From Bacteroidota bacterium (GTDB taxonomy: Bacteria; Bacteroidota; Rhodothermia; Rhodothermales; JANQRZ01): 64,000 bases of DNA. Under the pieces are notes generated by a model, which searched no databases, was not told the DNA's origin, and was given only the letters and a program-made list of their open reading frames with translations. The DNA is taken from positions 19,431-83,430 of the forward strand of contig JBCDKT010000011.1 in NCBI GenBank assembly GCA_038746285.1, in the 5' to 3' direction. The translations under genes were made by a program, and so were the position numbers. This document shows, one piece after another, positions 1 through 64,000 of the stretch (positions within the stretch are counted from its first letter, which is position 1; each line of letters opens with the position of its first letter).

Positions 1-2405
<2,405 letters not shown>

Positions 2406-2478
2406 GGCGGGGCGGGGTGTTGGGTGGATGGACCGGGCACCCGGAAGAAACAGGGAGACCGGGCGAGACTTCAAGCGG

Positions 2479-2487
2479 TGTGGATAA
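2479..2487 (-). promoter_or_regulatory. Perfect DnaA box (TTATCCACA on minus strand) in the dnaE / 2564-CDS divergent intergenic region
   Basis: Plus strand reads TGTGGATAA at 2479-2487, the reverse complement of the 9-mer DnaA-box consensus. It lies about 75 nt upstream of the dnaE GTG start. Confidence 0.45.
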
Positions 2488-2563
2488 CTCGCCTTCGGAC
2501 CGCGGACGACAGACCGCTGGCCCATCCACCGTCTTACCGTCTTCTGTCCACCGTCCTCTGAAC

Positions 2564-3289
2564 ATGACCCACGTTCTCTACCTCGACCGCTACCACCTCG
2601 GCGACCCGCTCTTCCTCAACGGGCTTGCGCGCGACGTGCTGGGCCTCGGCGCGCCGTGCCTGCTCGTCCACGGCGCGGGCGAGGCGGCGGAGCGGGCGCT
2701 CGAAGCGCGGGGCCAGGTAGTACGGTGGGACGACGGTGTCCTCGTCGCCGAGACGGCGGAGGACCGGACGCTCGTGGCGCGGGCGGCGCGCAACCTGAAC
2801 CGGCAGATCGCGGCCTCGCTCAACGAGGCGGGTGTGGCGGCGATTGCGCTCGAAGCGGGCGGCCGGGGGCTCGTCGTGCAGGACCAGGCGGGGGTGCGGG
2901 CCGAAAACGTGGGCTGGCTGCGCGATCTCGTGGTTCAGCGCGCCGTGCCGGTCGTGGCAGCGCTTACGGCGTCGGACGAGGCCGGCGTGCGCGAGGTGAA
3001 CGGCGGCGCCGTGGCGGGTGCCCTGGCGGCGGGGCTAGCCGACGTGGGGACCGAGGCGACCGTTACGATGCTACTCAAACAACCGCTTAGAAGCCGAGAA
3101 AACGGCGATTCGGAGCATGCGTGGATCAGCCTGGAGGAGCTTGCAGCCGGAGCCCTGCCGGAGCCGGAGGCGGTGCGCGCGGCGCTCCGTTCCGGGGCGG
3201 AGGTCGGGGTCGTCGGCCGGTCGGGACTGCGGAAGCCGCCGCTCCGAGGCACGGCGGTCAGGCTGGCAGGCTCCGAAAAATCGCCTTAA
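2564..3289 (+). CDS. Amino-acid kinase (acetylglutamate kinase-like) fold protein, apparently lacking the N-terminal KxGG motif
   Basis: I place the start at the internal ATG 2564 of ORF 2417..3289 (MTHVLYLDRY). LLVHGAGEAAERALEARG...AAIALEAGGRGLV resembles the ArgB/AAK core. The upstream part of the ORF looks like low-complexity junk. Confidence 0.5.
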   Translation: MTHVLYLDRYHLGDPLFLNGLARDVLGLGAPCLLVHGAGEAAERALEARGQVVRWDDGVLVAETAEDRTLVARAARNLNRQIAASLNEAGVAAIALEAGGRGLVVQDQAGVRAENVGWLRDLVVQRAVPVVAALTASDEAGVREVNGGAVAGALAAGLADVGTEATVTMLLKQPLRSRENGDSEHAWISLEELAAGALPEPEAVRAALRSGAEVGVVGRSGLRKPPLRGTAVRLAGSEKSP

Positions 3290-3314
3290 ATCGATCAAAA
3301 AGGCCGTATCCTCC

Positions 3315-3343
3315 TTGACACATTGCGCCGGGAGTGCTATCCT
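3315..3343 (+). promoter_or_regulatory. Sigma70-type promoter (TTGACA-N17-TATCCT) for the Hc1-like gene
   Basis: TTGACA at 3315-3320, a 17-nt spacer, then TATCCT at 3338-3343. It lies about 85 nt upstream of ATG 3426. Confidence 0.5.
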
Positions 3344-3425
3344 TTCGGCGCACCAACCCATTCCCGGGGGGCGGCCGACGACCGGCCTGCCCGTCCTTTC
3401 ACCCCAACTCAGGAGGATTCAACGC

Positions 3426-3602
3426 ATGGCTCGTTTCGACGATCTCAAGGAATACGTGGACTCGATGGAGCGCGACTTCACCCAGTTCTACGACAAGGGC
3501 AACAAGGCGGCCGGCACCCGAGTCCGCAAGGGCATGCAGGAGCTGAAGAAGATGGCCCAGGACATCCGGGTCGAGGTCCAGGACAAGAAGAGCAGCATGT
3601 AG
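3426..3602 (+). CDS. Histone H1-like nucleoid protein (Hc1 family, 58 aa)
   Basis: MARFDDLKEYVDSMERDFTQFYDKGNKAAGTRVRKGMQELKKMAQDIRVEVQDKK. The KGNKAAGTRVRK core is typical of the small Bacteroidota histone H1-like proteins. It is the in-frame internal start of ORF 3117..3602. Confidence 0.7.
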   Translation: MARFDDLKEYVDSMERDFTQFYDKGNKAAGTRVRKGMQELKKMAQDIRVEVQDKKSSM

Positions 3603-3631
3603 TGCCGCGTCCCGCGCTACACGATTTTCGA

Positions 3632-3664
3632 GGGCTGCGCCGGCTTCGGCGTAGCCCTTCTTTG
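3632..3664 (+). terminator. Putative intrinsic terminator after the Hc1-like gene
   Basis: GGGCTGCGCC-GGCTTC-GGCGTAGCCC hairpin with one mismatch, followed by TTCTTTG. Confidence 0.4.
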
Positions 3665-3705
3665 CATCGCCCCCGCGTGTCTTTCACCCTCTAGCTCACC
3701 CCGCC

Positions 3706-4620
3706 ATGCTCCGCGCTACCCCGCTCCTGATCCTCCTGGGCCTCGCTCTGCCACTCACGCCCGCCTTCGCCCAAGAGGATGAGGACGCGCCCCTCACCGA
3801 AGCCGAAGGCTGGCGCTCCAACCTGACCGGCCAACTCGCCTTCAGCCAGGCGGCCTACAGCAACTGGCAGGAGGGCGGGCTCGACGCGCTCTCCTTCACC
3901 GCCGGGACGACCGGCATCTTCGAGCGCCTCGTCGGGCGCTTCAAGCAGACCCACAGCGCCCGGCTCGCCTTCGGCGTCATCAAGCAGGACACGCTCAACT
4001 TCCGCAAGTCGAGCGACGTGATCCGCTACGCGTTCGAACTCCAGTACACCGGCACCGGCGTCTTCCAGCCCACGTTCGCCACCGACATCCGCACTCAGTT
4101 TGCGGCGGGCTTCGACTTCGACCCCGACCCCGCGCAGTACCCGGTGCTCGACAGCCTCGGCTTCTTCGTGCCCGGCGAGCGGCTCAAGGTGTCCGACTTC
4201 TTTGCCCCGGCGCTCTGGACGCAGTCGGTTGGCATCACCTACGACCCCGGCCGGTGGTACACCGCGCGGCTCGGCTTCGCGACGAAGGAGACGATCGTGC
4301 TCATCGAGCGGCTGCGGCCCGTCTACGGCAACGAACTCGACGAGTCGGTCCGCATCGAGGCCGGGCTGGAGTTCCTCGCCGAGGCGCAGCGCGAGCTGTT
4401 CTCGAACGTCTTCCTCCAGTCTCGCCTCGGCCTGTTCCAGGCGTTCAACCAGGTGGGCGATGAGGCCCCGGACCTCACCTTCGAGAACCTGCTCACGCTC
4501 AAGGTCAACGACTGGCTGAACACGAACCTGGAGTTCGTCGCGCTCTACGACCGGGACACGATCGACGAGATTCAGCTCAAGGAGGTGCTGTCGATCGGCG
4601 TGGCGATCACCTTGCTGTGA
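3706..4620 (+). CDS. DUF3078-like outer-membrane beta-barrel protein
   Basis: Signal peptide MLRATPLLILLGLALPLTPAFAQ. WRSNLTGQLAFSQAAYSNWQEGG and alternating beta-strand patterns to the C-terminus are typical of DUF3078. Confidence 0.7.
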   Translation: MLRATPLLILLGLALPLTPAFAQEDEDAPLTEAEGWRSNLTGQLAFSQAAYSNWQEGGLDALSFTAGTTGIFERLVGRFKQTHSARLAFGVIKQDTLNFRKSSDVIRYAFELQYTGTGVFQPTFATDIRTQFAAGFDFDPDPAQYPVLDSLGFFVPGERLKVSDFFAPALWTQSVGITYDPGRWYTARLGFATKETIVLIERLRPVYGNELDESVRIEAGLEFLAEAQRELFSNVFLQSRLGLFQAFNQVGDEAPDLTFENLLTLKVNDWLNTNLEFVALYDRDTIDEIQLKEVLSIGVAITLL

Positions 4621-4633
4621 CGCGGCGTGATGC

Positions 4634-6955
4634 GTGACGGAGGAGGACGGAACGATGAAGCCTGAGCCCACGCACCGCGCGTCACCGATCACGGCGAGGC
4701 CCTACCTCGTCGTCGCGGCGGTCTACGCGGCGGTTTGCCTCGCGCTCTGGCCGGTGCCGCTCCTCGGGCTGCTCCACGCCGAGTCGAGCGCCGTCGTCGC
4801 CGGGGTGGCGTTCTTCGCGTCGGGCCTGGCGGCGCTGGCACTGTTCCGGCGCGGCGACGATCTGTGGCCGGTCCTGCTCCGGCTGGAAGGACTGCTCGCG
4901 GTGCCGTGGGCACTGCTGACGGTGTCGCTTCTCTGGCGGCCGAACTGCGGCTACGCCCAGGGCTTCGGGCTTTTCCTACTCTTCGCCGTGCCGAGCGTGG
5001 CGCTTGCCGTCGCGCTCGTATTCGCGCTCGACGCGGTCGGGTGGCGGCGACGCGCGCTCTGGTTCGTGCTCGTCGGCCTCGGCGTGGCGGCCCTGCCAGT
5101 GGTGTGGGACCTCGGGCTGCACCCGCAGTTCTACACCTACAACCACGTCTGGGGCGGCGTCCTCGGCCCGATCTACGACGAAGAGCTGGCCGTCCGGCCC
5201 GGACTGTTCTGGTTTCGAGGGCTGACGCTGCTCTGGGTAGTAGCGCTCGTCCTTTTGGGACGAAGAGCGGAGGAGCGGAGGAACGGAAGAGCGGAAGACG
5301 GGCAGGTGCGAAGGGGGGGGCGTTCTTCCCCGCTTCCGCTCTTCCGCTCTTCCAAACCTGAGGCGTGGGCGCTGCTCGCCGTCGCCGTGCTCATCGGGCT
5401 GGCCTACGCCTTTTCGCCGCTGCTCGGGTTCAACACGACCGGGGAGGTGATCCGCGCGCGCCTCGGCAGCCACCTCGCCACGGAGCGGTTTGACATCTAC
5501 TACGACGCGGCGGCGATCTCGCCGGGCGAACTCCAGGTGATCGCCGATGCGCACGCTGTGCAGTACGACCGGCTCCGGCGGGCGCTCGGCGTGGAGGTGC
5601 CGGAGCGCATCGCGACCTACCTCTACCCAAACGCGCGGACGAAGGGAGCGCTGACGGGGGCAGCGCAGACGAGCGTGGCGCCGGTCTGGCTCCCGCGTCC
5701 GCAGATGCACCTCCTCGTGGGCCGCTTCGAGGCGTCGTTCGCGCACGAGTTGGTGCATGTCTTCTCGCGCGAGTTCGGCGGGATCCTACGCGCCTCGCCG
5801 GCGGTCGGGCTCGTTGAGGGGCTGGCCGTGGCGTTCGAGCCGCCGGACGGGGTGCCGTCGCCGGACGCGCAGGTGATCGCCGCCGCCCGCTACGGCGCGG
5901 GGCTGGGGGCCGAGCCTCTGGGTAGGGCCCTCGCGTCGCGGCTCTCGCCGCTCGGCTTCTGGACCGGGCGTGGGGCGGTGTCCTACACCACCACCGGCTC
6001 GTTCGTCGCCGACCTCTACCGGCGCTACGGGGCCGATCCGCTCCGGCAGGTCTACGCCTCGGGCGACTTCGAGCGGGTCTACGGCCTCCCGCTCGACACG
6101 CTCGCCGCCCGGTGGGCGGCCCGGCTCGATACGCTCCCGGACGATCCCGAAGCGACGGCTCTCGTCGCGCGCCGCTTCACGAGGCCCTCGCTCTTCGAGC
6201 GGCGCTGCCCGCACTGGGTCGAGCCGTGGCTCCGGGCCTACCGGGCGGGCGCGTCGGCTCTCGCCGCGGGCGAGGTCGACGAGGCCCTGCAGCAGTTCGA
6301 GCAGTCCATCGAGGTCGATCCGGCGCAGCCGTGGCCGCTCGCGGCCTGGGGCCGGGTGCTGCTCGCGCGCGGCGAGACCGACCGCGTGACGGAGCGCCTC
6401 GGTGCGGCCGTGGCGGCGGCCGACACGCTGGCGTCCCCGCTCTTGCTCAGCCGGCTCGGCGACGCCTACCGGCTGGCCGGAAGCAGGGCCGAGGCCAATG
6501 CGGTCTACCGGCGGGCCTGGGACGAGACGCCGGTCTACCGGCGCGAAGCGCGGGCGCGGCTCCGGCTGCGCCGCGACCTCTCGGCCGACGCGCTGCGAAC
6601 CCTGCTCACGCTCGACCCGTCCGGCGTTCGCGCCGAGCGCCTTGCCGAGCAGGCCGCGCCGGCGGCGAAGCTGATGGCCGGACTGCTCTGGGCCGACGCG
6701 CGCGACTACGCTGCCGCGCAAACGATCCTGAACGATGCCGAGTTGTCGGACGTGGAGCCGGAGCGCCTGGCCTGGGCCGGCCGGTTCGCCCACGCCGCCG
6801 GCGACCGGCTCGCAGCCGCTGCCCTCGCCGGAGAGGCCGCGAGCGCCTACGACGCGCTTGGAGCTGTCCACGCCGCCGCTCGGCAGCGCGACTATGCCGA
6901 CGCGCTGTGGTGGCTCCTACTGCGCGAGGACCCTGTGCTGTCCGCTCCTGGTTGA
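4634..6955 (+). CDS. Polytopic membrane protein with HExxH metallopeptidase-like domain and C-terminal TPR-like helical repeats
   Basis: The N-terminal ~200 aa are multiple hydrophobic helices. It has FAHELVHVF (HExxH) and an Ala/Leu/Arg-rich repeat C-terminus. It contains an in-frame repeat-element insertion at 5262-5353. Confidence 0.6.
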   Translation: MTEEDGTMKPEPTHRASPITARPYLVVAAVYAAVCLALWPVPLLGLLHAESSAVVAGVAFFASGLAALALFRRGDDLWPVLLRLEGLLAVPWALLTVSLLWRPNCGYAQGFGLFLLFAVPSVALAVALVFALDAVGWRRRALWFVLVGLGVAALPVVWDLGLHPQFYTYNHVWGGVLGPIYDEELAVRPGLFWFRGLTLLWVVALVLLGRRAEERRNGRAEDGQVRRGGRSSPLPLFRSSKPEAWALLAVAVLIGLAYAFSPLLGFNTTGEVIRARLGSHLATERFDIYYDAAAISPGELQVIADAHAVQYDRLRRALGVEVPERIATYLYPNARTKGALTGAAQTSVAPVWLPRPQMHLLVGRFEASFAHELVHVFSREFGGILRASPAVGLVEGLAVAFEPPDGVPSPDAQVIAAARYGAGLGAEPLGRALASRLSPLGFWTGRGAVSYTTTGSFVADLYRRYGADPLRQVYASGDFERVYGLPLDTLAARWAARLDTLPDDPEATALVARRFTRPSLFERRCPHWVEPWLRAYRAGASALAAGEVDEALQQFEQSIEVDPAQPWPLAAWGRVLLARGETDRVTERLGAAVAAADTLASPLLLSRLGDAYRLAGSRAEANAVYRRAWDETPVYRREARARLRLRRDLSADALRTLLTLDPSGVRAERLAEQAAPAAKLMAGLLWADARDYAAAQTILNDAELSDVEPERLAWAGRFAHAAGDRLAAAALAGEAASAYDALGAVHAAARQRDYADALWWLLLREDPVLSAPG
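5262..5353. repeat. Purine/pyrimidine inverted-repeat (hairpin) element, copy inside a CDS
   Basis: Left arm is GAAGAGCGGAGGAGCGGAGGAACGGAAGAGCGGAAGACG. Right arm is CGTTCTTCCCCGCTTCCGCTCTTCCGCTCTTCC. The 21-mer CTTCCGCTCTTCCGCTCTTCC (5333-5353) is identical to 10871-10891. Confidence 0.65.
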
Positions 6956-7049
6956 ACCCCGCGCCGGGCGACGCGGAAAAGGCTTGCCTTCTGCTCGCAA
7001 GGGCGGCATATTCGGGCCGTCCGCCTGCCACGTTTACCTCCCGCCTCCG

Positions 7050-8348
7050 ATGTCCCGATTCAACGCCGCTTGCTGGGTTCTGCTGCCCCTCTTCGCCCTC
7101 GCCGGGTGCGCGACCCTGGAAGAGGGACAGGACAACGGCGGGAGCACGTCGGCGGCGGGCACTGGCTACGCGACCTCGCGCACCGACGCCGCGATCAGCA
7201 CGGTGCAGCTCTACCGGACGGGAAACGAAAGCTCGCTGCCCGTCCTCCCCCTGGGCTCGGGCGAGACGCTCACGCTGGAGTTCGACCTCCTCGAGGACTT
7301 CGGTAAGCCGCTCAGCGTCTACTTCTACCACGCCGACCGCAACTGGCAGCGCAGCCTGCTCCCGGTCGAGTACCTCCGCACCTTCACCAGCGACGACCTG
7401 CGCGACTACGAGCCCTCGCTCGGGACCGAGGTCCGCTACACGCACTACACCTACCAATTCCCGAACGCCAACATCGGGTTCCTGCGCAGCGGCAACTACG
7501 TCCTCCGCGTGACCGAGGTGGGGCGCGAGCGCGAGGTGCTCTTCGAGCGGGCCTTCTTCCTCACCGAGCAGGCCGCCGAGATCCAGTTCGCGATCCAGGA
7601 CGGGCTGGCCGGCGGCGTCGGCGGCGGCTTCCTCCAGCCGGTCGCCCGCATCCGTCCGCCTTCGGCCTTCGACAGCCCGATCTACGACTACAACGTCTGC
7701 TTCGCCCGCAACGGGCGGTTCGCGCTCACGCGCTGCTCAGCCGAGCCGACGCTCGCCAGCGGGTCGCTCTTCCAGTTCTTCCTTCCGCGCGAGACCGCCT
7801 TCACCCCGGAGGAGCCGCTCTACGACCTCGACCTGGCGCTCCTCCAGACCGGCCCGCAGGTCTCGACTGTGGACTTCGAGACCTCGCCCTTTACCGTCAC
7901 GCTCGACCTGGACTACGCCCGCTTCGGCAGCGACCTCTTCGAGCGCGACCTGACGGGGCAGAGTCTCGTCTCGTCGGTGGTGGAGGACGCCGCCGGCCCG
8001 GCCGACACCGGGTCGGAGTACGTCGAGGTGCTCTTCCGCTACGTCCCGCAGGACGAGCAGCAGCTTGCTGGTCCGGTGATCCTCACGGGCAGCTTCAACA
8101 ACTGGGTGATCGACCCCGAGCGCGAGCTTGTGTGGAACGCCGAGGAGCGGTGGTACGAGGGCCGCCTGCTCGTCAAGCAGGGGCAGTACGTCTACAAGTA
8201 CGTCACCGACGACCCCGGCGAGCGCGAGCGCATCCGGCGGACGGTCGGCTTCGGGCAGCCGAACCTGTACACGGCCTTCGTCTACGTCTACGACCCGTCG
8301 TTCGACACCGACCGTCTCCTCGCCGTCAGCAACGCCCTCGGGCAGTGA
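7050..8348 (+). CDS. DUF5103 / type IX secretion plug-like lipoprotein with C-terminal CBM48-like beta-sandwich
   Basis: Lipobox LFALAGC after MSRFNAACWVLLP. YFYHADRNWQRSLLPVEYL...YTHYTYQFPN...SGNYVLRV matches the DUF5103 pattern as I remember it. I chose the internal start of ORF 6735..8348. Confidence 0.6.
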   Translation: MSRFNAACWVLLPLFALAGCATLEEGQDNGGSTSAAGTGYATSRTDAAISTVQLYRTGNESSLPVLPLGSGETLTLEFDLLEDFGKPLSVYFYHADRNWQRSLLPVEYLRTFTSDDLRDYEPSLGTEVRYTHYTYQFPNANIGFLRSGNYVLRVTEVGREREVLFERAFFLTEQAAEIQFAIQDGLAGGVGGGFLQPVARIRPPSAFDSPIYDYNVCFARNGRFALTRCSAEPTLASGSLFQFFLPRETAFTPEEPLYDLDLALLQTGPQVSTVDFETSPFTVTLDLDYARFGSDLFERDLTGQSLVSSVVEDAAGPADTGSEYVEVLFRYVPQDEQQLAGPVILTGSFNNWVIDPERELVWNAEERWYEGRLLVKQGQYVYKYVTDDPGERERIRRTVGFGQPNLYTAFVYVYDPSFDTDRLLAVSNALGQ

Positions 8349-8428
8349 AGAGAGTGGGCAGTGAAGAGAGTGGGAGTGTGGGAGTGTGGGAGTGTGGGAG
8401 TGTGGGAGTGTGGGAGTGTGGGAGTGTC
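8342..8428. repeat. Tandem repeats: 16-mer GCAGTGAAGAGAGTGG x2 followed by 8-mer GAGTGTGG x~7
   Basis: Read directly from the sequence. It begins at the stop codon (8346-8348) of the upstream CDS. Confidence 0.9.
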
Positions 8429-8479
8429 AAATAAAACCGCGAAAGTTAACGAGACCGTCTGCACGGAGCGTCTACCTTT

Positions 8480-8516
8480 CCGTCCTCCGTCCTCCGTCCT
8501 CCGTCCTCCGTCCTCC
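8480..8516. repeat. Tandem 7-mer CCGTCCT x5 immediately upstream of the flavodoxin start
   Basis: Read directly from the sequence. It ends at the GTG start at 8517. Confidence 0.9.
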
Positions 8517-8990
8517 GTGTCACCTATTCTCATCCTGATCGGCACCCAGACGGGCAACTCCGAGCGCGTGGCCGACGACGTGGCCGAGGCGCTCGGCGAG
8601 GCCGGGCACACGTCGCTGCTGGTGGACATGGCGGATGCCGTACCGGAGATGCTGGCGGAGCACGACCGCCTGATCGTCGTGCTCTGCACCTGGGCCGAGG
8701 GCACCTTCCCCGACAACACGGTCGAGTTCTACGACTCGCTCGTCGCGCTCGCTCCCGATCTGTCGCACCTCGCCTACGGAACGATCGGCCTCGGCGACCA
8801 CCTCTACGACCCGTACTTCCTGACGGCGTCCTACCGCCTCGAAGACCGCCTCGACCGGCTCGGGGCGACGCGGGCCGCGCCGATCTTCGAGATCAACGGG
8901 GGGCCCTCGGTGGAGGACCTCGACGGCGCGCAGGCGTGGGCGCTCCGCTGCGCTGAGGCCTTCGAGCGGGTCCGCACTGAGGCGGGCTAA
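8517..8990 (+). CDS. Flavodoxin-domain protein
   Basis: ILILIGTQTGNSERVADDVAE...VVLCTWAEGTFPDN...IGLGD is the classic flavodoxin FMN-binding pattern. The only in-frame start after the repeats is GTG 8517. The upstream part of ORF 8361..8990 merely translates the tandem repeats. Confidence 0.7.
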   Translation: MSPILILIGTQTGNSERVADDVAEALGEAGHTSLLVDMADAVPEMLAEHDRLIVVLCTWAEGTFPDNTVEFYDSLVALAPDLSHLAYGTIGLGDHLYDPYFLTASYRLEDRLDRLGATRAAPIFEINGGPSVEDLDGAQAWALRCAEAFERVRTEAG

Positions 8991-9116
8991 CCCTGCTAGG
9001 GGCGAACTAACCGCCTAAGAGGAACAGGGCCGGCGGGAGGCTGTTGCAACGAGTGCTCTTCTCTCGCAGCATGTCTCCTCTCTTCTGAACACGGCCCGCC
9101 GCAGGCGTCAGCAGCC

Positions 9117-10217
9117 ATGCGCCTCACCGACTTCGACCTCTCCGGCTCGCGGTTCCGCACGGACGAAGAAGCCCACGTCGCCCTTCGCCACGCCTGCGCC
9201 ACGAACCCTGACCTGGCGCACTTCCACGACCTCGGCACGAGCGAAGAGGGACGCCCGATCTGCGGCGTAACCCTCGGAAACGGACCCGAGACGGTCAGCC
9301 TCGTCGCCGGGGCCCACGCCGACGAGCCCGTCGGGCCGGAGACGCTCAGGACCTTCGTCCTCGGCGCGCTCGCCCACCGCGACTGGCTCGCCGAGGACGG
9401 CGGCTTCCGCGAACTCCTGGAGCGCTTCACGTTCCGCGTCATTCCCCAGGTCAACCCCGACGCCGAGCTCCGCAACCGCTCGTGGATCGACGCGTGGCCC
9501 GACGTCGAGTCCTACCTCCGGCACCGCGCGCGCGAGCAGCCGGGGCGCGACCTCGAGTTCGGCTTCCCGGTGATGCGCCGCGAGAACCGCATCGCCTCCC
9601 GCTTCCTGTTCGACTTCACGCCGCTCTGCCTCCACATGAGCCTCCACGGGATGGGCTTCTCCGAGGGCGCGATGCTGCTTATCGAGCGCGGCTGGGTGGA
9701 CCACACCGAGGTCCTGCGCGAGGCGTTCGTCACGTCGGCCGCCGAGGCGGGCCTCGGGCTCCACGACCACGACCGCGGCGGCGAGAAGGGGTTCGACTAC
9801 GTGGACCCCGGCTTCTCGACGACCCCCCAGGGCGATGCGATGCGCGCCTACTTCCAGGCGCAGGGCGACGTCGAGATGGCGCGCAAGTTCTTCTTCTCCT
9901 CGATGGAGCTGGCCCGGGTCGCGGGCTACGACGCCGAGCGGCAGCGCTACCCGCTGTGCCTCGTCACCGAGCTTCCGCTCTTCGTGATCGAGCGCCCGTA
10001 CGAGCACGAGCCGGGCGTGCCCTCGGCCTACCTCGCCTTCCGCGACGAACTGCCTGAGCTTCAGCTTCGCCTGAGGCGCGGCGAGTCCGTCGGCGAGACG
10101 CTGGAGCCGTACGGTCTGCGCCCGCTCGACCTCGAGACCGCCGTCCGCCTCCAGCTCCGCTGCATCGAACTTGGCCTCAAGTGCGCCCTGAAGTCGAGCG
10201 ACGGCGAGACGTGCTGA
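9117..10217 (+). CDS. M14-family zinc carboxypeptidase-like protein (cytosolic)
   Basis: GRPICGVTLGNGPETVSLVAGAHADEPVG (HxxE zinc motif) and FRVIPQVNPD. There is no signal peptide. Confidence 0.55.
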   Translation: MRLTDFDLSGSRFRTDEEAHVALRHACATNPDLAHFHDLGTSEEGRPICGVTLGNGPETVSLVAGAHADEPVGPETLRTFVLGALAHRDWLAEDGGFRELLERFTFRVIPQVNPDAELRNRSWIDAWPDVESYLRHRAREQPGRDLEFGFPVMRRENRIASRFLFDFTPLCLHMSLHGMGFSEGAMLLIERGWVDHTEVLREAFVTSAAEAGLGLHDHDRGGEKGFDYVDPGFSTTPQGDAMRAYFQAQGDVEMARKFFFSSMELARVAGYDAERQRYPLCLVTELPLFVIERPYEHEPGVPSAYLAFRDELPELQLRLRRGESVGETLEPYGLRPLDLETAVRLQLRCIELGLKCALKSSDGETC

Positions 10218-10221
10218 CCGC

Positions 10222-10764
10222 TCAGGCGAAGAGGAGCCGGACGACCCACACCGCGACGAGCATCGCAGCAAAGTCGGCGATCAGCCCGGCGGGTACGGCG
10301 TGGCGGGTCTTCTTGATGTTCACCGCGCCGAAGTAGACCGCGATCACGTAGAACGTCGTCTCGGTCGAGCCGAACATCGTCGCGGCCATCTTGACGTAGA
10401 TCGAGTCCTCGCCGAAGGTGTTGATCATGTCCACCACGATCCCCGCTGATCCCGAGCCGGTCAGCGGGCGGACAATGGCCATCGGCAGCACTTCGGCCGG
10501 GAAGCCGACGAGCGCGAGGACCGGCCGGAGGAGGTCGGTCAGAAATTCCATCGCGCCGCTCGCGCGGAACATCCCAATGGCGAACAGGATCGCGACGAGG
10601 TACGGGATGATCCGCACGGCGACCTCGAACCCCTCCTTCGCGCCCTCGACGAAGCTCTCGTAGACTGGCACTTTTTTGTACAGCCCGTAGAGCGGGAAGC
10701 CGACGACGATGACCGGGATGACGAAGTAGGAGAGGAGGCTGATCGTTTCACGAAGTGCTTCCAT
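10222..10764 (-). CDS. Nucleoside-recognition (Gate) domain membrane protein, SpmB-like
   Basis: 180 aa with IPVIVVGFPLYGL...RPLTGSGSAGIV...TETTFYVIAVYFGAV, typical of SpmB. Confidence 0.8.
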   Translation of the reverse strand: MEALRETISLLSYFVIPVIVVGFPLYGLYKKVPVYESFVEGAKEGFEVAVRIIPYLVAILFAIGMFRASGAMEFLTDLLRPVLALVGFPAEVLPMAIVRPLTGSGSAGIVVDMINTFGEDSIYVKMAATMFGSTETTFYVIAVYFGAVNIKKTRHAVPAGLIADFAAMLVAVWVVRLLFA

Positions 10765-10774
10765 TGTTCAGCGG

Positions 10775-10897
10775 TCAGAAGGCAGAAGGCAGAGGGCAGA
10801 AGACAGAGGACGGAAGACAGAGGGCGGAAGGCGGTGAGGGGTGAGGCGAAGTCAGAGATCGGAGTCTTCTCTTCCGCTCTTCCGCTCTTCCGCTCTT
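10775..10897. repeat. Purine-rich tract followed by (CTTCCGCT)x3 pyrimidine tract, same family as 5262-5353
   Basis: GGCAGAAGGCAGAGGGCAGAAGACAGAGGACGGAAGACAGAGGGCGGAAGG ... CTTCCGCTCTTCCGCTCTTCCGCTCTT. It overlaps the 3' end of the spmA-like CDS, giving the tail ...RAEERKSGREDSDL. Confidence 0.7.
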
Positions 10898-11886
10898 ACC
10901 CCCCTATTAGGATCCGAGGCGCGGGACTTTGGCAGGCGGCCGAGGAGCTTGGCGGCGGTGACGGCGACGACGAGCGAGACGCCGGTCGTGATGATGATGG
11001 CGAAGATGAGCTGGTTGATCTGAAGCCCCATCAGCGCGAGGAGCAGCACCGGCGGGACGAGCTGGACGCTCGCCGTGTTGATGGCGAGGAGCATCACCAT
11101 CGGGTTGGTCGCCGTGTCGTCGGTCGGGTTGAGCGACTGCAACTCCTCCATGGCTTTGATGCCGAAGGGCGTAGCGGCATTCCCGAGGCCGAAGACGTTG
11201 GCCGTCATGTTGAGCGCGATCATCCCGAGCGCGGGGTGGTCATCCGGGACCTCGGGGAAGAGCGGCTTGAGGACGGGCCGGACGAGCCGGACGAGGGTGT
11301 AGATGATGCCCGATTCCTCGGCGATTTTGAGGAGGCCGAGGAAGAGCGCGAGCACGCCGATCAGGCTGAGCGCGATGCTCGCCGCCGTCTCGGCAAAGTC
11401 GAGCGCCGCTGCCGCGATCGCGTTCATCTTGACGAACCGCACGGGCTCGAAGGCGAGGGTGGCTTCGGCGGTCGCGGCACCGGCCGGAGCGTCGAAGGCG
11501 ACGGCCCCCTGGAGCTGCTCGTTGCGGCTGTTCGTCACGTCGCGGATCGTGGCGAGCGGCTCGGGGAGCGCGGCGCCCTGGTCGAAGCGGAGCTGCGTGC
11601 CGTCGTTCGTGCGGATGAGGGTCGCGTCGTAGCGCGCCTCGGGCCGGGCGTCGGTGGCGTAGAAGTCGCCGTAGGCGTCGGGATCGAGACGGACCTCGAC
11701 GGCCGTGCGGCGCGCCTCGGCGTCGTAGCCGTCCGGGAAGGCGAGCGTCAGCGGGAGGGTCGCGTCGTTTCGGTACGTGTTGCGCGCGAGGTCGCGGACG
11801 TCGTGGAACAGCGCGAAGGCGAAGCTGAAGACGATCAACCCGGCCCAGATGTAGTTCAGCATAGCGAGGTGGAGAGGCGGAGCCAC
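10852..11886 (-). CDS. Nucleoside-recognition (Gate) domain membrane protein, SpmA-like, with a ~130-aa soluble insert
   Basis: MLNYIWAGLIVFSFAF... and ...GNAATPFGIKAMEELQ...MVMLLAINTASVQLVPP are typical of SpmA. The plus ORF 10834..11889 is its shadow. Confidence 0.75.
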   Translation of the reverse strand: MAPPLHLAMLNYIWAGLIVFSFAFALFHDVRDLARNTYRNDATLPLTLAFPDGYDAEARRTAVEVRLDPDAYGDFYATDARPEARYDATLIRTNDGTQLRFDQGAALPEPLATIRDVTNSRNEQLQGAVAFDAPAGAATAEATLAFEPVRFVKMNAIAAAALDFAETAASIALSLIGVLALFLGLLKIAEESGIIYTLVRLVRPVLKPLFPEVPDDHPALGMIALNMTANVFGLGNAATPFGIKAMEELQSLNPTDDTATNPMVMLLAINTASVQLVPPVLLLALMGLQINQLIFAIIITTGVSLVVAVTAAKLLGRLPKSRASDPNRGVRAEERKSGREDSDL

Positions 11887-11965
11887 TAACTACGCCTGCC
11901 GCCCTCCGTCCCGCAAGCCCGAGGCGCGGTATCTTTTCGGCTCACCCCAACCTGCTCCGACTGCC

Positions 11966-12649
11966 ATGAAACTCATCCCGCTCCTCGCGCTCCTGCTCGC
12001 CGCGCCCGCTGCCGCGCAGACCTACTCCGGCACCCTCGAAGACGGTGACCCGGTCCGCGACTTCGGTGAACTCTACGACGCCTACACCTTCGAGGCGCAG
12101 GAGGGGCAGGAGGTGGTCGTCCGCCTCGACGGTCGCGCCGGGCTCGACACCTACCTCATCGTGCGCTCGCCCTCTGGCGCGGAGTGGAACAACGACGACT
12201 TCGAGGGCGCGAGCGTGTCTCAGGTGAGCCTCGTCGCGGGCGAGGCCGGGACGTGGGACGTGTGGGCGTCCGGCTTCAACAACGCCCAGCGCGGAGCCTA
12301 CGACCTCACTGTCACGCTTGGTGGCATCGCCGAGGTCACGACCGTCCAGGGCCGCCTCGACCCGAGCGACCGTCAGAGCATCAAAGGCGAGTATGTGGAC
12401 ACATTCGCGATTGACGCCCCCACATCGGGCCGCTTCTCGGTCGAGCTCCTGTGCTACGGCTTCGACGGCTACCTCCGCGTCACCTCACCGAGCGGCCAGC
12501 GCTGGCGCAACGACGACGCCGGCTCGACGGACGTCTCCCGGATCGAGAACCTCGTCGGCGCGCCCGGCGAGTGGACGGTGGACATCACGACCTCCTTCGC
12601 GGACGAGGTCGGGGCCTACGACCTCCGCGTGCTCAGCTTCCCTGAGTGA
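11966..12649 (+). CDS. Secreted protein with two pre-peptidase C-terminal (PPC)-like domains
   Basis: Signal peptide MKLIPLLALLLAAPAAAQ. Two repeats follow the pattern G(T/R)L..(G/S)D...Y..F...G..V.V.L......D.YL.V.SPSG..W.NDD. Confidence 0.6.
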   Translation: MKLIPLLALLLAAPAAAQTYSGTLEDGDPVRDFGELYDAYTFEAQEGQEVVVRLDGRAGLDTYLIVRSPSGAEWNNDDFEGASVSQVSLVAGEAGTWDVWASGFNNAQRGAYDLTVTLGGIAEVTTVQGRLDPSDRQSIKGEYVDTFAIDAPTSGRFSVELLCYGFDGYLRVTSPSGQRWRNDDAGSTDVSRIENLVGAPGEWTVDITTSFADEVGAYDLRVLSFPE

Positions 12650-12686
12650 CGCTGTCTGAGTCCGCAGCGCGCACCCCACCGTCGTA

Positions 12687-12708
12687 GGGGCGTACGGCCG
12701 TACGCCCC
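12687..12708. terminator. Perfect 10-bp-stem palindrome between convergent genes (possible bidirectional terminator)
   Basis: GGGGCGTACG-GC-CGTACGCCCC lies between the stop of 11966..12649 (+) and the stop of 12740..13471 (-). There is no clear U-tract. Confidence 0.4.
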
Positions 12709-12739
12709 CGCAGCGGTTGAGACAGGCAGCCTGCGTTGG

Positions 12740-13471
12740 CTAGCGGTAGTCCGGGTTCTCGTAGTCGAACCGGCAGCCGGCCTCCCAGAGCGAGCGCTGG
12801 TTGCCGTGCGCCGGGATGCCGCCGGCGTCCTTGAGCAGCCGGGCGAGGTGGAGGAGGTTCCACGCGGCAAACGTCGTGTTGCGCTGCGTGAAGTCGTTGT
12901 CGATCCCGACCGGCTGGCCGTCGTCCCCCTCGTCGCCGTAGCTCGCCCCCGGCCCGGCCTCGCCGATCCAGCCGGCGTCGGCCTGGGGCGGGATCGTGTA
13001 GCCGAGGTGCTGGAGGCTGTAGAGCACCCCCATCCCGACGTGCTTGATACCGTCCTCGTTGCCGGTGACGATGCAGCCGCCGACCTTGCCGTAGTAGGCG
13101 TACTGCCCGTGCTCGTTGAGCTGGCTCGACATGCCGTAGAGCCGCTCGATGAGCTTCTGGCAGACGCTCGACTTCTCCCCGAGCCAGATCGGCGTGCCGA
13201 CGACGAGGATGTCGGCCGCCTGGACCTGCTCGTAGATCGCGGGCCACGCGTCCGCCGGTGCGCCGTGCTCCGTCATGTCGGCGTAGACGCCCTCGGCGAC
13301 GGCGTGGTCGACGAAGCGCACGGACTCGACCGTGGCTCCGTTCTCGCGGAAGATGTGGCGGACCACGTCGAGGAGCGTGTCCGTGTGCGAAGGCCGGGGC
13401 GAGCGCTTGAGCGTGCAGTTGACCACGAGGGCGCGGAGGTCGTCGTAGGAGGCGGGGGGCGTTGTGCTCAT
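12740..13471 (-). CDS. Flavodoxin-like fold NAD(P)H-dependent FMN reductase family protein
   Basis: LVVNCTLKRSP...ADILVVGTPIWLGEKSSVCQKLIERL...GKVGGCIVTGNEDG is the characteristic pattern. Confidence 0.7.
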   Translation of the reverse strand: MSTTPPASYDDLRALVVNCTLKRSPRPSHTDTLLDVVRHIFRENGATVESVRFVDHAVAEGVYADMTEHGAPADAWPAIYEQVQAADILVVGTPIWLGEKSSVCQKLIERLYGMSSQLNEHGQYAYYGKVGGCIVTGNEDGIKHVGMGVLYSLQHLGYTIPPQADAGWIGEAGPGASYGDEGDDGQPVGIDNDFTQRNTTFAAWNLLHLARLLKDAGGIPAHGNQRSLWEAGCRFDYENPDYR

Positions 13472-13568
13472 CGGGTTGGTGTCATCGGTTGGAAGGAGAT
13501 GGCCTAGCAGCAGCTAGGCAGGCAGGATACGCCCCGCGTGGCGTTCGCCGTCGGCCGGGTCGCGGCGG

Positions 13569-13838
13569 CTACTGGCGCTTGAGCAGGTTGTCATAGTCAG
13601 CGTGCGACCCGGCCCAGAACCAGACGACGAGGTTACCGTCGCGCTGTCCCACCGCCCGATACCCCTTCGAGATGCGCGCTGAATAGATAGGATCCCTCGC
13701 GTGGACACGCTTGAACCGAAGGCTCTTGTGGTACGGATCCCGCCGGAATTGCCGGTACGCCGCTTGCGCTTGCTCCTGTACCTCCTCCGGCAGCGCCGCG
13801 AGCCGCTTCCGAAACTGCGCTGTCGTTTTCGACCGCAC
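13569..13838 (-). CDS. Type II toxin, RelE/ParE superfamily
   Basis: 89 aa with a GTG start. F.KRLAALPEEVQ...HKSLRFKRV....IYSARISKGYRAVG.....VVWFWAGSHADYDNLL is the typical ParE/RelE-like pattern. Its start overlaps the antitoxin stop by 1 nt. Confidence 0.7.
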   Translation of the reverse strand: MRSKTTAQFRKRLAALPEEVQEQAQAAYRQFRRDPYHKSLRFKRVHARDPIYSARISKGYRAVGQRDGNLVVWFWAGSHADYDNLLKRQ

Positions 13839-14068
13839 TACGCGTCATGCCCGAGCGTGTCCGGGTCGAGGTCCCGCGTTTCTCCGGCGCGGTGCTCCTC
13901 CATGGCCTCGGCTGCCATCTGCGAGAGAAGGTCTTGGGAGCCGGCAAAGGCTGCATCCCACCGCGCCTCGTCTTCGATCTCTTCCAGCAGGAGCGTAGCG
14001 AGGGCGTCCTGCTGCTCGTCGGTCAGTTCGGCTGCCCTGGCGACGGCTTTTTCCAGTAGGGTAGTCAT
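13838..14068 (-). CDS. Cognate antitoxin (acidic, 76 aa)
   Basis: MTTLLEKAVARAAELTDEQQDALATLLLEEIEDEARWD... It lies directly upstream of the toxin and is translationally coupled to it (TAGTG overlap). I chose the internal ATG 14068 of ORF 13838..14128. Confidence 0.6.
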   Translation of the reverse strand: MTTLLEKAVARAAELTDEQQDALATLLLEEIEDEARWDAAFAGSQDLLSQMAAEAMEEHRAGETRDLDPDTLGHDA

Positions 14069-14159
14069 CGGGGTCTGTCGGTGAAGTGAGGCGCGTGGAA
14101 ACGCAAGAGCGAGTATCTGAGTTCGCAACGCAGCGGCAGGGGGCGTCAGGATTTCGTGG

Positions 14160-16079
14160 TTACGGCACGTCGCCCACGGGAGGAGGACCGGCCGCGAGAA
14201 GGTTGGATTCGACCGCTGGGGCGTCGGGCGTGGCCTTGCCCTGCTGGGTGCGGAAGTAGCCGTGGACCCTGCTCGCCACGCTCGGGCCGACGACCTCGGC
14301 GAGGTCCGACTCGCTCGCCGTCCCGACGCGCTTGACGGAGCCGAAGGCGGTGAGCAGCTTGCGCGCCGTCTTCGCGCCGACGCCCTCGATCTCCAGCAGT
14401 TCGGTGTGAAGGTTGGTCTTCGTGCGCTGCTTGCGCTGGGCGGTGATGGCGAAGCGGTGGGCCTCGTCGCGCACGCGCTGGAGGAGCCGGAGCGCGGACG
14501 AGGTGCGCGGGATCATGATCGGCTGGCTGTCGCCGGGGACGAAGACCTCCTCGAGCCGCTTGGCGATTCCGACGACGGCGAACTTGCCGTACACCTCGAC
14601 CGCCCGCAGCGACTCGACCGCCGACGAGAGCTGGCCCTTGCCGCCGTCGATCACGACGAGGTCGGGCCACGGGCCGTTCTCCTCCAGCGTCCGCCGGTAG
14701 CGCCGCTGGATGACCTCGCGCATGCTCTGGAAGTCGTCGGGCTTGCCGCTCTCGACCGTCCGAATCTTGAACGTCCGGTAGTCCGACTTCTTTGGCTTGC
14801 CGTTCTCGAAGACGACGCAGCTTGCCACCGTCCCCGTCCCGCCGAGGTGAGAGACGTCGAAGCACTCGATCCGGCGGGGGAGGTGCTTGAGCCGGAGGTC
14901 GCGCTGGAGCGACTGCACGGAGCGGGGGACGCGGTCGGCGTCGGCTTTGGCCTTCTGGAGGCTCCACTCGCCGAGGAGGAGCCGGGCGTTGGCCTCGACC
15001 ATCCGCAGCAGGCCCGCCTTGTCGCCGCGCTCGGGGACGCGGAGGTCGACGATCCGCCCGCGTCCCTCGCGGACGACGGCTTCGAGCGGCTCCGGGTCGG
15101 AGGGCGCATGGCTCAGCAGGACTTCGTCGGGGAAGAACGTCGCGTCGGTGTAGTGGTCTTCGAGGAGGCGCTGCATCAGCTCGGCCTCTTCGATCCCCTC
15201 GACGGGCCGGAGGACCTTGTGGCGACGCCCGATGATCGTGCCCTCGCGCATCTTGAACAGCACTCCGATCCCGACGTCCTCCTCGCGGTCGAGCGCGAGC
15301 GCGAACAGGTCGCGGTCAGCCCCGTCCTCGGCTACGATCTTCTGCTTCGACGAGTACGCTTCGAGCGCGCCGATGCGGTCGCGGTAGGTGGCAGCCTCCT
15401 CGTAGCGCTTGGCGGCGGCGAGCTGCATCATCTCGTCCTTCAGGAGCGCGATCAGCTCCTTCGTCTTGCCGTTGAGGAGCTTCTCGATCTGGCGGATGGT
15501 GGCGTTGTACTGCTCCTCGGCCTCGTAGCCGACGCACGGCGCAGCGCAGCGCTGAATGTGGTAGTCGAGGCACGGCTCGAACTTGCCCGCCTCGATGTTG
15601 CCCTCGGAGAGGTAGAGCGAGCAGCTTCGGAGCTGGAAGAGGTCCTTGATCGTCTTGAGCATCACCTTCATGCTCTTGACGTCGGTGTACGGCCCGAAGT
15701 ACTTGCTGCCGTCCTTGCGGACCTTGCGGGTCGGGAAGACGCGCGGGAAGCGCTCGTTCTTGATGCAGATGTAGGGGTACGACTTGTCGTCCTTGAGGAG
15801 GATGTTGTAGCGCGGCTTGAGGCGCTTGATGAGGTTGTTCTCCAGGATCAGCGCCTCGGCCTCGGTGTCGGTGACGATGATCTCGACGTCCGCGATCTTG
15901 GAGACGAGGATGCGGAGGCGCTTGTCCCGGGGGCGCGATTCCTGGAAGTAGCTGCGGACCCGGTTGCGGAGGTTCTTCGCCTTGCCGACGTAGAGCACCG
16001 TCCCCTCGGCGTCTTTGTGCTGGTAGACGCCGGGGTCGGTCGGGAGGTGCTTGAGCTTCTGAGCGAGCGCGTCGGTCAT
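14160..16079 (-). CDS. uvrC: Excinuclease ABC subunit C
   Basis: GIY-YIG N-terminus (PGVYQHKDAEGTVLYVGKAKNLRNRVRSYF), a UVR domain, an endonuclease domain and C-terminal HhH (LLEIEGVGAKTARKLL). The start is taken at MTDALAQKL (16079). Confidence 0.93.
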   Translation of the reverse strand: MTDALAQKLKHLPTDPGVYQHKDAEGTVLYVGKAKNLRNRVRSYFQESRPRDKRLRILVSKIADVEIIVTDTEAEALILENNLIKRLKPRYNILLKDDKSYPYICIKNERFPRVFPTRKVRKDGSKYFGPYTDVKSMKVMLKTIKDLFQLRSCSLYLSEGNIEAGKFEPCLDYHIQRCAAPCVGYEAEEQYNATIRQIEKLLNGKTKELIALLKDEMMQLAAAKRYEEAATYRDRIGALEAYSSKQKIVAEDGADRDLFALALDREEDVGIGVLFKMREGTIIGRRHKVLRPVEGIEEAELMQRLLEDHYTDATFFPDEVLLSHAPSDPEPLEAVVREGRGRIVDLRVPERGDKAGLLRMVEANARLLLGEWSLQKAKADADRVPRSVQSLQRDLRLKHLPRRIECFDVSHLGGTGTVASCVVFENGKPKKSDYRTFKIRTVESGKPDDFQSMREVIQRRYRRTLEENGPWPDLVVIDGGKGQLSSAVESLRAVEVYGKFAVVGIAKRLEEVFVPGDSQPIMIPRTSSALRLLQRVRDEAHRFAITAQRKQRTKTNLHTELLEIEGVGAKTARKLLTAFGSVKRVGTASESDLAEVVGPSVASRVHGYFRTQQGKATPDAPAVESNLLAAGPPPVGDVP

Positions 16080-16149
16080 CAGGCGAAGGGCAGAGGGGAG
16101 GGTAGTACGCCCGAGACCGAAGCTCGTGCCCGAGGCTGCCAACGCGGTG

Positions 16150-16740
16150 TCACGCCGGGTCGCGCTGCATCGCCCAGTGGTCGGGGCCGTGGGGAAGCTC
16201 GACCGTCCCGGTTACGCGGAACCCGTGGCGCTCGTAGAAGGCGACGTTCCGCTCGGTCCCGGTTTCGAGGTAGACCGGAAGCCCATCGCTGTCGGCGCGC
16301 TCCAGCCCTGCCCGGAGCAGCGCGCTGCCGACGCCCTGACCCTGCGCCTCCGGGGCGGTGGCGAGCAGGCCGAGGTAGTGCACCGGCTCGTCGGGGAAGG
16401 CAGCCTCAAAGGCGGCATAGTCGCGGAGCGTGACGAGAAACCGCCGCCAGCCGACCGCCCGGAAGATCGTCGGGACGAGGAGACGTTCGCGCCAGCCGAG
16501 GGAGTCGGCCTGGTCCGGCGGAAGCCATAGCGCGACCCCGTCCACCGCGCCCGTGGTCTCGGCGGTGCCGACGGCGAGGTAGATGCGGCGGAGGTAGGCC
16601 GCGAACTCGATCCGCAGACCCCGGCGGCGACGCTCCGGATCGGGGTAGAGGTGTGTGAAGAGCGGATCGTGGTGGAATGCGTCGGCGGCGAGGGCGGCGG
16701 CGCGAGGCACCTCAGAAGGAAGCAGCGGGCGCGTAGTCAT
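16150..16740 (-). CDS. GNAT family N-acetyltransferase
   Basis: YLGLLATAPEAQGQGVGSALLRAGLERADSDGLPVYLETGTERNVAFYERHGF, which is acetyl-CoA-binding motif A. Confidence 0.8.
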   Translation of the reverse strand: MTTRPLLPSEVPRAAALAADAFHHDPLFTHLYPDPERRRRGLRIEFAAYLRRIYLAVGTAETTGAVDGVALWLPPDQADSLGWRERLLVPTIFRAVGWRRFLVTLRDYAAFEAAFPDEPVHYLGLLATAPEAQGQGVGSALLRAGLERADSDGLPVYLETGTERNVAFYERHGFRVTGTVELPHGPDHWAMQRDPA

Positions 16741-16816
16741 GGGGCCTGAGCAGGGAACGTCTAGGATGCGAGCGGACGAGGCGCAGATTCAGCACGGGCC
16801 AGGAACATAGCTCGGC

Positions 16817-17575
16817 ATGTCAGTTAGGATGTCCCTTGTTACCTATATGTTATCAATGTCTGATCTGTCTCGTATGCCGCTTCGTCGTCAGCTACCTGCT
16901 TTGCTCAAAGCGCTCGGCGTCGTCTATCTGCCGCTCGGCCTCCTCCTCGCACTCATCGGGGTGGTCGGGTATACCACGGAGACGATCCACATCGCTCATC
17001 TGACGCGCGATCCGGCGGCCGTAGCGAAGATGTCATCGTTCACCGGGGTGGTGTCCAACGTAGGTGTTTTGCTCTGGACTGTCACGGCTGCTACGTGTTT
17101 GTTTACGGCACGGACGCTGTGGCGCGTTCCAGCGGAGCGCATGTGGGCAGGGCTGCTACTGAGCGCAGGGTGCCTCACGGTGCTGCTGACCGTGGACGAT
17201 TTGTTCATGCTGCACGACGGCGTGATACAGCGTTATCTCCGCCTTCCCGGTAAGGTGCTCTATGCCGTCTACGGCCTCTCGGTGATTGCTGGGACGGTCG
17301 CCTACGGCCGGACGATCCTGGAGAGCAATTACGTTTTGCTGGTTTTGGCGATCGCCTGCCTGGCCGCGTCGGTCGGTGTGGACGCGCTCGCCGACGGCAG
17401 CGGCATGAGGACCGTGCTGGGGTCGCGCGGCCTGGTCTATCTCCTGGAGGACGGGTTCAAGCTGCTCGGCATTGGAGGGTGGGCGAGCTACTTCGTGGGG
17501 ACGTGCTATGCCTCGGTCGTTCGCACCCAGCGCGTGGATCTACGTGCAGACCTGGTGCGCTCACACGTCGCGTAA
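16817..17575 (+). CDS. Hypothetical polytopic membrane protein (lower-GC gene)
   Basis: There are about six hydrophobic segments and no motif I recognise. The start is uncertain (16817 or a downstream ATG). Confidence 0.45.
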   Translation: MSVRMSLVTYMLSMSDLSRMPLRRQLPALLKALGVVYLPLGLLLALIGVVGYTTETIHIAHLTRDPAAVAKMSSFTGVVSNVGVLLWTVTAATCLFTARTLWRVPAERMWAGLLLSAGCLTVLLTVDDLFMLHDGVIQRYLRLPGKVLYAVYGLSVIAGTVAYGRTILESNYVLLVLAIACLAASVGVDALADGSGMRTVLGSRGLVYLLEDGFKLLGIGGWASYFVGTCYASVVRTQRVDLRADLVRSHVA

Positions 17576-18721
17576 GAACCCGGTCACGAGCGCGGCGAAG
17601 CGCTCGGGGTCGACGCCCTGGATCGGGTGGTCGAGACCGGGGTGGACGGCGAGGCGGGCGTCGGGGAGCGCACGCCAGAGGCCGAGGGCGTGCTCGAGGC
17701 GGAAGTAGCGGTCGGCGTCGCCCGCAGAGACGAGCGTCGGCGCGGCAATGCGGGTTAGCTCGTCGTCGGGGAGGTAGTGATCGGGAAGCGCCTCGGTGAA
17801 CGCGATCATCCGCCGGACGAGGTCTTGCCAGTCGTCGCCGTGGGTCTCGGCGAGACGCTCGGCCCAGCGCGGGGCGTCGCCCGCGAGCGGACTCGCCATC
17901 GCGCCGGTCATCGTCTCGACCTCGCCTGCGTCCCACTGCACGTTCATCCCGTGAACCACGAGCCGGTCGACGCGCTCCGGGTGGCGGAGCGCGAGGTGGA
18001 GCGCGGCCGAGCCGCCCATCGAGAACCCGAAGACGTGCGCCCGCTCGATGCCGGCTGCGTCGAGCACGGCCGGGACGGCCTCGGCGAAGAAGGCCAGCGT
18101 CAGTTCTTCCCTGTCGAACGCACTCGACCGGCCGTGCGAGGCGAAGTCCACAGCGATCGTCTTAAAGTGCCGGTCGAAGTACGGAAGGAGCCGTCGGGTC
18201 TCCAGTTCGGTCGAGCCGAGGGCGGCGTGGAGGACGACGAGCGGCGGCCCGCCGGCTTGCCCGCCGGGGTAGTACGCGATCTGCCCGCCGCGGAGCGGAG
18301 CGAAGGCGGGTTCGAGCGGCTCGGGTGTCCGCTGGCAGAACTCAACGAGGACGCCGCCGGTGTCTTTCGGGTGCACAAAGACGATCAGCTTCTCGTCGGC
18401 CCCGCGCCTCGGCTCGTCGCTCAGGAGGCGGAAGCCCTCGCTGCGGAGGTGCTCCATCGTCGCCCGGAGGTCGCGTACCTCGAAGGCGAGGTGGTGCAGC
18501 CCCGCGCCGCGCTTCTCCAGGTGCCGGGCAACTGGCGAGTCGGGCCGCGTCGCCCGGAGCAGTTCCAGCTTGGCCCCGCCGGCGTCGAGAAAGATCGTCT
18601 CCACCCCCTGCTCTTCGACGACCTCACGCTTGTAGGGCGCATACCCGAAAAGACGTTCGTAGAGGGCGACGGCGGCCTCGGCATCGCGGACGGCAACGCC
18701 CAGGTGTTCGAGTCGAGGCAT
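17561..18721 (-). CDS. Methylmalonyl-CoA epimerase (VOC/glyoxalase fold) fused to an alpha/beta-hydrolase domain
   Basis: N-terminus is MPRLEHLGVAVRDAEAAVALYERLFG...GLHHLAFEV...GGVLVEFCQ (Mce pattern). C-terminus is VVLHAALGS...VFGFSMGG (nucleophile elbow GxSxG)...HPGLDHP. Confidence 0.75.
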   Translation of the reverse strand: MPRLEHLGVAVRDAEAAVALYERLFGYAPYKREVVEEQGVETIFLDAGGAKLELLRATRPDSPVARHLEKRGAGLHHLAFEVRDLRATMEHLRSEGFRLLSDEPRRGADEKLIVFVHPKDTGGVLVEFCQRTPEPLEPAFAPLRGGQIAYYPGGQAGGPPLVVLHAALGSTELETRRLLPYFDRHFKTIAVDFASHGRSSAFDREELTLAFFAEAVPAVLDAAGIERAHVFGFSMGGSAALHLALRHPERVDRLVVHGMNVQWDAGEVETMTGAMASPLAGDAPRWAERLAETHGDDWQDLVRRMIAFTEALPDHYLPDDELTRIAAPTLVSAGDADRYFRLEHALGLWRALPDARLAVHPGLDHPIQGVDPERFAALVTGFLRDV

Positions 18722-18724
18722 GGC

Positions 18725-18820
18725 AGGGGCGGAAGCGGGGAAGAACGAAAGAGCGAAAGGATAGCACCGCGACGGGTCTTGAAATCCTCCCCTCTTCCCG
18801 GCCTACGCTCTTCCGGTCTT
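18725..18820. repeat. Purine/pyrimidine inverted-repeat element, third (more diverged) copy
   Basis: AGGGGCGGAAGCGGGGAAGAACGAAAGAGCGAAAGG ... CTCCCCTCTTCCCGGCCTACGCTCTTCCGGTCTT. It is intergenic, between start 18721 and stop 18819. Confidence 0.5.
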
Positions 18821-19634
18821 ATCCCTGCTCCGGGAAGAGCGACTGGAAGCGGTCGGTCATCTGCTCGGCTTCGCGGCGGAGGGCATCGGCCTGGGCCTCG
18901 TTGACGGCGAAGACGCTGAGAATGCCGTCGAGGTGCGCGGCGCGCTCGGGGCCGTGCAGGTGGGCGAGGGTCCAGTACTCGTCGGCCCGGTCCATCGCGT
19001 CGTCGAACTCATCGGGGTCGGTCACGCCTTCGAGCATCGGCTCGGCGAAGAGGGCGCGGGCGTCCGGCTCGCTCAGGCCGTTCGGCCCGTAGGTCCGCTC
19101 GGCGGGCGGGGCGGTCTGCCCGTGGGCGAAAGCCGGGTGCGCGAGGAGCGCGTCGAAGCCGAGCGTGTCGGCCTCCACGGCCTCGGCGAGCCTGTGGTCG
19201 TCCGGCGTGAGCGCGTCCCAGTGGGTCTCGAGCGTGTCGAGGAGCCGGTCGAAGTCGGCCTCGTCCTCGGGTTCGGCGTCCGGGCCAATCAGGAACGCAG
19301 CCAGGTCGGCGTAGCGCCGGGTGCGCTCCTTCGCCGGCAGCGAGAAGTAGGCCCAGAGTACGCGGGCGGCTTCCAGCACGACGACGGTCGTCTCGTCGGC
19401 CTCGTCGGGCTGCGCCATCACCTCGAAGGCCGCTGCCGGGTCGAGGTCGTAGAGGTCGAACAGCGGCTCGGCGAAGAGCGCGAGCGAGGCGAAGCTGAGG
19501 CCGGTCTCGTCCTGTCCGAGGGCGCGCACCTTGCGCTGGTGCTGGACGAAGAACACGTCGGCGTCGGTCATGGCGGAGGCTCCGTCGCCGCCCAGCGATG
19601 CGTAGGCAGGGTCCAGCAGGTTGAGGTCGTGCAT
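18819..19634 (-). CDS. Hypothetical acidic protein
   Basis: 271-aa ORF with coding-like composition and no recognisable motif. Confidence 0.5.
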   Translation of the reverse strand: MHDLNLLDPAYASLGGDGASAMTDADVFFVQHQRKVRALGQDETGLSFASLALFAEPLFDLYDLDPAAAFEVMAQPDEADETTVVVLEAARVLWAYFSLPAKERTRRYADLAAFLIGPDAEPEDEADFDRLLDTLETHWDALTPDDHRLAEAVEADTLGFDALLAHPAFAHGQTAPPAERTYGPNGLSEPDARALFAEPMLEGVTDPDEFDDAMDRADEYWTLAHLHGPERAAHLDGILSVFAVNEAQADALRREAEQMTDRFQSLFPEQG

Positions 19635-19777
19635 GGTGGAGGACAGGTGGGAATGAAGACGCTCCCTACTCCCGATTCCGGCTCTGGGTCCCGCGCTGGA
19701 CGTGAACTTCCCGACACGAGCAACGAACGATGCGTGCCGGACGAGGTACCCGCCCGCCGCTCAGCGCTCGTCGCTCC

Positions 19778-21907
19778 TCAGACCATCCCGGAGCGCTTGC
19801 GGAGCACCCACTCCGCCGCGAGGAGGGCGATCACGACGGCGAGCAGCCACGCGAGGTGCCACAACTCAGTCTCGCGCTCCTCCTCGACGAGGCGCGGCCC
19901 GAAGCCGCCCGCCGCGAGGCGTGCCGGGAGCTCGTCCAGGTCGGCCGGGTCGATCACGGTGCCGCCGGAGCGGCGGGCGAGGCCGCGCATCAGGGCGGCG
20001 TCGGCCTGGGTGTCGCGGAACTCGAGCGCGAGCGCGCCGACGGCGAACGCGCCTCGGTCGGTGCCGAGGGCCGCGCCCGCGCGCTCGGCCTCGGCGCGGA
20101 ACGTGTAGTCGCCCTCGGGTAGCGTGCCCGCGTCGAGCGTGTAGCGGCCGCTCCCGACCGCGCGCATCGCGAAGGGTGAGGTGGTCCCGTCGGGGGCGGT
20201 GATGCGGACCTGGACCGAGGCGTCGGGAATGGGCGCGAGGCTTTCGTCGTAGACCTGCCCGGTGAATTGCACCGCCTCGCCCTCGCCGAAGAGCGAGCGC
20301 ACGGGGCGGACGCGGACCGGGCGGTCGTCCTCGCGGGTCGTCAGCCAGCGCAGCAGGTTCTCGACGAGGCCGGGGTAGAACCCTGCGACGGCATCGAGGT
20401 CGGCCGGGACGTTCTGCCAGCGCCAGGTCCCGGCGGCGAGGAGGGCGGCGGAGCGCGCACGACCTCGCTGCCGGACGAGGAGCATGGGGTCGCCGAGCGG
20501 AACGCCGCGCACGCGGACCGTCGCGAGGACGCGGGCGTCGGGGGCGGCGGCCCAGCGGCTGTCGCTCAGCGCGACGGGCGGGAGCCGGTCGAGGAGGCCC
20601 GGCGGAACGGCTGGGACCTGGAGGACCGGGTGGAGCGCGCCTGCCGCGGTCGGGACGAGGGCGGCCTCGGTGAACGTTGTGCGGACGACTTCAGGTATCG
20701 CTGGAAGTGCATCGCCGAAAGTAGACCGGAGCGAGGGAAGATCCGTCTGTCGTGTGAGAAGAAACAGGAGCGGGACGCCGGCCCCGGCGGCGGCGGCGAC
20801 GCGCTGCGCCGTTGCCCGGTCGGCCGCCCGCCCCGGCCACCCAGCGAGGAGGACGGCGTCGAACCCTTCGAGCGTGGGGAGGCGGCCCTCGTAGAACGTA
20901 CCCGGCGAGCGCTGGGTGCGCGGGACGACCTCAAGGTTCGGGTCGGTTGCGAGGACCTGGCGGAGCGCGGCGAGGTCGGGGCCGGGCGCGGCGGCGAGGA
21001 GCAGGACGCGGCGCCGGTTCGAGAGCACGCGCACGGCGACGGCCTCGGTGTTGTTGCCGTACGTCACCTCGCCGTCGAACCGGGTCACGGCAATCGTGTA
21101 GCGGCGGAGCCCCTCGGCTTCGGGCACGAGCGAGAGGTCGACCGTCGCCTCGACTCCGCCCTCGGGGAGCGTCACCTGCTGCGAGGCGAGACGCTCGCCG
21201 CGCTCGAAGAGCGAGACCGTCGCCCGCTCGCCGCCGAAGCCGTCGGCCCGGACGGCGACCTGCACGGGGAGTTCGACGCCGGCGTAGGCGATCTCGTTGG
21301 TCGTCACGCGGGCAACCAGCACGTCGCGCTGCTGCGTCGTGTCGCCGACGGTGGCGGTGTAGATCGGCACGTCGTAGCGCTCGGCGAGGTAGAGCGGGTT
21401 GCGGCCGGTGTTGTAGCGCCCGTCCGAGATCAACAGCACGCCGCCGAGGTTCTGCCCGTCGAGGTCGGCCTCGACCCGGCTGAGCGCCCCGGCGATGTCA
21501 GTCCGCACGCCGTCGAACCGGAGCGAGTCGCGGGCGTCGAGCGGCGAAGCTTCCGCGTCGAAGCTGTAGACACGCGTCTCGCCGTCCACGTCGGGAATCC
21601 GGCGGAGGGCGTCGCGGGCCGTCGCGGCTCCGTCGCCCGCGCCGTCCTCGCGGCCGAGGCTCTGGCTGCCGTCGACGAGCACGGCCAGCACCGGCGGCTC
21701 CTCGGTCGCCTCGACCTGCCGGAGCACGGGTTCGAAGAGCAGCAGGAGAACGACGAAGAGCGCGGCCCCGCGCAGCGCCATCAGCACGGCCCGGCGGCCC
21801 GGCGCGAGGCGCGGCACGCTCCGCCCGTAGGTCCACCACGTCAGCCCCGCTGCCGCGAACAGGCAGGCGACGAGCAGCAGAGGGGAGTAGCCGAGCGAGA
21901 GGTCCAT
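19778..21907 (-). CDS. Membrane protein with N-terminal double-TM anchor and vWA-like / large extracytoplasmic region (Bat-like)
   Basis: N-terminus SPLLLVACLFAAAGLTWWTY...RRAVLMALRGAALFVVLLLLFEP resembles the TIGR02226 double-TM anchor. VLAVLVDGSQSL is a vWA MIDAS-like start. There is a C-terminal TM. Confidence 0.55.
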   Translation of the reverse strand: MDLSLGYSPLLLVACLFAAAGLTWWTYGRSVPRLAPGRRAVLMALRGAALFVVLLLLFEPVLRQVEATEEPPVLAVLVDGSQSLGREDGAGDGAATARDALRRIPDVDGETRVYSFDAEASPLDARDSLRFDGVRTDIAGALSRVEADLDGQNLGGVLLISDGRYNTGRNPLYLAERYDVPIYTATVGDTTQQRDVLVARVTTNEIAYAGVELPVQVAVRADGFGGERATVSLFERGERLASQQVTLPEGGVEATVDLSLVPEAEGLRRYTIAVTRFDGEVTYGNNTEAVAVRVLSNRRRVLLLAAAPGPDLAALRQVLATDPNLEVVPRTQRSPGTFYEGRLPTLEGFDAVLLAGWPGRAADRATAQRVAAAAGAGVPLLFLLTRQTDLPSLRSTFGDALPAIPEVVRTTFTEAALVPTAAGALHPVLQVPAVPPGLLDRLPPVALSDSRWAAAPDARVLATVRVRGVPLGDPMLLVRQRGRARSAALLAAGTWRWQNVPADLDAVAGFYPGLVENLLRWLTTREDDRPVRVRPVRSLFGEGEAVQFTGQVYDESLAPIPDASVQVRITAPDGTTSPFAMRAVGSGRYTLDAGTLPEGDYTFRAEAERAGAALGTDRGAFAVGALALEFRDTQADAALMRGLARRSGGTVIDPADLDELPARLAAGGFGPRLVEEERETELWHLAWLLAVVIALLAAEWVLRKRSGMV

Positions 21908-22051
21908 GCAGGAGGTAGGCGGGAGCGAACGGAAGCGAGCAAGATAGGGCGACGGTGCATCGAGACCTTTGGTTTCTACCTGCTCGGTCCGTGCACTGCA
22001 GCTCCGGCATGAACGGCACCCCGGCCGCGCTCATTGCCCGGCGTGCCGGCC

Positions 22052-23005
22052 TCAGACGCGTCCGAGCGCGGTAAGGACGAGGTAGGCCATGTAGCCGACG
22101 AACGCGGTCAGGAGTAGCACGCCGTGCCACCGCTCCAGACGGTGCTTGAACCAGGCCAGCAGGATCAGCGCGCCGAACCCGATCATGACCGGGAAGTGGA
22201 TCCGCAGCGCCTCGGCCTCCACGCTCAGCGGCCGCACGAACGCTACGGTCCCGACCACGAACAGCACGTTGAGCAGGTTCGAGCCGATCACGTTGCCCAC
22301 GGCGAGATCGGTCTCGCTGCGGAAGACGCCGACGATGGACGCCGCCAGCTCCGGCAGGCTCGTGCCCACCGCCACGATCGTCAGCCCGACGATCACGGGG
22401 TCGATCCCGAAGATCTCGGCAATCGCCACGGCCGAGGTCACCATCAGGTTCGCCCCGGCGGCCAGCCCGACGATGCCGCCGGCTAGCAAGAGCACCTTCT
22501 TCCAGAGCGGCATCGTCAGCTCGGGCGACGCCGTCACCTGGCCGTCCCCGACGCTTCGGCGCCGCACATCGCGCACGAGGTAGCCCAGGAACCCCACCAG
22601 CCCGGCGATCAGGAGGACGCCGTCGAAGCGGCCTATGGTCTCGTTGAGCGCCAGCAGGTAGAACACGACGAGGACGCCGAGCATGATCGGGTACTCCCGC
22701 CTGAGCGTCGAGGGAGCCACGGCGAGCGGGACGAGCACGGCGCTCGTGCCGAGGATCAGCCCGACGTTGGCGATGTTCGAGCCGATGATGTTGCCGAGCG
22801 CGAGGCCGTCGTTGCCGCCGAGGGCGGCGATGAAGTTCGTCATGAACTCCGGCAGGCTCGTCCCCAGCGCCACCACCGTCAGCCCGACCACGAGCGGCGG
22901 AATCCCGAACCCGACCGCGAGGCTCGACGCTCCTCTGATGAGCCACTCCGCCCCGAAGTAGAGAATCACCAGCCCCAGCAGCAGCACGCCGACGTGAACG
23001 AGCAT
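22052..23005 (-). CDS. CaCA family Na+/Ca2+ exchanger (YrbG-like)
   Basis: Two alpha-repeats: GTSLPEFMTNF...GNIIGSNIANV and GTSLPELAASI...GNVIGSNLLNV. The start is taken at ATG 23005 (MLVHVGVLLL). The upstream part of ORF 22052..23386 is Arg-rich junk. Confidence 0.85.
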   Translation of the reverse strand: MLVHVGVLLLGLVILYFGAEWLIRGASSLAVGFGIPPLVVGLTVVALGTSLPEFMTNFIAALGGNDGLALGNIIGSNIANVGLILGTSAVLVPLAVAPSTLRREYPIMLGVLVVFYLLALNETIGRFDGVLLIAGLVGFLGYLVRDVRRRSVGDGQVTASPELTMPLWKKVLLLAGGIVGLAAGANLMVTSAVAIAEIFGIDPVIVGLTIVAVGTSLPELAASIVGVFRSETDLAVGNVIGSNLLNVLFVVGTVAFVRPLSVEAEALRIHFPVMIGFGALILLAWFKHRLERWHGVLLLTAFVGYMAYLVLTALGRV

Positions 23006-23070
23006 GTGGAGAAGGGCGAGGGTGGGATGAGAGATAGGCGGGCGCTCATACGGGCAGCCCCCGGGGCTGT

Positions 23071-23886
23071 TCACAGCCGCAGCGTGTCGCCGGTGAAGAA
23101 GTCCGGGAGAAGCGCCTCGGGCGTGGTCGTCTCGGGCACCGCCTCGCCCCGGTCCATGACGACCGGAACGCCGGGAAGGTACTCCACCAGCAGTTGCCGG
23201 CACGCGCCGCACGGCGTCCCCGCCGGGTCGGCGGGACAGGAGAGATAGGCGCGCCGAACCGGACCGGTGCCGTAGGCCGCGGCGGTGGCGACGGCCGTGC
23301 GCTCGGCGCAGAGGCCGCGCGTCCAGTCGGCGTGCTCCACGTTGCAGCCGGGCACGAGGAGGCCACCCTCGGTCGCCAGCACGCACCCGACCCGGAAGCC
23401 CGACGCCGGGACGTGGGCCCGCTCCGCCACCTGCCGAGCGAGCGCGATGCCCGTGGCGTCGTTCTCCGGCACCGCCGCATCGAGGAACGGCACCCAGCGC
23501 GCTCCTACCTCCGGCAACGGCTCCGACCCGAACACGACCGCATCAGGTTCTTCGACGGCAACGTCCAGCCCGAGTCCAGAAGCCAGCCACGCCGCGCCGC
23601 CGGCCTCGAACGGCTGCGAGAGCGCCGCCGCTCGCACGTCGCGCCGCTGCCCGGCCGTCGCCGTCACGTAGGCCCCGAGCAGCGCCGGGATCGTCAGCGG
23701 GTAGGAGGCGCTCTCGACCCGGGCCCCCGGCACCCACAGCCCGTCCGAAAGAAGCAGCGCTGCCCCGACGGGACGTGTGGAGTACGGCACCCGGGCGGCC
23801 TCCGACGCCTCGCGGACGCAGCCGCGCAGCGCAGCGAGGGCGGAGGCAGAGTCGTCGGGTGCGTTCATGCCCGGCGAAGATACCAT
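23071..23886 (-). CDS. cdd: Cytidine deaminase, two-domain form (active CDA domain C-terminal)
   Basis: The C-terminal half has CAERTAVATAAA and PCGACRQLL zinc motifs. The N-terminal half is CDA-like but lacks them. The start may instead be 23868. Confidence 0.75.
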   Translation of the reverse strand: MVSSPGMNAPDDSASALAALRGCVREASEAARVPYSTRPVGAALLLSDGLWVPGARVESASYPLTIPALLGAYVTATAGQRRDVRAAALSQPFEAGGAAWLASGLGLDVAVEEPDAVVFGSEPLPEVGARWVPFLDAAVPENDATGIALARQVAERAHVPASGFRVGCVLATEGGLLVPGCNVEHADWTRGLCAERTAVATAAAYGTGPVRRAYLSCPADPAGTPCGACRQLLVEYLPGVPVVMDRGEAVPETTTPEALLPDFFTGDTLRL

Positions 23887-23944
23887 CCGCCGCGCTCACG
23901 GGACGCCGCTGAGTTGCGCCGAAGAACCGGGCAGGGGTAGGTTG

Positions 23945-24030
23945 CGGAGCCCCTGCCGGGGTGGTGAAATTGGTAAACACAGCAGACTTAAAATCTGCCG
24001 GTCCGTACGGGCCTTGCGGGTTCAAGTCCC
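23945..24030 (+). tRNA. tRNA-Leu (anticodon UAA), 86 nt, CCA not encoded
   Basis: Acceptor stem GCCGGGG/CCTCGGC, D-arm GGTGAAATTGGTAAACAC, anticodon stem-loop GCAGA-CTTAAAA-TCTGC, long variable arm, and T-arm GCGGGTTCAAGTCCCGC. Confidence 0.93.
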
Positions 24031-24073
24031 GCCCTCGGCACTCGTTTTCTCGCTTGCATCTCGATCCTCCGCT

Positions 24074-25450
24074 ATGCCCGCCCAGACCGTAGACGACGCC
24101 TACATCGCCGTCAAGCCCGACGAGCCGCTCCAGGCGGGCGATGCCTACTACGAGGACTTCGCCGTGTGGCGCGGAGACGAGTCCGTCAGCGACCTCATCG
24201 CGCGGATGATCCGCCGGTCTAACCGGGCAACCCCCGTCGACCACGTCAAGCAACTCTTCACCGGGCACCGGGGGTGCGGAAAGTCGTCCGAGCTGCTCCG
24301 GCTGAAAGCGAGGCTCGAAGAGCAGGGCTTCTTTGTCGCCTACCTCGACTCGACCTTTGCCCTCGACGTGAGCGACGTCAGCTACACCGACGTGCTCATC
24401 GCCCTCGTCCTCGCCGTAGCGCAGGCGGCAGACGAAGCCGCCGATCTCGATCTCGACGTGCCGGACGGGATCGTGGAGGGCCTCAACCGTCGTCTTGGAG
24501 CGTGGGTGCTCGAAGACACCGTGACGCGCGGGGGAGAAACAGAGGTGGAAGCGGAGGCGAAGCTCGGCGGCGGGATTCCCGGCTTGCTCAAGCTCGCCCT
24601 CGGCTTGCAGTCTACCCTCAAGGCCGGGGCGGAGAAGAAGCAGACCCTCCGCACCACCATCGACCAGGGCGTCACCGCTTTCCTGGACGACCTCAACATC
24701 ATCATCGACGACCTCCAGATCCAACTGAGAGACCGGGGCAAAGAGGGCCTCGTCCTCATCATGGATAGCCTCGACCGCATCGTGCTCAAGACGCACGCCG
24801 ACGGGCGCGGGAACACGCACACTGACCTCTTCATCGACCACGCCTACCACCTCAAAGCGCCCCGCTGCCACGTCGTCTACACCGTCCCCATCTCGATCTG
24901 CTTCGAGCGGAACCTGCTCCCGCTCTACGACCGGCCGCGCATCCTCCCGATGGTGAAGGTCCGGGAGCGGCAGCCGGGCCAGGAGGAGGGCGACCCGTGC
25001 GAGGGAGCCCTCAGCGCAATGACTGAGGCCGTAGCGCGGCGGATGGACCTCGGCCTCTTCGAAGACCCGGACGACGTGCGGCGGCTCTGCCAGGCCTCGG
25101 GCGGCCACATCCGCGACCTGATGCATCTTCTCCGGGACGCCTGTAACTACAGCGAGGAGCAAATCACGCCCCGCACCGTAGACCGAGCGATCCAGGGACT
25201 TACCAACATCTACGACCTCCTCGTCCGGGACGCCGACCTCCCCAAGCTGGTCCAGGTCCACCGCGAGAAGCGGCTCCCCGCCGACCCCGAGTACGCGCGG
25301 CTCCCGTACCACCTCCTCGTGCTCCAGTACAAGAACGGCGAGCAGTGGGCCGACGTGCACCCCGCCGTCCTGCGGATGTCCAAGTTCCGCCGAGCACTCG
25401 ACGCGGTAGACGACGAGACCGATCCCGATGGCCGACCCGACGCCGACTGA
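24074..25450 (+). CDS. P-loop NTPase with long insert between Walker A and B (KAP/STAND-like), 459 aa
   Basis: Walker A GHRGCGKS (aa 64-71) and Walker-B-like LVLIMD (aa 226-231). I chose the internal ATG 24074 because the ORF 23777..25450 reads through the tRNA. Confidence 0.75.
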   Translation: MPAQTVDDAYIAVKPDEPLQAGDAYYEDFAVWRGDESVSDLIARMIRRSNRATPVDHVKQLFTGHRGCGKSSELLRLKARLEEQGFFVAYLDSTFALDVSDVSYTDVLIALVLAVAQAADEAADLDLDVPDGIVEGLNRRLGAWVLEDTVTRGGETEVEAEAKLGGGIPGLLKLALGLQSTLKAGAEKKQTLRTTIDQGVTAFLDDLNIIIDDLQIQLRDRGKEGLVLIMDSLDRIVLKTHADGRGNTHTDLFIDHAYHLKAPRCHVVYTVPISICFERNLLPLYDRPRILPMVKVRERQPGQEEGDPCEGALSAMTEAVARRMDLGLFEDPDDVRRLCQASGGHIRDLMHLLRDACNYSEEQITPRTVDRAIQGLTNIYDLLVRDADLPKLVQVHREKRLPADPEYARLPYHLLVLQYKNGEQWADVHPAVLRMSKFRRALDAVDDETDPDGRPDAD

Positions 25451-27059
25451 CCAGGCTCCGCTTACCGAGGAAGACCAGGAGCAACGCCGAGCGCTCACGC
25501 GGGCGCTCCGGTGGTCCGACGGGTTCGCGCTCCTCTTCGCCCGCGTCAACGTCCCACGCCGGCGCAACATCCTCGCCGAGCGCCTCAAGCAGGAGGTAGC
25601 GGACGAGATCCGCGTCCTAGAGATGCGGCTGACCGAGCCGGTGGCCGACCTCGCTTACCGGATCGCCGAGCGGCTGCGGGAGGACGCCGAGGCAGGCGGC
25701 GATGGGGAAGCGGTGCGGCGGGCGGTCTTCGTCTACGGGCTGGAGCACAGCCTGCCCTCTGGCGGCGAGCCGATAGGCACTCGCCGCCACGCCCCGCTCG
25801 CCGTGCTCAACTTCAAGCGCGAACTGCTCAAAGAGACCGCCCCCGTCCCCATTGTGGTCTGGCTCCCCGAGTTCGCCCTCCGCACGCTCATGGAGGGCGC
25901 TCCCGACCTCTGGGCCTGGCGCGGCGGCCTCTTCGCCTTCTCCACACCCCGGGCTGAGACAGAGCAGACGTGGGACACGCTGCGCGACCAGGGTTGGTTG
26001 GGAGAATACGACGGGATGACTCTCGCCGAGCGCCGGGAGCGCGCTGCCACCCTCACCGCTCTGCTGGACGAATACGACGCCCGTCCTGATGCTGCCGAGC
26101 CGGAGATAGAGGATATCCGTCTCAGCCTGACTGATCGGCTCGCACGACTTCGCAACCGGCTAGGGGACTACGCGGGAGCCGAGCCGCTCTACCGCCGAGC
26201 GCTCGAAGTGCGCGAGCGGGTGCTGGGACCCGAACATCCTGATACCATTGCTTCAGTCAACGGTCTCGGTTTTCTCCTCCGAGCGAAAGGCGACTATGCT
26301 GGAGCCGAGCCTCTTTGTCGCAGAGCACTAGAAGTGCGCGAACGGACACTTGGGCCAGAACACCCCGACACGCTCACCTCGGTCAGCCACCTCGGGATTC
26401 TCCTTCGGTCACAAGGTGACTACGCCAGAGCTGAGCCCTTCTATCGCCGGGCCCTCAGCGGGCGTGAGCGTGTCTTGGGCGCAGATCATCTAGCCACTCT
26501 CGTGGCAGTCAATAACCTCGCTTTCCTCCTCCGAGTTCAAGGTAGCTCTTCCGAGGCAGAGTCTCTCTACCGTCGGGCCCTCGAAGCTCGTGAGCGCGTG
26601 CTCGGCCCTGATCATCCTAGCACTCTTGTCTCAGTAGATGGCCTTGGGGTGCTCCTTCGAGAGCAAGGCGACTATACCGAGGCCGAGCCACTCTTGCGAC
26701 GAGCACTCATCGAGCGGAGGCGCGTGCTTGGTCTACAGCATCCTCGCACCCTTTCTTCAACTAGCAATCTCGGTCTCCTTTTGCGGCTGCAAGGTGACTA
26801 TGTCGGAGCCGAGCCGCTCTACCGGCAGGCCCTCGAAGGGCGCAAACGTGTACTCGGTCTGGAGCATCCCGCTACCCTCTTGTCCGTGAGCAACCTCGGG
26901 CTTCTCCAGGAAGACCTCGGAAATTACCCCAAGGCGGAATCGCTCTACCGCCACGCTCTCGAAGCTCAGGAGAGAGTGCTTGGCCCAGAGCACCCCAGTA
27001 CGAAAGTCACCCGCAGCAATCTCTCGACGTTACTGAAAGAGAAGGGAGAGCAGGGATAA
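25428..27059 (+). CDS. TPR protein: unknown ~230-aa N-terminal domain + ~7 kinesin-light-chain-type 42-aa TPR units
   Basis: It contains repeated GDYxxAEPLYRRALExRERVLGPEHPxTLxSVxxLGxLL units (126-bp period from about 26160). It overlaps the upstream NTPase gene by 23 nt. Confidence 0.85.
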   Translation: MADPTPTDQAPLTEEDQEQRRALTRALRWSDGFALLFARVNVPRRRNILAERLKQEVADEIRVLEMRLTEPVADLAYRIAERLREDAEAGGDGEAVRRAVFVYGLEHSLPSGGEPIGTRRHAPLAVLNFKRELLKETAPVPIVVWLPEFALRTLMEGAPDLWAWRGGLFAFSTPRAETEQTWDTLRDQGWLGEYDGMTLAERRERAATLTALLDEYDARPDAAEPEIEDIRLSLTDRLARLRNRLGDYAGAEPLYRRALEVRERVLGPEHPDTIASVNGLGFLLRAKGDYAGAEPLCRRALEVRERTLGPEHPDTLTSVSHLGILLRSQGDYARAEPFYRRALSGRERVLGADHLATLVAVNNLAFLLRVQGSSSEAESLYRRALEARERVLGPDHPSTLVSVDGLGVLLREQGDYTEAEPLLRRALIERRRVLGLQHPRTLSSTSNLGLLLRLQGDYVGAEPLYRQALEGRKRVLGLEHPATLLSVSNLGLLQEDLGNYPKAESLYRHALEAQERVLGPEHPSTKVTRSNLSTLLKEKGEQG

Positions 27060-27083
27060 GGCTGAGGCGTTGGGAACCGAACG

Positions 27084-27254
27084 TCAGTTCATCTGCCCGT
27101 CGAAGAGATCGGTGTAGAGGTCGTCGTTGGCGACGCTCAGGTCGATGGGGTTGTCACCCGCGCCGGGGCGGGCGAGGAAAAGGAGCGCGAGGGGCGAAGC
27201 AACCGCGGCTACGGCGACCCAGAGGACGCGCTGCGAAAGAGAAAGTCGAGTCAT
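27084..27254 (-). CDS. Possible small signal-anchored protein (56 aa)
   Basis: MTRLSLSQRVLWVAVAAVASPLALLFLARPGAGDNPIDL... The support is only an ORF plus a signal-like N-terminus. Confidence 0.25.
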   Translation of the reverse strand: MTRLSLSQRVLWVAVAAVASPLALLFLARPGAGDNPIDLSVANDDLYTDLFDGQMN

Positions 27255-27439
27255 GAGAGTAGGAGCAGGGTGGAGGATAATGGATACCGTTACGTCGGTG
27301 TGCGGCATGAAATGACGCAAGGCGGCATGAGTTCGATGAACAGTGTTAAGTATCCGTGCGCTTTTCCTGCCGCTCACCGTTGCGTTCCTCGCCCGGCACT
27401 GCTATTCTTAGGCCATCCCTTTCCACTGTCCTCACGCTC

Positions 27440-27877
27440 ATGGCCGCTCCTCAGTACTGGACCCCCGAATTCGTCGAAGCCTTCGTCGAAGCCCTCAACA
27501 CCGACGCCGGCTTCCAGAAGGCCGCCGGCTCGTTCTCCGACACGATCGTGCTGCGCTGCCTGGACCACCCGAGCGGCGAGGACGTCGAGGCCGCCTACAC
27601 GTTTGAGGACGGCGAGGTGACCGACGTGTCGCTCTGGATGGAAGACGCTGGCGACCCCGACTTCCGCGACGACCCGTTCGACAAGTCCGCCGCGCTCGCC
27701 CGCGCCACGGCGCCGTACCCGGTCTGGGTCGCGCTCGACAAGGGCGAGATGAACCCGCTCGCCGCGCTCACCTCGCCCGACTACCAGATCGAAGGTCCGA
27801 AGCTGAAGATCATGGCCAACATGGGCGTCCTGAACGGCATGGGCGACGTCGCCTCGGGCGTCGAGAAGACGTACTGA
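27440..27877 (+). CDS. SCP2 sterol-carrier-like domain protein
   Basis: WTPEFVEAFVEALNTDAGFQKAAGSFSDTIVL...GEMNPLAALTSPDYQIEGPKLKIMANMGVLN is the SCP2-type pattern. I chose internal ATG 27440. Confidence 0.65.
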   Translation: MAAPQYWTPEFVEAFVEALNTDAGFQKAAGSFSDTIVLRCLDHPSGEDVEAAYTFEDGEVTDVSLWMEDAGDPDFRDDPFDKSAALARATAPYPVWVALDKGEMNPLAALTSPDYQIEGPKLKIMANMGVLNGMGDVASGVEKTY

Positions 27878-28008
27878 CCCGTGAAGCGTGATGCGTGAGG
27901 GTGCCGCCACTGACGGCTCGAAGCGCTCTCGCGGCTCACGTTTCACACCTCGGCGGGTCCAACGCCGACGGCTATCTCCATTCCTCTCCTCATCCAACCG
28001 CACCTCCC

Positions 28009-28875
28009 ATGGCCAAGAAGAAAGTCACCATCGTCACCAAGAAGAAAAAGAGCAAAGCGGCCGGGGCCGCCGACGCGTCCAGCCCGAAGGCGGGCACCAG
28101 GAAAACGACTGCCAAGAAGGCCGCCCCGAAGAAGTCCGACGGTCTGCTCGGTGTGCTGCCGAGCCTGCCCAGCCTTCCTGACCTGCTCGACTTCCCGGCG
28201 GGCGTCGCCGACACCGCCCGAGAGGTCTGGATGGCGGGCATCGGCGCGCTCTCGACCGTCGAGGAGATGGGGGCCGAGATGTTTCAGTCGCTCGTGCAGA
28301 AGGGCGAGTACTGGGAGCAGGAGAGCCGGAAGAAGCTGACCGCGGCGTCGAAGACCGCCAGCGACGCCGCCCAGGGCGCGAAGGTGGCGGCGGGGAGCCT
28401 GAGCAAGAAGCCCATCGAGTGGACGAGCGCCGCCGAGACCCAGATCCAGCGCGTGGTCGAGGACTCCATCGAAGGCGTTCTGCACCGCCTCAATGTCCCG
28501 ACCCACGACGAGGTGCAGGACCTCATCGGGCGCGTCGCGGCGCTCTCCGGCAAGGTGGACGCGCTCACCCAGCAGCGCGCCGCGGCCGAGCCGAAGCAGC
28601 CGTCCGCGTCGAAGGCCGATAAGAAGACCTCGCCGGAGAGTGCGTCTTCGAAGCGAAGCGCCCCCAGCGTGCCGGTCTACCACGTTGCCCCGCACGACGA
28701 GGGGTGGGCCGTCGAGAAGGAGGGGAGCAGCCGCGCCACGAGCGTGCACGGGACGAAGGCTGAGGCCGTCAAGGCCGGGCGCGAGCGCGCCAAGTCGGGC
28801 CAGACGGGTCGCCTCGTTCTCCACCGCCAGGACGGGACGATCCAGGACACGTTCAGCTACGGCGAGGACGGCTAG
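28009..28875 (+). CDS. Phasin-like (PHA-granule-associated protein family) with Lys-rich histone-like N-tail and C-terminal DUF2188
   Basis: Three parts: the tail MAKKKVTIVTKKKKSKAAG...AKKAAPKK, the phasin core REVWMAGIGALSTVEEMGAEMFQSLVQKGEYWEQESRKKL, and the C-terminal YHVAPHDEGWAVEKEGSSRATSVHGTKAEAVKAGRERAK...LVLHRQDGTIQDTFSYGEDG (DUF2188 pattern). Confidence 0.7.
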   Translation: MAKKKVTIVTKKKKSKAAGAADASSPKAGTRKTTAKKAAPKKSDGLLGVLPSLPSLPDLLDFPAGVADTAREVWMAGIGALSTVEEMGAEMFQSLVQKGEYWEQESRKKLTAASKTASDAAQGAKVAAGSLSKKPIEWTSAAETQIQRVVEDSIEGVLHRLNVPTHDEVQDLIGRVAALSGKVDALTQQRAAAEPKQPSASKADKKTSPESASSKRSAPSVPVYHVAPHDEGWAVEKEGSSRATSVHGTKAEAVKAGRERAKSGQTGRLVLHRQDGTIQDTFSYGEDG

Positions 28876-28973
28876 CACGCTTAGCACCAGCGCCTGTCCT
28901 CCCACTCCACCCATTCTCCCCACGCCATACATCCCTCCCGACCCTCCCCGCTCTCCACGCCGAGAGCATCTCC

Positions 28974-30356
28974 TCACGTCCCAAACTCTGCGGTCAGCGC
29001 GTCGATTTCGTTGTGGAAGGCCGCGACGAGGGCCTCGGGGTCGGGGGCCATCTTGGCGTCGGTGGCGATGCCGAGCATGACGGTGCCGGCGTAGCTCATC
29101 ACGCTCACGCCGAGGCCGATGTCGCCCGCGCGCGGGACCCAGAACATGATTCGGCGGATCTCGTTGCCGTAGAAGTGCAGGCACTCGCGCGGCCCCGGCA
29201 CGTTCGTCACGACAGCTGAGACTTTCGACGAGAGGACCTCGACTACCTGTTCGTGCAGCAGCGCCGGGCCGGCCCCGATCGTCTGCAGGATGCCATAGGC
29301 GACGGCGGGCTCGGCGGAGCTTTTGATGATGTCCATCTGCCGCTTGATCTCCATCAGGCGCTCCCGGGCCCCTGCGATGCCGACCGGGAGCGAGAGGAAG
29401 ACGAGTCCGAAGACGTTGCCGAGGTCGAACGCCCGCTCGTAGGGGCGAAGGTTGACCGGGATTGCCGAGCGGATCTCGACCCCTGCCGTCGGCTCGCCGT
29501 GCCCGGCGAGGTAGCGCCGGAGCGCACCCGTGACGGCCGCCATCAGCACATCGTTCAGCTTGCCGCCCGCGCCGTGCGCAATCGCCTTCACGGCGCCGAG
29601 CGGGAGCGGAACCGACCAGGCGACGCGCTTGACGACGGTCGCCGGAGCCTTGAAGCGCGTGTCCGAGTCCGACGACATGAGCGCGATCTTGCTCGCCGCC
29701 GCTCCCATGCTCATGCCTTGCCGCGCCCACTCCAGCGCTTTGCCCGGACGCTGCACCGCGCCGAGTCCGGTCGTGATGGCACCCGCCGCAGCCCTGCCGA
29801 GCCCGTCGATGGCAGTCCCGGCCCGGCGGAAGAGGCGGCCCGTCAGGCTCTCCCCGGTGCGGTCTCGCCCGTAGGCCGGCGTCGCCCGCGCCGGGTCGAA
29901 CATCTCGTCCGCCATCGCGAGGAGTACGTGGATCAGCGCGATGCCGTCGCCGATGGAGTGGTGCAGCCGGCCGATGAGGGCGCTTCCCCCGTCGAACGAC
30001 TCGACGAGGTGGAACTGCCACGGCGATTTCGAGAAGTCGAGTGGGGTGCTCATCAGCTCGCTCACCAGCTCTTCGAGCGAGGTCTTGCTGTTCGGCTCGG
30101 CGAGGCCCGCCCGGTGGACGTGGGCGTCGATGTCGAAGTGGGGATCGGTCTCCCACATCGCGGTCGGACCTTTGTAGACTACCCGCTGCCGGAAGCGCTC
30201 GAAGATCAGCAGCCGCTCCTCGACGAGTCGCTTCAGGTCCTCCAGCTTCATCGGCTCCTCGAAGCCAATGATGCCGACGATCGTCATCGGGTTGACGGGA
30301 GACTCCATGCGGAGCCAGGCCACGTCGGCGGCGCCGAGTTTCTGCCTGCGTGCCAT
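28974..30356 (-). CDS. Wax ester synthase / diacylglycerol acyltransferase (WS/DGAT)
   Basis: Catalytic HHSIGDG (HHxxxDG), an N-terminal WLRMESPVNPM motif, and 460 aa. The 853-aa ORF 27943..30504 in another minus-strand frame is spurious. Confidence 0.9.
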   Translation of the reverse strand: MARRQKLGAADVAWLRMESPVNPMTIVGIIGFEEPMKLEDLKRLVEERLLIFERFRQRVVYKGPTAMWETDPHFDIDAHVHRAGLAEPNSKTSLEELVSELMSTPLDFSKSPWQFHLVESFDGGSALIGRLHHSIGDGIALIHVLLAMADEMFDPARATPAYGRDRTGESLTGRLFRRAGTAIDGLGRAAAGAITTGLGAVQRPGKALEWARQGMSMGAAASKIALMSSDSDTRFKAPATVVKRVAWSVPLPLGAVKAIAHGAGGKLNDVLMAAVTGALRRYLAGHGEPTAGVEIRSAIPVNLRPYERAFDLGNVFGLVFLSLPVGIAGARERLMEIKRQMDIIKSSAEPAVAYGILQTIGAGPALLHEQVVEVLSSKVSAVVTNVPGPRECLHFYGNEIRRIMFWVPRAGDIGLGVSVMSYAGTVMLGIATDAKMAPDPEALVAAFHNEIDALTAEFGT

Positions 30357-30516
30357 GCGGAAATGGGTGAGGGGGAGAGGGGCCGGGGTGGAATCTAACG
30401 CGCCGGGCGCTGCCGAAGCAGAGACGGTGTGCCACGACGTAGTATTCTGTTATTGCATTGTAAACAATGCGAGGCGTGGAAGCCGCAGCGCAACGTGTAC
30501 GCACGTCAACTGTTAT

Positions 30517-30722
30517 TGTGGATAAGTAGGGCTTGGATTTCAGCCCACCGCTTACTATTTTTGCAGCACCTCATGCCGCCTGAGACGGAGTGTCTGCACG
30601 GCGACACCCCGCAGTCGCGCCACTGGGAAGCCCGACCCTCGCGGTTGGGCTTTTCGGCCTCACGCCGCCGGGCACGCAGACACTGAGGAGTGTGGATAAT
30701 CCTACCGATAAGTTGTGCATAA
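30517..30722 (-). promoter_or_regulatory. Cluster of three same-orientation DnaA boxes
   Basis: Plus strand has TGTGGATAA at 30517-30525 and 30691-30699 (both perfect complements of TTATCCACA). TGTGCATAA at 30714-30722 matches TTATNCACA. Confidence 0.5.
30566..30654 (+). ncRNA. Candidate small transcript or leader (~90 nt)
   Basis: Possible promoter TTGGAT (30533-38)-N17-TATTTT (30556-61). The hairpin AAGCCCGACC-CTCGC-GGTTGGGCTT (30628-30652) runs into TTTT. This is weak evidence: the U-tract is short and I have no homology. Confidence 0.2.
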
Positions 30723-30739
30723 CTAGACCTCGTCGGCGC

Positions 30740-30767
30740 TTGACTTCGCGACTCCTGCGCGTTTAAT
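30740..30767 (+). promoter_or_regulatory. Sigma70-type promoter TTGACT-N16-TTTAAT
   Basis: TTGACT at 30740-45, a 16-nt spacer, then TTTAAT at 30762-67. The predicted TSS is near 30774. Confidence 0.45.
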
Positions 30768-30773
30768 TGGGCT

Positions 30774-31501
30774 CAGTGCCTTCGGGCACGCGCCGCCCCT
30801 GCGAAGCTCGCTTCGGGCGCGGCGGCTGCCTTCGGAGTTCGCTCCGGGCAGTGACGTTCCTTGACGCGACTGAAGTTCTCCAGGCTGCATGAGGTCGCCG
30901 GTATGGTTCCGGCGAGGACGCGGTCTCTGCACGACGCCCAGCGTGTCCCGCCTTCGCGGCGAGGCTACCCCTCGGGGTAAGCAGGCAGACGCAGAGCACC
31001 AGGTAAGCCCAACGCTCCCGAGTAGACCGGTCCGGCCGGGCAAAAAGGAACGGTGGCAGAGGCCTCGCCCGCGCAGCAGGTCCGCAACGCGACTCCGGTC
31101 GTGTGTGACTCCGGTCACAGCGCGGGCCGCGCGCAGCCATCCCGGAGAAAATGTGTCTGGGCGGCTGCCGCATGCGCACTGTGCCTCAGTACAGTGCACG
31201 CGTACGGCAACATCACGATGCGATTCTATCGTACTGCGTTGTGCGCCGCAGCACGCGGACCACGTTTGCCGGGATGCTCTGCATCCCACTAAACAGGTGG
31301 CCCGTGCAAGAGCCAGCCTGTTCTTTGTACGGTGCCGGCTTGGGTGGAGGTCTGACGACCAGAACCCCAGGCCAGTCCGTTCCGGCGCAGGTCGGTTTCC
31401 GGCCGCGCGCCGGAGGAAGCCTTCGGGCTGACGAAAGAAGGGCTGTCGCGTCAGGAACTACTTTTAGCGGGTCGGTGCCTCGGGTGCCGACCCGCTTTTT
31501 T
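30774..31501 (+). ncRNA. Candidate large (~730 nt) structured non-coding RNA, unclassified
   Basis: There is no credible ORF in any frame. Plus-strand hairpins: GTGCC-UUCG-GGCAC (30776-89), CGAAG-CUCG-CUUCG (30802-15), CUGCC..CGGAG-UUCG-CUCCG..GGCAG (30826-51), UCGCCGG-N7-CCGGCGA (30895-915), UACCC-CUCG-GGGUA (30966-79), CGAC-UCCG-GUCG and GUGAC-UCCG-GUCAC (31090-118), GCACUGU-N8-ACAGUGC (31176-97), GGGAUGC-UCU-GCAUCCC (31271-87) and AGCC-UUCG-GGCU (31418-29). A strong terminator closes the unit. Confidence 0.5.
31466..31501 (+). terminator. Rho-independent terminator
   Basis: AGCGGGTCGG...CCGACCCGCT forms a 10-bp GC-rich stem followed by TTTTTT (31496-31501). The orientation is plus-strand specific. 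Confidence 0.8.
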
Positions 31502-31560
31502 GTGGGCACGCGCGCCCCGCCCGCGCCGCGCCCGCCCCGCCCGGGCGCGTATCTTTCGGC

Positions 31561-32409
31561 ATGGACGAAGCCCCCGCTCCGCAGCCGCCGCCTCAGACGC
31601 GCACGCCCGGCCCGATGCTGCGCCAGCGGCGGCGCGTGATCCGGGGTGTCCCGCCGGTAGCCGTGCCGAGCTTCTTCACGCTGATGAACCTGCTCAGCGG
31701 GTTCTTCTCGCTCATCCAGACCTCGGCCGGCAACCTGGAAGCGGCGGCGTGGCTCGTCGTCCTCGCCGCGTTCTTCGACCTGCTCGACGGGCTCATGGCC
31801 CGCCTCGCGCGCGTCTCCTCGGACTTCGGCCTCGAGCTCGACTCGCTCAGCGACGTGGTCTCGTTCGGCGTGGCCCCGTCGTTCCTGCTCTACGAGTTCG
31901 GCCTCGACCAGCTCGGGCCGCTGTGGGGGGCCATTCTGGCGAGCCTGCCGGCGCTCTTCGGAGCCGTCCGCCTCGCCCGGTTCAACACCCTCGCCGACCC
32001 CGAGGAGAAGCAGGGCTACTTCACCGGGCTCCCGATCCCGGCGCAGGCCGGGACGGTCGTCGTGTTCATCCTCACCTTCGCCGACTCGTCGTGGTTCGAC
32101 GTGCTGGAGCGCCGGCAGATCTCGGTCCTCATCACGCTCGTGCTCGCGCTCTCGGCGCTCATGGTCTCGCCCGTCCGCTTCCCGGCGCTGCCCCAGCCCA
32201 ACCGGTCCAACCTTCGGGCATACCCGTACCGGTTCTTGGCGTTTGGCGTCGGCCTGGTGCTGACGCTCGTCGGCGAGGTCGTATTCCGTGCCGGCGAGGT
32301 CGGCCTTCTCATCTCGGCCGTCGTGTATCTTGCCCTCGGGATCGGCGGCGCGATTCGCTGGGCGATCAGCGCCGCTTCCGAGCCCGACGACGCTTCTCCT
32401 GACCGCTGA
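31561..32409 (+). CDS. pssA: CDP-diacylglycerol--serine O-phosphatidyltransferase
   Basis: FFTLMNLLSGFFSL...AAFFDLLDGLMARL...FGLELDSLSDVVSFGVAP is the CDP-alcohol phosphatidyltransferase motif (D-G-x2-A-R...D-x3-D). The exact start is uncertain. Confidence 0.85.
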   Translation: MDEAPAPQPPPQTRTPGPMLRQRRRVIRGVPPVAVPSFFTLMNLLSGFFSLIQTSAGNLEAAAWLVVLAAFFDLLDGLMARLARVSSDFGLELDSLSDVVSFGVAPSFLLYEFGLDQLGPLWGAILASLPALFGAVRLARFNTLADPEEKQGYFTGLPIPAQAGTVVVFILTFADSSWFDVLERRQISVLITLVLALSALMVSPVRFPALPQPNRSNLRAYPYRFLAFGVGLVLTLVGEVVFRAGEVGLLISAVVYLALGIGGAIRWAISAASEPDDASPDR

Positions 32410-32414
32410 CTGCC

Positions 32415-32678
32415 GTGTTCAAAGCCACCGTTCGCATCACGCTCCGTCCGTCGATCCTGGACCCGCAGGGCAAGGCCGTCCGCCAGGCCTTGCACAGCCT
32501 CGGCTATGCCGGGATCGAAGGCGTGCGCACCGGCAAACTCGTCGAGCTTCACATCGACGCCGAGGACCGGGGCGAGGCCGAGCGCATCGCCCGCGAGGCG
32601 GCCGAGAAGCTCCTCGCCAATCCGGTGATGGAGGACTTCGCGGTCGAGGTCAGCGAGGTCGAGGCCGCCTCGGCGTGA
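32415..32678 (+). CDS. purS: Phosphoribosylformylglycinamidine synthase subunit PurS
   Basis: 87 aa: MFKATVRITLRPSILDPQGKAVRQALHSLGY...V...GK..EL.I is typical of PurS. Confidence 0.88.
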   Translation: MFKATVRITLRPSILDPQGKAVRQALHSLGYAGIEGVRTGKLVELHIDAEDRGEAERIAREAAEKLLANPVMEDFAVEVSEVEAASA

Positions 32679-33004
32679 TGAGGGTGTGGCCTCGCCTCGG
32701 TCCCGCCGCACCGCCTGCCCGTCCGGCCGCGCCCGACGTGGACGTGGCGGCCGAGGACGAGACCGAGGAGCGCATCGCGTCGCCGTGGCGGGTGATCCTC
32801 TACAACGACGAGATCCACACCTTCGACGAGGTCATCCGGCAGGTTATCAAGGCGACGGGGTGCTCTGCGGAGCAGGCCGAGCGCCACGCGTGGACCGTCC
32901 ACACCGAAGGCAAGGACCGCGTCTTTGAGGGCGAGTTCGAGGACTGCTTCCGCGTGCAGGGCATCCTCCGCGAGATCCAGCTCGTGACGGAGATCGAAGG
33001 ATGA
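32678..33004 (+). CDS. clpS: ATP-dependent Clp protease adaptor ClpS
   Basis: WRVILYNDEIHTFDEVIRQVIKATGCSAEQAERHAWTVHTEGKDRVFEGEFEDC. The ATG overlaps the purS stop (TGATG). The upstream part of ORF 32288..33004 is out-of-gene. Confidence 0.85.
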   Translation: MRVWPRLGPAAPPARPAAPDVDVAAEDETEERIASPWRVILYNDEIHTFDEVIRQVIKATGCSAEQAERHAWTVHTEGKDRVFEGEFEDCFRVQGILREIQLVTEIEG

Positions 33005-33090
33005 GCCGGGCGACGAACCGGGAACGACGAGCGTCGAACGGTTGCCCGCGGCATACATGCGCCACCCGTAGCTCATAGCTCGTCGCTCCA

Positions 33091-33708
33091 ATGTCCGATA
33101 CCTACCGCACGGTCGCACGTTCCGCCCGCGCCGAGCCGCCGAAGACGAAGGGCTCCCGGTTTATCGGCGATGCGTTCCCGGCGGCGACCGAAGCCGAAGC
33201 TGAGGCGCACCTCGCGGCCGTCCGAAAGCGCGAGCACGCGGCCACCCACTGGTGCTGGGCGTGGCGCATCGGGACCGGAGGCGACGCCTTCCGCTACAGC
33301 GACGACGGCGAGCCGAGCGGCAGCGCCGGGGCCCCGATCCTCCGGCAGATCGACGCCCGCGACCTCACCAACACGGTCGTCGTCGTGACTCGGTACTACG
33401 GCGGGACGAAACTTGGCACCGGCGGCCTCGTCCGCGCCTACGGCGAGGCAGCATCCGAGGCGCTTGGCGCAGCGCGCATCGTGGAGCACGTCGTCCGCGT
33501 CCCGGTCCGGCTCCGGTTCGCCTACGACGACACGGCACCTGCGATGCACACCGTCAGCCGCTTCGACGCCGAGATCACCGAGCAGCACTACTCGGACGAG
33601 ACCGAACTCGTCGTCCACGTCCGCCGCTCCGAAGCCGAGGCGCTCCAGGCTGCGTTCGTCGATGCCCTCGGCGGTCGCGGAACGGCTGAGCGCATAGGAG
33701 AGGCGTGA
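33091..33708 (+). CDS. IMPACT/YigZ family protein (UPF0029)
   Basis: KGSRFIGDAFP....EAEAHLAAVRKREHAATHWCWAWRIG.....RYSDDGEPSGSAGAPIL...VVVVTRYYGGTKLGTGGLVRAY. Confidence 0.8.
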   Translation: MSDTYRTVARSARAEPPKTKGSRFIGDAFPAATEAEAEAHLAAVRKREHAATHWCWAWRIGTGGDAFRYSDDGEPSGSAGAPILRQIDARDLTNTVVVVTRYYGGTKLGTGGLVRAYGEAASEALGAARIVEHVVRVPVRLRFAYDDTAPAMHTVSRFDAEITEQHYSDETELVVHVRRSEAEALQAAFVDALGGRGTAERIGEA

Positions 33709-33782
33709 AGGGCGAGCGCTGACTCCACCTGCGGCTTTGGGGACGCCGGGCGTATCCTCCTGACAGACCAAACCGGATCAGC

Positions 33783-34898
<1,116 letters not shown>

Positions 34899-35189
34899 GC
34901 TGCTAATGAGGATTATTTCCTCACTCTCATGTCATGCCCGCGCAGGCATCCATCAGGCGGCGCTTCACGCAGGGGGTGCATGGGTCCCCGCCGGAGCCTG
35001 TCCTGAGCGCAGTCGAACGGGCGGGGACGACCTCATCTAGGTAAGACACTATCCTGAAGAACTGGTGTTATCTGCTTTCTGTCCCACTACGTCTGTTATT
35101 GCATTTTAGGCAAACATAGTTGTGTCTCGCCTGTGAGGATCAGCGGCAGGAGAGCGGGGTATGCTCCACCGAATCCACCCGATACCGCC

Positions 35190-36104
35190 ATGCTGCCTCG
35201 CCTCTCGCTCTTCGCCCTCGCACTCTCCCTCGCCGCGTGCTCGTCGCCGGAGCCGCCTGACGGCGTGCCCGTCCTCGCCGCCGCCGCACCAGCCGCCGTC
35301 ACCCCGCCCGACGAGTTCGGCGACTACTGGTACCAGGGCCTCGCCGAGATCACGAGCTACGACCTGGAGCAGGCCCGCTACGGCGAGCTTCACCCCGGCG
35401 AGGCCGTGCTGATCTACGTCACCGAGCCGTTCCTCGAAGACGAGCAGGTCAAAGCGGACGACCCGAACGCCGACGGCGCGGCGACCGTCCTCAAGCTGAA
35501 CGCGACGCGGACCTTCAACACCGGCCTCTACCCGTACTCGATGATGACCTCGGTCTTCGCGCCCGTCGAGGGCGGTCCGGCGCTCAAGGTCACGACCTCG
35601 TCGCAGGAGTGGTGCGGCCAGACGTTTACCCAACTCAACCGCCGCGACGCGGGGATCCACCTCCAGTTCTACTCCTACTTCGAGGGCGAGGGCGACCAGG
35701 ACCGGATGCTCTCCGACGTGCTCCTCGAAGACGACCTCTGGACCCAGCTTCGCCTGGGCCCCGACGCGCTCCCGACCGGCGACCTGACGCTCGTCCCCGG
35801 CACCGTCCACCAGCGCTTCAGCCACCGCGACCTCGCCCCCGAGTCGGCAACGGCCACACTCGCCGACGGCGACGGCGGGACGCGGACCTACATACTGACC
35901 TACCCCGACCTCGGCCGGACGCTTGCTATCACCTTCAGCGCGGCGTTCCCGCACACGGTCGAGACCTGGACCGAGACGGACCGTGCCGGCAGTCAGACGC
36001 TCACGACGACCGCCACCCGGAAGGCGCGCGAGATGCTACCGTACTGGTCGATGAACAGCCGCGCCGACGCGCCGCGCCGCGAAGCGCTGCGGCTTAACGG
36101 ATGA
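35190..36104 (+). CDS. Hypothetical lipoprotein
   Basis: Lipobox MLPRLSLFALALSLAAC. It has coding-like composition and I do not recognise the family. Confidence 0.6.
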   Translation: MLPRLSLFALALSLAACSSPEPPDGVPVLAAAAPAAVTPPDEFGDYWYQGLAEITSYDLEQARYGELHPGEAVLIYVTEPFLEDEQVKADDPNADGAATVLKLNATRTFNTGLYPYSMMTSVFAPVEGGPALKVTTSSQEWCGQTFTQLNRRDAGIHLQFYSYFEGEGDQDRMLSDVLLEDDLWTQLRLGPDALPTGDLTLVPGTVHQRFSHRDLAPESATATLADGDGGTRTYILTYPDLGRTLAITFSAAFPHTVETWTETDRAGSQTLTTTATRKAREMLPYWSMNSRADAPRREALRLNG

Positions 36105-36246
36105 ACAGGTTGCGTCTCAACCGCCCCGGGCTGAGGGCTGGCGGGTAGTACGAAGCGCGGGATACGCCGAGGGCTAGCCGAGAACGCCCGCGCCTTGTGT
36201 TAACCTGCAGCGGCGGTTGGGACGTCTGTTGCGACGGTGCATTCCC

Positions 36247-37245
36247 CTAACTGTAACCAGGAATGCGACGGTAGGTATTTGCCCGTTCGATGATTGTGAT
36301 GGAAGGCCAAAGATCCTGATCCGCAGGGAGGTGTATGCGCGAATCAAGCGATGCTGTCAGGTCTGCAAGGCCGTCAGAAAGACCGAGCGTTCGTAGTCGG
36401 TCGGCTTTCTCGTTGTTCAGACGAACGAAACGGTCGGGGTCCAGAAAAATCAGCCCATGATCGAAGGCTCGGTGCATTGTAGGCGACAGAGTGATACCGT
36501 TTGTGGTCACGTCTGTCGAACCCTCTACGGCCACCGGGAGAATATGCGCCGCGTCTACTAACCGGAGCTGTGCTCGCGTGACAGCACAACGGTGGCCGTA
36601 GGCGTCCAATACTTTGCGACGGAAGTTTGCAGCGCGACTGAGACGGCTTACTTCCGTTACCACGCGCTTCCTCTCAGGTGGCAGCGTGTTGGCTTCCGCT
36701 TCAACGTCCTCCGATGCCGCTGCGCGTTGGACTAGAGGCAGCACTTCGGCGCTCCCGGTGTGGAGGAGTAGCGCGTTCAGGACGTATTCCAAGAACTGGT
36801 CGGGGCGAATGCCTATCGCAACTTCCTGATTGTCCTTCGTTGTGAAATCCAACCCGTTCTGCAGAGCAGCCTGCAAAGCGCTGAGGTCGATCTGAACCGA
36901 TGACGAGCCGGGCGTGAACGTTTGGTGCTGCGCTATGTCGAAGCCGCCGAAGATTCCGAGGCTGGGTTCGTATCCCACGAGGACTGTGTACCCGCTTAGA
37001 TTGAGCGCCAAAGGCGAGTTCACCGTCGTCATTTGGATGCGATACTCACCGGGTAGGCTCGCGCGCCCGCCGTGGGTGAGCGTCCAGATGTAAACCCACA
37101 ACGTGAAACTCTGGTCGAGGTACTGGACGCCGAACTTCCGCGGATGCGCTCGGACGCTATCCGAAAGATAGACGCCTGATCCGCCCGATTGCTGGACGGC
37201 GTCAAGCACCGCATCTACAAGCTGGGTAGGGGAGGCGGCTGGCAT
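36247..37245 (-). CDS. HNH-type restriction endonuclease (type II R subunit candidate)
   Basis: The C-terminal half has FRRKVLDAYGHRCAVT....LVDAAHILP......D...NGITLSPTMHRAFDHGLI, the HNH_2-type motif seen in restriction enzymes. It sits 9 nt downstream of the methyltransferase on the same strand and has lower GC. Confidence 0.7.
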   Translation of the reverse strand: MPAASPTQLVDAVLDAVQQSGGSGVYLSDSVRAHPRKFGVQYLDQSFTLWVYIWTLTHGGRASLPGEYRIQMTTVNSPLALNLSGYTVLVGYEPSLGIFGGFDIAQHQTFTPGSSSVQIDLSALQAALQNGLDFTTKDNQEVAIGIRPDQFLEYVLNALLLHTGSAEVLPLVQRAAASEDVEAEANTLPPERKRVVTEVSRLSRAANFRRKVLDAYGHRCAVTRAQLRLVDAAHILPVAVEGSTDVTTNGITLSPTMHRAFDHGLIFLDPDRFVRLNNEKADRLRTLGLSDGLADLTASLDSRIHLPADQDLWPSITIIERANTYRRIPGYS

Positions 37246-37254
37246 AGATCGACT

Positions 37255-38346
37255 CTACTTTCGCTTGTCAGTTTTCTTGGGGCGCTTTCTGCCTCCGTCT
37301 TGGGGAAGCGGTGCCTCACCTTCGACTCCATTCCAGAGTGCAGCCGGATGCGAGATGCTGTATGACGGAACCGTTCGGCCTGCTCTGCTCTCGACTCCAC
37401 CCTCAAATCGTAGTTTCGCACCGTCCACGTACTCTGCCACCTCGTCCACGCAGACCCATCTACGGCTAAGCCGCTCACACACCTCCCCCGTCACGCACGA
37501 ACCAGCAAACGGATCAAGGACTAGATCGCCTGTGTCTGTCAGCATCCGAACGAAGAGCTCGGGCACGTCGGCAGGGAAGCGGGCTGGGTGTGGGCTAATT
37601 CCGTGCTCTTCGCACGAACGGAGGTAGGAGGAGTTGCTTTCCGTATTAGCGACGGCAATCAGATTTGGGGGAATGGCTGCCCCGTTGTTGCGGGAAAACT
37701 TGTCGCTAATGTCGTGTCCACTCGGGCGGAGTTTTGCTTTGTAGCCGTTCTTCAGCAGTCCCTTCATCGACTTGCTGTAAGGCGTCAGAACCCGACGGTT
37801 GCTTGCTTTAGGCCACGGCGTTTTAGACAACCACCAGACGCAATTGACGGCGTCCTTGACTCGGATGCGGCGAATGTTGACCCACTCGGCGGGCGTCGGC
37901 AGCTTCGAGGGGTTCCACCAGTAGAACTCTTGGGCGAGGTGGAAGCCGAACTGCTTGCACAGCATGATGAGCAGCTCGAAGTGATAGAGCGAGCGCGTAG
38001 GCTGGCGCGGTATCCAAGCACCACCGATGTCGATGACGAGCGAGCCATCGTCGGCCAGCACCCGGTGGAACTGCTCGGCAAACGGCTTGAACCAGTCTAG
38101 ATAGTCTTCCGCGTCGGCGTTGCCGTAGTCCTTCTTCCTAACGAGGCCGAAGGGCGGCGAGGTCATTATCAGGTTGACTTCGCCTTCCGACAGCGACGGA
38201 AGCACCGCGAGAGAGTCAGCCTGGAAGATGCGACCGAGATCGGTTTCGTACGCTGGCCGGGGGAATAAAGACTTCTGCTTACTCACGGTGCCTCTGGGTT
38301 CATCGAACTCTCTGAACGGGGTCGCCGGAAGATACGGGACTGCCAC
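37255..38346 (-). CDS. Beta-class DNA methyltransferase (N4-cytosine or N6-adenine; SPPF motif IV before motif I)
   Basis: NLIMTSPPFGLVRKKDY (motif IV) and later VLDPFAGSCVTGEVCERL (motif I, FxGxG). This order and the TSPPF motif resemble M.PvuII-type m4C enzymes. Confidence 0.85.
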   Translation of the reverse strand: MAVPYLPATPFREFDEPRGTVSKQKSLFPRPAYETDLGRIFQADSLAVLPSLSEGEVNLIMTSPPFGLVRKKDYGNADAEDYLDWFKPFAEQFHRVLADDGSLVIDIGGAWIPRQPTRSLYHFELLIMLCKQFGFHLAQEFYWWNPSKLPTPAEWVNIRRIRVKDAVNCVWWLSKTPWPKASNRRVLTPYSKSMKGLLKNGYKAKLRPSGHDISDKFSRNNGAAIPPNLIAVANTESNSSYLRSCEEHGISPHPARFPADVPELFVRMLTDTGDLVLDPFAGSCVTGEVCERLSRRWVCVDEVAEYVDGAKLRFEGGVESRAGRTVPSYSISHPAALWNGVEGEAPLPQDGGRKRPKKTDKRK

Positions 38347-38405
38347 GGGCCTGCGACAGCCACAGAGTAGGCTCCGTGCGGCCAGCGTTGCGTTTCGTCA
38401 GCGAG

Positions 38406-39338
38406 TTAGGCACGACCGACGGAACGCGCCAGGTCTTCTGCGACCCCGGAGCCTTTTGTACCGCTGAGGTCGAGCCAGCGGTAGGTGGCGCGACGGCGGA
38501 ACCAGGTGAGCTGGCGCTTGGCATAGCGCCGCGTGTTCTGCTTCAGGCGTCGGACCATCTCGTCGTACCCGACCTCGCCTCGGAGGTAGGCCAGCGGCTC
38601 GCGGTAGCCGATCGTCCGAAGCGGGTTGAGGCCCGGCGAGACACCGGCATCCAGCAGGCGACGGTTCTCGTCTAGCAGCCCCGCCTCCAGCATCTGATCT
38701 ACGCGCCGGTTGATGCGCTCGTACAACTCGGCGCGTGGCCGCGTAAGGACGACCGGCCCAAACGCGAACGGGGGCGGCGTTCGGTGGGCGTGGTAGTACG
38801 ACAGCGGGCGACCGGTGTCGCGCAGCACTTCGAGCGCACGGACGACGCGCTGCGTCTTGGTCGCGTCCATCGTCGCGGCGCTCGTCGGGTCGAGACGCTC
38901 CAGTTCGCGGTAGAGCACGTCGCCGCCCTCGTCGCGCAGCCGTGCCATCAGGACATCGCGCGTGGCGGGCGTCGTCTCGGGAATGTCGGCCAGCCCGTGC
39001 ATGAGAGCTTCGAGGTAGAGTGTCGAGCCGCCAACGACAACCGGGACCCGGCCGCGGCGAAGGATATCTCTGATGCGAGCGCTCGCAGCCTCGGCGAATC
39101 GCCCCGCCGAAAACGGCTCGTCCAGGTCCAGTTCGTCGATGAAGTGGTGCGGGACGCGGGCGAGCTCTTCGGGCGAAGGCTTCGCCGTGCCAATCGTGAG
39201 ACTCCGGTAGACCTGCCGACTGTCCGCCGAGACGATCTCGCCGCCAAGCCGCTCGGCCAGGGTGAGACTGAGCGCTGTCTTGCCTACGGCTGTCGGACCG
39301 ATGAGCGCGAGAATCGGTCTGGCCGAACCGCCCGCCAC
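38406..39338 (-). CDS. miaA: tRNA dimethylallyltransferase
   Basis: ILALIGPTAVGKTALSLTLAERLGGEIVSADSRQVYRSLTIGTAKPS...HHFID. The start is probably the GTG at 39338, just after the moeB stop. The ORF-track N-terminal extension overlaps moeB. Confidence 0.88.
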   Translation of the reverse strand: MAGGSARPILALIGPTAVGKTALSLTLAERLGGEIVSADSRQVYRSLTIGTAKPSPEELARVPHHFIDELDLDEPFSAGRFAEAASARIRDILRRGRVPVVVGGSTLYLEALMHGLADIPETTPATRDVLMARLRDEGGDVLYRELERLDPTSAATMDATKTQRVVRALEVLRDTGRPLSYYHAHRTPPPFAFGPVVLTRPRAELYERINRRVDQMLEAGLLDENRRLLDAGVSPGLNPLRTIGYREPLAYLRGEVGYDEMVRRLKQNTRRYAKRQLTWFRRRATYRWLDLSGTKGSGVAEDLARSVGRA

Positions 39339-39340
39339 GG

Positions 39341-40492
39341 TCAGTACTTCGGCATCGAGGGGTCGATCTCGTCGCTCCACGCGAGCACGCCGCCCTTGAG
39401 GTTGACCGCGCCCTCGAACCCTGCCTCGCGGAGCATCTGCACCGCCTTCGCCGAGCGTCCCCCGGAGCGGCAATGGACTACAAAGCTCTCTTCCCGGTGT
39501 TCCTCAATCTCCTCCAGCCGGTTCGGTAGCTCGTCGAGCGGGATCAGCGTCCCGTCAAGGTTGGCAATGGCGAACTCGTCGGGACGGCGCACGTCGAGGA
39601 TGAACGGGCGCTCGCCCCGGTCGATCTGGTCTTTCAGGTCTCGGACCGTGACTTCGGGGACAGCGGGGGAGGTGCTCATGGGCGAAGTGGCTGAGGAGGC
39701 GCAGAACGCCTCGTAGTCGATGAGATGGGTGATCGTGGGGTGGGTACCGCAGGCAGGGCAGTCCGGGTCCTTGGGGATAGCGAGGGAGCGAAACTGCATG
39801 GTCAAGGCGTCGACGAGCAGCAGGCGACCGATGAGCGGTTCGCCGATGCCGAGGATCAGCTTCAGCACCTCCGTCGCCTGGATCGTCCCGATGAGGCCGG
39901 GCAGCACGCCGAGCACCCCGCCTTCTGCGCAGTCCGGGACGAGGTCCGGTGGGGGAGGGCGGTCGTAGAGACACCGGTAGCAGGGCCCGTCATCGGTGCA
40001 AAATACCGTGACCTGCCCTTCGAAGCGGAAGACGGAGCCGTAGACGTTCGGCGTGCCGGTGAGCACGCACGCGTCGCTGACGAGGTAGCGCGTGGCGAAG
40101 TTATCACTCCCGTCGGCCACCACATCGTAGCCGCCGATGAGGTCGAGCGCGTTGTCGCTCGTCAGCCGCACCGGATGAGGAACGAGGTCGACGTGCGGGT
40201 TCAGATCGCGCAGTCGTTCCATCGCCGCTTCGAGCTTGGGACGGTCGGCGTCGCGGCTCCCGTAGAGCACCTGACGCTGAAGGTTCGTCTCGTCTACGCG
40301 GTCGAACTCTACGATCCCGATCCGACCGACACCTGCGGCGACAAGGTAGAGGGCGAGCGGCGACCCGAGCCCGCCCGCGCCGATGAGGAGCACGGAGGCC
40401 TGCTTGAGTCGTTCTTGTCCGGCGAGACCGACCGTGGGCAGCGTCAGGTGCCGCGCGTAGCGCCGGGTTTCGTCGGGTGAAAGCGCTGTCAC
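39341..40492 (-). CDS. moeB: Molybdopterin-synthase adenylyltransferase MoeB/ThiF with C-terminal rhodanese domain (MoeZ-type)
   Basis: RYARHLTLPTVGLAGQERL...VLLIGAGGLGSP, the CxxC pairs (CYRCLY, CPACG), and a rhodanese domain with active-site HCRSGGRS. The GTG start overlaps the stop of the upstream cyclase gene. Confidence 0.9.
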   Translation of the reverse strand: MTALSPDETRRYARHLTLPTVGLAGQERLKQASVLLIGAGGLGSPLALYLVAAGVGRIGIVEFDRVDETNLQRQVLYGSRDADRPKLEAAMERLRDLNPHVDLVPHPVRLTSDNALDLIGGYDVVADGSDNFATRYLVSDACVLTGTPNVYGSVFRFEGQVTVFCTDDGPCYRCLYDRPPPPDLVPDCAEGGVLGVLPGLIGTIQATEVLKLILGIGEPLIGRLLLVDALTMQFRSLAIPKDPDCPACGTHPTITHLIDYEAFCASSATSPMSTSPAVPEVTVRDLKDQIDRGERPFILDVRRPDEFAIANLDGTLIPLDELPNRLEEIEEHREESFVVHCRSGGRSAKAVQMLREAGFEGAVNLKGGVLAWSDEIDPSMPKY

Positions 40493-41250
40493 GTTTGATC
40501 CGTTATTGCAAGCAGCTTTTTGGGAAACCTGGAGGGTAAGTCTCCTGGTTGGGAGGCGATGAACATCAGCAAGCCCTGCACCACCAAGATGTTGGTGACG
40601 AGGAAGAAGACTGCTTCCTCAATGGGCAGGCCCAGCGGGTCGAAGTCCAAACTGTACGTGTTCGAGATGTCCCAGATGCCATTGCTGATGGCGAAGCGGT
40701 CGGCGATCCACAGGTACACGGTAGGCACTGCAATGCCGACGATCCACGCGCGGCGGTGTCGCCAGAAGACGGGTGCCGACAACCAGGCCATACCGGCGAG
40801 GACCGGGCCAGCCCACGCCAGGATAAGACCCATGTATAACGTGCGAGTACCGAACAGCATAGCCACGCCTGCAAGGCTCACGGCGGACCAGAATGCAACC
40901 AGTAGAGGGCGAATGCTACTGGAACTCTCGGCATGGGAATCCGAGATCTGAGCATGCACAATCATGAGCCATAATCCAGTCAGTACAGGCTGTAACAGAA
41001 AGAACATATACTCCTCAATGGGCACGTACCCAATCGTTGCCAGCACCCGGTCTTCACCGTAGTACCACACGCCTCGGTACACGAGGTAGTTGTCCCACGC
41101 TGTCGTGTAGATGAAGGCGATCAGCGCAACCAGCGCGATCCAGCCCCACGCACGCTTCGCACCGATGCCTCCCATCGGTTTCCGCTGGAGCACGATCAGT
41201 GCCGAGATGGGTGGGAGGATGAACGCGGCGTGGAACGCGAGGTAGGTCAA
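40489..41250 (-). CDS. Lycopene cyclase domain protein (fused CrtYc/CrtYd-type)
   Basis: Two repeats each carry the P(I/L)EE motif ([13 protein letters not shown] and [13 protein letters not shown]), there are seven TM-like segments, and it is adjacent to a CrtI-family gene. Confidence 0.75.
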
Positions 41251-42788
41251 TAGATTTTTTTCTCGAGGTCCTTCATGATGACGCGCGCTGCGTTGCGCCC
41301 CGAAGCTCCCATGATACCGCCGCCGGGGTGCGTGCTCGCTCCGGTGAGGTACAGCCCGTCGACGTGGCTGCGATAGCCGCTCATGGTGGGGAAGGGCCGC
41401 ATCATGAACATCTGGTCAAGGCTCATCTCCAGGTGCATCACGTTGCCCCTGAAGAGACCTAACTCGCGCTCCAGCCAGAGAGGATGCTGGAAAAGTTGGC
41501 CCACTACCTTACCGCGGGTCTCGGGAGCGTACTGCTCGAAGGTGTCCAGGATGCGGTCGGCTACAGCGTCCTCGATGTCGTCCCAGGACTGGCCGTTTGC
41601 GAGTTCATACGGGTAGTACTGTGCCCAGAGCCAAAGCACCTCGCCACCAGGCGGGGCAAGCGAATCGTCGACCGCGCTGAACGTCATGGCTACGATCGGC
41701 GGGTCGTGGGCGGGCTCACCACGCAGGTAGTCGCCGTAGGCACTCGTAACCTGCTGCCGGTCCCGGCAGAGGAGCTGGAGCCCAATGCGTGCTTCGTCAC
41801 CGGGATGCGCCGCGTACTGCACCGGCTCCGAGAGCGCCAGTCGCAAAATGGCCCCGAACCCGTTTCCCACGCGAGGCGCCGCTGTGGAAGACGTGCGGTA
41901 GCGGGCTGGCAGAAGACGTTCGACTGTTTCTAGTATGTGGGTACCGGAGAGGACGCACCTGGCGGTGTACACGTCGCTACCTACACGCACGCCGGTAGCT
42001 CTGTCTTTTTCGACGAGTATATCTCCGACAGGTGCCGAGGTAAACACGGCCCCGCCGTGCGCTTCAATGCACATGCGCAGCGCCTGTGTTAGCATGCCGG
42101 ACCCGCCTCGGGGACGGGCCGCGCCGCCTTCGTGGTAGAGCGGATGCCAGAGCAGAAAGGGCGCGGTGATGGGCTCTGTGGGTGGCGGTCCAGACTGCGC
42201 CGCCATCCACACGAGCGGCGTCTTCACCTTCTCCTCGTTGAAATACTCGTCGACTACCTCGCCGTAGGGCTTCATGATGAGCCCCAGCGCCCGCTGCCAG
42301 TCCATCTGGGCTGAGGGACCGAACACCATCTTCCTCCCGAGCTCGAACGGCCCCGGCGTCGAGAGGAAGATGTCCTTGATCGTTTTGGAGAACGGGTGCC
42401 ACTCCTGGATGAAACGCCGGTAGGCCTCGCCTTCGCCCGGGAACTGAGACTCGATGTGATCAGCCGTCCGGTCTGCACTTCGGTAGAAAAAAAGACTGTC
42501 TCCGTCGCCAGAGGAAGAGTAAAAGAGCGGATCTAACTCTATGTAATCTAGGCCATGTTCGTACAGGTCTAGTTCGTCAATAATAGGGGTCAAGCGAATG
42601 AGTATGTGCGCGCTACCACCGAGGTCGAACTGATATCCGGGTATAATCTCTTTGGTAGATACAGCACCCCCTACAATGTCACGACGTTCAAAGACACCGA
42701 CGCGGTATCCTGCCTTGGCGAGATAGGCCGCCGACACGAGCGCGTTGTGGCCGGCTCCGACGACAGCAACGTCAAAATCATAGTGCAT
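41247..42788 (-). CDS. Phytoene desaturase (CrtI) family FAD-dependent oxidoreductase
   Basis: [42 protein letters not shown] is a Rossmann GxGxxG/FAD motif. 514 aa. I chose ATG 42788 inside ORF 41247..42860. Confidence 0.8.
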
Positions 42789-42816
42789 GAGATTTAAGTC
42801 TGTTATTGCAAGATGA

Positions 42817-43785
42817 TTAAATCTTGATGTAGTCAGCAGCGCTGTCCTTGAGCTTGTCACGCTGGTGCACGTAGGTCATCGTCGTCTCGAGACGCTTGTG
42901 CCTTGCGTGGGTCTGCACCTGCTGCAGAGACGCACCCGACTCGATGGCGAGTGTGCATCCGGTATGACGCAGTGTGTGGGCTCCGATCTTCGCGTCGAGG
43001 CCAGCGCGGCGCGCAGTCCGCCTCACTACCTCGTAGATAGCAGAGGGGGACATTCTGTTTCCACGGCTCGAATTGCGGCTCAGCGAGCGCCAGAGTGCGC
43101 CTCCCTCGATACCGTAGTATTGCTTCATAGTTTCAATCGACTCGACGAGGAAGGCCGGTACCTTGACGTACTCGTTCGCGCCGCCTTTCGTGCGAGGAAG
43201 GTCGAGGATCCAGTAAGGCCCGGAGCTTCGAACGTGCGACACGTCCATCGCGGCGGCCTCGGAGCGGCGCAGTGTGCAGTGCAGCAAGACGTTCACGAGG
43301 GTCCAGTCCCGCACGGCAGCTCCGCCGTTCAGATTGGTAGCCTCGACAAGGAGCCGTGCCTGCTGCTTCGTTAAAACTGTTATTGGAAGATTGCTTTTTG
43401 AGTTTCGGTCTACCCGTCTAATCACACTTCGGTCTGCAGGATTGGTCTTGACCAGATCGAGCGCTATGAGCCAGCTGTAGAACCCCCTAATAGCGGATAT
43501 TTTCCTGCGTACCGTGCTCGACTGGAGTCCAGAAGACTGGAGCTCCCGGACATAGGCGTTGAGATGAACAAAATTCAACTGCTGCGCCATACGGAGCGTG
43601 ACAAACTCTGATCTGAAAAGCCGCAGGAGGTCACTTCTGTAGGCCCGCCTTGTCTGTTCACGGTCGAAGCGCAGCAAGTAGACAGGTAGCAGGTCAGCGT
43701 CGAGCGCCTGTGCGTCCGGGACGGTTATATTCTGGCCTGAGGCCGTAACGGTCGCTGGCAGCCTTGCGTGATCGGAGGTGTCCAT
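42817..43785 (-). CDS. Tyrosine recombinase/integrase (Xer-like, with SAM-like N-domain)
   Basis: Catalytic signature: LRRSEAAAM (Arg I), [11 protein letters not shown] (HxxR) and [12 protein letters not shown] (His...Tyr). The N-terminus has [13 protein letters not shown]...IRGFYSWL. Confidence 0.85.
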
Positions 43786-43874
43786 CGGTACTGGGGTCTC
43801 GCTTGAACGCTATCTGGTACCCTTGATAATAAGGGTTATCACAGGTATAAGTCAACCCAACGCGCTACCCGCCT

Positions 43875-44678
43875 ATGCCGAACCCCAACGAGCCCGGTTC
43901 GCCCCGTTTCCACCCGGTTGTCGTCGGTGCGCTCTATCCAAGCGTCGAGCGTGGTCTGGCGGCCGACCTCGCCGCGGCGCGCGCGCTGGGAGGATGTGGC
44001 TATCCTGTCTGCACGTCGCTGGTTATGGCCGGTCACAACGTAGTGACCGATGCGACCGACGTGCCGGAGGACACGATTCGGGCTCAGCTAGAGCATGTCA
44101 TGCAGACGGTCCAACCCGCCGGCGTCAAGATCGGAGTGCTGTCGTCCCATCCGGCAGCTGAGGCCGTCTTTCGGTTTGCAGATAGCTTCGACGGGCCGGT
44201 CGTGCTCGACATCCAGCTCAGCGGGCCGAGTGGTGAGACGGTGCTCACGCGTCGGGGTATCGGTGTGCTCATGGACCATCTCGCCGTCTCAGACCTCGTT
44301 GTTGTAGGCCATGCCGATGCCGAGTTGCTCAGCGAGGGTGAGATCAACTCCCTCGACGATGCCCAGGTTGCGGCTCAGCGCCTGGCTCACCGAGGGGCGC
44401 GTGCCGTGGTAATCAAGTGCGGCACCCTACCGGCTCGTCACTTCGAAGCAAACGGAGACGCGCCGGATGACACTGTGTTCAACACCGACTTGTACTTTGA
44501 CGGCGAAGAGTTCGCGCTCTTTGAGGCACCGCACGCCCGTGGCGTAAACCAAGACGGCACTTCCAGCCTGTTTTCCCTCGCAGCGCTTCAGGGGCTTGCG
44601 GGTCGGCAGGTCCAGCAAGAAGCGCTACAGTATGCCAAACGCCTGGTAACAGATAGCCTACATAAAATCAAAAAGTAA
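43875..44678 (+). CDS. ThiD/PfkB-like kinase-fold protein, divergent
   Basis: Overall similarity to hydroxymethylpyrimidine kinase (VKIGVLSS..., AVVIKCG). The N-terminal GSDSGGGAG-type motif is replaced by ALYPSVERGLA. Confidence 0.45.
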   Translation: MPNPNEPGSPRFHPVVVGALYPSVERGLAADLAAARALGGCGYPVCTSLVMAGHNVVTDATDVPEDTIRAQLEHVMQTVQPAGVKIGVLSSHPAAEAVFRFADSFDGPVVLDIQLSGPSGETVLTRRGIGVLMDHLAVSDLVVVGHADAELLSEGEINSLDDAQVAAQRLAHRGARAVVIKCGTLPARHFEANGDAPDDTVFNTDLYFDGEEFALFEAPHARGVNQDGTSSLFSLAALQGLAGRQVQQEALQYAKRLVTDSLHKIKK

Positions 44679-44711
44679 CTTCATACAATAACAGCTATAT
44701 CTCATCACGCC

Positions 44712-45755
44712 ATGTCGTCTACGAAACGGACCATCTACGAAGTCGCGGCCGAAGCCGGTGTAGCCATCTCAACGGTTTCCCGCGTACTCAACGGCTCCAG
44801 CGAGGTAGCCGACGCGACCCGCGAGCGCGTCCAGGCTGCTATCGACAAGCTTCAGTTCCGTCCGCAGCGTACAGCCCGGACGCTTGCCCAGCAGCAGACA
44901 GACTCGCTTGCCGTGGCGATGCCGTCCTTCACCTCGCTCTTTTACGTCGAGCTTCTCAAAGGCGTCAAGGACGAGTTGCGAGACCACGACATCGACCTGC
45001 TGATGTGTAACCTCGGCTCGGGCGCGCCCTACCAGACGCTGGAGCGGTTTCTGGACCGCGGTGCCGTTGACGCACTGATGCTGACCTCGCTTCCGGTCGA
45101 TGCAAAGCTGCGAGACGAACTAGCGAGGCTGCACGCTCCTGTCGTGCTCGTCGGGACGCAGTCGAAGGCGTTCGACTCGTTTTACTGGGACGAAGCTGCC
45201 GGCATCGAGCGCTCCGTCGTGCACCTCGCGCAGCAGGAGCATCGCCGGATCGGACTTATCGCCGCCCATCCCGGAAGCCAGAATGCGGACGAGCGCCTGG
45301 CAGGCTACCGGCGCGGCCTCGAGGCCGCCGACTTAGCCTACGACCCCACCCTCGTTGTGATGGGCGAGACGACCAAGCACGCCGGGTTCAGCGAGGAGGC
45401 CGGCGTGGAGGCCATGACCAAGCTGCTTGCTCTAGACACCCCGGTCACGGCTGTGTGCGCTTCCTCTGACGTGCAAGCCATCGGGGCTTGGTCCGCGCTG
45501 CGCGGCGCCGGGCTGCGTGTGCCGGAAGACGTTGCGCTCGTCGGGTTCAACAACCTCAAGCTCTGCCACTACCTCGGGCTGAGTTCCGTGGACCTTCGGA
45601 TGCACGACGTGGGATGCCGCGCCACGCGGCTCTTACTTAACCGGATGAGAGCGCCCAGCCAGCCGGTTACCGAAGCGATGACACCCGAGCTTATCGTGCG
45701 CCGCAGCAGCGTTGCCACACCCCAGCCTGTCCACACAGCTTCTTCCCACTCATGA
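44712..45755 (+). CDS. LacI family transcriptional regulator
   Basis: HTH TIYEVAAEAGVAISTVSRVLNGS plus a periplasmic-binding-protein-like core. Confidence 0.9.
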   Translation: MSSTKRTIYEVAAEAGVAISTVSRVLNGSSEVADATRERVQAAIDKLQFRPQRTARTLAQQQTDSLAVAMPSFTSLFYVELLKGVKDELRDHDIDLLMCNLGSGAPYQTLERFLDRGAVDALMLTSLPVDAKLRDELARLHAPVVLVGTQSKAFDSFYWDEAAGIERSVVHLAQQEHRRIGLIAAHPGSQNADERLAGYRRGLEAADLAYDPTLVVMGETTKHAGFSEEAGVEAMTKLLALDTPVTAVCASSDVQAIGAWSALRGAGLRVPEDVALVGFNNLKLCHYLGLSSVDLRMHDVGCRATRLLLNRMRAPSQPVTEAMTPELIVRRSSVATPQPVHTASSHS

Positions 45756-46729
45756 CGCCCTCGCCCGCCCTCGACGACGTGCTGCACCGCCAGCTCGGCC
45801 ACTGCCTTGTCGAGACTCACTTCGACGATCTGGGCCAGCGGTACGGGGGCAAGGTGCGCGACACCTACCGCACACCAGAGGGCCGGCTGATTCTGGTCAC
45901 GACGGACCGCATCTCGGCCTTCGATCACATCCTGCCACAGCCGATTCCGTTTAAAGGACAGGTTCTAAACCAACTCGCAGCGTACTTCTTCGGCAAGACC
46001 GAAGACATCGTTCCGAACCATGTCGTCTCGGTTCCCGACCCCAACGTGACGGTTGCGCTCGCCTGCGAGCCGATCCCAGTCGAGTTTGTCGTGCGAGGCT
46101 ACCTGGCCGGCCACGCATGGCGAGTCTACCGGGACGGCGGGCGCATACTGTGCGGGGTCCCGCTTCCCGATGGCCTCCGTCAGAACAGCCGGCTTCCGGA
46201 GCCCATCCTGACGCCTGCTACGAAGGCCGCCGAGGGACACGACGAGGACATCTCACGCGAGGGCGTCCTCGGGCGCGGCTTACTCAGCGCCGGACGGTTC
46301 GACGAAATCGCCGGCGTGGCGAAGCAGCTCTTCGCACGGGGCACAGAACTCGCAGCCGAGCGTGGACTGATCCTGGTAGACACGAAGTACGAGTTCGGGC
46401 TAGACCGCCAGGGCGATGTCGTGCTGATCGACGAAGTGCACACGCCGGACTCGTCGCGCTACTTCTACGCTGCAGGCTACGACGAGCGGCTCGCAGCCGA
46501 CGAGCCGCAGCGCCAGCTCTCCAAAGAGTTCGTGCGGGAGTGGCTGATGGACCACGGCTTTCAAGGCCAGGCGGGCCAGGCAATGCCTGACCTCCCCGAC
46601 GACTTTCGGGTGCTAGCTGCGAAACGCTACATCGAACTCTTCGAGACCGTGACCGGCCACACTTTCGAACCGGACGCGCATCTAAGCCCGACGTCGCGTA
46701 TTCATAGTGCCCTTTCTTCGTTTGCTTGA
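45752..46729 (+). CDS. purC: Phosphoribosylaminoimidazole-succinocarboxamide synthase (long form)
   Basis: GKVRDTYRT..GRLILVTTDRISAFD, LILVDTKYEFG and IDEVHTPDSSRYF. It overlaps the lacI stop by 4 nt. Confidence 0.9.
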   Translation: MTPSPALDDVLHRQLGHCLVETHFDDLGQRYGGKVRDTYRTPEGRLILVTTDRISAFDHILPQPIPFKGQVLNQLAAYFFGKTEDIVPNHVVSVPDPNVTVALACEPIPVEFVVRGYLAGHAWRVYRDGGRILCGVPLPDGLRQNSRLPEPILTPATKAAEGHDEDISREGVLGRGLLSAGRFDEIAGVAKQLFARGTELAAERGLILVDTKYEFGLDRQGDVVLIDEVHTPDSSRYFYAAGYDERLAADEPQRQLSKEFVREWLMDHGFQGQAGQAMPDLPDDFRVLAAKRYIELFETVTGHTFEPDAHLSPTSRIHSALSSFA

Positions 46730-46760
46730 AATGCAGTAACGGATATATGTCTTGAGCGGT

Positions 46761-47741
46761 TCAGTCTTCCTCGCCTGCAAGGATGGCCGTAATCGCCGCG
46801 ACATTGACGATGTCCTCTGCGTCGGAGCCACGCGAGAGGTCGTTGGCCGGCTGCTTGAGCCCTTGTAGGATCGGCCCGAACGCCTCGGCCCCGCCGATCC
46901 GCTGCGCGATTTTGTAGCCGATGTTGCCTGCGTCGAGGTTTGGGAAGACAAACACGTTGGCTTTCCCGGCGATGTCTGAGCCGGGCGCTTTTCGCTCGCC
47001 CACCGACGGAATGAAGGCAGCATCAAACTGAAACTCGCCGTCGATGGCAAGCTCTGGACGCATCACCTGCGCTTTCGCCGTAGCCGCGCGGACGAGGTCA
47101 ACGGCCGGATCGTCGGCACTGCCCTTCGTCGAGAACGACAGGAACGCGACCCGCGGCTCTTCGCCCACCAGCAGCCGGTGCGACCGGGCCGCGTCGACGC
47201 CGATCGAGGCGAGTTGGTCGGCGTCAGGCGTGGGAACGACGCCGCAATCGGCGAACGTGACGGGCCGGCCGTCGGTCAAGACCATCAGGAAGAAGCTCGA
47301 CACCAGCGCAGAGCCTTCGTCCACGCCAATGCAGTGGATCGCTGCGCGGAGCACGTCGGGGGTCGGGTGCGCGGCGCCGGCTACGCTGCCGTCAACCTCT
47401 CCGCGCCTCACCATGAGGGCCCCGAAGTAGAGCTCGTCTTGCACCGTCTCGCGGGCCTGCTCGTAGGTCATCCCGCGGTGCTTGCGAAGCTGGAACAGCT
47501 CCTGCGCGAACTCCGCGGCTCGGCCCGACCGCACCGGGTCGATGATCGGCACGGTGTGCGGAAGCGTGACGTCTTCCTCGGCTGCGACGGCGCGCACGGT
47601 CTCCTCGTTGCCGAGCAGCACGGGCCGGGCGATGCCCTGCTCGACAAGCGTGTGTGCAGCGCGGACGGTTCGCGGGTCTACCCCCTCTGGGAGCACGATG
47701 CGCTTGTTCAGTGCCTGGGCACGGCTGAGCAAATTTTGCAT
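46761..47741 (-). CDS. pta: Phosphate acetyltransferase
   Basis: KRIVLPEGVDPRTVRAA....GIARPVLLG and the C-terminal NVFVFPNLDAGNIGYKIAQRIGGAEAFGPILQGL, typical of Pta. Confidence 0.9.
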   Translation of the reverse strand: MQNLLSRAQALNKRIVLPEGVDPRTVRAAHTLVEQGIARPVLLGNEETVRAVAAEEDVTLPHTVPIIDPVRSGRAAEFAQELFQLRKHRGMTYEQARETVQDELYFGALMVRRGEVDGSVAGAAHPTPDVLRAAIHCIGVDEGSALVSSFFLMVLTDGRPVTFADCGVVPTPDADQLASIGVDAARSHRLLVGEEPRVAFLSFSTKGSADDPAVDLVRAATAKAQVMRPELAIDGEFQFDAAFIPSVGERKAPGSDIAGKANVFVFPNLDAGNIGYKIAQRIGGAEAFGPILQGLKQPANDLSRGSDAEDIVNVAAITAILAGEED

Positions 47742-47765
47742 TGCAATAACGGATTAAATGAGTAG

Positions 47766-47833
47766 TGGTACGGACAATGGTGTGGTACGGACAATGGTGT
47801 GGTACGGACAATGGTGTGGTACGGACAATGGTT
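47766..47833. repeat. 17-bp tandem repeat TGGTACGGACAATGGTG x4
   Basis: Read directly from the sequence. It fills most of the gap between the pta start (47741) and the moaE stop (47832-34). The last unit overlaps the moaE stop codon. Confidence 0.9.
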
Positions 47834-48314
47834 ACGTGCTTTCTGTCGCCGGCTGCACCCACGCCTCCGTCCCGTCGGCGAACACCTCGCGCTTCCAGAT
47901 CGGCACCCGCTCTTTGAGCGTATCGATCAGCCAGCGCGACGCCTCGAACGCCGCCGCCCGGTGCGCCGTCCCCACGCCCACGACGACGCTCGCTTCGGCG
48001 ACGGGCACCGTCCCGAGCCGGTGCAGCAGGCAGCACCGCTCGACCGACCACTGCTCCGCCGCGGCGGCAGCTAGCCGGCCGAGTTCGGCGAGGGCCATCG
48101 GCTCGTAGGCTTCGTAGCGTAGGCGCACGGTCTCTCTGGCCTTAGACTCTGTGACCGGCCGGCTCGTCCACCGCCGCGTTGTCCCGACGAACAGGTTGAT
48201 TCCCCCCACCGGGGGCGCGCTCAGAAACGCGGCCGCCTCAGCGACAGGAAGCGGGGCGTGGTACAGCCCGCACCACGTCCGCTGGTCCCGGCGCTCGGTT
48301 GCCCTGTCAGCCAC
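47832..48314 (-). CDS. moaE: Molybdopterin synthase catalytic subunit
   Basis: GGINLFVGTTRRW...YEAYEPMALAEL......VERCCLLHRLGTVPVAEASVVVGVGTAHRAAAFEASRWLIDTLKERVPIWKRE. Confidence 0.85.
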   Translation of the reverse strand: MADRATERRDQRTWCGLYHAPLPVAEAAAFLSAPPVGGINLFVGTTRRWTSRPVTESKARETVRLRYEAYEPMALAELGRLAAAAAEQWSVERCCLLHRLGTVPVAEASVVVGVGTAHRAAAFEASRWLIDTLKERVPIWKREVFADGTEAWVQPATEST

Positions 48315-48633
48315 CGCTCACCGGCGTGATGAGCGCTACCTCGTCGCCGTCGCACAGCTCGGTCAGCAGCGGCGCGTAGACCCGGTTGACGGCAAGCCGG
48401 ACAACAGACCGGTAGGTCTCCGTAGCAGGATACTCGGCGACAAGCCGGCCGAGCACGTCCTCGCCCCGTACCGGCGCCCGGAGCTGCAGGCGAAGCTCGC
48501 CCGTCCCGACGATCTCGCGGAGCACACTGAAGAGCAGCACCCGCAGTTCGACGCCTTCGACCGTGCTGGCCGTAGGGTCATCGTCGGGCATGCTGTGCGG
48601 ACGGGCCACGGTACCTGCGGCGAGGTCGGCCAT
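48307..48633 (-). CDS. moaD: Molybdopterin synthase sulfur-carrier subunit (MoaD/ThiS fold)
   Basis: It ends ...CDGDEVALITPVSGG-stop (C-terminal GG). The core is LRVLLFSVLREIVG. It overlaps the moaE start. The start could be 48633 or an internal Met, and the rest of the 312-aa ORF is spurious. Confidence 0.75.
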   Translation of the reverse strand: MADLAAGTVARPHSMPDDDPTASTVEGVELRVLLFSVLREIVGTGELRLQLRAPVRGEDVLGRLVAEYPATETYRSVVRLAVNRVYAPLLTELCDGDEVALITPVSGG

Positions 48634-49115
48634 CAGCCTCGCGCGTCTTCGAGGGCCTGCCTGATCGCGCCGAAGTTCGGCTGCTTCCCGGCGTGCTCGG
48701 TGATCTCGGCGTAGCGGACGACGCCGTCGGGGTCGATCACGAAGGCGGAGCGCTTGGCGATCCGGTCGAGGTTCATGTCGGTGAAGTCGTGGTCGTACTT
48801 CGCGCCGTACTGATCGCTGACCTGGGCGTTGTGATCGCTCAGAAGCGGAAAGTCGAGGCTGTTGTGCTTTTTGAACTCGGCGAGCACGAACGGCGAGTCG
48901 GTCGAGATGCCGAGGACGTGCGCGTCGAGGTCGCGGTAGCGGGCGAGGTCGTCGTTCACGGTACACATCTCCTCGGTGCAGACGCTCGTGAACGCGCCGG
49001 GGAAAAACAGGAGCACGGTGCTCTTGCCGTCGTTGTCTTCGGAGAGGGTGTACGCCTCGTTCTTGTCGGTGTAGAGGGTGAAGTCGGGGGCGTGCTGCCC
49101 GGTCTGGATAGCCAT
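48633..49115 (-). CDS. Peroxiredoxin (AhpC/TSA family)
   Basis: APDFTLYTD...STVLLFFPGAFTSVCTEEM carries the peroxidatic Cys in the FTxVCxxE context. Confidence 0.85.
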   Translation of the reverse strand: MAIQTGQHAPDFTLYTDKNEAYTLSEDNDGKSTVLLFFPGAFTSVCTEEMCTVNDDLARYRDLDAHVLGISTDSPFVLAEFKKHNSLDFPLLSDHNAQVSDQYGAKYDHDFTDMNLDRIAKRSAFVIDPDGVVRYAEITEHAGKQPNFGAIRQALEDARG

Positions 49116-49141
49116 GAGGAGGGGTGCGGTTGGGAGGTGAG

Positions 49142-50398
49142 TTACTGGGCGAAGCGGATCGAGCGGATGGGGTCGACGTTGGCGGCGACGCGGGCTGGAA
49201 TGTACGCCGAGAGCGTACAGAGCAGGAGCGCGACCGCGGCGACAACCACGAAGTCCACCGCGCTGAGTTCCACCGGGGCCGTGTCGATGTAGTAGGCCTC
49301 CTGCGGCAGCGGAATGATCCCGAACCGGAGCTGGAGGAGCGCGAGGCCGAGCGCGAGCCCGCTCCCGAGCGTCGTGCCCGCGACCCCGATCATGAACCCG
49401 AGCCAGACGAAGAGCCGCTTCACGCCGGCCGCCGGGCAGCCCATCGAGAGGATGATCCCGATCTCGCGCGTCTTCTCGATCGTCACCATCAGGAGCGTCC
49501 CGATGATGTTGAACGCCGCCACCAGCACGATCACCCCGATCACGAGCGGGACGATGCTCTGCTGGAGATTGATCCAGGCGAAGAGGTTCTGCTGCACCTG
49601 GTAGATCGACCGGGCGAAGACCGGCAGCCCGAACGTTTCGGTGATAGTCTCCGCCGTCTCGTCGGCGCGGTCGATGCCGTCGAGGCGGAGCTCAAAGCGC
49701 GTGACCTCGTCTTCGCCGTAGTCGAACAGGCGGCGCGCGGCCTCGAGGCTGGTGTAGGCGAAGACCTCGTCGAAGTCGGCGAGGCCAGTTTCGTAGACGC
49801 CGGCGACGTGGAGCGCGCGCACGCGGGGCCGGCCGAGCCCGGTCGCGCCGCCACCTGACCCGGTGCTCTGCATCGAAAACGCGGTGAGCTGGCTCCCGAC
49901 CTCGACCGCCAGCAGGTCTGCCAGCCCGCGCCCGACGACGACGCCCGGCCGGCCGGCCGAGTCCGGCGCGAACGAGAAGCCGCCTGCCCGGACCTGCTCC
50001 GCGAGAAACGCGTGGCTTCCCTCTGGCGCGCCCGAGACAACGGCCCCGTCGATTCCAGCTTTCGAGCGCAGGAGCGCGAAGTCGTCAATCACCGGTGTCA
50101 CCTGCTCGACGCCGGGCAGCGCGCCGAGGCGCTCGGTGAGCGAGTCCGCGTGCGCCAGCGGCCCGTCGACGTAGCTCTCGACCCGGACGTGGGAGCCGAA
50201 CCCGACGATCTTCTCCTCGATCTCGCGGCTGAACCCGCGCACGATCATCAGCGAGAGCAGAAGCGCCGCCACCCCAATCGTCACGCCGCCAACGGCCACG
50301 TAGGTCACGAACCGGAGAAACTTCTGCCCCTCGTCCCGGCCCTGCGCGCCGCGGAGGTAGCGGAGCGCCACGAAGCGCTGGAACGAAGACGACGGCAT
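49142..50398 (-). CDS. Lipoprotein-releasing system permease (LolC/E, FtsX family)
   Basis: FVALRYLRG......FLRFVTYVAVGGVTIGVAALLLSLMIVRGFSREIEEKIVGFGSHV plus the C-terminal FtsX repeats. The start is taken at ATG 50398. Confidence 0.85.
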   Translation of the reverse strand: MPSSSFQRFVALRYLRGAQGRDEGQKFLRFVTYVAVGGVTIGVAALLLSLMIVRGFSREIEEKIVGFGSHVRVESYVDGPLAHADSLTERLGALPGVEQVTPVIDDFALLRSKAGIDGAVVSGAPEGSHAFLAEQVRAGGFSFAPDSAGRPGVVVGRGLADLLAVEVGSQLTAFSMQSTGSGGGATGLGRPRVRALHVAGVYETGLADFDEVFAYTSLEAARRLFDYGEDEVTRFELRLDGIDRADETAETITETFGLPVFARSIYQVQQNLFAWINLQQSIVPLVIGVIVLVAAFNIIGTLLMVTIEKTREIGIILSMGCPAAGVKRLFVWLGFMIGVAGTTLGSGLALGLALLQLRFGIIPLPQEAYYIDTAPVELSAVDFVVVAAVALLLCTLSAYIPARVAANVDPIRSIRFAQ

Positions 50399-50526
50399 GG
50401 GCGAGCGGCGAGGTGGAATCCCAAAGGTACCGATGGTCGAGCGCCGTACGGTTGGACGGGAAACGTGGGAGCGGTTCCGTACCTTCTGCGTCTCTCCCCT
50501 TCTGTTTCCCACTCTTCGACGCTGCC

Positions 50527-52197
50527 ATGACCAACGCCGTCCTCCGCCCCCCTGCCCCTGCCAACGAATCTGTGCGCTCCTACGCGCCCGGTGCGCTTGA
50601 GCGACGGTCTTTGCAAAAACGGATATCCGAGATGCGCGAGGAGACCGTCGCCATCCCGGCCGTGATCGGCGGCGAGCGGGTCGAGACCGGGCGCACGGCC
50701 GAGGTCGTAGCCCCGCACGAGCACAGCCGCGTGCTGGCGCGCGCGCACCTCGGCGGCGAGGCCGAGGTCGGCCGCGCCGTCGACGCCGCCGTCGAGGCCC
50801 GGCACGACTGGATGCGGATGCCCTGGAACGACCGCGCCTCGGTCTTCCTCCGCGCCGCCGACCTCCTCGCCGGGCCGTGGCGCGACACGATCAACGCCGC
50901 CACCATGCTCGGCCAGAGTAAGAACGCCTACCAGGCCGAGATCGACAGCGCCGCCGAGCTCGTCGACTTCTTTCGCTACAACGTCCACTTCATGCGGCAG
51001 ATCTACGAGGAGCAGCCGGTCTCGCCGCCCGGCCAGTGGAACCAGGTCGAGTACCGCCCGCTCGAAGGGTTCGTCTTCGCCGTCACGCCGTTCAACTTCA
51101 CGAGCATCGCGGGCAACCTCCCGACGGCACCCGCGCTGATGGGCAACACGGTCGTTTGGAAGCCCGCGACGACGGCGCTCCTCTCGGCATACTACATCAT
51201 GGCGCTCCTCGAAGCGGCCGGCCTCCCCCCCGGCGTCGTCAACCTCGTCCCCGGCAGCGGGGCCGACGTGGGCGACCCGGCGATTGCCTCTCCCCACTTC
51301 ACCGGCCTCCACTTCACCGGCTCGACGGGCACGTTCAACCACCTCTGGCGCGAGATCGGGAACAACCTCGACGCGTACCGGACCTACCCCCGGATCGTCG
51401 GCGAGACAGGCGGGAAGGACTTTATCGTCGCCCACGAGTCGGCAGACCCCGAGGCCGTGGCGACGGCGATTGTCCGGGGTGCGTTCGAGTACCAGGGTCA
51501 GAAGTGCTCAGCCGCGAGCCGGGTCTACCTCCCCGAGGCGCTCTGGCCGGCCGTCGAGGAGTCACTCATGCAGCAGCTCGGCGAGATGCAGATGGGGCCG
51601 GTCGAAGACTTCACCAACTTCGTCAACGCTGTCATCGACCGGAAGTCGTTTGAGAACATCACGGGCTACATCGACCGGGCGAAGGAGGCCGACGGGGTCC
51701 GCATTGCCCACGGCGGCGGCTACGACGACAGCGAGGGGTTCTACGTCGAGCCGACCGTGCTCATCACCGAGGATCCACACTACGAGACGATGGAGCACGA
51801 ACTCTTCGGCCCGGTCGCCTCGCTCTACGTCGCCCCGGCTTCGACGAGCTTCTCGGACCTCCTGAAGCTGGTCGACGAGACCTCGCCCTACGCTCTCACC
51901 GGGGCCGTCTTCGCCCGCGACCGGAGCGCGGTCATCGAAGCGCGCGACACGCTCGCGGAGGCGGCTGGCAACTTCTACATCAACGACAAGCCGACGGGCG
52001 CGGTCGTCGGGCAGCAGCCCTTCGGCGGGGCACGCGGCTCGGGGACCAACGACAAGGCCGGCTCGCACGTCAACCTCCTCCGGTGGACGAGCCTCCGGGC
52101 GATCAAGGAGACGTTCGTCCCGGCGGCGCACTTTGCCTACCCATTCCACGCGCCAGACGTGCGCGCGAACGGGCGGGAAGAGAGCGTCGAGGGGTAA
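50527..52197 (+). CDS. pruA: L-glutamate gamma-semialdehyde (1-pyrroline-5-carboxylate) dehydrogenase
   Basis: FVFAVTPFNFTSIAGNLPTAPALMGNTVVWKPA, ETGGKDF and the catalytic GQKCSAASR. The start is taken at ATG 50527. Confidence 0.88.
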   Translation: MTNAVLRPPAPANESVRSYAPGALERRSLQKRISEMREETVAIPAVIGGERVETGRTAEVVAPHEHSRVLARAHLGGEAEVGRAVDAAVEARHDWMRMPWNDRASVFLRAADLLAGPWRDTINAATMLGQSKNAYQAEIDSAAELVDFFRYNVHFMRQIYEEQPVSPPGQWNQVEYRPLEGFVFAVTPFNFTSIAGNLPTAPALMGNTVVWKPATTALLSAYYIMALLEAAGLPPGVVNLVPGSGADVGDPAIASPHFTGLHFTGSTGTFNHLWREIGNNLDAYRTYPRIVGETGGKDFIVAHESADPEAVATAIVRGAFEYQGQKCSAASRVYLPEALWPAVEESLMQQLGEMQMGPVEDFTNFVNAVIDRKSFENITGYIDRAKEADGVRIAHGGGYDDSEGFYVEPTVLITEDPHYETMEHELFGPVASLYVAPASTSFSDLLKLVDETSPYALTGAVFARDRSAVIEARDTLAEAAGNFYINDKPTGAVVGQQPFGGARGSGTNDKAGSHVNLLRWTSLRAIKETFVPAAHFAYPFHAPDVRANGREESVEG

Positions 52198-52241
52198 CCC
52201 GACCGAGGGCACGGCACCGCCGTGCTCCTGCCGGCACCCGC

Positions 52242-52718
52242 ATGCTTGTATTCAAGAGTCGACATCACCCGGGCGACGCGCCCGCCGCGCTCGTCTACGC
52301 CCGCGCCCTCACCGGGCCGCTGGCGTGGAGCATGACGGGCGTGATGATCGCGGCGAGCGTGGCGATGCTCGAGGGGCAGGACCCGCTGCCGTGGGTCGTC
52401 TGGGTGGTGCCGCTGGTCTACGCGCTCTCGACGGCGTGGACGGTCTACGACCTCCGCCGGACGCCGGCCGAACTCGTGCTCGACGAGGCACGCGGCGGTG
52501 TGCGCTCAGTGTGGGACGCCGCCGGGCGGAAGACGCCGCTCCTGCTCCGGCCCGTGTTTTCTCCCCGGCGTACGGCGTATGGCCTGGACCTTCCCATCGG
52601 GCGGACGCTCCACACCTTCGCCCCGGACGACTGGCCGCGCTTCGACCGCCTGGAAGCTGCCGCGTTCGATGCCGCCGAAGCCGCCGAGACAGAGCGCCGC
52701 GCGCGGGCCGGCGTTTAG
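52242..52718 (+). CDS. Hypothetical membrane protein
   Basis: Two hydrophobic segments and no recognisable motif. I chose internal ATG 52242. Confidence 0.4.
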   Translation: MLVFKSRHHPGDAPAALVYARALTGPLAWSMTGVMIAASVAMLEGQDPLPWVVWVVPLVYALSTAWTVYDLRRTPAELVLDEARGGVRSVWDAAGRKTPLLLRPVFSPRRTAYGLDLPIGRTLHTFAPDDWPRFDRLEAAAFDAAEAAETERRARAGV

Positions 52719-52720
52719 GC

Positions 52721-53251
52721 TCAGTAAATCCGCACGTAGTATGTGGCCTCGCCCAGATGCGCTACACGCTCGGCCTCGGCGCGGAGGTCGGGGTCGTCGG
52801 ACTGGAGCGCGTCGCGGAGCGCAGTCAGGTCGGCCGAGCGCTTGACGCGCACGAAGGCGTCCGGCAGGCTCCCCACCTCGGCGGTCAGCTCGACCGGCGG
52901 GCTGCTGCTCCGCTGGAGCTTGACGCGGCCGAGCGCGGTCGGGTGCTCGGTCTCGCCGCGCTGCTGCATCGACCACGCGAGGCGGCTCTTGAGCGACTGC
53001 GCGGCGGTTGCGAAGCGGCGCTCCGCCTCCTGGAGCCGCTGCCGCTCCGCCTTCACGGCCTCGGCCGTAGCCTCCAGCCGGCGCAGCACGCGGAGGTAGC
53101 CCTCGACCTTACCCGTGCGGAGGTCGAGCAGGTCGTTGTGCTGGGCCTCGATCTCGTCCGTAATCTCGCCGCCGGAGGCGAGGAGCGCGTCTTCGAGCGC
53201 CTGGAGCTCCGCGTCGATGGCGTAGAGGGTGAGCGGCTTGATGTCGGACAT
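52721..53251 (-). CDS. Siphovirus Gp157-like protein
   Basis: Its layout matches the Gp157 family as I remember it: N-terminal LYAIDAELQALEDAL..GGEITDE, a central coiled coil (KAERQRLQEAERR), then KLQRSSSPPVEL...LPDAFVRVKRSADLTALRDALQS...YYVRIY. Confidence 0.6.
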   Translation of the reverse strand: MSDIKPLTLYAIDAELQALEDALLASGGEITDEIEAQHNDLLDLRTGKVEGYLRVLRRLEATAEAVKAERQRLQEAERRFATAAQSLKSRLAWSMQQRGETEHPTALGRVKLQRSSSPPVELTAEVGSLPDAFVRVKRSADLTALRDALQSDDPDLRAEAERVAHLGEATYYVRIY

Positions 53252-53414
53252 AGGGCGATGCGCGGCGGAAGGCTAAGACGAAGCGGGGTGTGGCTAGCGT
53301 GGAGGCTACGCATGCCGCCGGGTGCGAGGCCAGCTTTTTTTCGGTGTGGTGAAGCCCGGCCTGCTCGACCTGCGTATGCACGGGCACGCGCTTCCCCTGC
53401 CCGACCTCTGTCCC

Positions 53415-53897
53415 ATGCCCTCGTTTCAGAAGCCCTCGCTCTTCGGCCGCCTGCTGCTGCTCTTCACGGTCGTCCCGATCCTCGAACTGACCCTCCTCGT
53501 CTGGCTCGGCGGGCGGATCGGGTTCTGGCCGACCGTAGGCCTGATCGCCGCGACGGCCATCATCGGATCGACGCTCGCACACCGCGAGGGGCTCTCGGCG
53601 CTGGCGCGGTTCCGGGCCCGCATGGCGCAGGGCGAGGTCCCCGGCGACGAGTTGACCGACGGCATCCTCATTCTCATCGCCGGGGCCTTCCTCCTCACGC
53701 CCGGCGTGCTCACCGATGTCGTGGGCTTCCTCGGGCTGCTGCCCCCGACGCGGAAGGTGATCAAGCAGGCCGTCTCGAAGCGGGTCCGCCAGAGCATGCT
53801 GGGTGACACGGTCAGCGTGGGTACGTGGCCCCCGCCTCCGCCGCCGGAGAGCGATGCGGTGGACGTGGAGTTCGAGGACGTGCGGGAGGATGCATAA
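53415..53897 (+). CDS. fxsA: FxsA family cytoplasmic membrane protein
   Basis: LLLLFTVVPILELTLLVWLGGRIGFWPTVGLIAATAIIGSTLAHREG...DGILILIAGAFLLTPGVLTDVVGFLGLLPPTR is the canonical FxsA pattern. Confidence 0.8.
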   Translation: MPSFQKPSLFGRLLLLFTVVPILELTLLVWLGGRIGFWPTVGLIAATAIIGSTLAHREGLSALARFRARMAQGEVPGDELTDGILILIAGAFLLTPGVLTDVVGFLGLLPPTRKVIKQAVSKRVRQSMLGDTVSVGTWPPPPPPESDAVDVEFEDVREDA

Positions 53898-53966
53898 GAC
53901 GCGGTGCGCGAGGGAGACCGCCTTCTGCGAGGCAACCCTCACGCATTACGTCTCACTCGTCACGCA

Positions 53967-56423
53967 TCACCTGACCACGAGCAGCTTGCGCGTCTTCACG
54001 GACCCCGCCGCGCGCAGGGTGACGACGTAGACCCCGCTCGCCACCGCCTGGCCGGCCCCGTCGCTCCCGTCCCAGGTCGCGCTGTGCGAGCCGGCGGCGT
54101 AGAGGCCGTCGGCGAGGGTGCGGACGCGCTGGCCCAGGAGGTCGTAGACCGCGAGCGAGACCGTGCTCGCCTGCGGCAGCTCGAACGGGATGAGGGTCTG
54201 GCGGTCGAACGGGTTGGGGTAGTTCTCGAAGAGCACCACCTGGTCCGGCTGCGCGCCGTCGCCCTCGGTCGAGACCGGGTTAGCGTTAGTGAAATACTCG
54301 ACCGCGAGGTCGTCGACGTAGAACCCGTCGGCGGTCACGCCGCCGTCGGCGCGGAGCACAAACTGGACCTGGACCTCGGGCGCGCCCTCGAAGGCGCTCA
54401 GGTCGATGGACTCCTCGACCCAGGTCGCCTGGGTGCCGTCGTAGCCCGGCTCGCCCGGGACTTGGGCACCGTTGCCCGAGCCGACCGAGGTGTAGCGCCC
54501 CGCGAGCGGCGTCCAGGTACCGCCGTCGGTGGAGGCGCGGACCTGGGCCACGTCGTAGCCGGCCTCGATGTCCCACCGCGCCATGAAGCGGAGCCGAGGG
54601 CTGGCGGCGCTGCTCAGGTCGAGCGGCTCGGCGAGCGTGAGGGCGTTGTTGGCCCCGTCGCGGTAGAAGCCCGAGGGGCTGTCGGCGAAGGCCGTCGGCG
54701 TCGACGTACCCTGGGTGGGCGTCAGACCCCAGCCGTCGCCCGTCGTCCAGCCACCGGTCGACGCGGCGGGGTCTTCGAAGAGGGCGACCGGCGTCCCGAT
54801 GGCCACGCCCGTGAGCGTCTCGGCGAGCGCGACGTCGTCGAACGAGAACTCGACGGCGAGGTCGCTCCGCAGGCCGAGCGGCGCGCTCGGGCTGAGCGTG
54901 AAGGCGAGGCCCTCGACCTCGACGCTCTCGCCGGCAGCGAGGTCGAACGCCTGGCTGAAGCGGCTCGGCTCGTCCAGCACACCGGGGGCCTCACTCACGA
55001 TGCGGAGGCGGACGCCCGTCATCCCTTCCAGGCCGATGTTCTGCACCGTCACTGTCGCTGCGGCAGACTCGCCGGGGTCGAGGTGACCGTTCCCGCTGTG
55101 GGTCTCGGCTACCTCGAACCGGGCGACGGTCGGGTAGAACCCGGCGAGCCGGGCCAGGCGAAGGTTCATCACCCGGTTGGTCTCGGCGAGCGGGACGATG
55201 TCGCTCTGGCGTGGCCAGAAGCCCTGGAAGAACGAGCCGACCTCCGGAGTCCAGGCGAAGATTTTGCCCTTTGTGTCTTGCTCGCCGTAGTGCCAGTCGT
55301 CCGAGTCGCCGTTGGCTGGGTAGAGCACGTCGGCAGCCTGGCCGAACTCGTAGCCGTTGACCTGCGTCAGGTACGTCGAGGCCCGCGTGAAGAGGTCCTG
55401 GTCCGGGGTGTAGACGCCTCGCTCGTAGCCCCAGGAGTGGAGTAGGACGTTGCTGTAGGAGTGGTAGTTGAACGCGCCGCGGATCTCCCGCGTGTTGAGG
55501 AAGTCGCGGATCGCAGCGGTCTCGGGCTCGGAGAACGGAGCCGGACCGCGGTAGACCTCGCTGCTCGCGTTGCCGCTGGAGCCCTGGTTGTCGCGGCCCC
55601 ACTCGTAGGCGTAGTTGCGGTTGAGGTCCACGCCGAAGCTGCTGCCCGGATTGTCGCGGCGGTTCTTGCGCCAGAACCCGCCCCCGTCCGGGTTGGTCTG
55701 CTGGTTGTAGACGTAGCCGTCGGGGTTGAGAACGGGGACGAAGTACATCTCCCGGTTGTTGACGAGGTTGGTCGCCTGGGTGTTAGTCCCGTAGTTCTCA
55801 AGGAGGTAGAACATGTAGTAGATCACCGTCGCCATGCTCTGCGGCTCGCGGGCGTGGTGGAGCGCGGTGTAGAGCACCTCCGGCTCGTTCTCGTCGACGC
55901 CGGGGTTGTCGGAGATCTTGACCATCCAGATGTCGCGCCCCTGGTGGCTCTGCCCGATCGACTCGCGGGCGGTGATGAGGTCCGGGTAGTCGGCGTGCAT
56001 CTCGTCGAGCTTGGCGACCACCTCGTCGAAGGTGTAGTAGCCCCCCATCGAGCCGAAGCCGAAGCCTGAGGCGCGGCTCGCGGCGAGGGCCTGCTGACGC
56101 TCGGCCTCACTGAAGGGTGCGCGCGCGGCGTAGTCGGCGGCCAGGTCGGCGACCGAGACCTCGTAGGCGAACCCGCTCGCGGCGAGGTCGGCGAGGTCGG
56201 CCTCGCTGAGTACGGTAACGGCCACCCACCTGCCGTCCACTTTGTCGAGCCCTACGTGTCCGACGCCGGGGACGCGCGCAGAGAGGTCAGCGAGGTCGCT
56301 GCGGTCGGCGAGCGTGATGCGGACCTCGCTGTAGCGGGGCGGCGCGTCGGCAGCCTGCTGCGCGTGCAGCGCGGCTGGCGCGGCGAGCAACAGGGCGAGA
56401 ACGGCGGTGGAGGCGAAGCGCAT
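53967..56423 (-). CDS. Secreted M14 zinc carboxypeptidase with C-terminal T9SS sorting domain
   Basis: Signal MRFASTAVLALLLAAPAALHAQQ. YTALHHAREPQS (HxxE), NPDGY and NYHSYS. The C-terminal ...SGVYVVTLRAAGSVKTRKLLVVR is a Por-secretion-tail-like beta-sandwich. Confidence 0.85.
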   Translation of the reverse strand: MRFASTAVLALLLAAPAALHAQQAADAPPRYSEVRITLADRSDLADLSARVPGVGHVGLDKVDGRWVAVTVLSEADLADLAASGFAYEVSVADLAADYAARAPFSEAERQQALAASRASGFGFGSMGGYYTFDEVVAKLDEMHADYPDLITARESIGQSHQGRDIWMVKISDNPGVDENEPEVLYTALHHAREPQSMATVIYYMFYLLENYGTNTQATNLVNNREMYFVPVLNPDGYVYNQQTNPDGGGFWRKNRRDNPGSSFGVDLNRNYAYEWGRDNQGSSGNASSEVYRGPAPFSEPETAAIRDFLNTREIRGAFNYHSYSNVLLHSWGYERGVYTPDQDLFTRASTYLTQVNGYEFGQAADVLYPANGDSDDWHYGEQDTKGKIFAWTPEVGSFFQGFWPRQSDIVPLAETNRVMNLRLARLAGFYPTVARFEVAETHSGNGHLDPGESAAATVTVQNIGLEGMTGVRLRIVSEAPGVLDEPSRFSQAFDLAAGESVEVEGLAFTLSPSAPLGLRSDLAVEFSFDDVALAETLTGVAIGTPVALFEDPAASTGGWTTGDGWGLTPTQGTSTPTAFADSPSGFYRDGANNALTLAEPLDLSSAASPRLRFMARWDIEAGYDVAQVRASTDGGTWTPLAGRYTSVGSGNGAQVPGEPGYDGTQATWVEESIDLSAFEGAPEVQVQFVLRADGGVTADGFYVDDLAVEYFTNANPVSTEGDGAQPDQVVLFENYPNPFDRQTLIPFELPQASTVSLAVYDLLGQRVRTLADGLYAAGSHSATWDGSDGAGQAVASGVYVVTLRAAGSVKTRKLLVVR

Positions 56424-56707
56424 AGTCTGAACGGGTCTGTATGGGGCGGGTGGGGCGTGATTATACACCCGTGCCGCGGCGGCACCAACCGCCGGCCCCG
56501 CGCTGACCCCCAAATGAGCGCGCGACGAGCCCAACGTGACCCCAGCGTGGCATGCTGCACACCGCGGTGCTGTGAAGAGGCCCGGAAATGCACGCCTCGG
56601 ACGAACCTCTACTTCGGGGCAGGGTTGCCCCGGCTCATCCACCGCCCCCCTCCGTGCCCGTCGCCACGCCTCCCCCGATCCGGCGCATCCCGCTCGGGCT
56701 CCGCTAC

Positions 56708-57607
56708 ATGGCCGGCTCTGCGCTGTTCTTCAGCCTAATGACGCTTTTCGTCAAGCTGGCTGGGCAGCGGGTTCCGGCGATGGAGATCGTCTTCGCCCGC
56801 TCCGTCTTCATGGTCGCGGGCACGTACGCCCTGCTCCGCCGGACCGGCACCCCCCCGCTCGGCCACAACCGGCGGCTGCTCCTGGCGCGCGGCGTGATCG
56901 GCGCGACGGCGCTCAGCCTGTTCTACTGGGCCATTCCGCGCATCCCGCTCGGCGACGCGACGGCGCTGTTCTACGTCACTCCGATCTGGACAGCGGTCGC
57001 GGCGGCGTTCGTCCTCCGCGAGCGCACGGCGGGGCGCGTGGTCGCCGGCATGGTGGTGAGCCTCCTCGGTGTCGCGCTGATCGCCAAGCCGTCGCTGCTC
57101 TTCGGCGACAGCGCAGCCGGGCTGGACCCGCTCGCCGTCACGGCGACGGTGACCGCCTCCATCCTCTCCGGGCTCGTCTACACGATCGTCCGCAAGCTCC
57201 GCGAGACCGACGCACCGAACGTCATCATCTTCTACCTCTCCGTCGCGGGCATCGTCTTGGCGCTGCCGTTCGCCGGTAGCTGGGTGGTGCCGCAGGGGGT
57301 CGAGTGGCTGTGGCTGCTCGGCGCGGGGGCGACGACGCTGGTCGCGCAGATTTTCCTGACGCACGGGCTCCACCTCGAACAGGCCGGCCGGGCGATGTCC
57401 ATTGGCTACCTGCAGGTAGTCTTCGCGTTCGTGTGGGGCCTCTTCGTCTTCGGGAACGTGCCCGACGGCTGGAGCCTCGGCGGGGCCGCGCTGATCGTCG
57501 GCAGCGTCCTCCTGATCGCCCGGCAGCGAGCGGCGGGCGGTGGCTCGGTGGGAGCGCCTGCGTCGCGGTCACCCGCTCGCTCCAGTGCCCATACCGGCAT
57601 GCGCTAG
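56708..57607 (+). CDS. EamA/DMT family transporter
   Basis: Ten hydrophobic segments and two EamA-like halves. The start is taken at ATG 56708. Confidence 0.75.
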   Translation: MAGSALFFSLMTLFVKLAGQRVPAMEIVFARSVFMVAGTYALLRRTGTPPLGHNRRLLLARGVIGATALSLFYWAIPRIPLGDATALFYVTPIWTAVAAAFVLRERTAGRVVAGMVVSLLGVALIAKPSLLFGDSAAGLDPLAVTATVTASILSGLVYTIVRKLRETDAPNVIIFYLSVAGIVLALPFAGSWVVPQGVEWLWLLGAGATTLVAQIFLTHGLHLEQAGRAMSIGYLQVVFAFVWGLFVFGNVPDGWSLGGAALIVGSVLLIARQRAAGGGSVGAPASRSPARSSAHTGMR

Positions 57608-58384
57608 AACGTCCTCAATGGCCCTGACTACGGCTTCGGCCTTGCGGTCGTCGAGCGCGTCGGGGTGCGGCGGCGCGAACCGGCCCGCGTCGTTGTCGAA
57701 GTACTGCCCGGAGGCTCCGGCGAACGCGTCCGACAGCGAGGCCTGCACCAGAATGTCCACGCCGATGCCAACGTCCTTGCCTGCCGTCCCGAACGCGCTG
57801 CGGACCATCTTCGTGCCGAGCAGAGACCCGGGGTTGACCGCGACCACGCTCGGCCCTTCCGCGCCGACCTCCCCGGCGAGGTAGCGCGACCACATCGTCA
57901 GCGCCAGCTTGCTCTGGGCGTAGGCCACCCCGTCGGAGAGGTGCCCCTGTCCTGCGAGGGCGGCGAGGTCCACCGGTGCCTGCGCAGCCGAGGACAGGTT
58001 GACGACGCGCCCGGCGGGCGGAATCAGCGGCAGAAGGCGCCGCGTCAGCAGGTAGGGCGCAATGGCATTGACGGCGAAGCGGATGTCCAGCCCGTCGGCG
58101 GTCCGGGGGTCCGCAGCACTGTAGACGCCCGCGTTGTTGATCAGCACGTCGAGGCGCTCGTAGCGCTCGGCCACGGTGTCGGCCAGCGCGGACACCTCGG
58201 CAAGCACCGAGAGGTCCGCGGCGGTGCGCTCGGCGGTTCCCGACGCCGACAGCTCGGCCTCCACCCGGTCGAGCTTGTCCGGGTCGCGGCCGTGGAAGAG
58301 TACGCGGTGACCGTCGGCAGTAAGGCGGCGGGCGGTCCCCAGCCCGATGCCGTCGGTGGAGCCGGTGATGAGGATCGTCTTCAT
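57569..58384 (-). CDS. Short-chain dehydrogenase/reductase (SDR)
   Basis: MKTILITGSTDGIGLGTA (TGxxxGxG), NNAG and YAQSKLA (YxxxK). Confidence 0.85.
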   Translation of the reverse strand: MKTILITGSTDGIGLGTARRLTADGHRVLFHGRDPDKLDRVEAELSASGTAERTAADLSVLAEVSALADTVAERYERLDVLINNAGVYSAADPRTADGLDIRFAVNAIAPYLLTRRLLPLIPPAGRVVNLSSAAQAPVDLAALAGQGHLSDGVAYAQSKLALTMWSRYLAGEVGAEGPSVVAVNPGSLLGTKMVRSAFGTAGKDVGIGVDILVQASLSDAFAGASGQYFDNDAGRFAPPHPDALDDRKAEAVVRAIEDVLAHAGMGTGASG

Positions 58385-58390
58385 GGCAGG

Positions 58391-59401
58391 TTACATCTGG
58401 AGAGTCGGAAACTGAGGCAACAGGTCGTCGGCGAGGCACCGAAGCGTCGTCTCGGTGTCGGCCCGGTTGAACCGGAGGTTGAGTGCGACGTGGTTGACGC
58501 CGGCCGTCTCCAGCGCCCCGAGGTACGCCGCGAGCGCACGCATACCCGACCGCATCCCGAGGTGCAACGGCCGGGGTGCTGCGTCGGGGTCGTCGTCCAG
58601 GTCCACGTAGAGCGGCTGCATGACGGGCTTGCCGAACGTACCCGGAATGAGCGCTCGGTAGTCGCGGACCGCCTGCGCCTGGACGGCGGCGGCGCGTGGA
58701 TAGGTCATCCACCCGTCGCCGTGCGCCGCGACCCAACTGGGAGCCTGGCGGCTGCCTCCGGTGATGAGCAGCGGAAGCTGACCGACAACGGGCTTGGGCA
58801 GGAGGTCTATCCCGCCGCCGACCCGGCCGTACGGACTGTCGAGGCTGGGCGAAGGCTCGGCTATCCGGCGGAGGTAAGCGTAGGCCTCCCGGAACCGCTC
58901 ACCCCGCGCCTCGAACCGTTGGCCGAAGGCGGGGTACTCCGCCGGCCGGTCGCCCGAGGCGATGCCGAGGAGGAGTCGCCCGCCCGAGAGCACGTCGGCG
59001 CTCGCGGCGGCCCGGGCGACGTGGGCCGGGTGCCGGAGCGGAAGAATGACGCTCGCCACACCGAGTGCGATCCGCTCCGTCTGCCCGGCCAGCAGGCCGA
59101 GGTACACGAACGGATCGAACGGCTGGCCCGCATCGCCGAACGAAGGCACGTTGAACGGAACGTCGCGGAGCCAGACGGCCGCGAAGCCAAGTCGCTCGGC
59201 CAGCCGGACGCGCTCGGCGTGGCGCTCCATCGCCGGCACCGGCCCCTGCGCGTACGTCTCAATCGGGACCACGAGGCCCAGCGTCAGCCGGCCGGGCTGA
59301 AAGACCGAGCGGTAGCCCCGGTTGAGGGGTCTGAACGGTGCGGACTCCAAGCGCTCAGCGGTCGGCGTAGCCTCAGCCACGGGGCTACCTGGCAAAGCCA
59401 C
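58391..59401 (-). CDS. Luciferase-like (LLM class) flavin-dependent oxidoreductase
   Basis: LTLGLVVPIETY......ERLGFAAVWLRDVP...LLGIASGDRPAEYPAFG is the LLM pattern. Confidence 0.78.
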   Translation of the reverse strand: MALPGSPVAEATPTAERLESAPFRPLNRGYRSVFQPGRLTLGLVVPIETYAQGPVPAMERHAERVRLAERLGFAAVWLRDVPFNVPSFGDAGQPFDPFVYLGLLAGQTERIALGVASVILPLRHPAHVARAAASADVLSGGRLLLGIASGDRPAEYPAFGQRFEARGERFREAYAYLRRIAEPSPSLDSPYGRVGGGIDLLPKPVVGQLPLLITGGSRQAPSWVAAHGDGWMTYPRAAAVQAQAVRDYRALIPGTFGKPVMQPLYVDLDDDPDAAPRPLHLGMRSGMRALAAYLGALETAGVNHVALNLRFNRADTETTLRCLADDLLPQFPTLQM

Positions 59402-59741
59402 CGACCGGTGTCATGTACACCGGATCAAGACCGCCGACCTGCTCCTTCAACTCGTCGGTCAGTTCGCTGTAGACGACAAACTGCTCCACGTCGACGAGGT
59501 CCATGAACCGGTCCTGAAAGGTGCTCCATGTGGGTAGGTGGGCCATCGCCGCGTCTGCGTCGCGGTAGCGCTCGTAGACGCGGAGCCGCTGCCCGTCGGG
59601 GTCGATGGTCCATTCGTAGTTGAGGGTACCCGGCTCAGGCCGGACAGCCTCGACCATCTCGTGCATCAGCGCCTCGAGCGCGTCGCGGCGGCCGTCTTTG
59701 ATGGGGCCTTCGAGGGTCCAGATGATGTTATCGTTGAACAT
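59385..59741 (-). CDS. Antibiotic-biosynthesis-monooxygenase (ABM/dimeric alpha-beta barrel)-like protein
   Basis: 118 aa with EPGTLNYEW......LRVYERYRDADAAMAHL, typical of the ABM fold. It overlaps the LLM gene start. Confidence 0.55.
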   Translation of the reverse strand: MFNDNIIWTLEGPIKDGRRDALEALMHEMVEAVRPEPGTLNYEWTIDPDGQRLRVYERYRDADAAMAHLPTWSTFQDRFMDLVDVEQFVVYSELTDELKEQVGGLDPVYMTPVGGFAR

Positions 59742-59774
59742 GGCGTAGAAGGGATGAGCAGCGGGAACGAGGTC

Positions 59775-60077
59775 TCAAGTGAGATCGTCGGTGCCCTCGA
59801 TCAGAAAATGGTGGCTGGTCGAGTGCTTGAGACGGGACTGTAGATACGGCCGGTAGGCGGGGTCGTTCTCGAAGGCGCGGGCGGCTTCCGCCGAAGGCCA
59901 CTCGATGACGATGCGGAGCGCGGCGTCTGCGCCGTCGCCCTCGAGCCGCTCGTGGGTGGCGGTCCGGGCGAGGTACCTGCCGCCGTGCTCGGCGACGAGC
60001 TTGTTGGCAACGGGCAGGTAGTCGTCGATCCAGTCTTCGGAGGTCGGGGTGACGGCGAGGACGGAGTAGGCAGGCAT
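59775..60077 (-). CDS. DUF1330 domain protein
   Basis: MPAYSVLAVTPTS.......YLPVANKLVAEHGGRYLAR......LEGD......IVIEWPSAEAARAFENDPAYRPY. Confidence 0.7.
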   Translation of the reverse strand: MPAYSVLAVTPTSEDWIDDYLPVANKLVAEHGGRYLARTATHERLEGDGADAALRIVIEWPSAEAARAFENDPAYRPYLQSRLKHSTSHHFLIEGTDDLT

Positions 60078-60225
60078 GGTGCTCAAGAGGTGTGGTGAGT
60101 GAAGAAGCACGTTCGGTGCCGGCACGGGCAGCCGCCGCGTGCGAGGCGAACCGTGCTCGAGGTGGAACCCGGCGTCTGTTTATGCGATCCATCGATTCTC
60201 ATCACCCGAACCATCACATCTACTC

Positions 60226-61158
60226 ATGGACTCCAGCACGCTCGACCTCCGCCACCTCCGCCTTGTCCGTGCTGTGGTGGAAGAAGGAACGCTCACGGCG
60301 GCGGGCAACCGGCTCTCGCTCTCGCAGTCGGCGCTCTCGCACCAACTCCGCGATGTCGAAGACCGGCTCGGGATCGCGCTGTTCGAGCGGCGCGGCCGGT
60401 CGCTCGTGCTGACCGAGGCCGGCGGGCGCGTGCTCGACGCGGCCCGGGTCGTGCTCGACGAGGTGAGCCGGGCCGAGGCCGACCTCGACGTGCTCGCGGC
60501 GGGCAAGAGCGGGACGCTTCGGGTTACGGCCGAGTGCTACACGACCTACCACTGGCTCCCGCTCGTGCTCGGCACCTACCGCGAGGCGTGGCCGCTCGTG
60601 GACGTGGAGATCGTAGCGGGGGCCTCGGAGCGGCCCGGGGCCGCGCTCCTCGACCGCCGGGTGGACGTAGCCCTCGTCACGACCGTGGACCGGGCAGACG
60701 GCCTCGCGCTCACCGAACTGTTCGAGGACGAGGTCGTCGCGGTGGTGGCCGAGAGCCACCCGTGGGCGGGGCGAGCACACGTCGAGCCGGCGGCCTTCGA
60801 CGGCGAGCAGGTGTTCGTCTGGCACACATGCACCGAGCGTGACTGCGTGCTCTCGCTCGTGGCGGCGGCCGGGGCTACGCCCAGCCGGATCATCCCGGTC
60901 CCACTCTCCACCGAAGGAGCCGTCGGGATGGTCCGGGCCGGCCTGGGCGTGACAGCAATGGCACGCTGGGCGGCTGCCCCGTACCTCGAACAGGGCGGGC
61001 TTGCTGACGTGCCGGTCACCGAAGACGGCGTGCGGCGCCGGTGGTACGTGGCAATGCGGCGAGATCCACGACCGCCGTACGTCGACGCGTTCGTGGACGC
61101 CTTGACTCGGATGGAGCAGCCGGCCCTCCTGAACCCCGGCATGCCTCCGGCTGCGTGA
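60226..61158 (+). CDS. LysR family transcriptional regulator (MetR-like)
   Basis: LDLRHLRLVRAVVEEGTLTAAGNRLSLSQSALSHQLRDVEDRLGIALFER is the wHTH. It is divergent from the DUF1330/ABM/LLM/SDR gene string. Confidence 0.9.
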   Translation: MDSSTLDLRHLRLVRAVVEEGTLTAAGNRLSLSQSALSHQLRDVEDRLGIALFERRGRSLVLTEAGGRVLDAARVVLDEVSRAEADLDVLAAGKSGTLRVTAECYTTYHWLPLVLGTYREAWPLVDVEIVAGASERPGAALLDRRVDVALVTTVDRADGLALTELFEDEVVAVVAESHPWAGRAHVEPAAFDGEQVFVWHTCTERDCVLSLVAAAGATPSRIIPVPLSTEGAVGMVRAGLGVTAMARWAAAPYLEQGGLADVPVTEDGVRRRWYVAMRRDPRPPYVDAFVDALTRMEQPALLNPGMPPAA

Positions 61159-61540
61159 CGCCCCCGCACCCGTCGGGCTACGCCTCAGACCGGGCGACAC
61201 CTCAAGCCGGACGACACCTCAAGCCGGGCAGTTCGCCCTGGTCGCGCGCCGACACCATATTCACCGCTCAGGGTTCTCTGCCAACGCTGGGCTGGGATGC
61301 GCTTCGCGAGCGCCACACGGTTGCCTCCGGCACCCTGCCTGAGCGCGCACAAATCGAGCTGTGCGGGTCGCTCAGGCTGCTGCCTGGGAGACGCGCGCTA
61401 CAGGCTGAGCGGGGGAGACGCGTGCCTGCGTCCGGGCGCACTGTGCGGCGTCAGCCCTCACGAATCCATAAGCCTACGCATAGGGCGAGGCGCGAAAGTG
61501 GCAGTATCATCGGTCGCCTTCGGCTTTTACCTGACGACCC

Positions 61541-64000
61541 ATGCGTACCGCCTTCCTGCTCTCGGCTCTCCTGCTTCCTCTCGCCGCCGACGCCCAGACG
61601 TGGCAGAACGCCGACGTGCGCGGCTACGGCTACGTCAACGGCCTGCTGATCCACCCGCAGACCCAGACTGTCTACAGCCGCACCGACGTGGCGGGCATCT
61701 TCCGCTGGGACGGTGCCCGGTGGACGAACCTCCTCGACGGCGAGTTCACGCGCTCCCAGCTCTGGCCCGCCGCGGCCGAGGCGTTCGCACTCGACCCCCG
61801 CGTACCCGGCCGGCTCTGGGTCGCGCTCGGCAACAACCTCACCTCCGAAGGCGAAGCCTCGCTCGTCGTGCGCTCGGACGATGACGGGCAGACCTGGACG
61901 GCCACCAACTTCCCCCCGACGGTCGGCATGGCAGGCAACGGGTCGTGGCGGCGCAGCGGCGAGCAGCTGGCCGCAGACCCCAACGACTCCGACGTGGTCT
62001 ACTTCGCCAGCCACGCCGACGGCCTCTGGCGGACCGTCAACGGCGGCGCGTCGTGGGGCCGGGTGACGAGCTTCCCGAGCCTCGGCGACGAGGGCGGACC
62101 GGGCGACGGTCCCTGCCCCGAGGTCGACCCCGACGGCTGCGGGCCGGGCGGCCTCTCGTTCGTCGTCTTCGACGACCGCACGACAGTGACGATCGCCGGC
62201 CGGACCGTGACGGCGAACGTCTACGTAGGTGCCCTCGGCGACGGGGTCTGGCGCTCGGCCGACGGCGGGCGGACGTGGGCGCTCGCTGTCCCCGGCCCCG
62301 GCACGCGCGACAACCCGATGCGCGCCGCCTTCACCCACGGCCGCCTCCAGGTCGGCTTTAGCGGCGACGGGGGCTTTGCCGGCGACGGCGCGATCCTCGT
62401 CTACGTCCCCGACGGCAGCGGCTCGGGCGGGACGGTGGCCGACAAGACGCCGCCTGAGGCGTGCCCGCTCTACGGCACCTACGACTGGAATGAGATCGCC
62501 TCCCACCCCACTGACCCCGACTTCGTCGTCGCGATCCCCTACGGCGTCGTAGCGCGCAAAGTGTTCTTCACGCGCAACTTCACCGACCCCAACCCGACCT
62601 GGGAGATCCAGACCGACGAAGGCCCGTACGCCGAGTGCCCGGCTCAGCAACTCGATTACACGCTCAACCAGGTGGTGTGGGCGGGCGAGGAAGACGGCGC
62701 GTTCTCGTACGGCGGGGCCGCTGCGTTCGACCTCGAAGACCCGCGCCGGGTCTGGTTTACGACAGGCTGGGGCGTGTACCGCTTCGACGACCTCGTCGCC
62801 GACGGCACGACGCTCGACTTCGCGGGCGTGATGGCGGGGCTGGAAGAGTCGTGCGTCCACGACGTCGAGGCTCCCGGCGGCAGCGGCCCGGCAGTCTACT
62901 CAGCCGCGTTCGACACCTTCGGCTGGGCGCACCGCACCGTCGCCGAGGTTCCGGCGACGAGTTTCGACTTCGGCGTGCAGCAGAACGCGACCGACGTGGC
63001 CGTGACGCCGGCCGATCCGCTCCTCGCGGTCGTCGTCGGGGCGCGCAACGGCGGCTACCTCCCCGCCGGGCGCGTCACCCGCGACGGCGGTCTGACGTGG
63101 AGCGACCTCGGTCTCCTCGGCGACCCCAACGACCCGGACGACGCCTGCGAGGCGTTCCTCACCGCCGGCAACATCGCCGTCTCCGCGACCGACCCGGACC
63201 GGATGGTGTGGAGCCCGCAGTCGGCCATCTGGCCGGCGTGCAACGGCTTCAGCGCGCCTGTCGTCACCCCGCCCCACCTCTCGGCCGACGGCGGCCAGAC
63301 GTGGCAGCCCGTCCAGGGCATGGACTTCGACGGCGGCAACTGGGCGACGGGCACCGACTTCGTCGTCAGCCAGCACCTCGTCGCCGACGCCGTTGACGGC
63401 GACCGGTTCTACGCCTACGTCAAGCAGAACAACGCGAGCGGGACCGTCGGCATCTGGGCGAGCGCGGACGGCGGCGCGACCTGGTCCGAGCAGTGCCGGG
63501 GCTGCGTGCCGGACTTCCGCTTCCCCCGCCTCGCGGCGCACCCGCAGCGCGCGGGCGAGGTGTGGGGCAGCTTCGTCAAGACGTTCGGCGTCGACGCCCA
63601 GGCCGACCTGCTACGCAGCACCGACGGCGGCCAGACGTGGAGCCAGATCGCGACGGCCGACAGCGTCTGGGCCTTCGGCTTCGGTGCCCCACTGGCGGGC
63701 GAGACCAATGCTACGCTCTACGCCCACGCCCCCATCAGCGGCGTGGAGGACGTGTGGTACTCGACCGACGACGCGGCGACGTGGCGGCGCTTCGCCGGCA
63801 CAGTGCGCATGCCCACTGGTCTCATCGAGGACCTCGCAGGCGACCCGGACGAGGCCGGCGTGCTCTATGCCGGGACCGGCTGCCGGGGCCTGTGGGAAGG
63901 ACGCCTCGACCGGCCGACGAGCACGGGCATCGCCACCCGGAGCCAGGCTGAGGCACCGCTGCTAGTTCCGTACCCAAACCCGGCCTCGCGCTTCGCCCGC
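61541..64000 (+). CDS. Secreted BNR/Asp-box repeat beta-propeller protein (GH74/sialidase-like), 3' end beyond window
   Basis: Not in the ORF track because it has no stop in the window. Signal MRTAFLLSALLLPLAADAQ. At least seven SxDxGxTW boxes (SDDDGQTW, SADGGRTW, TRDGGLTW, SADGGQTW, SADGGATW, STDGGQTW, STDDAATW). The terminal LLVPYPNPA looks like the start of a T9SS CTD. The minus ORF 61451..62860 is its shadow. Confidence 0.8.
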   Translation, partial: MRTAFLLSALLLPLAADAQTWQNADVRGYGYVNGLLIHPQTQTVYSRTDVAGIFRWDGARWTNLLDGEFTRSQLWPAAAEAFALDPRVPGRLWVALGNNLTSEGEASLVVRSDDDGQTWTATNFPPTVGMAGNGSWRRSGEQLAADPNDSDVVYFASHADGLWRTVNGGASWGRVTSFPSLGDEGGPGDGPCPEVDPDGCGPGGLSFVVFDDRTTVTIAGRTVTANVYVGALGDGVWRSADGGRTWALAVPGPGTRDNPMRAAFTHGRLQVGFSGDGGFAGDGAILVYVPDGSGSGGTVADKTPPEACPLYGTYDWNEIASHPTDPDFVVAIPYGVVARKVFFTRNFTDPNPTWEIQTDEGPYAECPAQQLDYTLNQVVWAGEEDGAFSYGGAAAFDLEDPRRVWFTTGWGVYRFDDLVADGTTLDFAGVMAGLEESCVHDVEAPGGSGPAVYSAAFDTFGWAHRTVAEVPATSFDFGVQQNATDVAVTPADPLLAVVVGARNGGYLPAGRVTRDGGLTWSDLGLLGDPNDPDDACEAFLTAGNIAVSATDPDRMVWSPQSAIWPACNGFSAPVVTPPHLSADGGQTWQPVQGMDFDGGNWATGTDFVVSQHLVADAVDGDRFYAYVKQNNASGTVGIWASADGGATWSEQCRGCVPDFRFPRLAAHPQRAGEVWGSFVKTFGVDAQADLLRSTDGGQTWSQIATADSVWAFGFGAPLAGETNATLYAHAPISGVEDVWYSTDDAATWRRFAGTVRMPTGLIEDLAGDPDEAGVLYAGTGCRGLWEGRLDRPTSTGIATRSQAEAPLLVPYPNPASRFAR

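Follow-up and report, generated by a model that had tools for sequence, protein, structure and literature searches.

The closest published concept to the locus described here is nSTAND2, a mobile two-gene counter-invader operon with listed examples from Pseudomonas and E. coli, whose active and inactive subunits were proposed to assemble into a hetero-oligomer (Kaur, Burroughs, Iyer, and Aravind, 2021, eLife 10:e70394). DS-41 (AAA2), a validated anti-phage ATPase also reported in Halobacteria, is encoded by a single gene and has no TPR partner (DefensePredictor, Science 2026). Other points of comparison are single-chain STAND/NLR proteins (Avs, bNACHT, NB-ARC-TPR, MalT), the KAP NTPase RdrA of RADAR, and ORC and clamp loaders, where inactive subunits complete an ATPase assembly.

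Anatomy of the two-gene locus

The window (the whole stretch of DNA analyzed, 64,000 nucleotides of a Rhodothermales genome) contains the following features.

23955..24041, + strand: tRNA-Leu(UAA) (taa), by ARAGORN and Rfam RF00005 (61.5 bits)
24074..25450, + strand: gene 1, 458-aa P-loop ATPase, ATG read at 24074
24263..24286, + strand: Walker A GHRGCGKS, aa 64-71; G64, H65, G69, and K70 invariant in 53 homologues
24383..24733, + strand: helical insert, aa ~104-220, between strand 2 and Walker B (AF2 secondary structure, pLDDT)
24749..24766, + strand: Walker B strand LVLIMD, aa 226-231 (AF2 strand 226-231); D231 invariant in 53 homologues
25001..25222, + strand: AAA+ lid, helical domain, aa ~310-383; profile match to the DnaX gamma/tau lid at aa 314-372
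25229..25417, + strand: C-terminal winged-helix domain, aa ~386-448; helices and a beta hairpin (416-428) in the AF2 model
25428..25450, + strand: gene 1/gene 2 overlap, 23 nt
25428..27059, + strand: gene 2, 543 aa, predicted pseudo-ATPase N-domain and TPR array
25467..26123, + strand: gene 2 N-domain, aa ~14-232; AF2 (beta-alpha)5 AAA+-like fold, P-loop absent
26172..27053, + strand: seven 42-aa (126-nt) kinesin-light-chain-type TPR units (TPR_12, E 5.5e-100; TPR_10, E 5.5e-85)

The initial annotation had placed both genes, with their shared 23 nt, at these coordinates and next to tRNA-Leu; its length for gene 1 (459 aa) and its 43-nt gap to the tRNA are corrected here to 458 aa and 32 nt. 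The overlap suggests tight translational coupling; in homologous pairs the genes overlap by 8-29 nt or are separated by a 25-nt gap. A terminator scan between tRNA-Leu and gene 1 returned no terminator-like site. The flanking genes encode a cytidine deaminase, an Na/Ca exchanger, a phasin, and WS/DGAT.

In gene 1, the ATPase core is interrupted by a helical insert and followed by a lid and a winged helix. The AlphaFold model of the protein (AF2; pLDDT 90.3, pTM 0.89) predicts an intact P-loop ATPase of ORC/Cdc6-CED-4/STAND-like fold, which is the first constant component of the module; more than 623 homologues, 430-470 aa long, were found. Foldseek matched the model to Orc1/Cdc6 (2qby_A, E 2.4e-6), ORC4, TnsC, CED-4, and RdrA in the PDB, and the matches to the Orc1/Cdc6 and CED-4 chains span its full length. 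The Walker motifs and the intervening ~150-aa insert, read earlier from the letters, were borne out by sequence and model: about 155 residues, modelled as helical and including a low-confidence loop at aa 148-168, separate Walker A from Walker B. The insert contains no convincing transmembrane segment (Kyte-Doolittle 19-residue maximum 1.63, in a helix with charged ends). Walker B carries one conserved acidic residue, D231, at the end of the strand, followed by S-L-D-R. A single acid in this position is commoner in slow switch NTPases than in motor ATPases. In the lid, a sensor-2-like SGGHxRDL is present (G343, G344, R347, and D348 conserved), and in the winged-helix motif W425...H429-P430, W425 and P430 do not vary and H429 scarcely does. 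Profile and structure matches support the view that gene 1 is STAND/KAP-like and not a housekeeping ATPase.

The N-terminal domain of gene 2 (~220 aa; ~230 aa in the initial annotation, which could not name it) is Pfam-negative, and the P-loop-less NTPase-like core suspected there is supported by AF2 and Foldseek. It is predicted to adopt an AAA+-like fold without a P-loop and is the second constant component. The model has an overall pLDDT of 74, with a core (aa 11-110 and 131-150) in which most 10-residue blocks reach 85-95. The first 50 Foldseek matches in the PDB were mostly AAA+ and STAND proteins (E about 1e-4), at TM scores of 0.37-0.48 from a model of moderate quality, and the structure matches include the degenerate AAA+ proteins Rif2 and TM0771. 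All 57 sequences compared share N128, R131, D160, and W164, and the domain was found in 1211 cluster representatives, N-terminal in all of them. Profile comparison of gene 1 with the N-domain revealed no sequence homology.

The TPR array shows a 126-nt periodicity. The initial annotation read about seven units, and seven were found, but they are not near-identical: amino-acid identity averages 59% (45-79%), and DNA identity is 60-75%. Domain searches found no effector in gene 1 or gene 2 of the window locus, in agreement with the earlier reading of an NTPase and a TPR protein on separate chains without an effector in cis.

Comparison with described systems

Like nSTAND2, the present pair is a mobile two-gene operon in which gene one encodes an active STAND-type NTPase with a winged helix and gene two an NTPase module with eroded nucleotide-binding motifs followed by TPRs. 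Profile comparison nevertheless argues against family membership, with hhalign probabilities of 0.2% (N-domain) and 0.4% (gene 1) against the published nSTAND2 alignment. The inactive nSTAND2 protein retains its wHTH and has a HEPN or GT4 effector at the end, whereas gene 2 has only the core alpha/beta domain and TPRs. Taxonomic ranges also differ, the listed nSTAND2 examples being from Pseudomonas and E. coli and the present family extending over Rhodothermales, Chloroflexota, Acidobacteriota, Thiotrichales, cable bacteria, cyanobacteria, and archaea.

Single-chain STAND/NLR proteins resemble the pair in combining an NBD-lid-winged-helix ATPase with a TPR or WD40 sensor, in the conserved winged-helix His, and in Foldseek matches (gene 1 to CED-4, the N-domain to NLRP9 and Avs4). 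In contrast to them, the present pair lacks an N-terminal effector and has its sensor on its own polypeptide, attached through what appears to be a dedicated pseudo-ATPase domain; in Pfam searches gene 1 gave only sub-threshold matches to AAA_16 and ATPase_2 and none to the NB-ARC or NACHT models. RdrA is the best PDB sequence match of gene 1 (8fnu, E 1.4e-4), is also found by Foldseek (8hr8, 8fnu), and has a long Walker A-Walker B insert of similar spacing. However, the two sequences do not align in register at Walker B, the gene 1 insert is without transmembrane helices, PF07693 does not match the window protein, and the pair lacks an RdrB deaminase partner.

Structural resemblance to ORC and clamp loaders extends to both proteins: Orc1/Cdc6 and ORC4 are the best matches of gene 1, and the N-domain matches RAD17-RFC, the delta'-like protein TM0771, and Rif2, a pseudo-ATPase derived from ORC4. 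At the sequence level, though, identity amounts to only 8-18%, there is no replication context, and the pair is a patchily distributed accessory module with a TPR sensor attached. DS-41 and the Sll1717-family P-loop ATPases (NCBIfam NF047389) are likewise about 450 aa long, and several gene 1 homologues show weak, colinear Walker A-Walker B similarity to Sll1717 and DS41_1 (best E 1.5e-7 and 4.7e-5, respectively). The window protein lies far under the curated cut-offs (13.5 bits versus 75 for Sll1717; 10 versus 370 for DS41_1), and DS-41 is one gene without a TPR partner, whereas the present module is a pair. Neither gene 1 nor the N-domain of gene 2 is covered by a Pfam, NCBIfam, or PADLOC model, in agreement with the view of the initial annotation that the module is a candidate for an undescribed system.

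Conservation, variants, and surroundings of the pair

The pair is real, widespread, and so far unnamed. A survey of 185,579 species genomes yielded 568 gene 1 relatives; only some 0.3% of the genomes have the pair, whose distribution is patchy in bacteria and archaea. At all 81 loci with enough downstream DNA, from bacterial phyla and two archaeal lineages, gene 1 is followed by a same-strand ORF with the gene 2 N-domain, and when the search began with three N-domain proteins, each proved to have a gene 1 homologue immediately upstream. Given the numbers of homologues on the two sides, the features read in the two genes are far beyond chance. The distance matrices of gene 1 and the N-domain correlate (r = 0.82, Mantel p = 0.001, n = 68). 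Co-occurrence across genomes is thereby established, and the idea that the two genes are a functional unit is supported by both the co-conservation and the covariation. No third gene family recurs around the pair. Many of the lineages are filamentous or multicellular (Thiothrix, Thioploca, Thiomargarita, cable bacteria, Chloroflexota, cyanobacteria).

While both constant parts are kept, the sensor part varies greatly in length and type. Among the partner proteins, 56 of 57 consist of N-domain and TPR only, without an effector. On Acaryochloris and Nostoc plasmids the N-domain is followed by 14 WD40 repeats, and in Nostoc UHCC 0302 it is joined to nSTAND1, WD40, and TPR. Another locus encodes N-domain, NB-ARC, and TPR in one protein, with a gene 1 homologue before it and an EEP nuclease gene after it. 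In Calothrix, two gene-1-type ATPases, one of them a TIR_2 fusion, precede a protein with two tandem N-domains and nSTAND1, which the record annotates as WD-40 repeat-containing. Variants with an effector are few and belong to other phyla, and their role may not be transferable to the TPR-only form. Pointers to defence come only from the rarer variants with TIR, NB-ARC, nSTAND1-WD40, or EEP nuclease.

Enrichment beside defence genes, anticipated for a defence system, was not observed: TPR-type pairs sit mostly among housekeeping genes, with few genuine defence matches among 119 neighbour ORFs. Cyanobacterial copies are found amid toxin-antitoxin genes, integrases, transposases, and a NACHT gene. 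IMG/VR viral contigs and GenBank phages yielded no copies.

Proposed switch and rival explanations

We give roughly even chances to the reading that this self-contained, co-inherited module is a STAND/NLR-type nucleotide switch laid out on two polypeptides, with an exchangeable sensor and a function in immune-type sensing. The receptor is probably divided between the two proteins. We propose that the N-domain is a docking domain, which would bind the gene 1 ATPase 1:1, in the manner of inactive subunits in ORC and clamp loaders, and so tether the TPR sensor to the switch; the Calothrix locus, where two ATPases face two docking domains, fits such a pairing. Ligand binding by the TPRs would then alter the nucleotide state and oligomerization of gene 1. 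Since the window copy has no effector, output would have to be generated by gene 1 itself, whether by its winged helix or by turning over ATP, or else by a protein that another locus encodes. Immune-type (conflict) sensing appears the most likely role because related loci keep both constant parts while swapping the sensor (WD40, NB-ARC, nSTAND1), in some cases with an added TIR domain or EEP nuclease.

Rather unlikely is a non-defence regulatory or assembly switch, in which the TPRs bind an endogenous protein or peptide and the winged helix of the ATPase steers transcription or complex assembly, as in MalT- or AfsR-type STAND regulators. The housekeeping surroundings of most TPR-type loci, the syntenic position in two Rhodothermales genomes, the lack of an effector, the winged helix, and the whole-chain match to the DNA-binding initiators Orc1/Cdc6 all fit it. 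It accounts less well for the rarity and patchiness of the pair, the great variability of the sensor part, the lack of a conserved, functionally linked neighbour, the relatives fused to TIR, NB-ARC, or nSTAND1 or adjoining an EEP nuclease, and the company kept by the cyanobacterial copies. We regard as improbable a complete two-gene abortive infection system whose effector is the ATPase itself, acting by ATP depletion or by ORC-/TnsC-like coating of DNA once the TPRs sense a phage protein. A self-contained module without a conserved third gene would suit it, as would the resemblance of gene 1 to DNA-loading and DNA-binding AAA+ proteins (Orc1/Cdc6, TnsC) and the sub-threshold likeness of family members to the NCBIfam model of validated DS-41; the lone Walker B acid, more switch-like, the 10-bit score of the window protein, and the lack of a defence-island context argue against it.

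That the pair is a diverged nSTAND2 operon, RADAR (RdrA/RdrB), KAP/Tmn, or Avs system is very improbable: the shared nSTAND2 design of an active STAND-wHTH gene followed by an inactive STAND-wHTH protein with TPRs and effector, the RdrA sequence match, and the precomputed Pfam matches of some homologues to KAP_NTPase or NPHP3_N are offset by the hhalign values, the absence of HEPN and GT4 effectors, of an RdrB-like deaminase, and of a PADLOC match, the alignment of RdrA IIDDLD to an insert helix and not to the gene 1 Walker B, an insert without a transmembrane segment, and the single-chain, N-terminal-effector design of Avs. The view that the pair was brought in by a genomic island recently integrated at the tRNA, raised by the initial annotation, is already largely refuted, and we attach hardly any weight to it. 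It drew on the tRNA directly upstream and on the lower GC of the TPR region, and GC indeed drops to about 0.60 from the middle of gene 2 through the spacer behind it. However, no integrase and no direct or att-like repeat of the tRNA 3' end was found at the window locus, and the order of tRNA and pair, with the upstream genes, is kept in another Rhodothermales genome, although its gene 1 shares only 73% identity with that of the window. Seven other loci have no tRNA (0/7); tRNA-Leu is upstream context only, outside the conserved module. The GC3 of gene 1 (0.88) and of the N-domain (0.84) is host-like (flanking genes, 0.88-0.94), against 0.595 in the TPR part, where codon usage is deviant, and a GC3 deviation limited to the TPR part recurs across the family, in both directions.

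Conservation and spread of the gene pair

A P-loop ATPase (gene 1) and a protein composed of an N-terminal domain of ~220 aa (N-domain, aa ~14-232) and a TPR array (gene 2) are encoded downstream of a tRNA gene:

23955-24041 (+), tRNA-Leu(UAA), called by ARAGORN and Rfam
24074-25450 (+), gene 1, 458 aa, starting with the ATG at 24074
25428-27059 (+), gene 2, 543 aa, N-domain followed by TPR units

The measured spacing between the tRNA and gene 1 is 32 nt, not the 43 nt of the initial annotation, and the stretch between them contains no terminator-like site; the 23-nt overlap of gene 1 with gene 2 came out the same when the coordinates were re-read.

Relatives of gene 1 were encoded at 568 loci in a scan of 185,579 species, each represented by one genome. 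The 80 best of the 568 were inspected; the locus sample comprised 86 loci, 81 with enough downstream sequence and five ending at contig ends. An ORF encoding the N-domain was present directly downstream, on the same strand, in 81/81 testable loci. Reciprocally, three N-domain proteins chosen from an exhaustive search all had a gene 1 homologue immediately upstream (3/3). The co-occurrence across genomes that the initial annotation had proposed to check thus holds in both directions. Junctions between the two genes are tight throughout (8-29 nt overlap or 25-nt gap). Pairwise gene 1 distances correlate with the corresponding N-domain distances (68 pairs; r = 0.82, Mantel p = 0.001), indicating that the two are inherited and diverge as one unit. 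All-versus-all clustering of flanking ORFs yielded only antisense ORFs and lineage-specific synteny, and no third conserved gene recurs beside the pair in 83 loci. We conclude that gene 1 and gene 2 almost certainly constitute a genuine functional unit, and that the pair is a real, widespread, unannotated two-gene module.

The hosts include Bacteroidota-type bacteria (Rhodothermales, Cytophagia), KSB1, Chloroflexota, Acidobacteriota, Planctomycetota, Gammaproteobacteria (Methylococcales and, among Thiotrichales, Thiothrix, Thioploca, Thiomargarita, and Leucothrix), cable bacteria, and the archaeal Halobacteria and Methanophagaceae. Plasmid copies were found only on cyanobacterial megaplasmids and on one Acidisarcina plasmid; searches of IMG/VR and GenBank phages returned no copy. 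At least two copies per genome were observed in an Electrothrix MAG (loci L029 and L067), in a Dehalococcoidia MAG (L026 and L080), and on the plasmids of Nostoc sp. UHCC 0302. Sensor families typically expand by paralogy in this way. At four loci (L051, L064, L077, and L085; around 5800-7400 or 3-1244) gene 1 is broken over two or more frames; these copies are pseudogenes or assembly frameshifts, and L064 comes from a long-read-style MAG.

Predicted structures of the ATPase and its partner

The gene 1 family has more than 623 members of 430-470 aa, labeled in their sources as "hypothetical," "ATP-binding protein," or "KAP family NTPase." The Walker A motif GHRGCGKS (aa 64-71) and the Walker-B-like LVLIMD (aa 226-231) lie where the initial annotation had placed them, and all 53 aligned homologues keep K70 and D231. 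With the same number of homologues as input, AlphaFold2 gave a model with a pLDDT of 90.3 and a pTM of 0.89. From the N terminus to the C terminus, the predicted parts of the protein are:

N-terminal helical segment, with conserved P15, D23, R25, Y26, R33, and G34 (AlphaFold2 and alignment)
strand 1, with the P-loop next (AlphaFold2 model)
helical insert, aa ~104-220, with one disordered loop at 148-168 (AlphaFold2 model)
Walker B strand, aa 226-231, with invariant D231 (AlphaFold2 model and alignment)
sensor-1-like motif YTVP, with invariant T270 and P272 (AlphaFold2 model and alignment)
lid, with the motif SGGHxRDL (AlphaFold2 model and alignment)
winged helix, with conserved W425, H429, and P430 (AlphaFold2 model and alignment)

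Within the winged helix, H429 is nearly invariant and P430 invariant in the alignment of 53 homologues; H429 is a candidate for the His of the MHD-like motif, which in STAND NTPases contacts bound ADP. When the model was compared with the PDB using Foldseek, the top match was Orc1/Cdc6 (2qby_A, E 2.4e-6), followed by ORC4, TnsC, CED-4, and RdrA, with mS29 lower among the matches; the matches to CED-4 and Orc1/Cdc6 cover the whole chain. A DnaX lid profile matches aa 314-372. The sole PDB sequence match below 1e-3 was RdrA of the RADAR system (8fnu, E 1.4e-4). The IIDDLD motif of RdrA aligns to a helix of the gene 1 insert, out of register with the gene 1 Walker B, so we take RdrA for no more than a remote relative whose insert is of comparable length. 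Weak, colinear, sub-threshold similarity was also seen between the gene 1 family and both the Sll1717-family ATPases and DS41_1.

By the criteria of Leipe et al., 2004, gene 1 has the P-loop core of STAND NTPases (both Walker A and Walker B are present) and, in the model, their tripartite arrangement of NBD, helical lid, and winged helix. In STAND NTPases, however, sensor and effector are carried on the NTPase chain, whereas gene 1 stops after the winged helix, the TPRs belong to gene 2, and an effector is lacking. None of the STAND-type Pfam models matched gene 1 above cut-off: ATPase_2 scored 19.3 bits (cut-off 33.2), AAA_16 scored 19.7 bits (cut-off 32.6), and NB-ARC and NACHT gave no match.

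The N-terminal ~230 aa of gene 2 have no Pfam match. The N-domain can be aligned across phyla, with N128, R131, D160, and W164 invariant, and an exhaustive phmmer search recovered 1211 cluster representatives (clusters at 50% identity) at E<=1e-3 and 314 at E<=1e-10. It is N-terminal in every one of the 150 matches listed, the complete proteins being mostly 400-600 aa long, and a fusion of gene 1 with the N-domain is absent from these 150. The AlphaFold2 model, built with 17 sequences as input, has a pLDDT of 74, most 10-residue blocks of the core reaching 85-95, and consists of a (beta-alpha)5 unit with a helix before it. Its top Foldseek matches in the PDB are mostly AAA+/STAND proteins (RAD17-RFC, Hsp104, Rubisco activase, ORC, NLRP9, Avs4) and include the degenerate AAA+ proteins Rif2 and TM0771 (delta'-like), at E-values of about 1e-4 and TM-scores of 0.37-0.48. 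At the expected place of the P-loop the family has FA(R/x)xN-x-P. This replacement supports the suggestion of the initial annotation that the region is a P-loop-less NTPase core, and the N-domain is probably a pseudo-ATPase. Homology between gene 1 and the N-domain is undetectable.

The rest of gene 2 matches TPR_12 (E 5.5e-100) and TPR_10 (E 5.5e-85) with a 126-nt period. Seven TPR_12/TPR_10 units are present, in agreement with the initial count; the units had also been called near-identical, which is too strong a description of a protein identity of 45-79% (mean 59%). TPR_12 occurs in 56/57 partner proteins (the gene 2 homologues), and the 25 commonest Pfam families in these 57 proteins are all TPR-type or helical-repeat models. 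As the initial annotation had it, the pair carries no recognizable effector: none was found in either protein with Pfam, NCBIfam, or PADLOC. The pair combines an intact predicted ATPase of the ORC/Cdc6-STAND fold with a partner in which a repeat sensor follows a dead AAA+-like domain.

Variant architectures, related systems, and a possible mechanism

The constant parts of the module are gene 1 and the N-domain, and the variable part is what comes after the N-domain. The following variants were found:

Acaryochloris marina pREB2 and a plasmid of Nostoc sp. ATCC 53789: gene 1, then a ~1830-aa protein with N-domain, helical repeats, and 14 WD40 repeats (N-domain E-values 1.6e-26 and 2.7e-21, respectively)
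Nostoc sp. UHCC 0302: gene 1, then a 2059-aa protein with N-domain, nSTAND1, WD40, and TPR
Locus L087, 3-4982 (GCA_024449935.1, JAANSS011420263.1): gene 1 homologue, then a 1106-aa protein with N-domain, NB-ARC, and TPR_12, then an overlapping Exo_endo_phos (EEP) gene
Calothrix sp. NIES-4101 plasmid 4 (L090), 6977-14484: two consecutive gene-1-type ATPases, the second with TIR_2, then a 1300-aa protein

The 1300-aa Calothrix protein, annotated in its record as "WD-40 repeat-containing," has two tandem N-domains and nSTAND1. Two ATPases facing two docking domains provide the best indirect evidence for a 1:1 interaction between ATPase and N-domain. The gene 1 homologue of L087 is 37% identical and is cut by the contig end; to judge from the name of the contig, the assembly is probably very fragmented and may be non-bacterial. 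The Acaryochloris copy is surrounded by HicAB and RelE toxin-antitoxin genes, a NACHT gene, and integrases. Across the family, strict co-inheritance of the pair goes together with modular replacement of the sensor and occasional attachment of immune-type domains. An accession look-up in supplements of Kaur et al., 2020 and Kaur et al., 2021 did not find the cyanobacterial variant proteins.

Assignment of gene 1 to the KAP family was rejected: the insert is present but contains no convincing transmembrane segment, so gene 1 falls outside the KAP NTPases as these are defined, and PF07693 was absent from its Pfam matches at E<=1 (a few homologues carry precomputed PF07693 matches). The pair was likewise not assigned to Tmn (KAP/Tmn). 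In Avs proteins, one chain carries the effector at its N terminus, then the STAND NTPase, and the sensor at its C terminus; the module is split, lacks an effector, and matched no PADLOC Avs model. In iSTAND systems, an inactive STAND protein is encoded together with MoxR AAA+ and vWA genes, an arrangement that does not fit the pair, with no recurring third gene in 83 loci and no MoxR/vWA theme in the neighbor Pfam counts. RADAR was rejected since the partner is a TPR protein rather than the RdrB adenosine deaminase, gene 1 has no match in PADLOC (2023 version of the library), and the similarity to RdrA is limited to the E-value of 1.4e-4. DS-41/AAA2 (model DS41_1), a validated single-gene anti-phage ATPase of DefensePredictor, was rejected on score: gene 1 reaches 10 bits and the best family member 22.5 bits against the cut-off of 370 set for NCBIfam NF053860.

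Among published concepts, the nSTAND2 two-gene operon (Kaur et al., 2021) comes closest, in which a gene for an active STAND with wHTH is followed by one for an inactive nSTAND2 with wHTH, TPRs, and HEPN or GT4, and for which a toroidal hetero-multimer was proposed. The likeness lies in adjacent genes for an active and an inactive NTPase in one operon, overlapping by 23 nt in the window. The pair differs in that the gene 2 protein has TPRs but neither HEPN nor GT4. Against an nSTAND2 profile rebuilt from ten sequences of the published alignment, hhalign gave a probability of 0.2% (E 0.29) for the N-domain alignment and of 0.4% for the gene 1 alignment, and membership was rejected on these values. 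With no detectable similarity to the profile and no effector, the pair would operate in the manner of nSTAND2, but its membership cannot be demonstrated. The module differs from other STAND-plus-repeat-sensor systems by a dedicated domain, a probable pseudo-ATPase, that would couple sensor and switch. A literature search, in which Lee et al., 2026 was covered without its clade tables, turned up no paper on this gene pair; the pair may have an unnamed place among the 589 STAND clades of that work.

We propose that the N-domain docks onto the gene 1 ATPase and that its invariant R131 may be supplied in trans to the latter. Gene 1 and gene 2 would form a mixed oligomer in which a ligand bound to the repeats controls the nucleotide switch. 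In the TPR-only form, which has no effector in cis, the output could pass through the gene 1 winged helix, through its ATP turnover, or through a protein encoded elsewhere. Taken as a whole, this composite split-switch model seems to us about equally apt to stand or to fall. An immune-type role for the pair is possible, its chances in our estimation falling slightly short of even.

A broader reading, which we consider rather doubtful, is that the pair represents the minimal form of an unrecognized hub-and-adaptor immune architecture. The pseudo-ATPase domain would then be a universal plug onto one conserved ORC/KAP-like ATPase hub, with TPR, WD40, or whole NB-ARC or nSTAND1 receptors as interchangeable sensors and TIR or the EEP nuclease as effectors. 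Such an architecture would be spread over bacteria and archaea and enriched in filamentous or multicellular lineages, and in its TPR form, which lacks an effector, the acting component would be the ATPase itself or an effector encoded in trans or supplied by the host.

If the split-switch model is right, the chains of an NLR-like receptor can be separate and co-evolve, with a catalytically dead ATPase domain coupling the sensor to the switch, a principle that has so far been only a comparative-genomics proposal, for nSTAND2. Should its role instead be that of a housekeeping regulator, the pair would nevertheless represent a new class of ATPase switch under TPR control. With at least 568 species genomes and 1211 N-domain clusters, in both prokaryotic domains, the family is large, and it is invisible to Pfam, NCBIfam, and PADLOC; naming and testing it would supply annotation for many genes now called hypothetical. 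The TIR, WD40, and nSTAND1 variants of cyanobacteria, which occur in cultured strains, offer a tractable entry point.

Codon usage and genomic neighborhood

The initial annotation took the lower GC of the TPR region and the position beside a tRNA as signs of horizontal acquisition. GC3 is 0.88 in gene 1 and 0.84 in the N-domain, near the 0.88-0.94 of flanking genes, and 0.595 in the TPR segment. The GC argument therefore fails, the drop being confined to the TPR segment. The step is sharp (about 0.87 to 0.50-0.65) and located exactly at the N-domain/TPR junction, both in the window (25970-27059) and in L002, the syntenic locus of a related Rhodothermales genome (12060-12854). In 54 partner genes (L002-L086), GC3 of the TPR part moves toward about 0.5, whether the host is high-GC or low-GC. 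Identical residues in different repeats have their codon in common in 41% of cases, versus 52% predicted by host-like usage. The anomaly reflects either exchange of TPR cassettes between hosts or selection that diversifies codons between repeats, acting against repeat recombination.

The tRNA-flanking position fares no better as a sign of acquisition. L002 has a 73%-identical gene 1 with tRNA-Leu and upstream genes as in the window, and the tRNA is missing at 7 other loci. No att-like direct repeat of the tRNA-Leu end was found, and no integrase is present among the neighbors of the pair in the window. On these grounds, together with the limitation of deviant GC3 to the TPR part, a tRNA-linked genomic island was rejected.

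A defence setting, which the initial annotation had proposed to look for, did not emerge from the neighbors either. When 119 heuristically called neighbor ORFs from 29 loci were compared with PADLOC and Pfam, only a handful of genuine defence matches appeared (a type I REase, a HamB-like helicase, and PDC-S70), and the Cas3 matches are apparently generic DEAD/RecG-type helicases. The commonest Pfam families of neighbors are housekeeping ones (glycine cleavage, RecG, sigma-54 activators, MiaB-like enzymes). A defence reading of the pair is plausible, without support from local context.

In the window, the pair is preceded by genes for a cytidine deaminase, a Na/Ca exchanger, and a 709-aa predicted membrane protein (19778-21907, -), for which no Pfam match is on record and which has a 689-aa counterpart at the same position in L002. 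The spacer downstream of gene 2 (27084-27500) is low in GC (about 0.59-0.61) and contains small ORFs without Pfam matches (27084-27377, -; 27356-27877, +) and one sigma-70-like match at 27253-27281. Beyond it lie a gene for a 326-aa protein with a phasin (PHA granule protein) domain and a C-terminal DUF2188 (27895-28875, +) and, adjoining it, a WS/DGAT wax-ester synthase gene (28974-30356, -); the two look like a storage-lipid gene cluster.

Follow-up and report, generated by a model that had tools for sequence, protein, structure and literature searches.

Few bacterial non-coding RNAs (ncRNAs) exceed about 400 nt and have a complex fold supported by covariation: the ribosomal RNAs, RNase P RNA, tmRNA, group I and group II introns, OLE, GOLLD, ROOL and a small number of others. 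The majority of these large RNAs have turned out to be ribozymes, the cores of ribonucleoproteins, or striking self-assembling structures. For the raiA and smtA RNAs, a fixed genomic neighbourhood has been described (PMC11109978; PMC10861870). In the 64-kb stretch of Rhodothermales DNA that we analyzed here (the window), the gap between the genes for WS/DGAT and pssA probably holds a conserved gene for a heavily folded ncRNA of ~730 nt that lies outside the described RNA families.

Pfam identifies the genes flanking the gap as WS/DGAT, CDP-alcohol phosphatidyltransferase (pssA) and PurS. The genes around the gap are divergently oriented, and there is a lower-GC stretch at 30400-30560. The RNA locus is present in a single copy in the window and has no repeats elsewhere in it. 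An initial annotation, made from the sequence alone, had proposed an unclassified structured RNA here. The unit that it outlined was borne out on the plus strand, with a conserved promoter, an intrinsic terminator and a stable fold between them, and the coordinates of these and the other features are given in Table 1. The conserved block begins further upstream than that unit, at ~30510, and takes in a second, small RNA gene. The two-gene arrangement of the locus, a long-range helix closing the large RNA, the conserved place upstream of pssA and a set of TGTGGA repeats are additions to what had been proposed. A literature search for an earlier description of the large RNA found none.

Table 1. 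Predicted features of the RNA locus (positions in the 64-kb window)
Feature	Position	Strand	Details
Upstream box CTGTTATTG	30510..30525	+	Overlaps perfect DnaA-box sequence TGTGGATAA (30517-25), ~10 nt before the small-RNA -35
Small-RNA promoter	30533..30561	+	-35 TTGGAT (30533-38), 17-nt spacer, -10 TATTTT (30556-61)
Companion "anti-core" small RNA	30568..30657	+	~90 nt; inverted repeats to core; own conserved promoter
Two DnaA-box-like boxes	30691..30722	+	TGTGGATAA (30691-99), TGTGCATAA (30714-22); 18-50 nt upstream of the large-RNA -35
Large-RNA promoter	30740..30768	+	-35 TTGACT (30740-45), -10 TTTAAT/TTAATT (30762-68), spacer 16 or 17 nt
Large structured ncRNA	30775..31503	+	~729 nt; z = -8.6; 171 consensus pairs in 25 helices; no Rfam family
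5' leader hairpins	30776..30852	+	GUGCC-UUCG-GGCAC (30776-89) conserved
Closing helix P1, 5' strand (GUUCCUUGACGCGAC)	30856..30870	+	14-bp helix with 31445-58, paired in 98.8% of cells
Core UGACGCGACUG-AAGUUCUC-CAGGCUGCAUGAGGU	30862..30895	+	5' strands of P1, H3 (30875-79) and H4 (30880-90), plus GAGG motif
H4 3' strand (AUGUGUCUGG)	31151..31160	+	Pairs with 30880-90; equivalent CAGGC/GYCUG helix in subgroup C
H3 3' strand and H18 5' strand	31309..31319	+	AGAGC (31309-13), then AGCCU (31315-19); base three-way junction
H18 3' strand and P1 3' strand	31440..31458	+	GGGCU (31440-44), then GUCGCGUCAGGAAC (31445-58)
Large-RNA intrinsic terminator	31466..31502	+	14-bp stem and T6; stem kept via compensatory changes in relatives
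-10-like TATCTT before pssA	31550..31563	+	5 nt ahead of the pssA ATG (31561); no recognisable -35

The sigma70-like promoter proposed for the large RNA is present in the sequence and conserved in relatives; a generic promoter scanner made no call there because its -10 rule demands A at position 2. Among the 23 loci examined for it, TTGAC[T/A]-N17-T[A/T]nn[T/A]T stands at the same place in 21 (13/15 members, and 8/8 of a second subgroup). Transcription would start at about 30774-76. The proposed terminator is likewise real as a sequence feature: 31466-31496 forms 14 pairs (10 of them G-C) around a 3-nt loop, followed by T6. By sequence comparison, the large RNA has its own promoter and its own terminator, both of them conserved.

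Nothing in 30357-31560 makes a credible open reading frame, as the initial annotation had held. The ORFs there are rich in Arg, Ser and Cys and lie in several frames, and in a Pfam search of six of them five had no match of any kind while 30429-30683 had only a sub-threshold match to DUF4485 (E 0.052). The only conserved AUG (30889) opens ORFs whose length in relatives varies between 7 and 180 aa, and one subgroup has ACG in its place; indels that are not multiples of three occur throughout the alignments of the locus. We rejected a coding gene or pseudogene on the grounds that no Pfam match is credible, that the conserved AUG has no conserved ORF behind it, and that the ATG frame in the small unit is not conserved either.

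Comparison with known RNAs was equally negative. The 4227 covariance models of Rfam 15, which include OLE, GOLLD, ROOL, HEARO, raiA, 6S, SRP and the group I and II introns, found only a tRNA elsewhere in the window at the gathering threshold. At E <= 10, positions 30300-31620 gave nothing relevant, the best matches being terminator look-alikes (ncS54, 19.5 bits against a threshold of 43), and ten homologous loci gave again only terminator look-alikes at E <= 5. ARAGORN found no tmRNA in the window, permuted forms included. The initial annotation had named three ways in which its reading could fail that we could follow computationally: an Rfam family, want of conservation or covariation in relatives, and a decayed pseudogene. 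The first and third are answered by the searches above and the second by the 23 further loci and the pair counts below, where covariation exceeds both shuffled and slid controls in two independent subgroups. None of the three counted against it, and the reading of the locus as an unclassified structured RNA is supported by these comparisons.

The plus strand of the large RNA has a minimum free energy of -385.4 kcal/mol, compared with -338 +/- 5.5 in shuffles, and the minus-strand fold has a z of -5.5. We counted pairs in two subgroups, in which 93.1% (subgroup A, 6 sequences) and 94.6% (subgroup R, 8 sequences) of cells are paired, percentages that are inflated because the consensus structures came from the same alignments. 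Double changes occur in 42/171 pairs in subgroup A, compared with 19.7 +/- 3.1 in shuffles and 5-15 in slid controls, and in 43/194 pairs in subgroup R, compared with 18.4 +/- 2.9 and 8-11, respectively. In neither subgroup did any of 500 shuffles reach the observed number, and the slid controls lie 3-8 times below it. G-U cells outnumber A-C cells by 109 to 28 and by 110 to 27 in the two subgroups, and this excess indicates the plus strand.

Some details of the earlier structural description need adjusting. UUCG hairpins are present at 30776-89 and 31418-29 as proposed; the one placed at about 30829-36 is not a loop, since CUUCGG (30830-35) is part of a stem there. The nested helix at 30825-52 is present too, with its UUCG loop at 30838-41 and not where it had been drawn. 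The leader hairpins between 30790 and 30852 are lineage-specific, and the alignments have them deleted in L004 and L033.

A long-range helix, P1, is predicted to close the large RNA and to lead into a three-way junction with a long arm (H3, then H4, then several sub-domains) and a short arm (H18). P1 is compensated between subgroups, with GUUCC/GGAAC becoming GCUCC/GGAGU in L030 and UUGAC/GUCAA becoming UUGAG/CUCA(G)AG in L019 and L020. H3 is GUUCU/AGAGC in subgroup A, CUCUC/GAGAG in subgroup C and GUGCGUC/GACGCAC in subgroup R. The base three-way junction (P1/H3/H18) is common to three of the four subgroups, and a nearly invariant 5' strand, GUUCCUUGA...GCUGCAYGAGG, is common to all four. We limit statements across subgroups to P1, H3, H4, H18 and the core motif because the MAFFT alignments of subgroup B are unreliable and there is no alignment of all four subgroups.

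The GCUGCAYGAGG motif and the 5' strands that P1, H3 and H4 contribute make up a nearly invariant 40-nt core whose partner strands vary and covary. The core is invariant in 8 genomes that were found via pssA and so were not chosen on the core sequence; only these pssA-anchored genomes are unbiased in this respect, and in the metagenome members the invariance is there by construction because the 5' core belonged to the search pattern. A strand that hardly changes while its pairing partners covary would have a sequence-specific role beyond base pairing, and the core is probably the active or recognition site of the large RNA.

The large RNA might instead be a housekeeping RNA (RNase P RNA, tmRNA, 6S or SRP RNA) so divergent or rearranged that the covariance models missed it, which we regard as very improbable. 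GGAGAAAAUGUGUCUGGGC (31145-63) and, in subgroup B, GGAUGAAAGUACGGUCUG superficially resemble the RNase P CR-I motif GAGGAAAGUCCGGGC, GACGACCAGAACCCC resembles ACAGAACCC, and, like P1 of RNase P, the closing helix brings the two ends of the RNA together. The pairing tells a different story. The partner of the GUCUGG segment is CCAGGC, which lies upstream of it, and P4 would call for a downstream strand. The window could form a P4-like GUCUGGG/CCCAGGC pairing, which its closest relative, L001, has lost. The different pairing topology and the lack of conservation of the P4-like pairing led us to reject an RNase P identity based on GAGAAAAUGUGUCUGGGC and CCAGAACCCC. The initial annotation had looked for RNase P and tmRNA in vain, and the model searches agree. 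No RNaseP_bact_a/b, tmRNA, 6S or SRP match appeared at E <= 10 in the region or at E <= 5 in ten diverse members, the type A combination of CR-I GAGGAAAGUCC and ACAGAA with a long-range P4 was not found, with no RF00010 or RF00011 match at E <= 10, the RNA has no tRNA-like 3' end, and ARAGORN called no tmRNA.

Upstream of the large RNA lies the candidate gene for the small RNA. Its promoter, in the form TTGnnn-N17/18-TAnnTT, keeps a constant distance from the ACCUCAUGC start in 12 loci and in Rubricoccus marinus. Two segments of the small RNA are complementary to the core, the 5' end ACCUCAUGCCGCCUG (30568-82) and CAGUCGCGCCA (30612-22), and they are separated by a variable hairpin. The small RNA is an inverted copy of the 40-nt core in which the H3 strand has been swapped for a hairpin; the inverted repeats are I3 (15 nt, 93%) and I7 (11 nt, 91%), and this site is the sole other match to the core 15-mer in 64 kb at no more than one mismatch. 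With nhmmer we found the small RNA in 14 loci, the window included, and it is missing from the eight Rubrivirga-type loci of the Rubrivirga subgroup. Its reading frame is not conserved among the aligned loci.

Pairing between the small RNA and the core is backed by only two or three independent compensatory events. A U-to-A change in the core of L010, L014 and R. marinus accompanies a C-to-U change in the small RNA, and in L028 a GGA in the core accompanies a U in the small RNA, with the duplex extended to GCAUCCUCAUGC/GCAUGAGGAUGC. A seed pairing of the small RNA with the pssA start was also considered (CAUGCCG/CGGCAUG in the window, CAUGCUG/CAGCAUG in L001) and was rejected, as it fails in L004-L006.

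The 3' end of the small RNA is a hairpin (30624-57) of 14-15 bp in which 8/14 pairs have compensatory changes. Because the hairpin holds a UUUU run inside and mostly has no U tract after it, the small RNA may not terminate there and could be the 5' domain of a longer isoform. Carried further, ~30568-31503 would be one long transcript, or two isoforms from two promoters, with the complementarity acting in cis to switch the core between the upstream domain and its own H4 and P1 3' strands. We think this unlikely, though far from negligible. The UUUU run pairs with an upstream A tract in a pairing that covaries (GAAAAG/CUUUUC becomes GGGGGA/UCCUCC in L014 and GAAAGG/CCUUUC in L031 and L034), most copies lack a free U tract after it, and the spacer between the two units is partly conserved. 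A tracts ahead of the stem are, however, frequent in genuine terminators, and what is conserved in the spacer resembles a protein operator (TGTGGA repeats) and not RNA helices. Every member also has a complete -35/-10 promoter of the large RNA at this place between the two units, and so do the eight Rubrivirga-type loci, in which the upstream unit is missing.

Both promoters are preceded by DnaA-box-like sequences. At the small RNA, (C/T)GTTATTG is kept in most loci, and the window, L001 and L005 have the full TGTGGATAA, which in L006 falls immediately before the part that was aligned; L004 has TGTCGATAA. For the large RNA, each of the 22 promoters compared has TGTGGA-type repeats at the place of the boxes, and in the Rubrivirga subgroup they degenerate to TGTGGACGG/TGTGGAGAT. 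The RNA locus holds 2/3 of the exact matches and 3/6 of the one-mismatch matches to TTATCCACA in the window. The boxes at 30691-30722 are a probable operator for a DNA-binding protein.

The conservation might also come from an element at the DNA level, whether a replication origin, a site bound by DnaA, a mobile element or a gene in decay. Three DnaA-box-like 9-mers fall within 210 bp, and the low GC and divergent gene orientation noted above would suit an origin. Judged as oriC, the locus has three promoter-proximal DnaA-box-like sites and no GC-skew switch within the 64-kb window, to which the skew computation was confined. The boxes stand at fixed distances from two promoters, as operators would, and they degenerate to TGTGGACGG in the Rubrivirga group. 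Compensatory pair changes and an excess of G-U are signals at the level of RNA, and the locus is single-copy in the window, with neither a credible Pfam match nor frame conservation. We consider a DNA-level element extremely improbable.

Homologues of the large RNA were found in 23 further Rhodothermales loci, from Rubricoccaceae, Rubrivirga, the cultured Rubricoccus marinus and MAGs. The members measure 478-932 nt, with natural size variants that run from about 460 nt in Rubricoccus marinus to about 930 nt. In Rubricoccus marinus SG-29 (locus L043; GCA_002257665.1, contig MQWB01000001.1), the predicted small RNA falls at about 2139-2222 and the predicted large RNA at about 2366-2838. The form typical of subgroup R is carried by the Rubrivirga isolates IMCC43871 and IMCC45206. 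One metagenome match (L027) is AT-rich and without other family features, and we set it aside as chance; the same applies to 8 matches in a 16-mer scan of IMG/VR for a viral association, all of which lie inside phage ORFs without the rest of the motif.

Wherever downstream DNA could be read, (psd-)pssA-purS follows closely after the RNA on the same strand, including loci found via the RNA and not via pssA (L031-L034). The gene upstream of the RNA locus varies. The sequence CGTATCTTTC(G/A)GCATGG at the pssA start is identical in the window and L001. The -10-like motif so close to the ATG suggests a near-leaderless pssA mRNA, for which it would act as promoter. The TATCTT type of -10 is also seen at the small-RNA promoters.

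Given this constant placement, the psd-pssA-purS operon might have the large RNA as its cis-acting leader, in which case the RNA would be an outsized sensor or attenuator whose terminator controls read-through into the phospholipid genes. Strand and position speak for such a leader, also in the loci found via the RNA, as does the absence of a -35 from the -10-like TATCTT of the window pssA. An attenuator would need an alternative partner for its terminator, and neither terminator arm has a conserved one: the best partners lie at unrelated positions in ten members, and the terminator itself is a very stable 14-bp stem followed by T6. Known riboswitches and attenuators are far smaller than these RNAs of 480-930 nt. 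The spacer to the next gene is ~57 nt in the window and L001 and roughly 100-300 nt elsewhere, and it is unconserved save for the -10-like motif. Fixed synteny need not imply a cis role, as raiA-type RNAs show (PMC10861870). On balance we find a leader distinctly improbable.

We therefore return to a stand-alone gene at 30775-31503 (+) for a large structured ncRNA of an undescribed family, which we believe is the likely reading of these comparisons. The large RNA may act in trans as a scaffold, a ribonucleoprotein or a ribozyme. The 5' end and the second block of the small RNA would pair with CAGGCUGCAUGAGGU and CGCGACUG of the core and so push aside the H4 and P1 partner strands that belong to the large RNA itself, and in this way the small RNA might gate the large RNA by strand invasion of the core. 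Such gating is not essential to the family, because the Rubrivirga subgroup does without the small RNA. A protein bound to the TGTGGA (DnaA-box-like) repeats upstream of the -35 may set large-RNA transcription. The fixed place ahead of psd-pssA-purS is a hint that the RNA has to do with the synthesis of membrane phospholipids, and the conserved orientation upstream of psd-pssA would fit a cis role equally well. Adjacency to psd-pssA combined with DnaA-box-like operators would suggest that membrane lipids and the cell cycle are linked. Taken to its full extent, this would be a two-RNA device in which the catalytic or recognition core of a large ribozyme or scaffold RNA is switched by a dedicated small RNA that evolved as an inverted core copy and mimics the P1 and H4 partner strands, with both genes under DnaA-box-type control and coupled to psd-pssA, tying the cell-cycle or replication state to membrane lipid synthesis. 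We offer this complete scheme as a long shot, and to our knowledge it has no described counterpart.

The locus adds a candidate new class of large RNA in the little-studied Rhodothermales, one with natural size variants and with cultured hosts available in Rubricoccus marinus and the Rubrivirga isolates. Because the candidate small RNA is an antisense copy of the invariant core, it offers experiments a direct way to the part of the large RNA that matters.

Like the large RNA, the ornate ncRNAs OLE, GOLLD, ROOL, the raiA motif and the smtA or "Soda Lake" RNA run to several hundred nt, contain numerous covarying helices and have highly conserved nucleotides that are unpaired or sit in junctions. 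They also share with it a restricted phylogenetic range, an independent promoter and terminator, and a function that cannot be deduced from sequence. The large RNA matches none of their covariance models, its host clade is the Rhodothermales, and, unlike GOLLD and ROOL, it is not associated with phages or tRNAs. It also differs from these classes in its candidate partner, a small RNA that is an antisense copy of the core; none of them is known to have such a partner. A fixed neighbourhood is a further point in common with the raiA and smtA RNAs. Type A RNase P RNA resembles the large RNA in size, in its terminal 5'/3' helix and in a purine-rich GA(A/G)AA...GUC(U/C)GG motif, but the large RNA fails the covariance model, its topology does not include the P4 pseudoknot, and the conserved sequences CR-I to CR-V are absent.

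Other likenesses concern the candidate pair of RNAs. In ColE1, RNA I, an antisense RNA of ~100 nt, binds the 5' region of the long structured RNA II and redirects its folding. As there, the short RNA here comes from the locus of its long partner and can base-pair with the partner's 5' portion, and it could redirect folding by competing with internal helices. Here, however, the small RNA is encoded on the same strand 300 nt upstream as an inverted duplicate, not as an overlapping antisense transcript, its complementarity is bipartite (13-15 nt and 8-11 nt) instead of complete, and the locus is chromosomal and syntenic. In the GlmY/GlmZ and SroC–GcvB sponge or decoy pairs, one RNA controls another ncRNA by mimicry or base pairing, as we propose for this locus. 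Those pairs target small Hfq-type sRNAs. Here the small RNA would instead act on a structural core within an RNA of 500-900 nt, and, unlike GlmY/GlmZ or SroC/GcvB, the candidate regulator mimics its target's own internal strands.

Direct reading of the 1.2-kb gap between the start of the WS/DGAT gene (30356, minus strand) and that of pssA (31561), together with sequence comparison, points firmly to 30775-31503 as the gene, conserved and present in one copy, of a plus-strand structured RNA belonging to a new family. The initial annotation had claimed a structured non-coding RNA of ~730 nt at 30774-31501; its observation is confirmed, and its interpretation supported and extended. The plus-strand fold of 30768-31503 (-385.4 kcal/mol) is far more stable than those of dinucleotide shuffles (-338 +/- 5.5 kcal/mol, z = -8.6), with z = -5.5 for the minus strand, and the promoter, terminator and UUCG hairpins described earlier are all present.

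The flanking genes carry the Pfam domains WS_DGAT_cat/WS_DGAT_C, CDP-OH_P_transf and PurS, with a phasin gene farther upstream. The gap has, as already noted, no credible ORF: its ORFs are low-complexity, rich in Arg, Ser and Cys and scattered over several frames, and a Pfam search of six of them gave no credible match, the sole hit being a sub-threshold DUF4485 (E 0.052) in ORF 30429-30683. A conserved AUG at 30889 opens no ORF of constant length in relatives, starting ORFs of 7 to 180 aa and being replaced by ACG in subgroup R (Rubrivirga-type loci), and the large-RNA alignments contain many indels whose length is not a multiple of three. We regard a pseudogene or DNA-level element as extremely improbable.

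Several neighboring features were noted. The phasin domain is fused to DUF2188 (27895-28875, upstream of WS/DGAT), and the two genes form a storage-lipid or PHA neighborhood adjoining the phospholipid genes. A second copy of CTGTTATTG at 30447-55 leads into a perfect palindrome, GCATTGTAAACAATGC (30455-70), in a stretch of lower GC on the upstream side of the divergent WS/DGAT gene, which this 30447-30470 element may serve as an operator. Over about 10 kb at 36200-46700, G+C falls to 58-66% (vs about 69% outside it) and GC3 is reduced too, in ORFs of ordinary size; this could be a gene cluster gained by horizontal transfer.

No known family matched the large RNA. The sole Rfam 15 hit at the gathering threshold was a tRNA-Leu in another part of the window; under permissive settings, 30300-31620 (E <= 10) returned terminator look-alikes only, and ten homologous loci (E <= 5) nothing relevant. 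ARAGORN found no tmRNA, in line with the earlier reading, and our literature search found no prior description of such an RNA. A divergent housekeeping RNA is, in our judgment, very improbable.

Relatives were sought by a search anchored on pssA, with one genome per species, followed by BLASTN and nhmmer. The gap is conserved at full length upstream of pssA in four homologous loci of other Rhodothermales (L001, L004, L005 and L006; 74% identity over 968 nt with L001), and in L024, L010 and L014 conservation is confined to the two ends. All eight pssA-anchored sequences, which were not selected on the RNA, contain the invariant 5' block CGUUCCUUGACGCGACUG-(loop)-CAGGC(U/A)GCAUGAGG. A metagenome scan with this block added seven members (L028-L034), whose core invariance follows from the search pattern; L027, from the same scan, was a chance match, and the 16-mer matches from an IMG/VR scan all lay inside phage ORFs and were due to chance. 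Re-inspection of seemingly negative pssA loci revealed the diverged subgroup R (Rubrivirga and relatives: L008, L009, L012, L017-L020 and L025), with the same promoter and 5' GUUCCUUGA, a GCUGCAYGAGG motif and a terminator. The family ranges from 478 to 932 nt, and in cultured Rubricoccus marinus the RNA is short, at about 470 nt. For subgroup B no reliable alignment was obtained.

The consensus structures comprise 171 pairs in 25 helices for subgroup A, which includes the window (6 sequences, 93.1% of cells paired), and 194 pairs in 30 helices for subgroup R (8 sequences, 94.6%). Scored on structures predicted from those same alignments, double changes affect 42 pairs in A and 43 in R, exceeding both shuffled controls (19.7 +/- 3.1 and 18.4 +/- 2.9; 0/500 reach the observed count in either) and slid controls (5-15 and 8-11). 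G-U cells outnumber A-C cells by 109 to 28 (A) and 110 to 27 (R), which fits the plus strand given by promoter and terminator.

Features of the RNA locus (window coordinates)
Feature	Position	Description
Perfect DnaA box	30517-25	Upstream of small-RNA promoter
Small-RNA promoter	30533-38, 30556-61	TTGGAT, TATTTT
Small RNA	30568-30657	~90-nt unit
Perfect DnaA-box 9-mer	30691-99	Upstream of large-RNA -35
TGTGCATAA	30714-22	Second TGTGGA-type repeat upstream of large-RNA -35
Large-RNA promoter	30740-68	TTGACT-N16/17-TTTAAT/TTAATT; not called by a generic promoter scanner
UUCG hairpins	30776-89; 30833-46 (loop 30838-41); 31418-29	
P1	30856-70 with 31445-58	Long-range helix, also inverted repeat I4; closes RNA 7 nt before terminator
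H3	30875-79 with 31309-13	Start of long arm; three-way junction inside P1
H4	30880-90 with 31151-60	With H3 at start of long arm bearing several sub-domains
H18	31315-19 with 31440-44	Short arm of three-way junction
Terminator	31466-31496	14 pairs (10 G-C), then T6
-10-like element of pssA	31550-31563	TATCTT ending 5 nt before ATG; no -35

The P1/H3/H18 arrangement recurs in subgroups C and R with differing sequences, H3 being GUUCU/AGAGC in A, CUCUC/GAGAG in C and GUGCGUC/GACGCAC in R. P1 is compensated from GUUCC/GGAAC to GCUCC/GGAGU in L030 and from UUGAC/GUCAA to UUGAG/CUCA(G)AG in L019 and L020. The 5' strands of the core helices are almost invariant while their 3' partners drift and compensate, which argues that the 5' core may have a sequence-specific role beyond pairing. 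An adjacent CCUC(R)UGC allows GCAUGAGG, with its GAGG motif, to fold into a local hairpin in subgroups B and C; in R this hairpin is a possible alternative fold, seen by eye, the consensus pairing the region elsewhere, and subgroup A, the window included, has no such cis partner. The leader, from the start to P1, is variable: hairpins fill 80 nt in the window, and almost nothing is present in L004 and L033. Those of L034 (2790-3065) and L029 (161-480) consist of at least three tandem ~100-nt repeats of CUUCGG-capped hairpins, apparently a lineage-specific expansion.

Conservation starts upstream of the unit originally described, and the sequences strongly indicate that a partner small RNA, complementary to the large-RNA core, is encoded there. 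Its promoter, TTGnnn-N17-TAnnTT, is conserved in 13 loci, with the inferred start exactly at ACCUCAUGC. The ATG frame of the unit is not conserved, so it is non-coding. By nhmmer it occurs in subgroups A, B and C and in L024, 14 loci with the window included, and none was found in subgroup R. As DNA it reads as the 40-nt core in reverse complement, save that a ~30-nt hairpin stands where the core has the 8-nt H3 strand. Its first 15 nt, ACCUCAUGCCGCCUG, are complementary to core 30881-95 at 14/15 positions (repeat I3), with no other near-match to this 15-mer in the 64-kb window, and CAGUCGCGCCA (30612-22) is complementary to 30862-72 (repeat I7). The two genes show compensatory changes: core U-to-A accompanies small-RNA C-to-U in L010, L014 and R. 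marinus, and in L028 core GGA with small-RNA U gives a 12-bp perfect block. By this complementarity the small RNA mimics strands that pair within the large RNA, namely the 3' strands of H4 and P1 and, in subgroups B and C, the cis CCUCAUGC strand as well, and could displace them. It may thereby gate the core through strand invasion. The 3' end is a 14-15-bp hairpin with compensatory changes in 8/14 consensus pairs, and the U run lies within its stem. The small RNA may end at this hairpin or run on into a longer isoform. A single long transcript with a cis switch is possible, if rather unlikely; we favor two RNAs, with the large one probably acting in trans as a scaffold, ribonucleoprotein or ribozyme.

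Operator-like repeats and synteny with phospholipid genes also appear firmly conserved. TGTGGA-type repeats lie 18-50 nt upstream of the -35 in 22/22 large-RNA promoters compared, and two of the three exact TTATCCACA matches in the 64-kb window fall within this locus. The only other perfect DnaA-box 9-mer, at 2479-2487, is inside or beside a long ORF near the left end, and the window has no GC-skew switch. The repeats of subgroup R have decayed to TGTGGACGG/TGTGGAGAT. Rubrivirga-type promoters (L008 2905-2975, L012 3000-3065 and others of the subgroup) have three TGTGGA-like repeats at ~10-11 bp spacing, in the pattern aTGTGGAcgg-yGTGGAga-TGTGsGCAACTTAAC, an arrangement closer to a response-regulator operator than to DnaA boxes. 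A TGTGGA-binding protein, possibly DnaA, may control the locus.

The downstream same-strand genes are always (psd-)pssA-purS, including in the RNA-retrieved loci L031-L034 and R. marinus, and the neighbor on the upstream side varies (WS/DGAT, Ddl or others). In most relatives (e.g. L031-L034, L011, L013 and L003) psd, starting M-x-LAREG, lies between RNA and pssA; L004-L006 and L024 have just a short psd-like start after the terminator, and psd is absent altogether from the window and L001, whose lineage has presumably lost or moved it. The pssA start, CGTATCTTTC(G/A)GCATGG, is identical in L001, small-RNA promoters share its TAnnTT type of -10, and pssA in the window appears nearly leaderless. 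No conserved antiterminator was found for the large-RNA terminator. A giant cis leader of psd-pssA seems unlikely; a separate RNA locus with a possible physiological link to membrane lipid synthesis is the reading we prefer.

The large RNA thus stands as the unclassified large non-coding RNA first proposed, closest in kind to OLE, GOLLD, ROOL, raiA and smtA, all rare large structured bacterial RNAs. We know of no dedicated antisense-copy partner RNA for any of these, and it is in its predicted possession of one that the Rhodothermales RNA differs from them.
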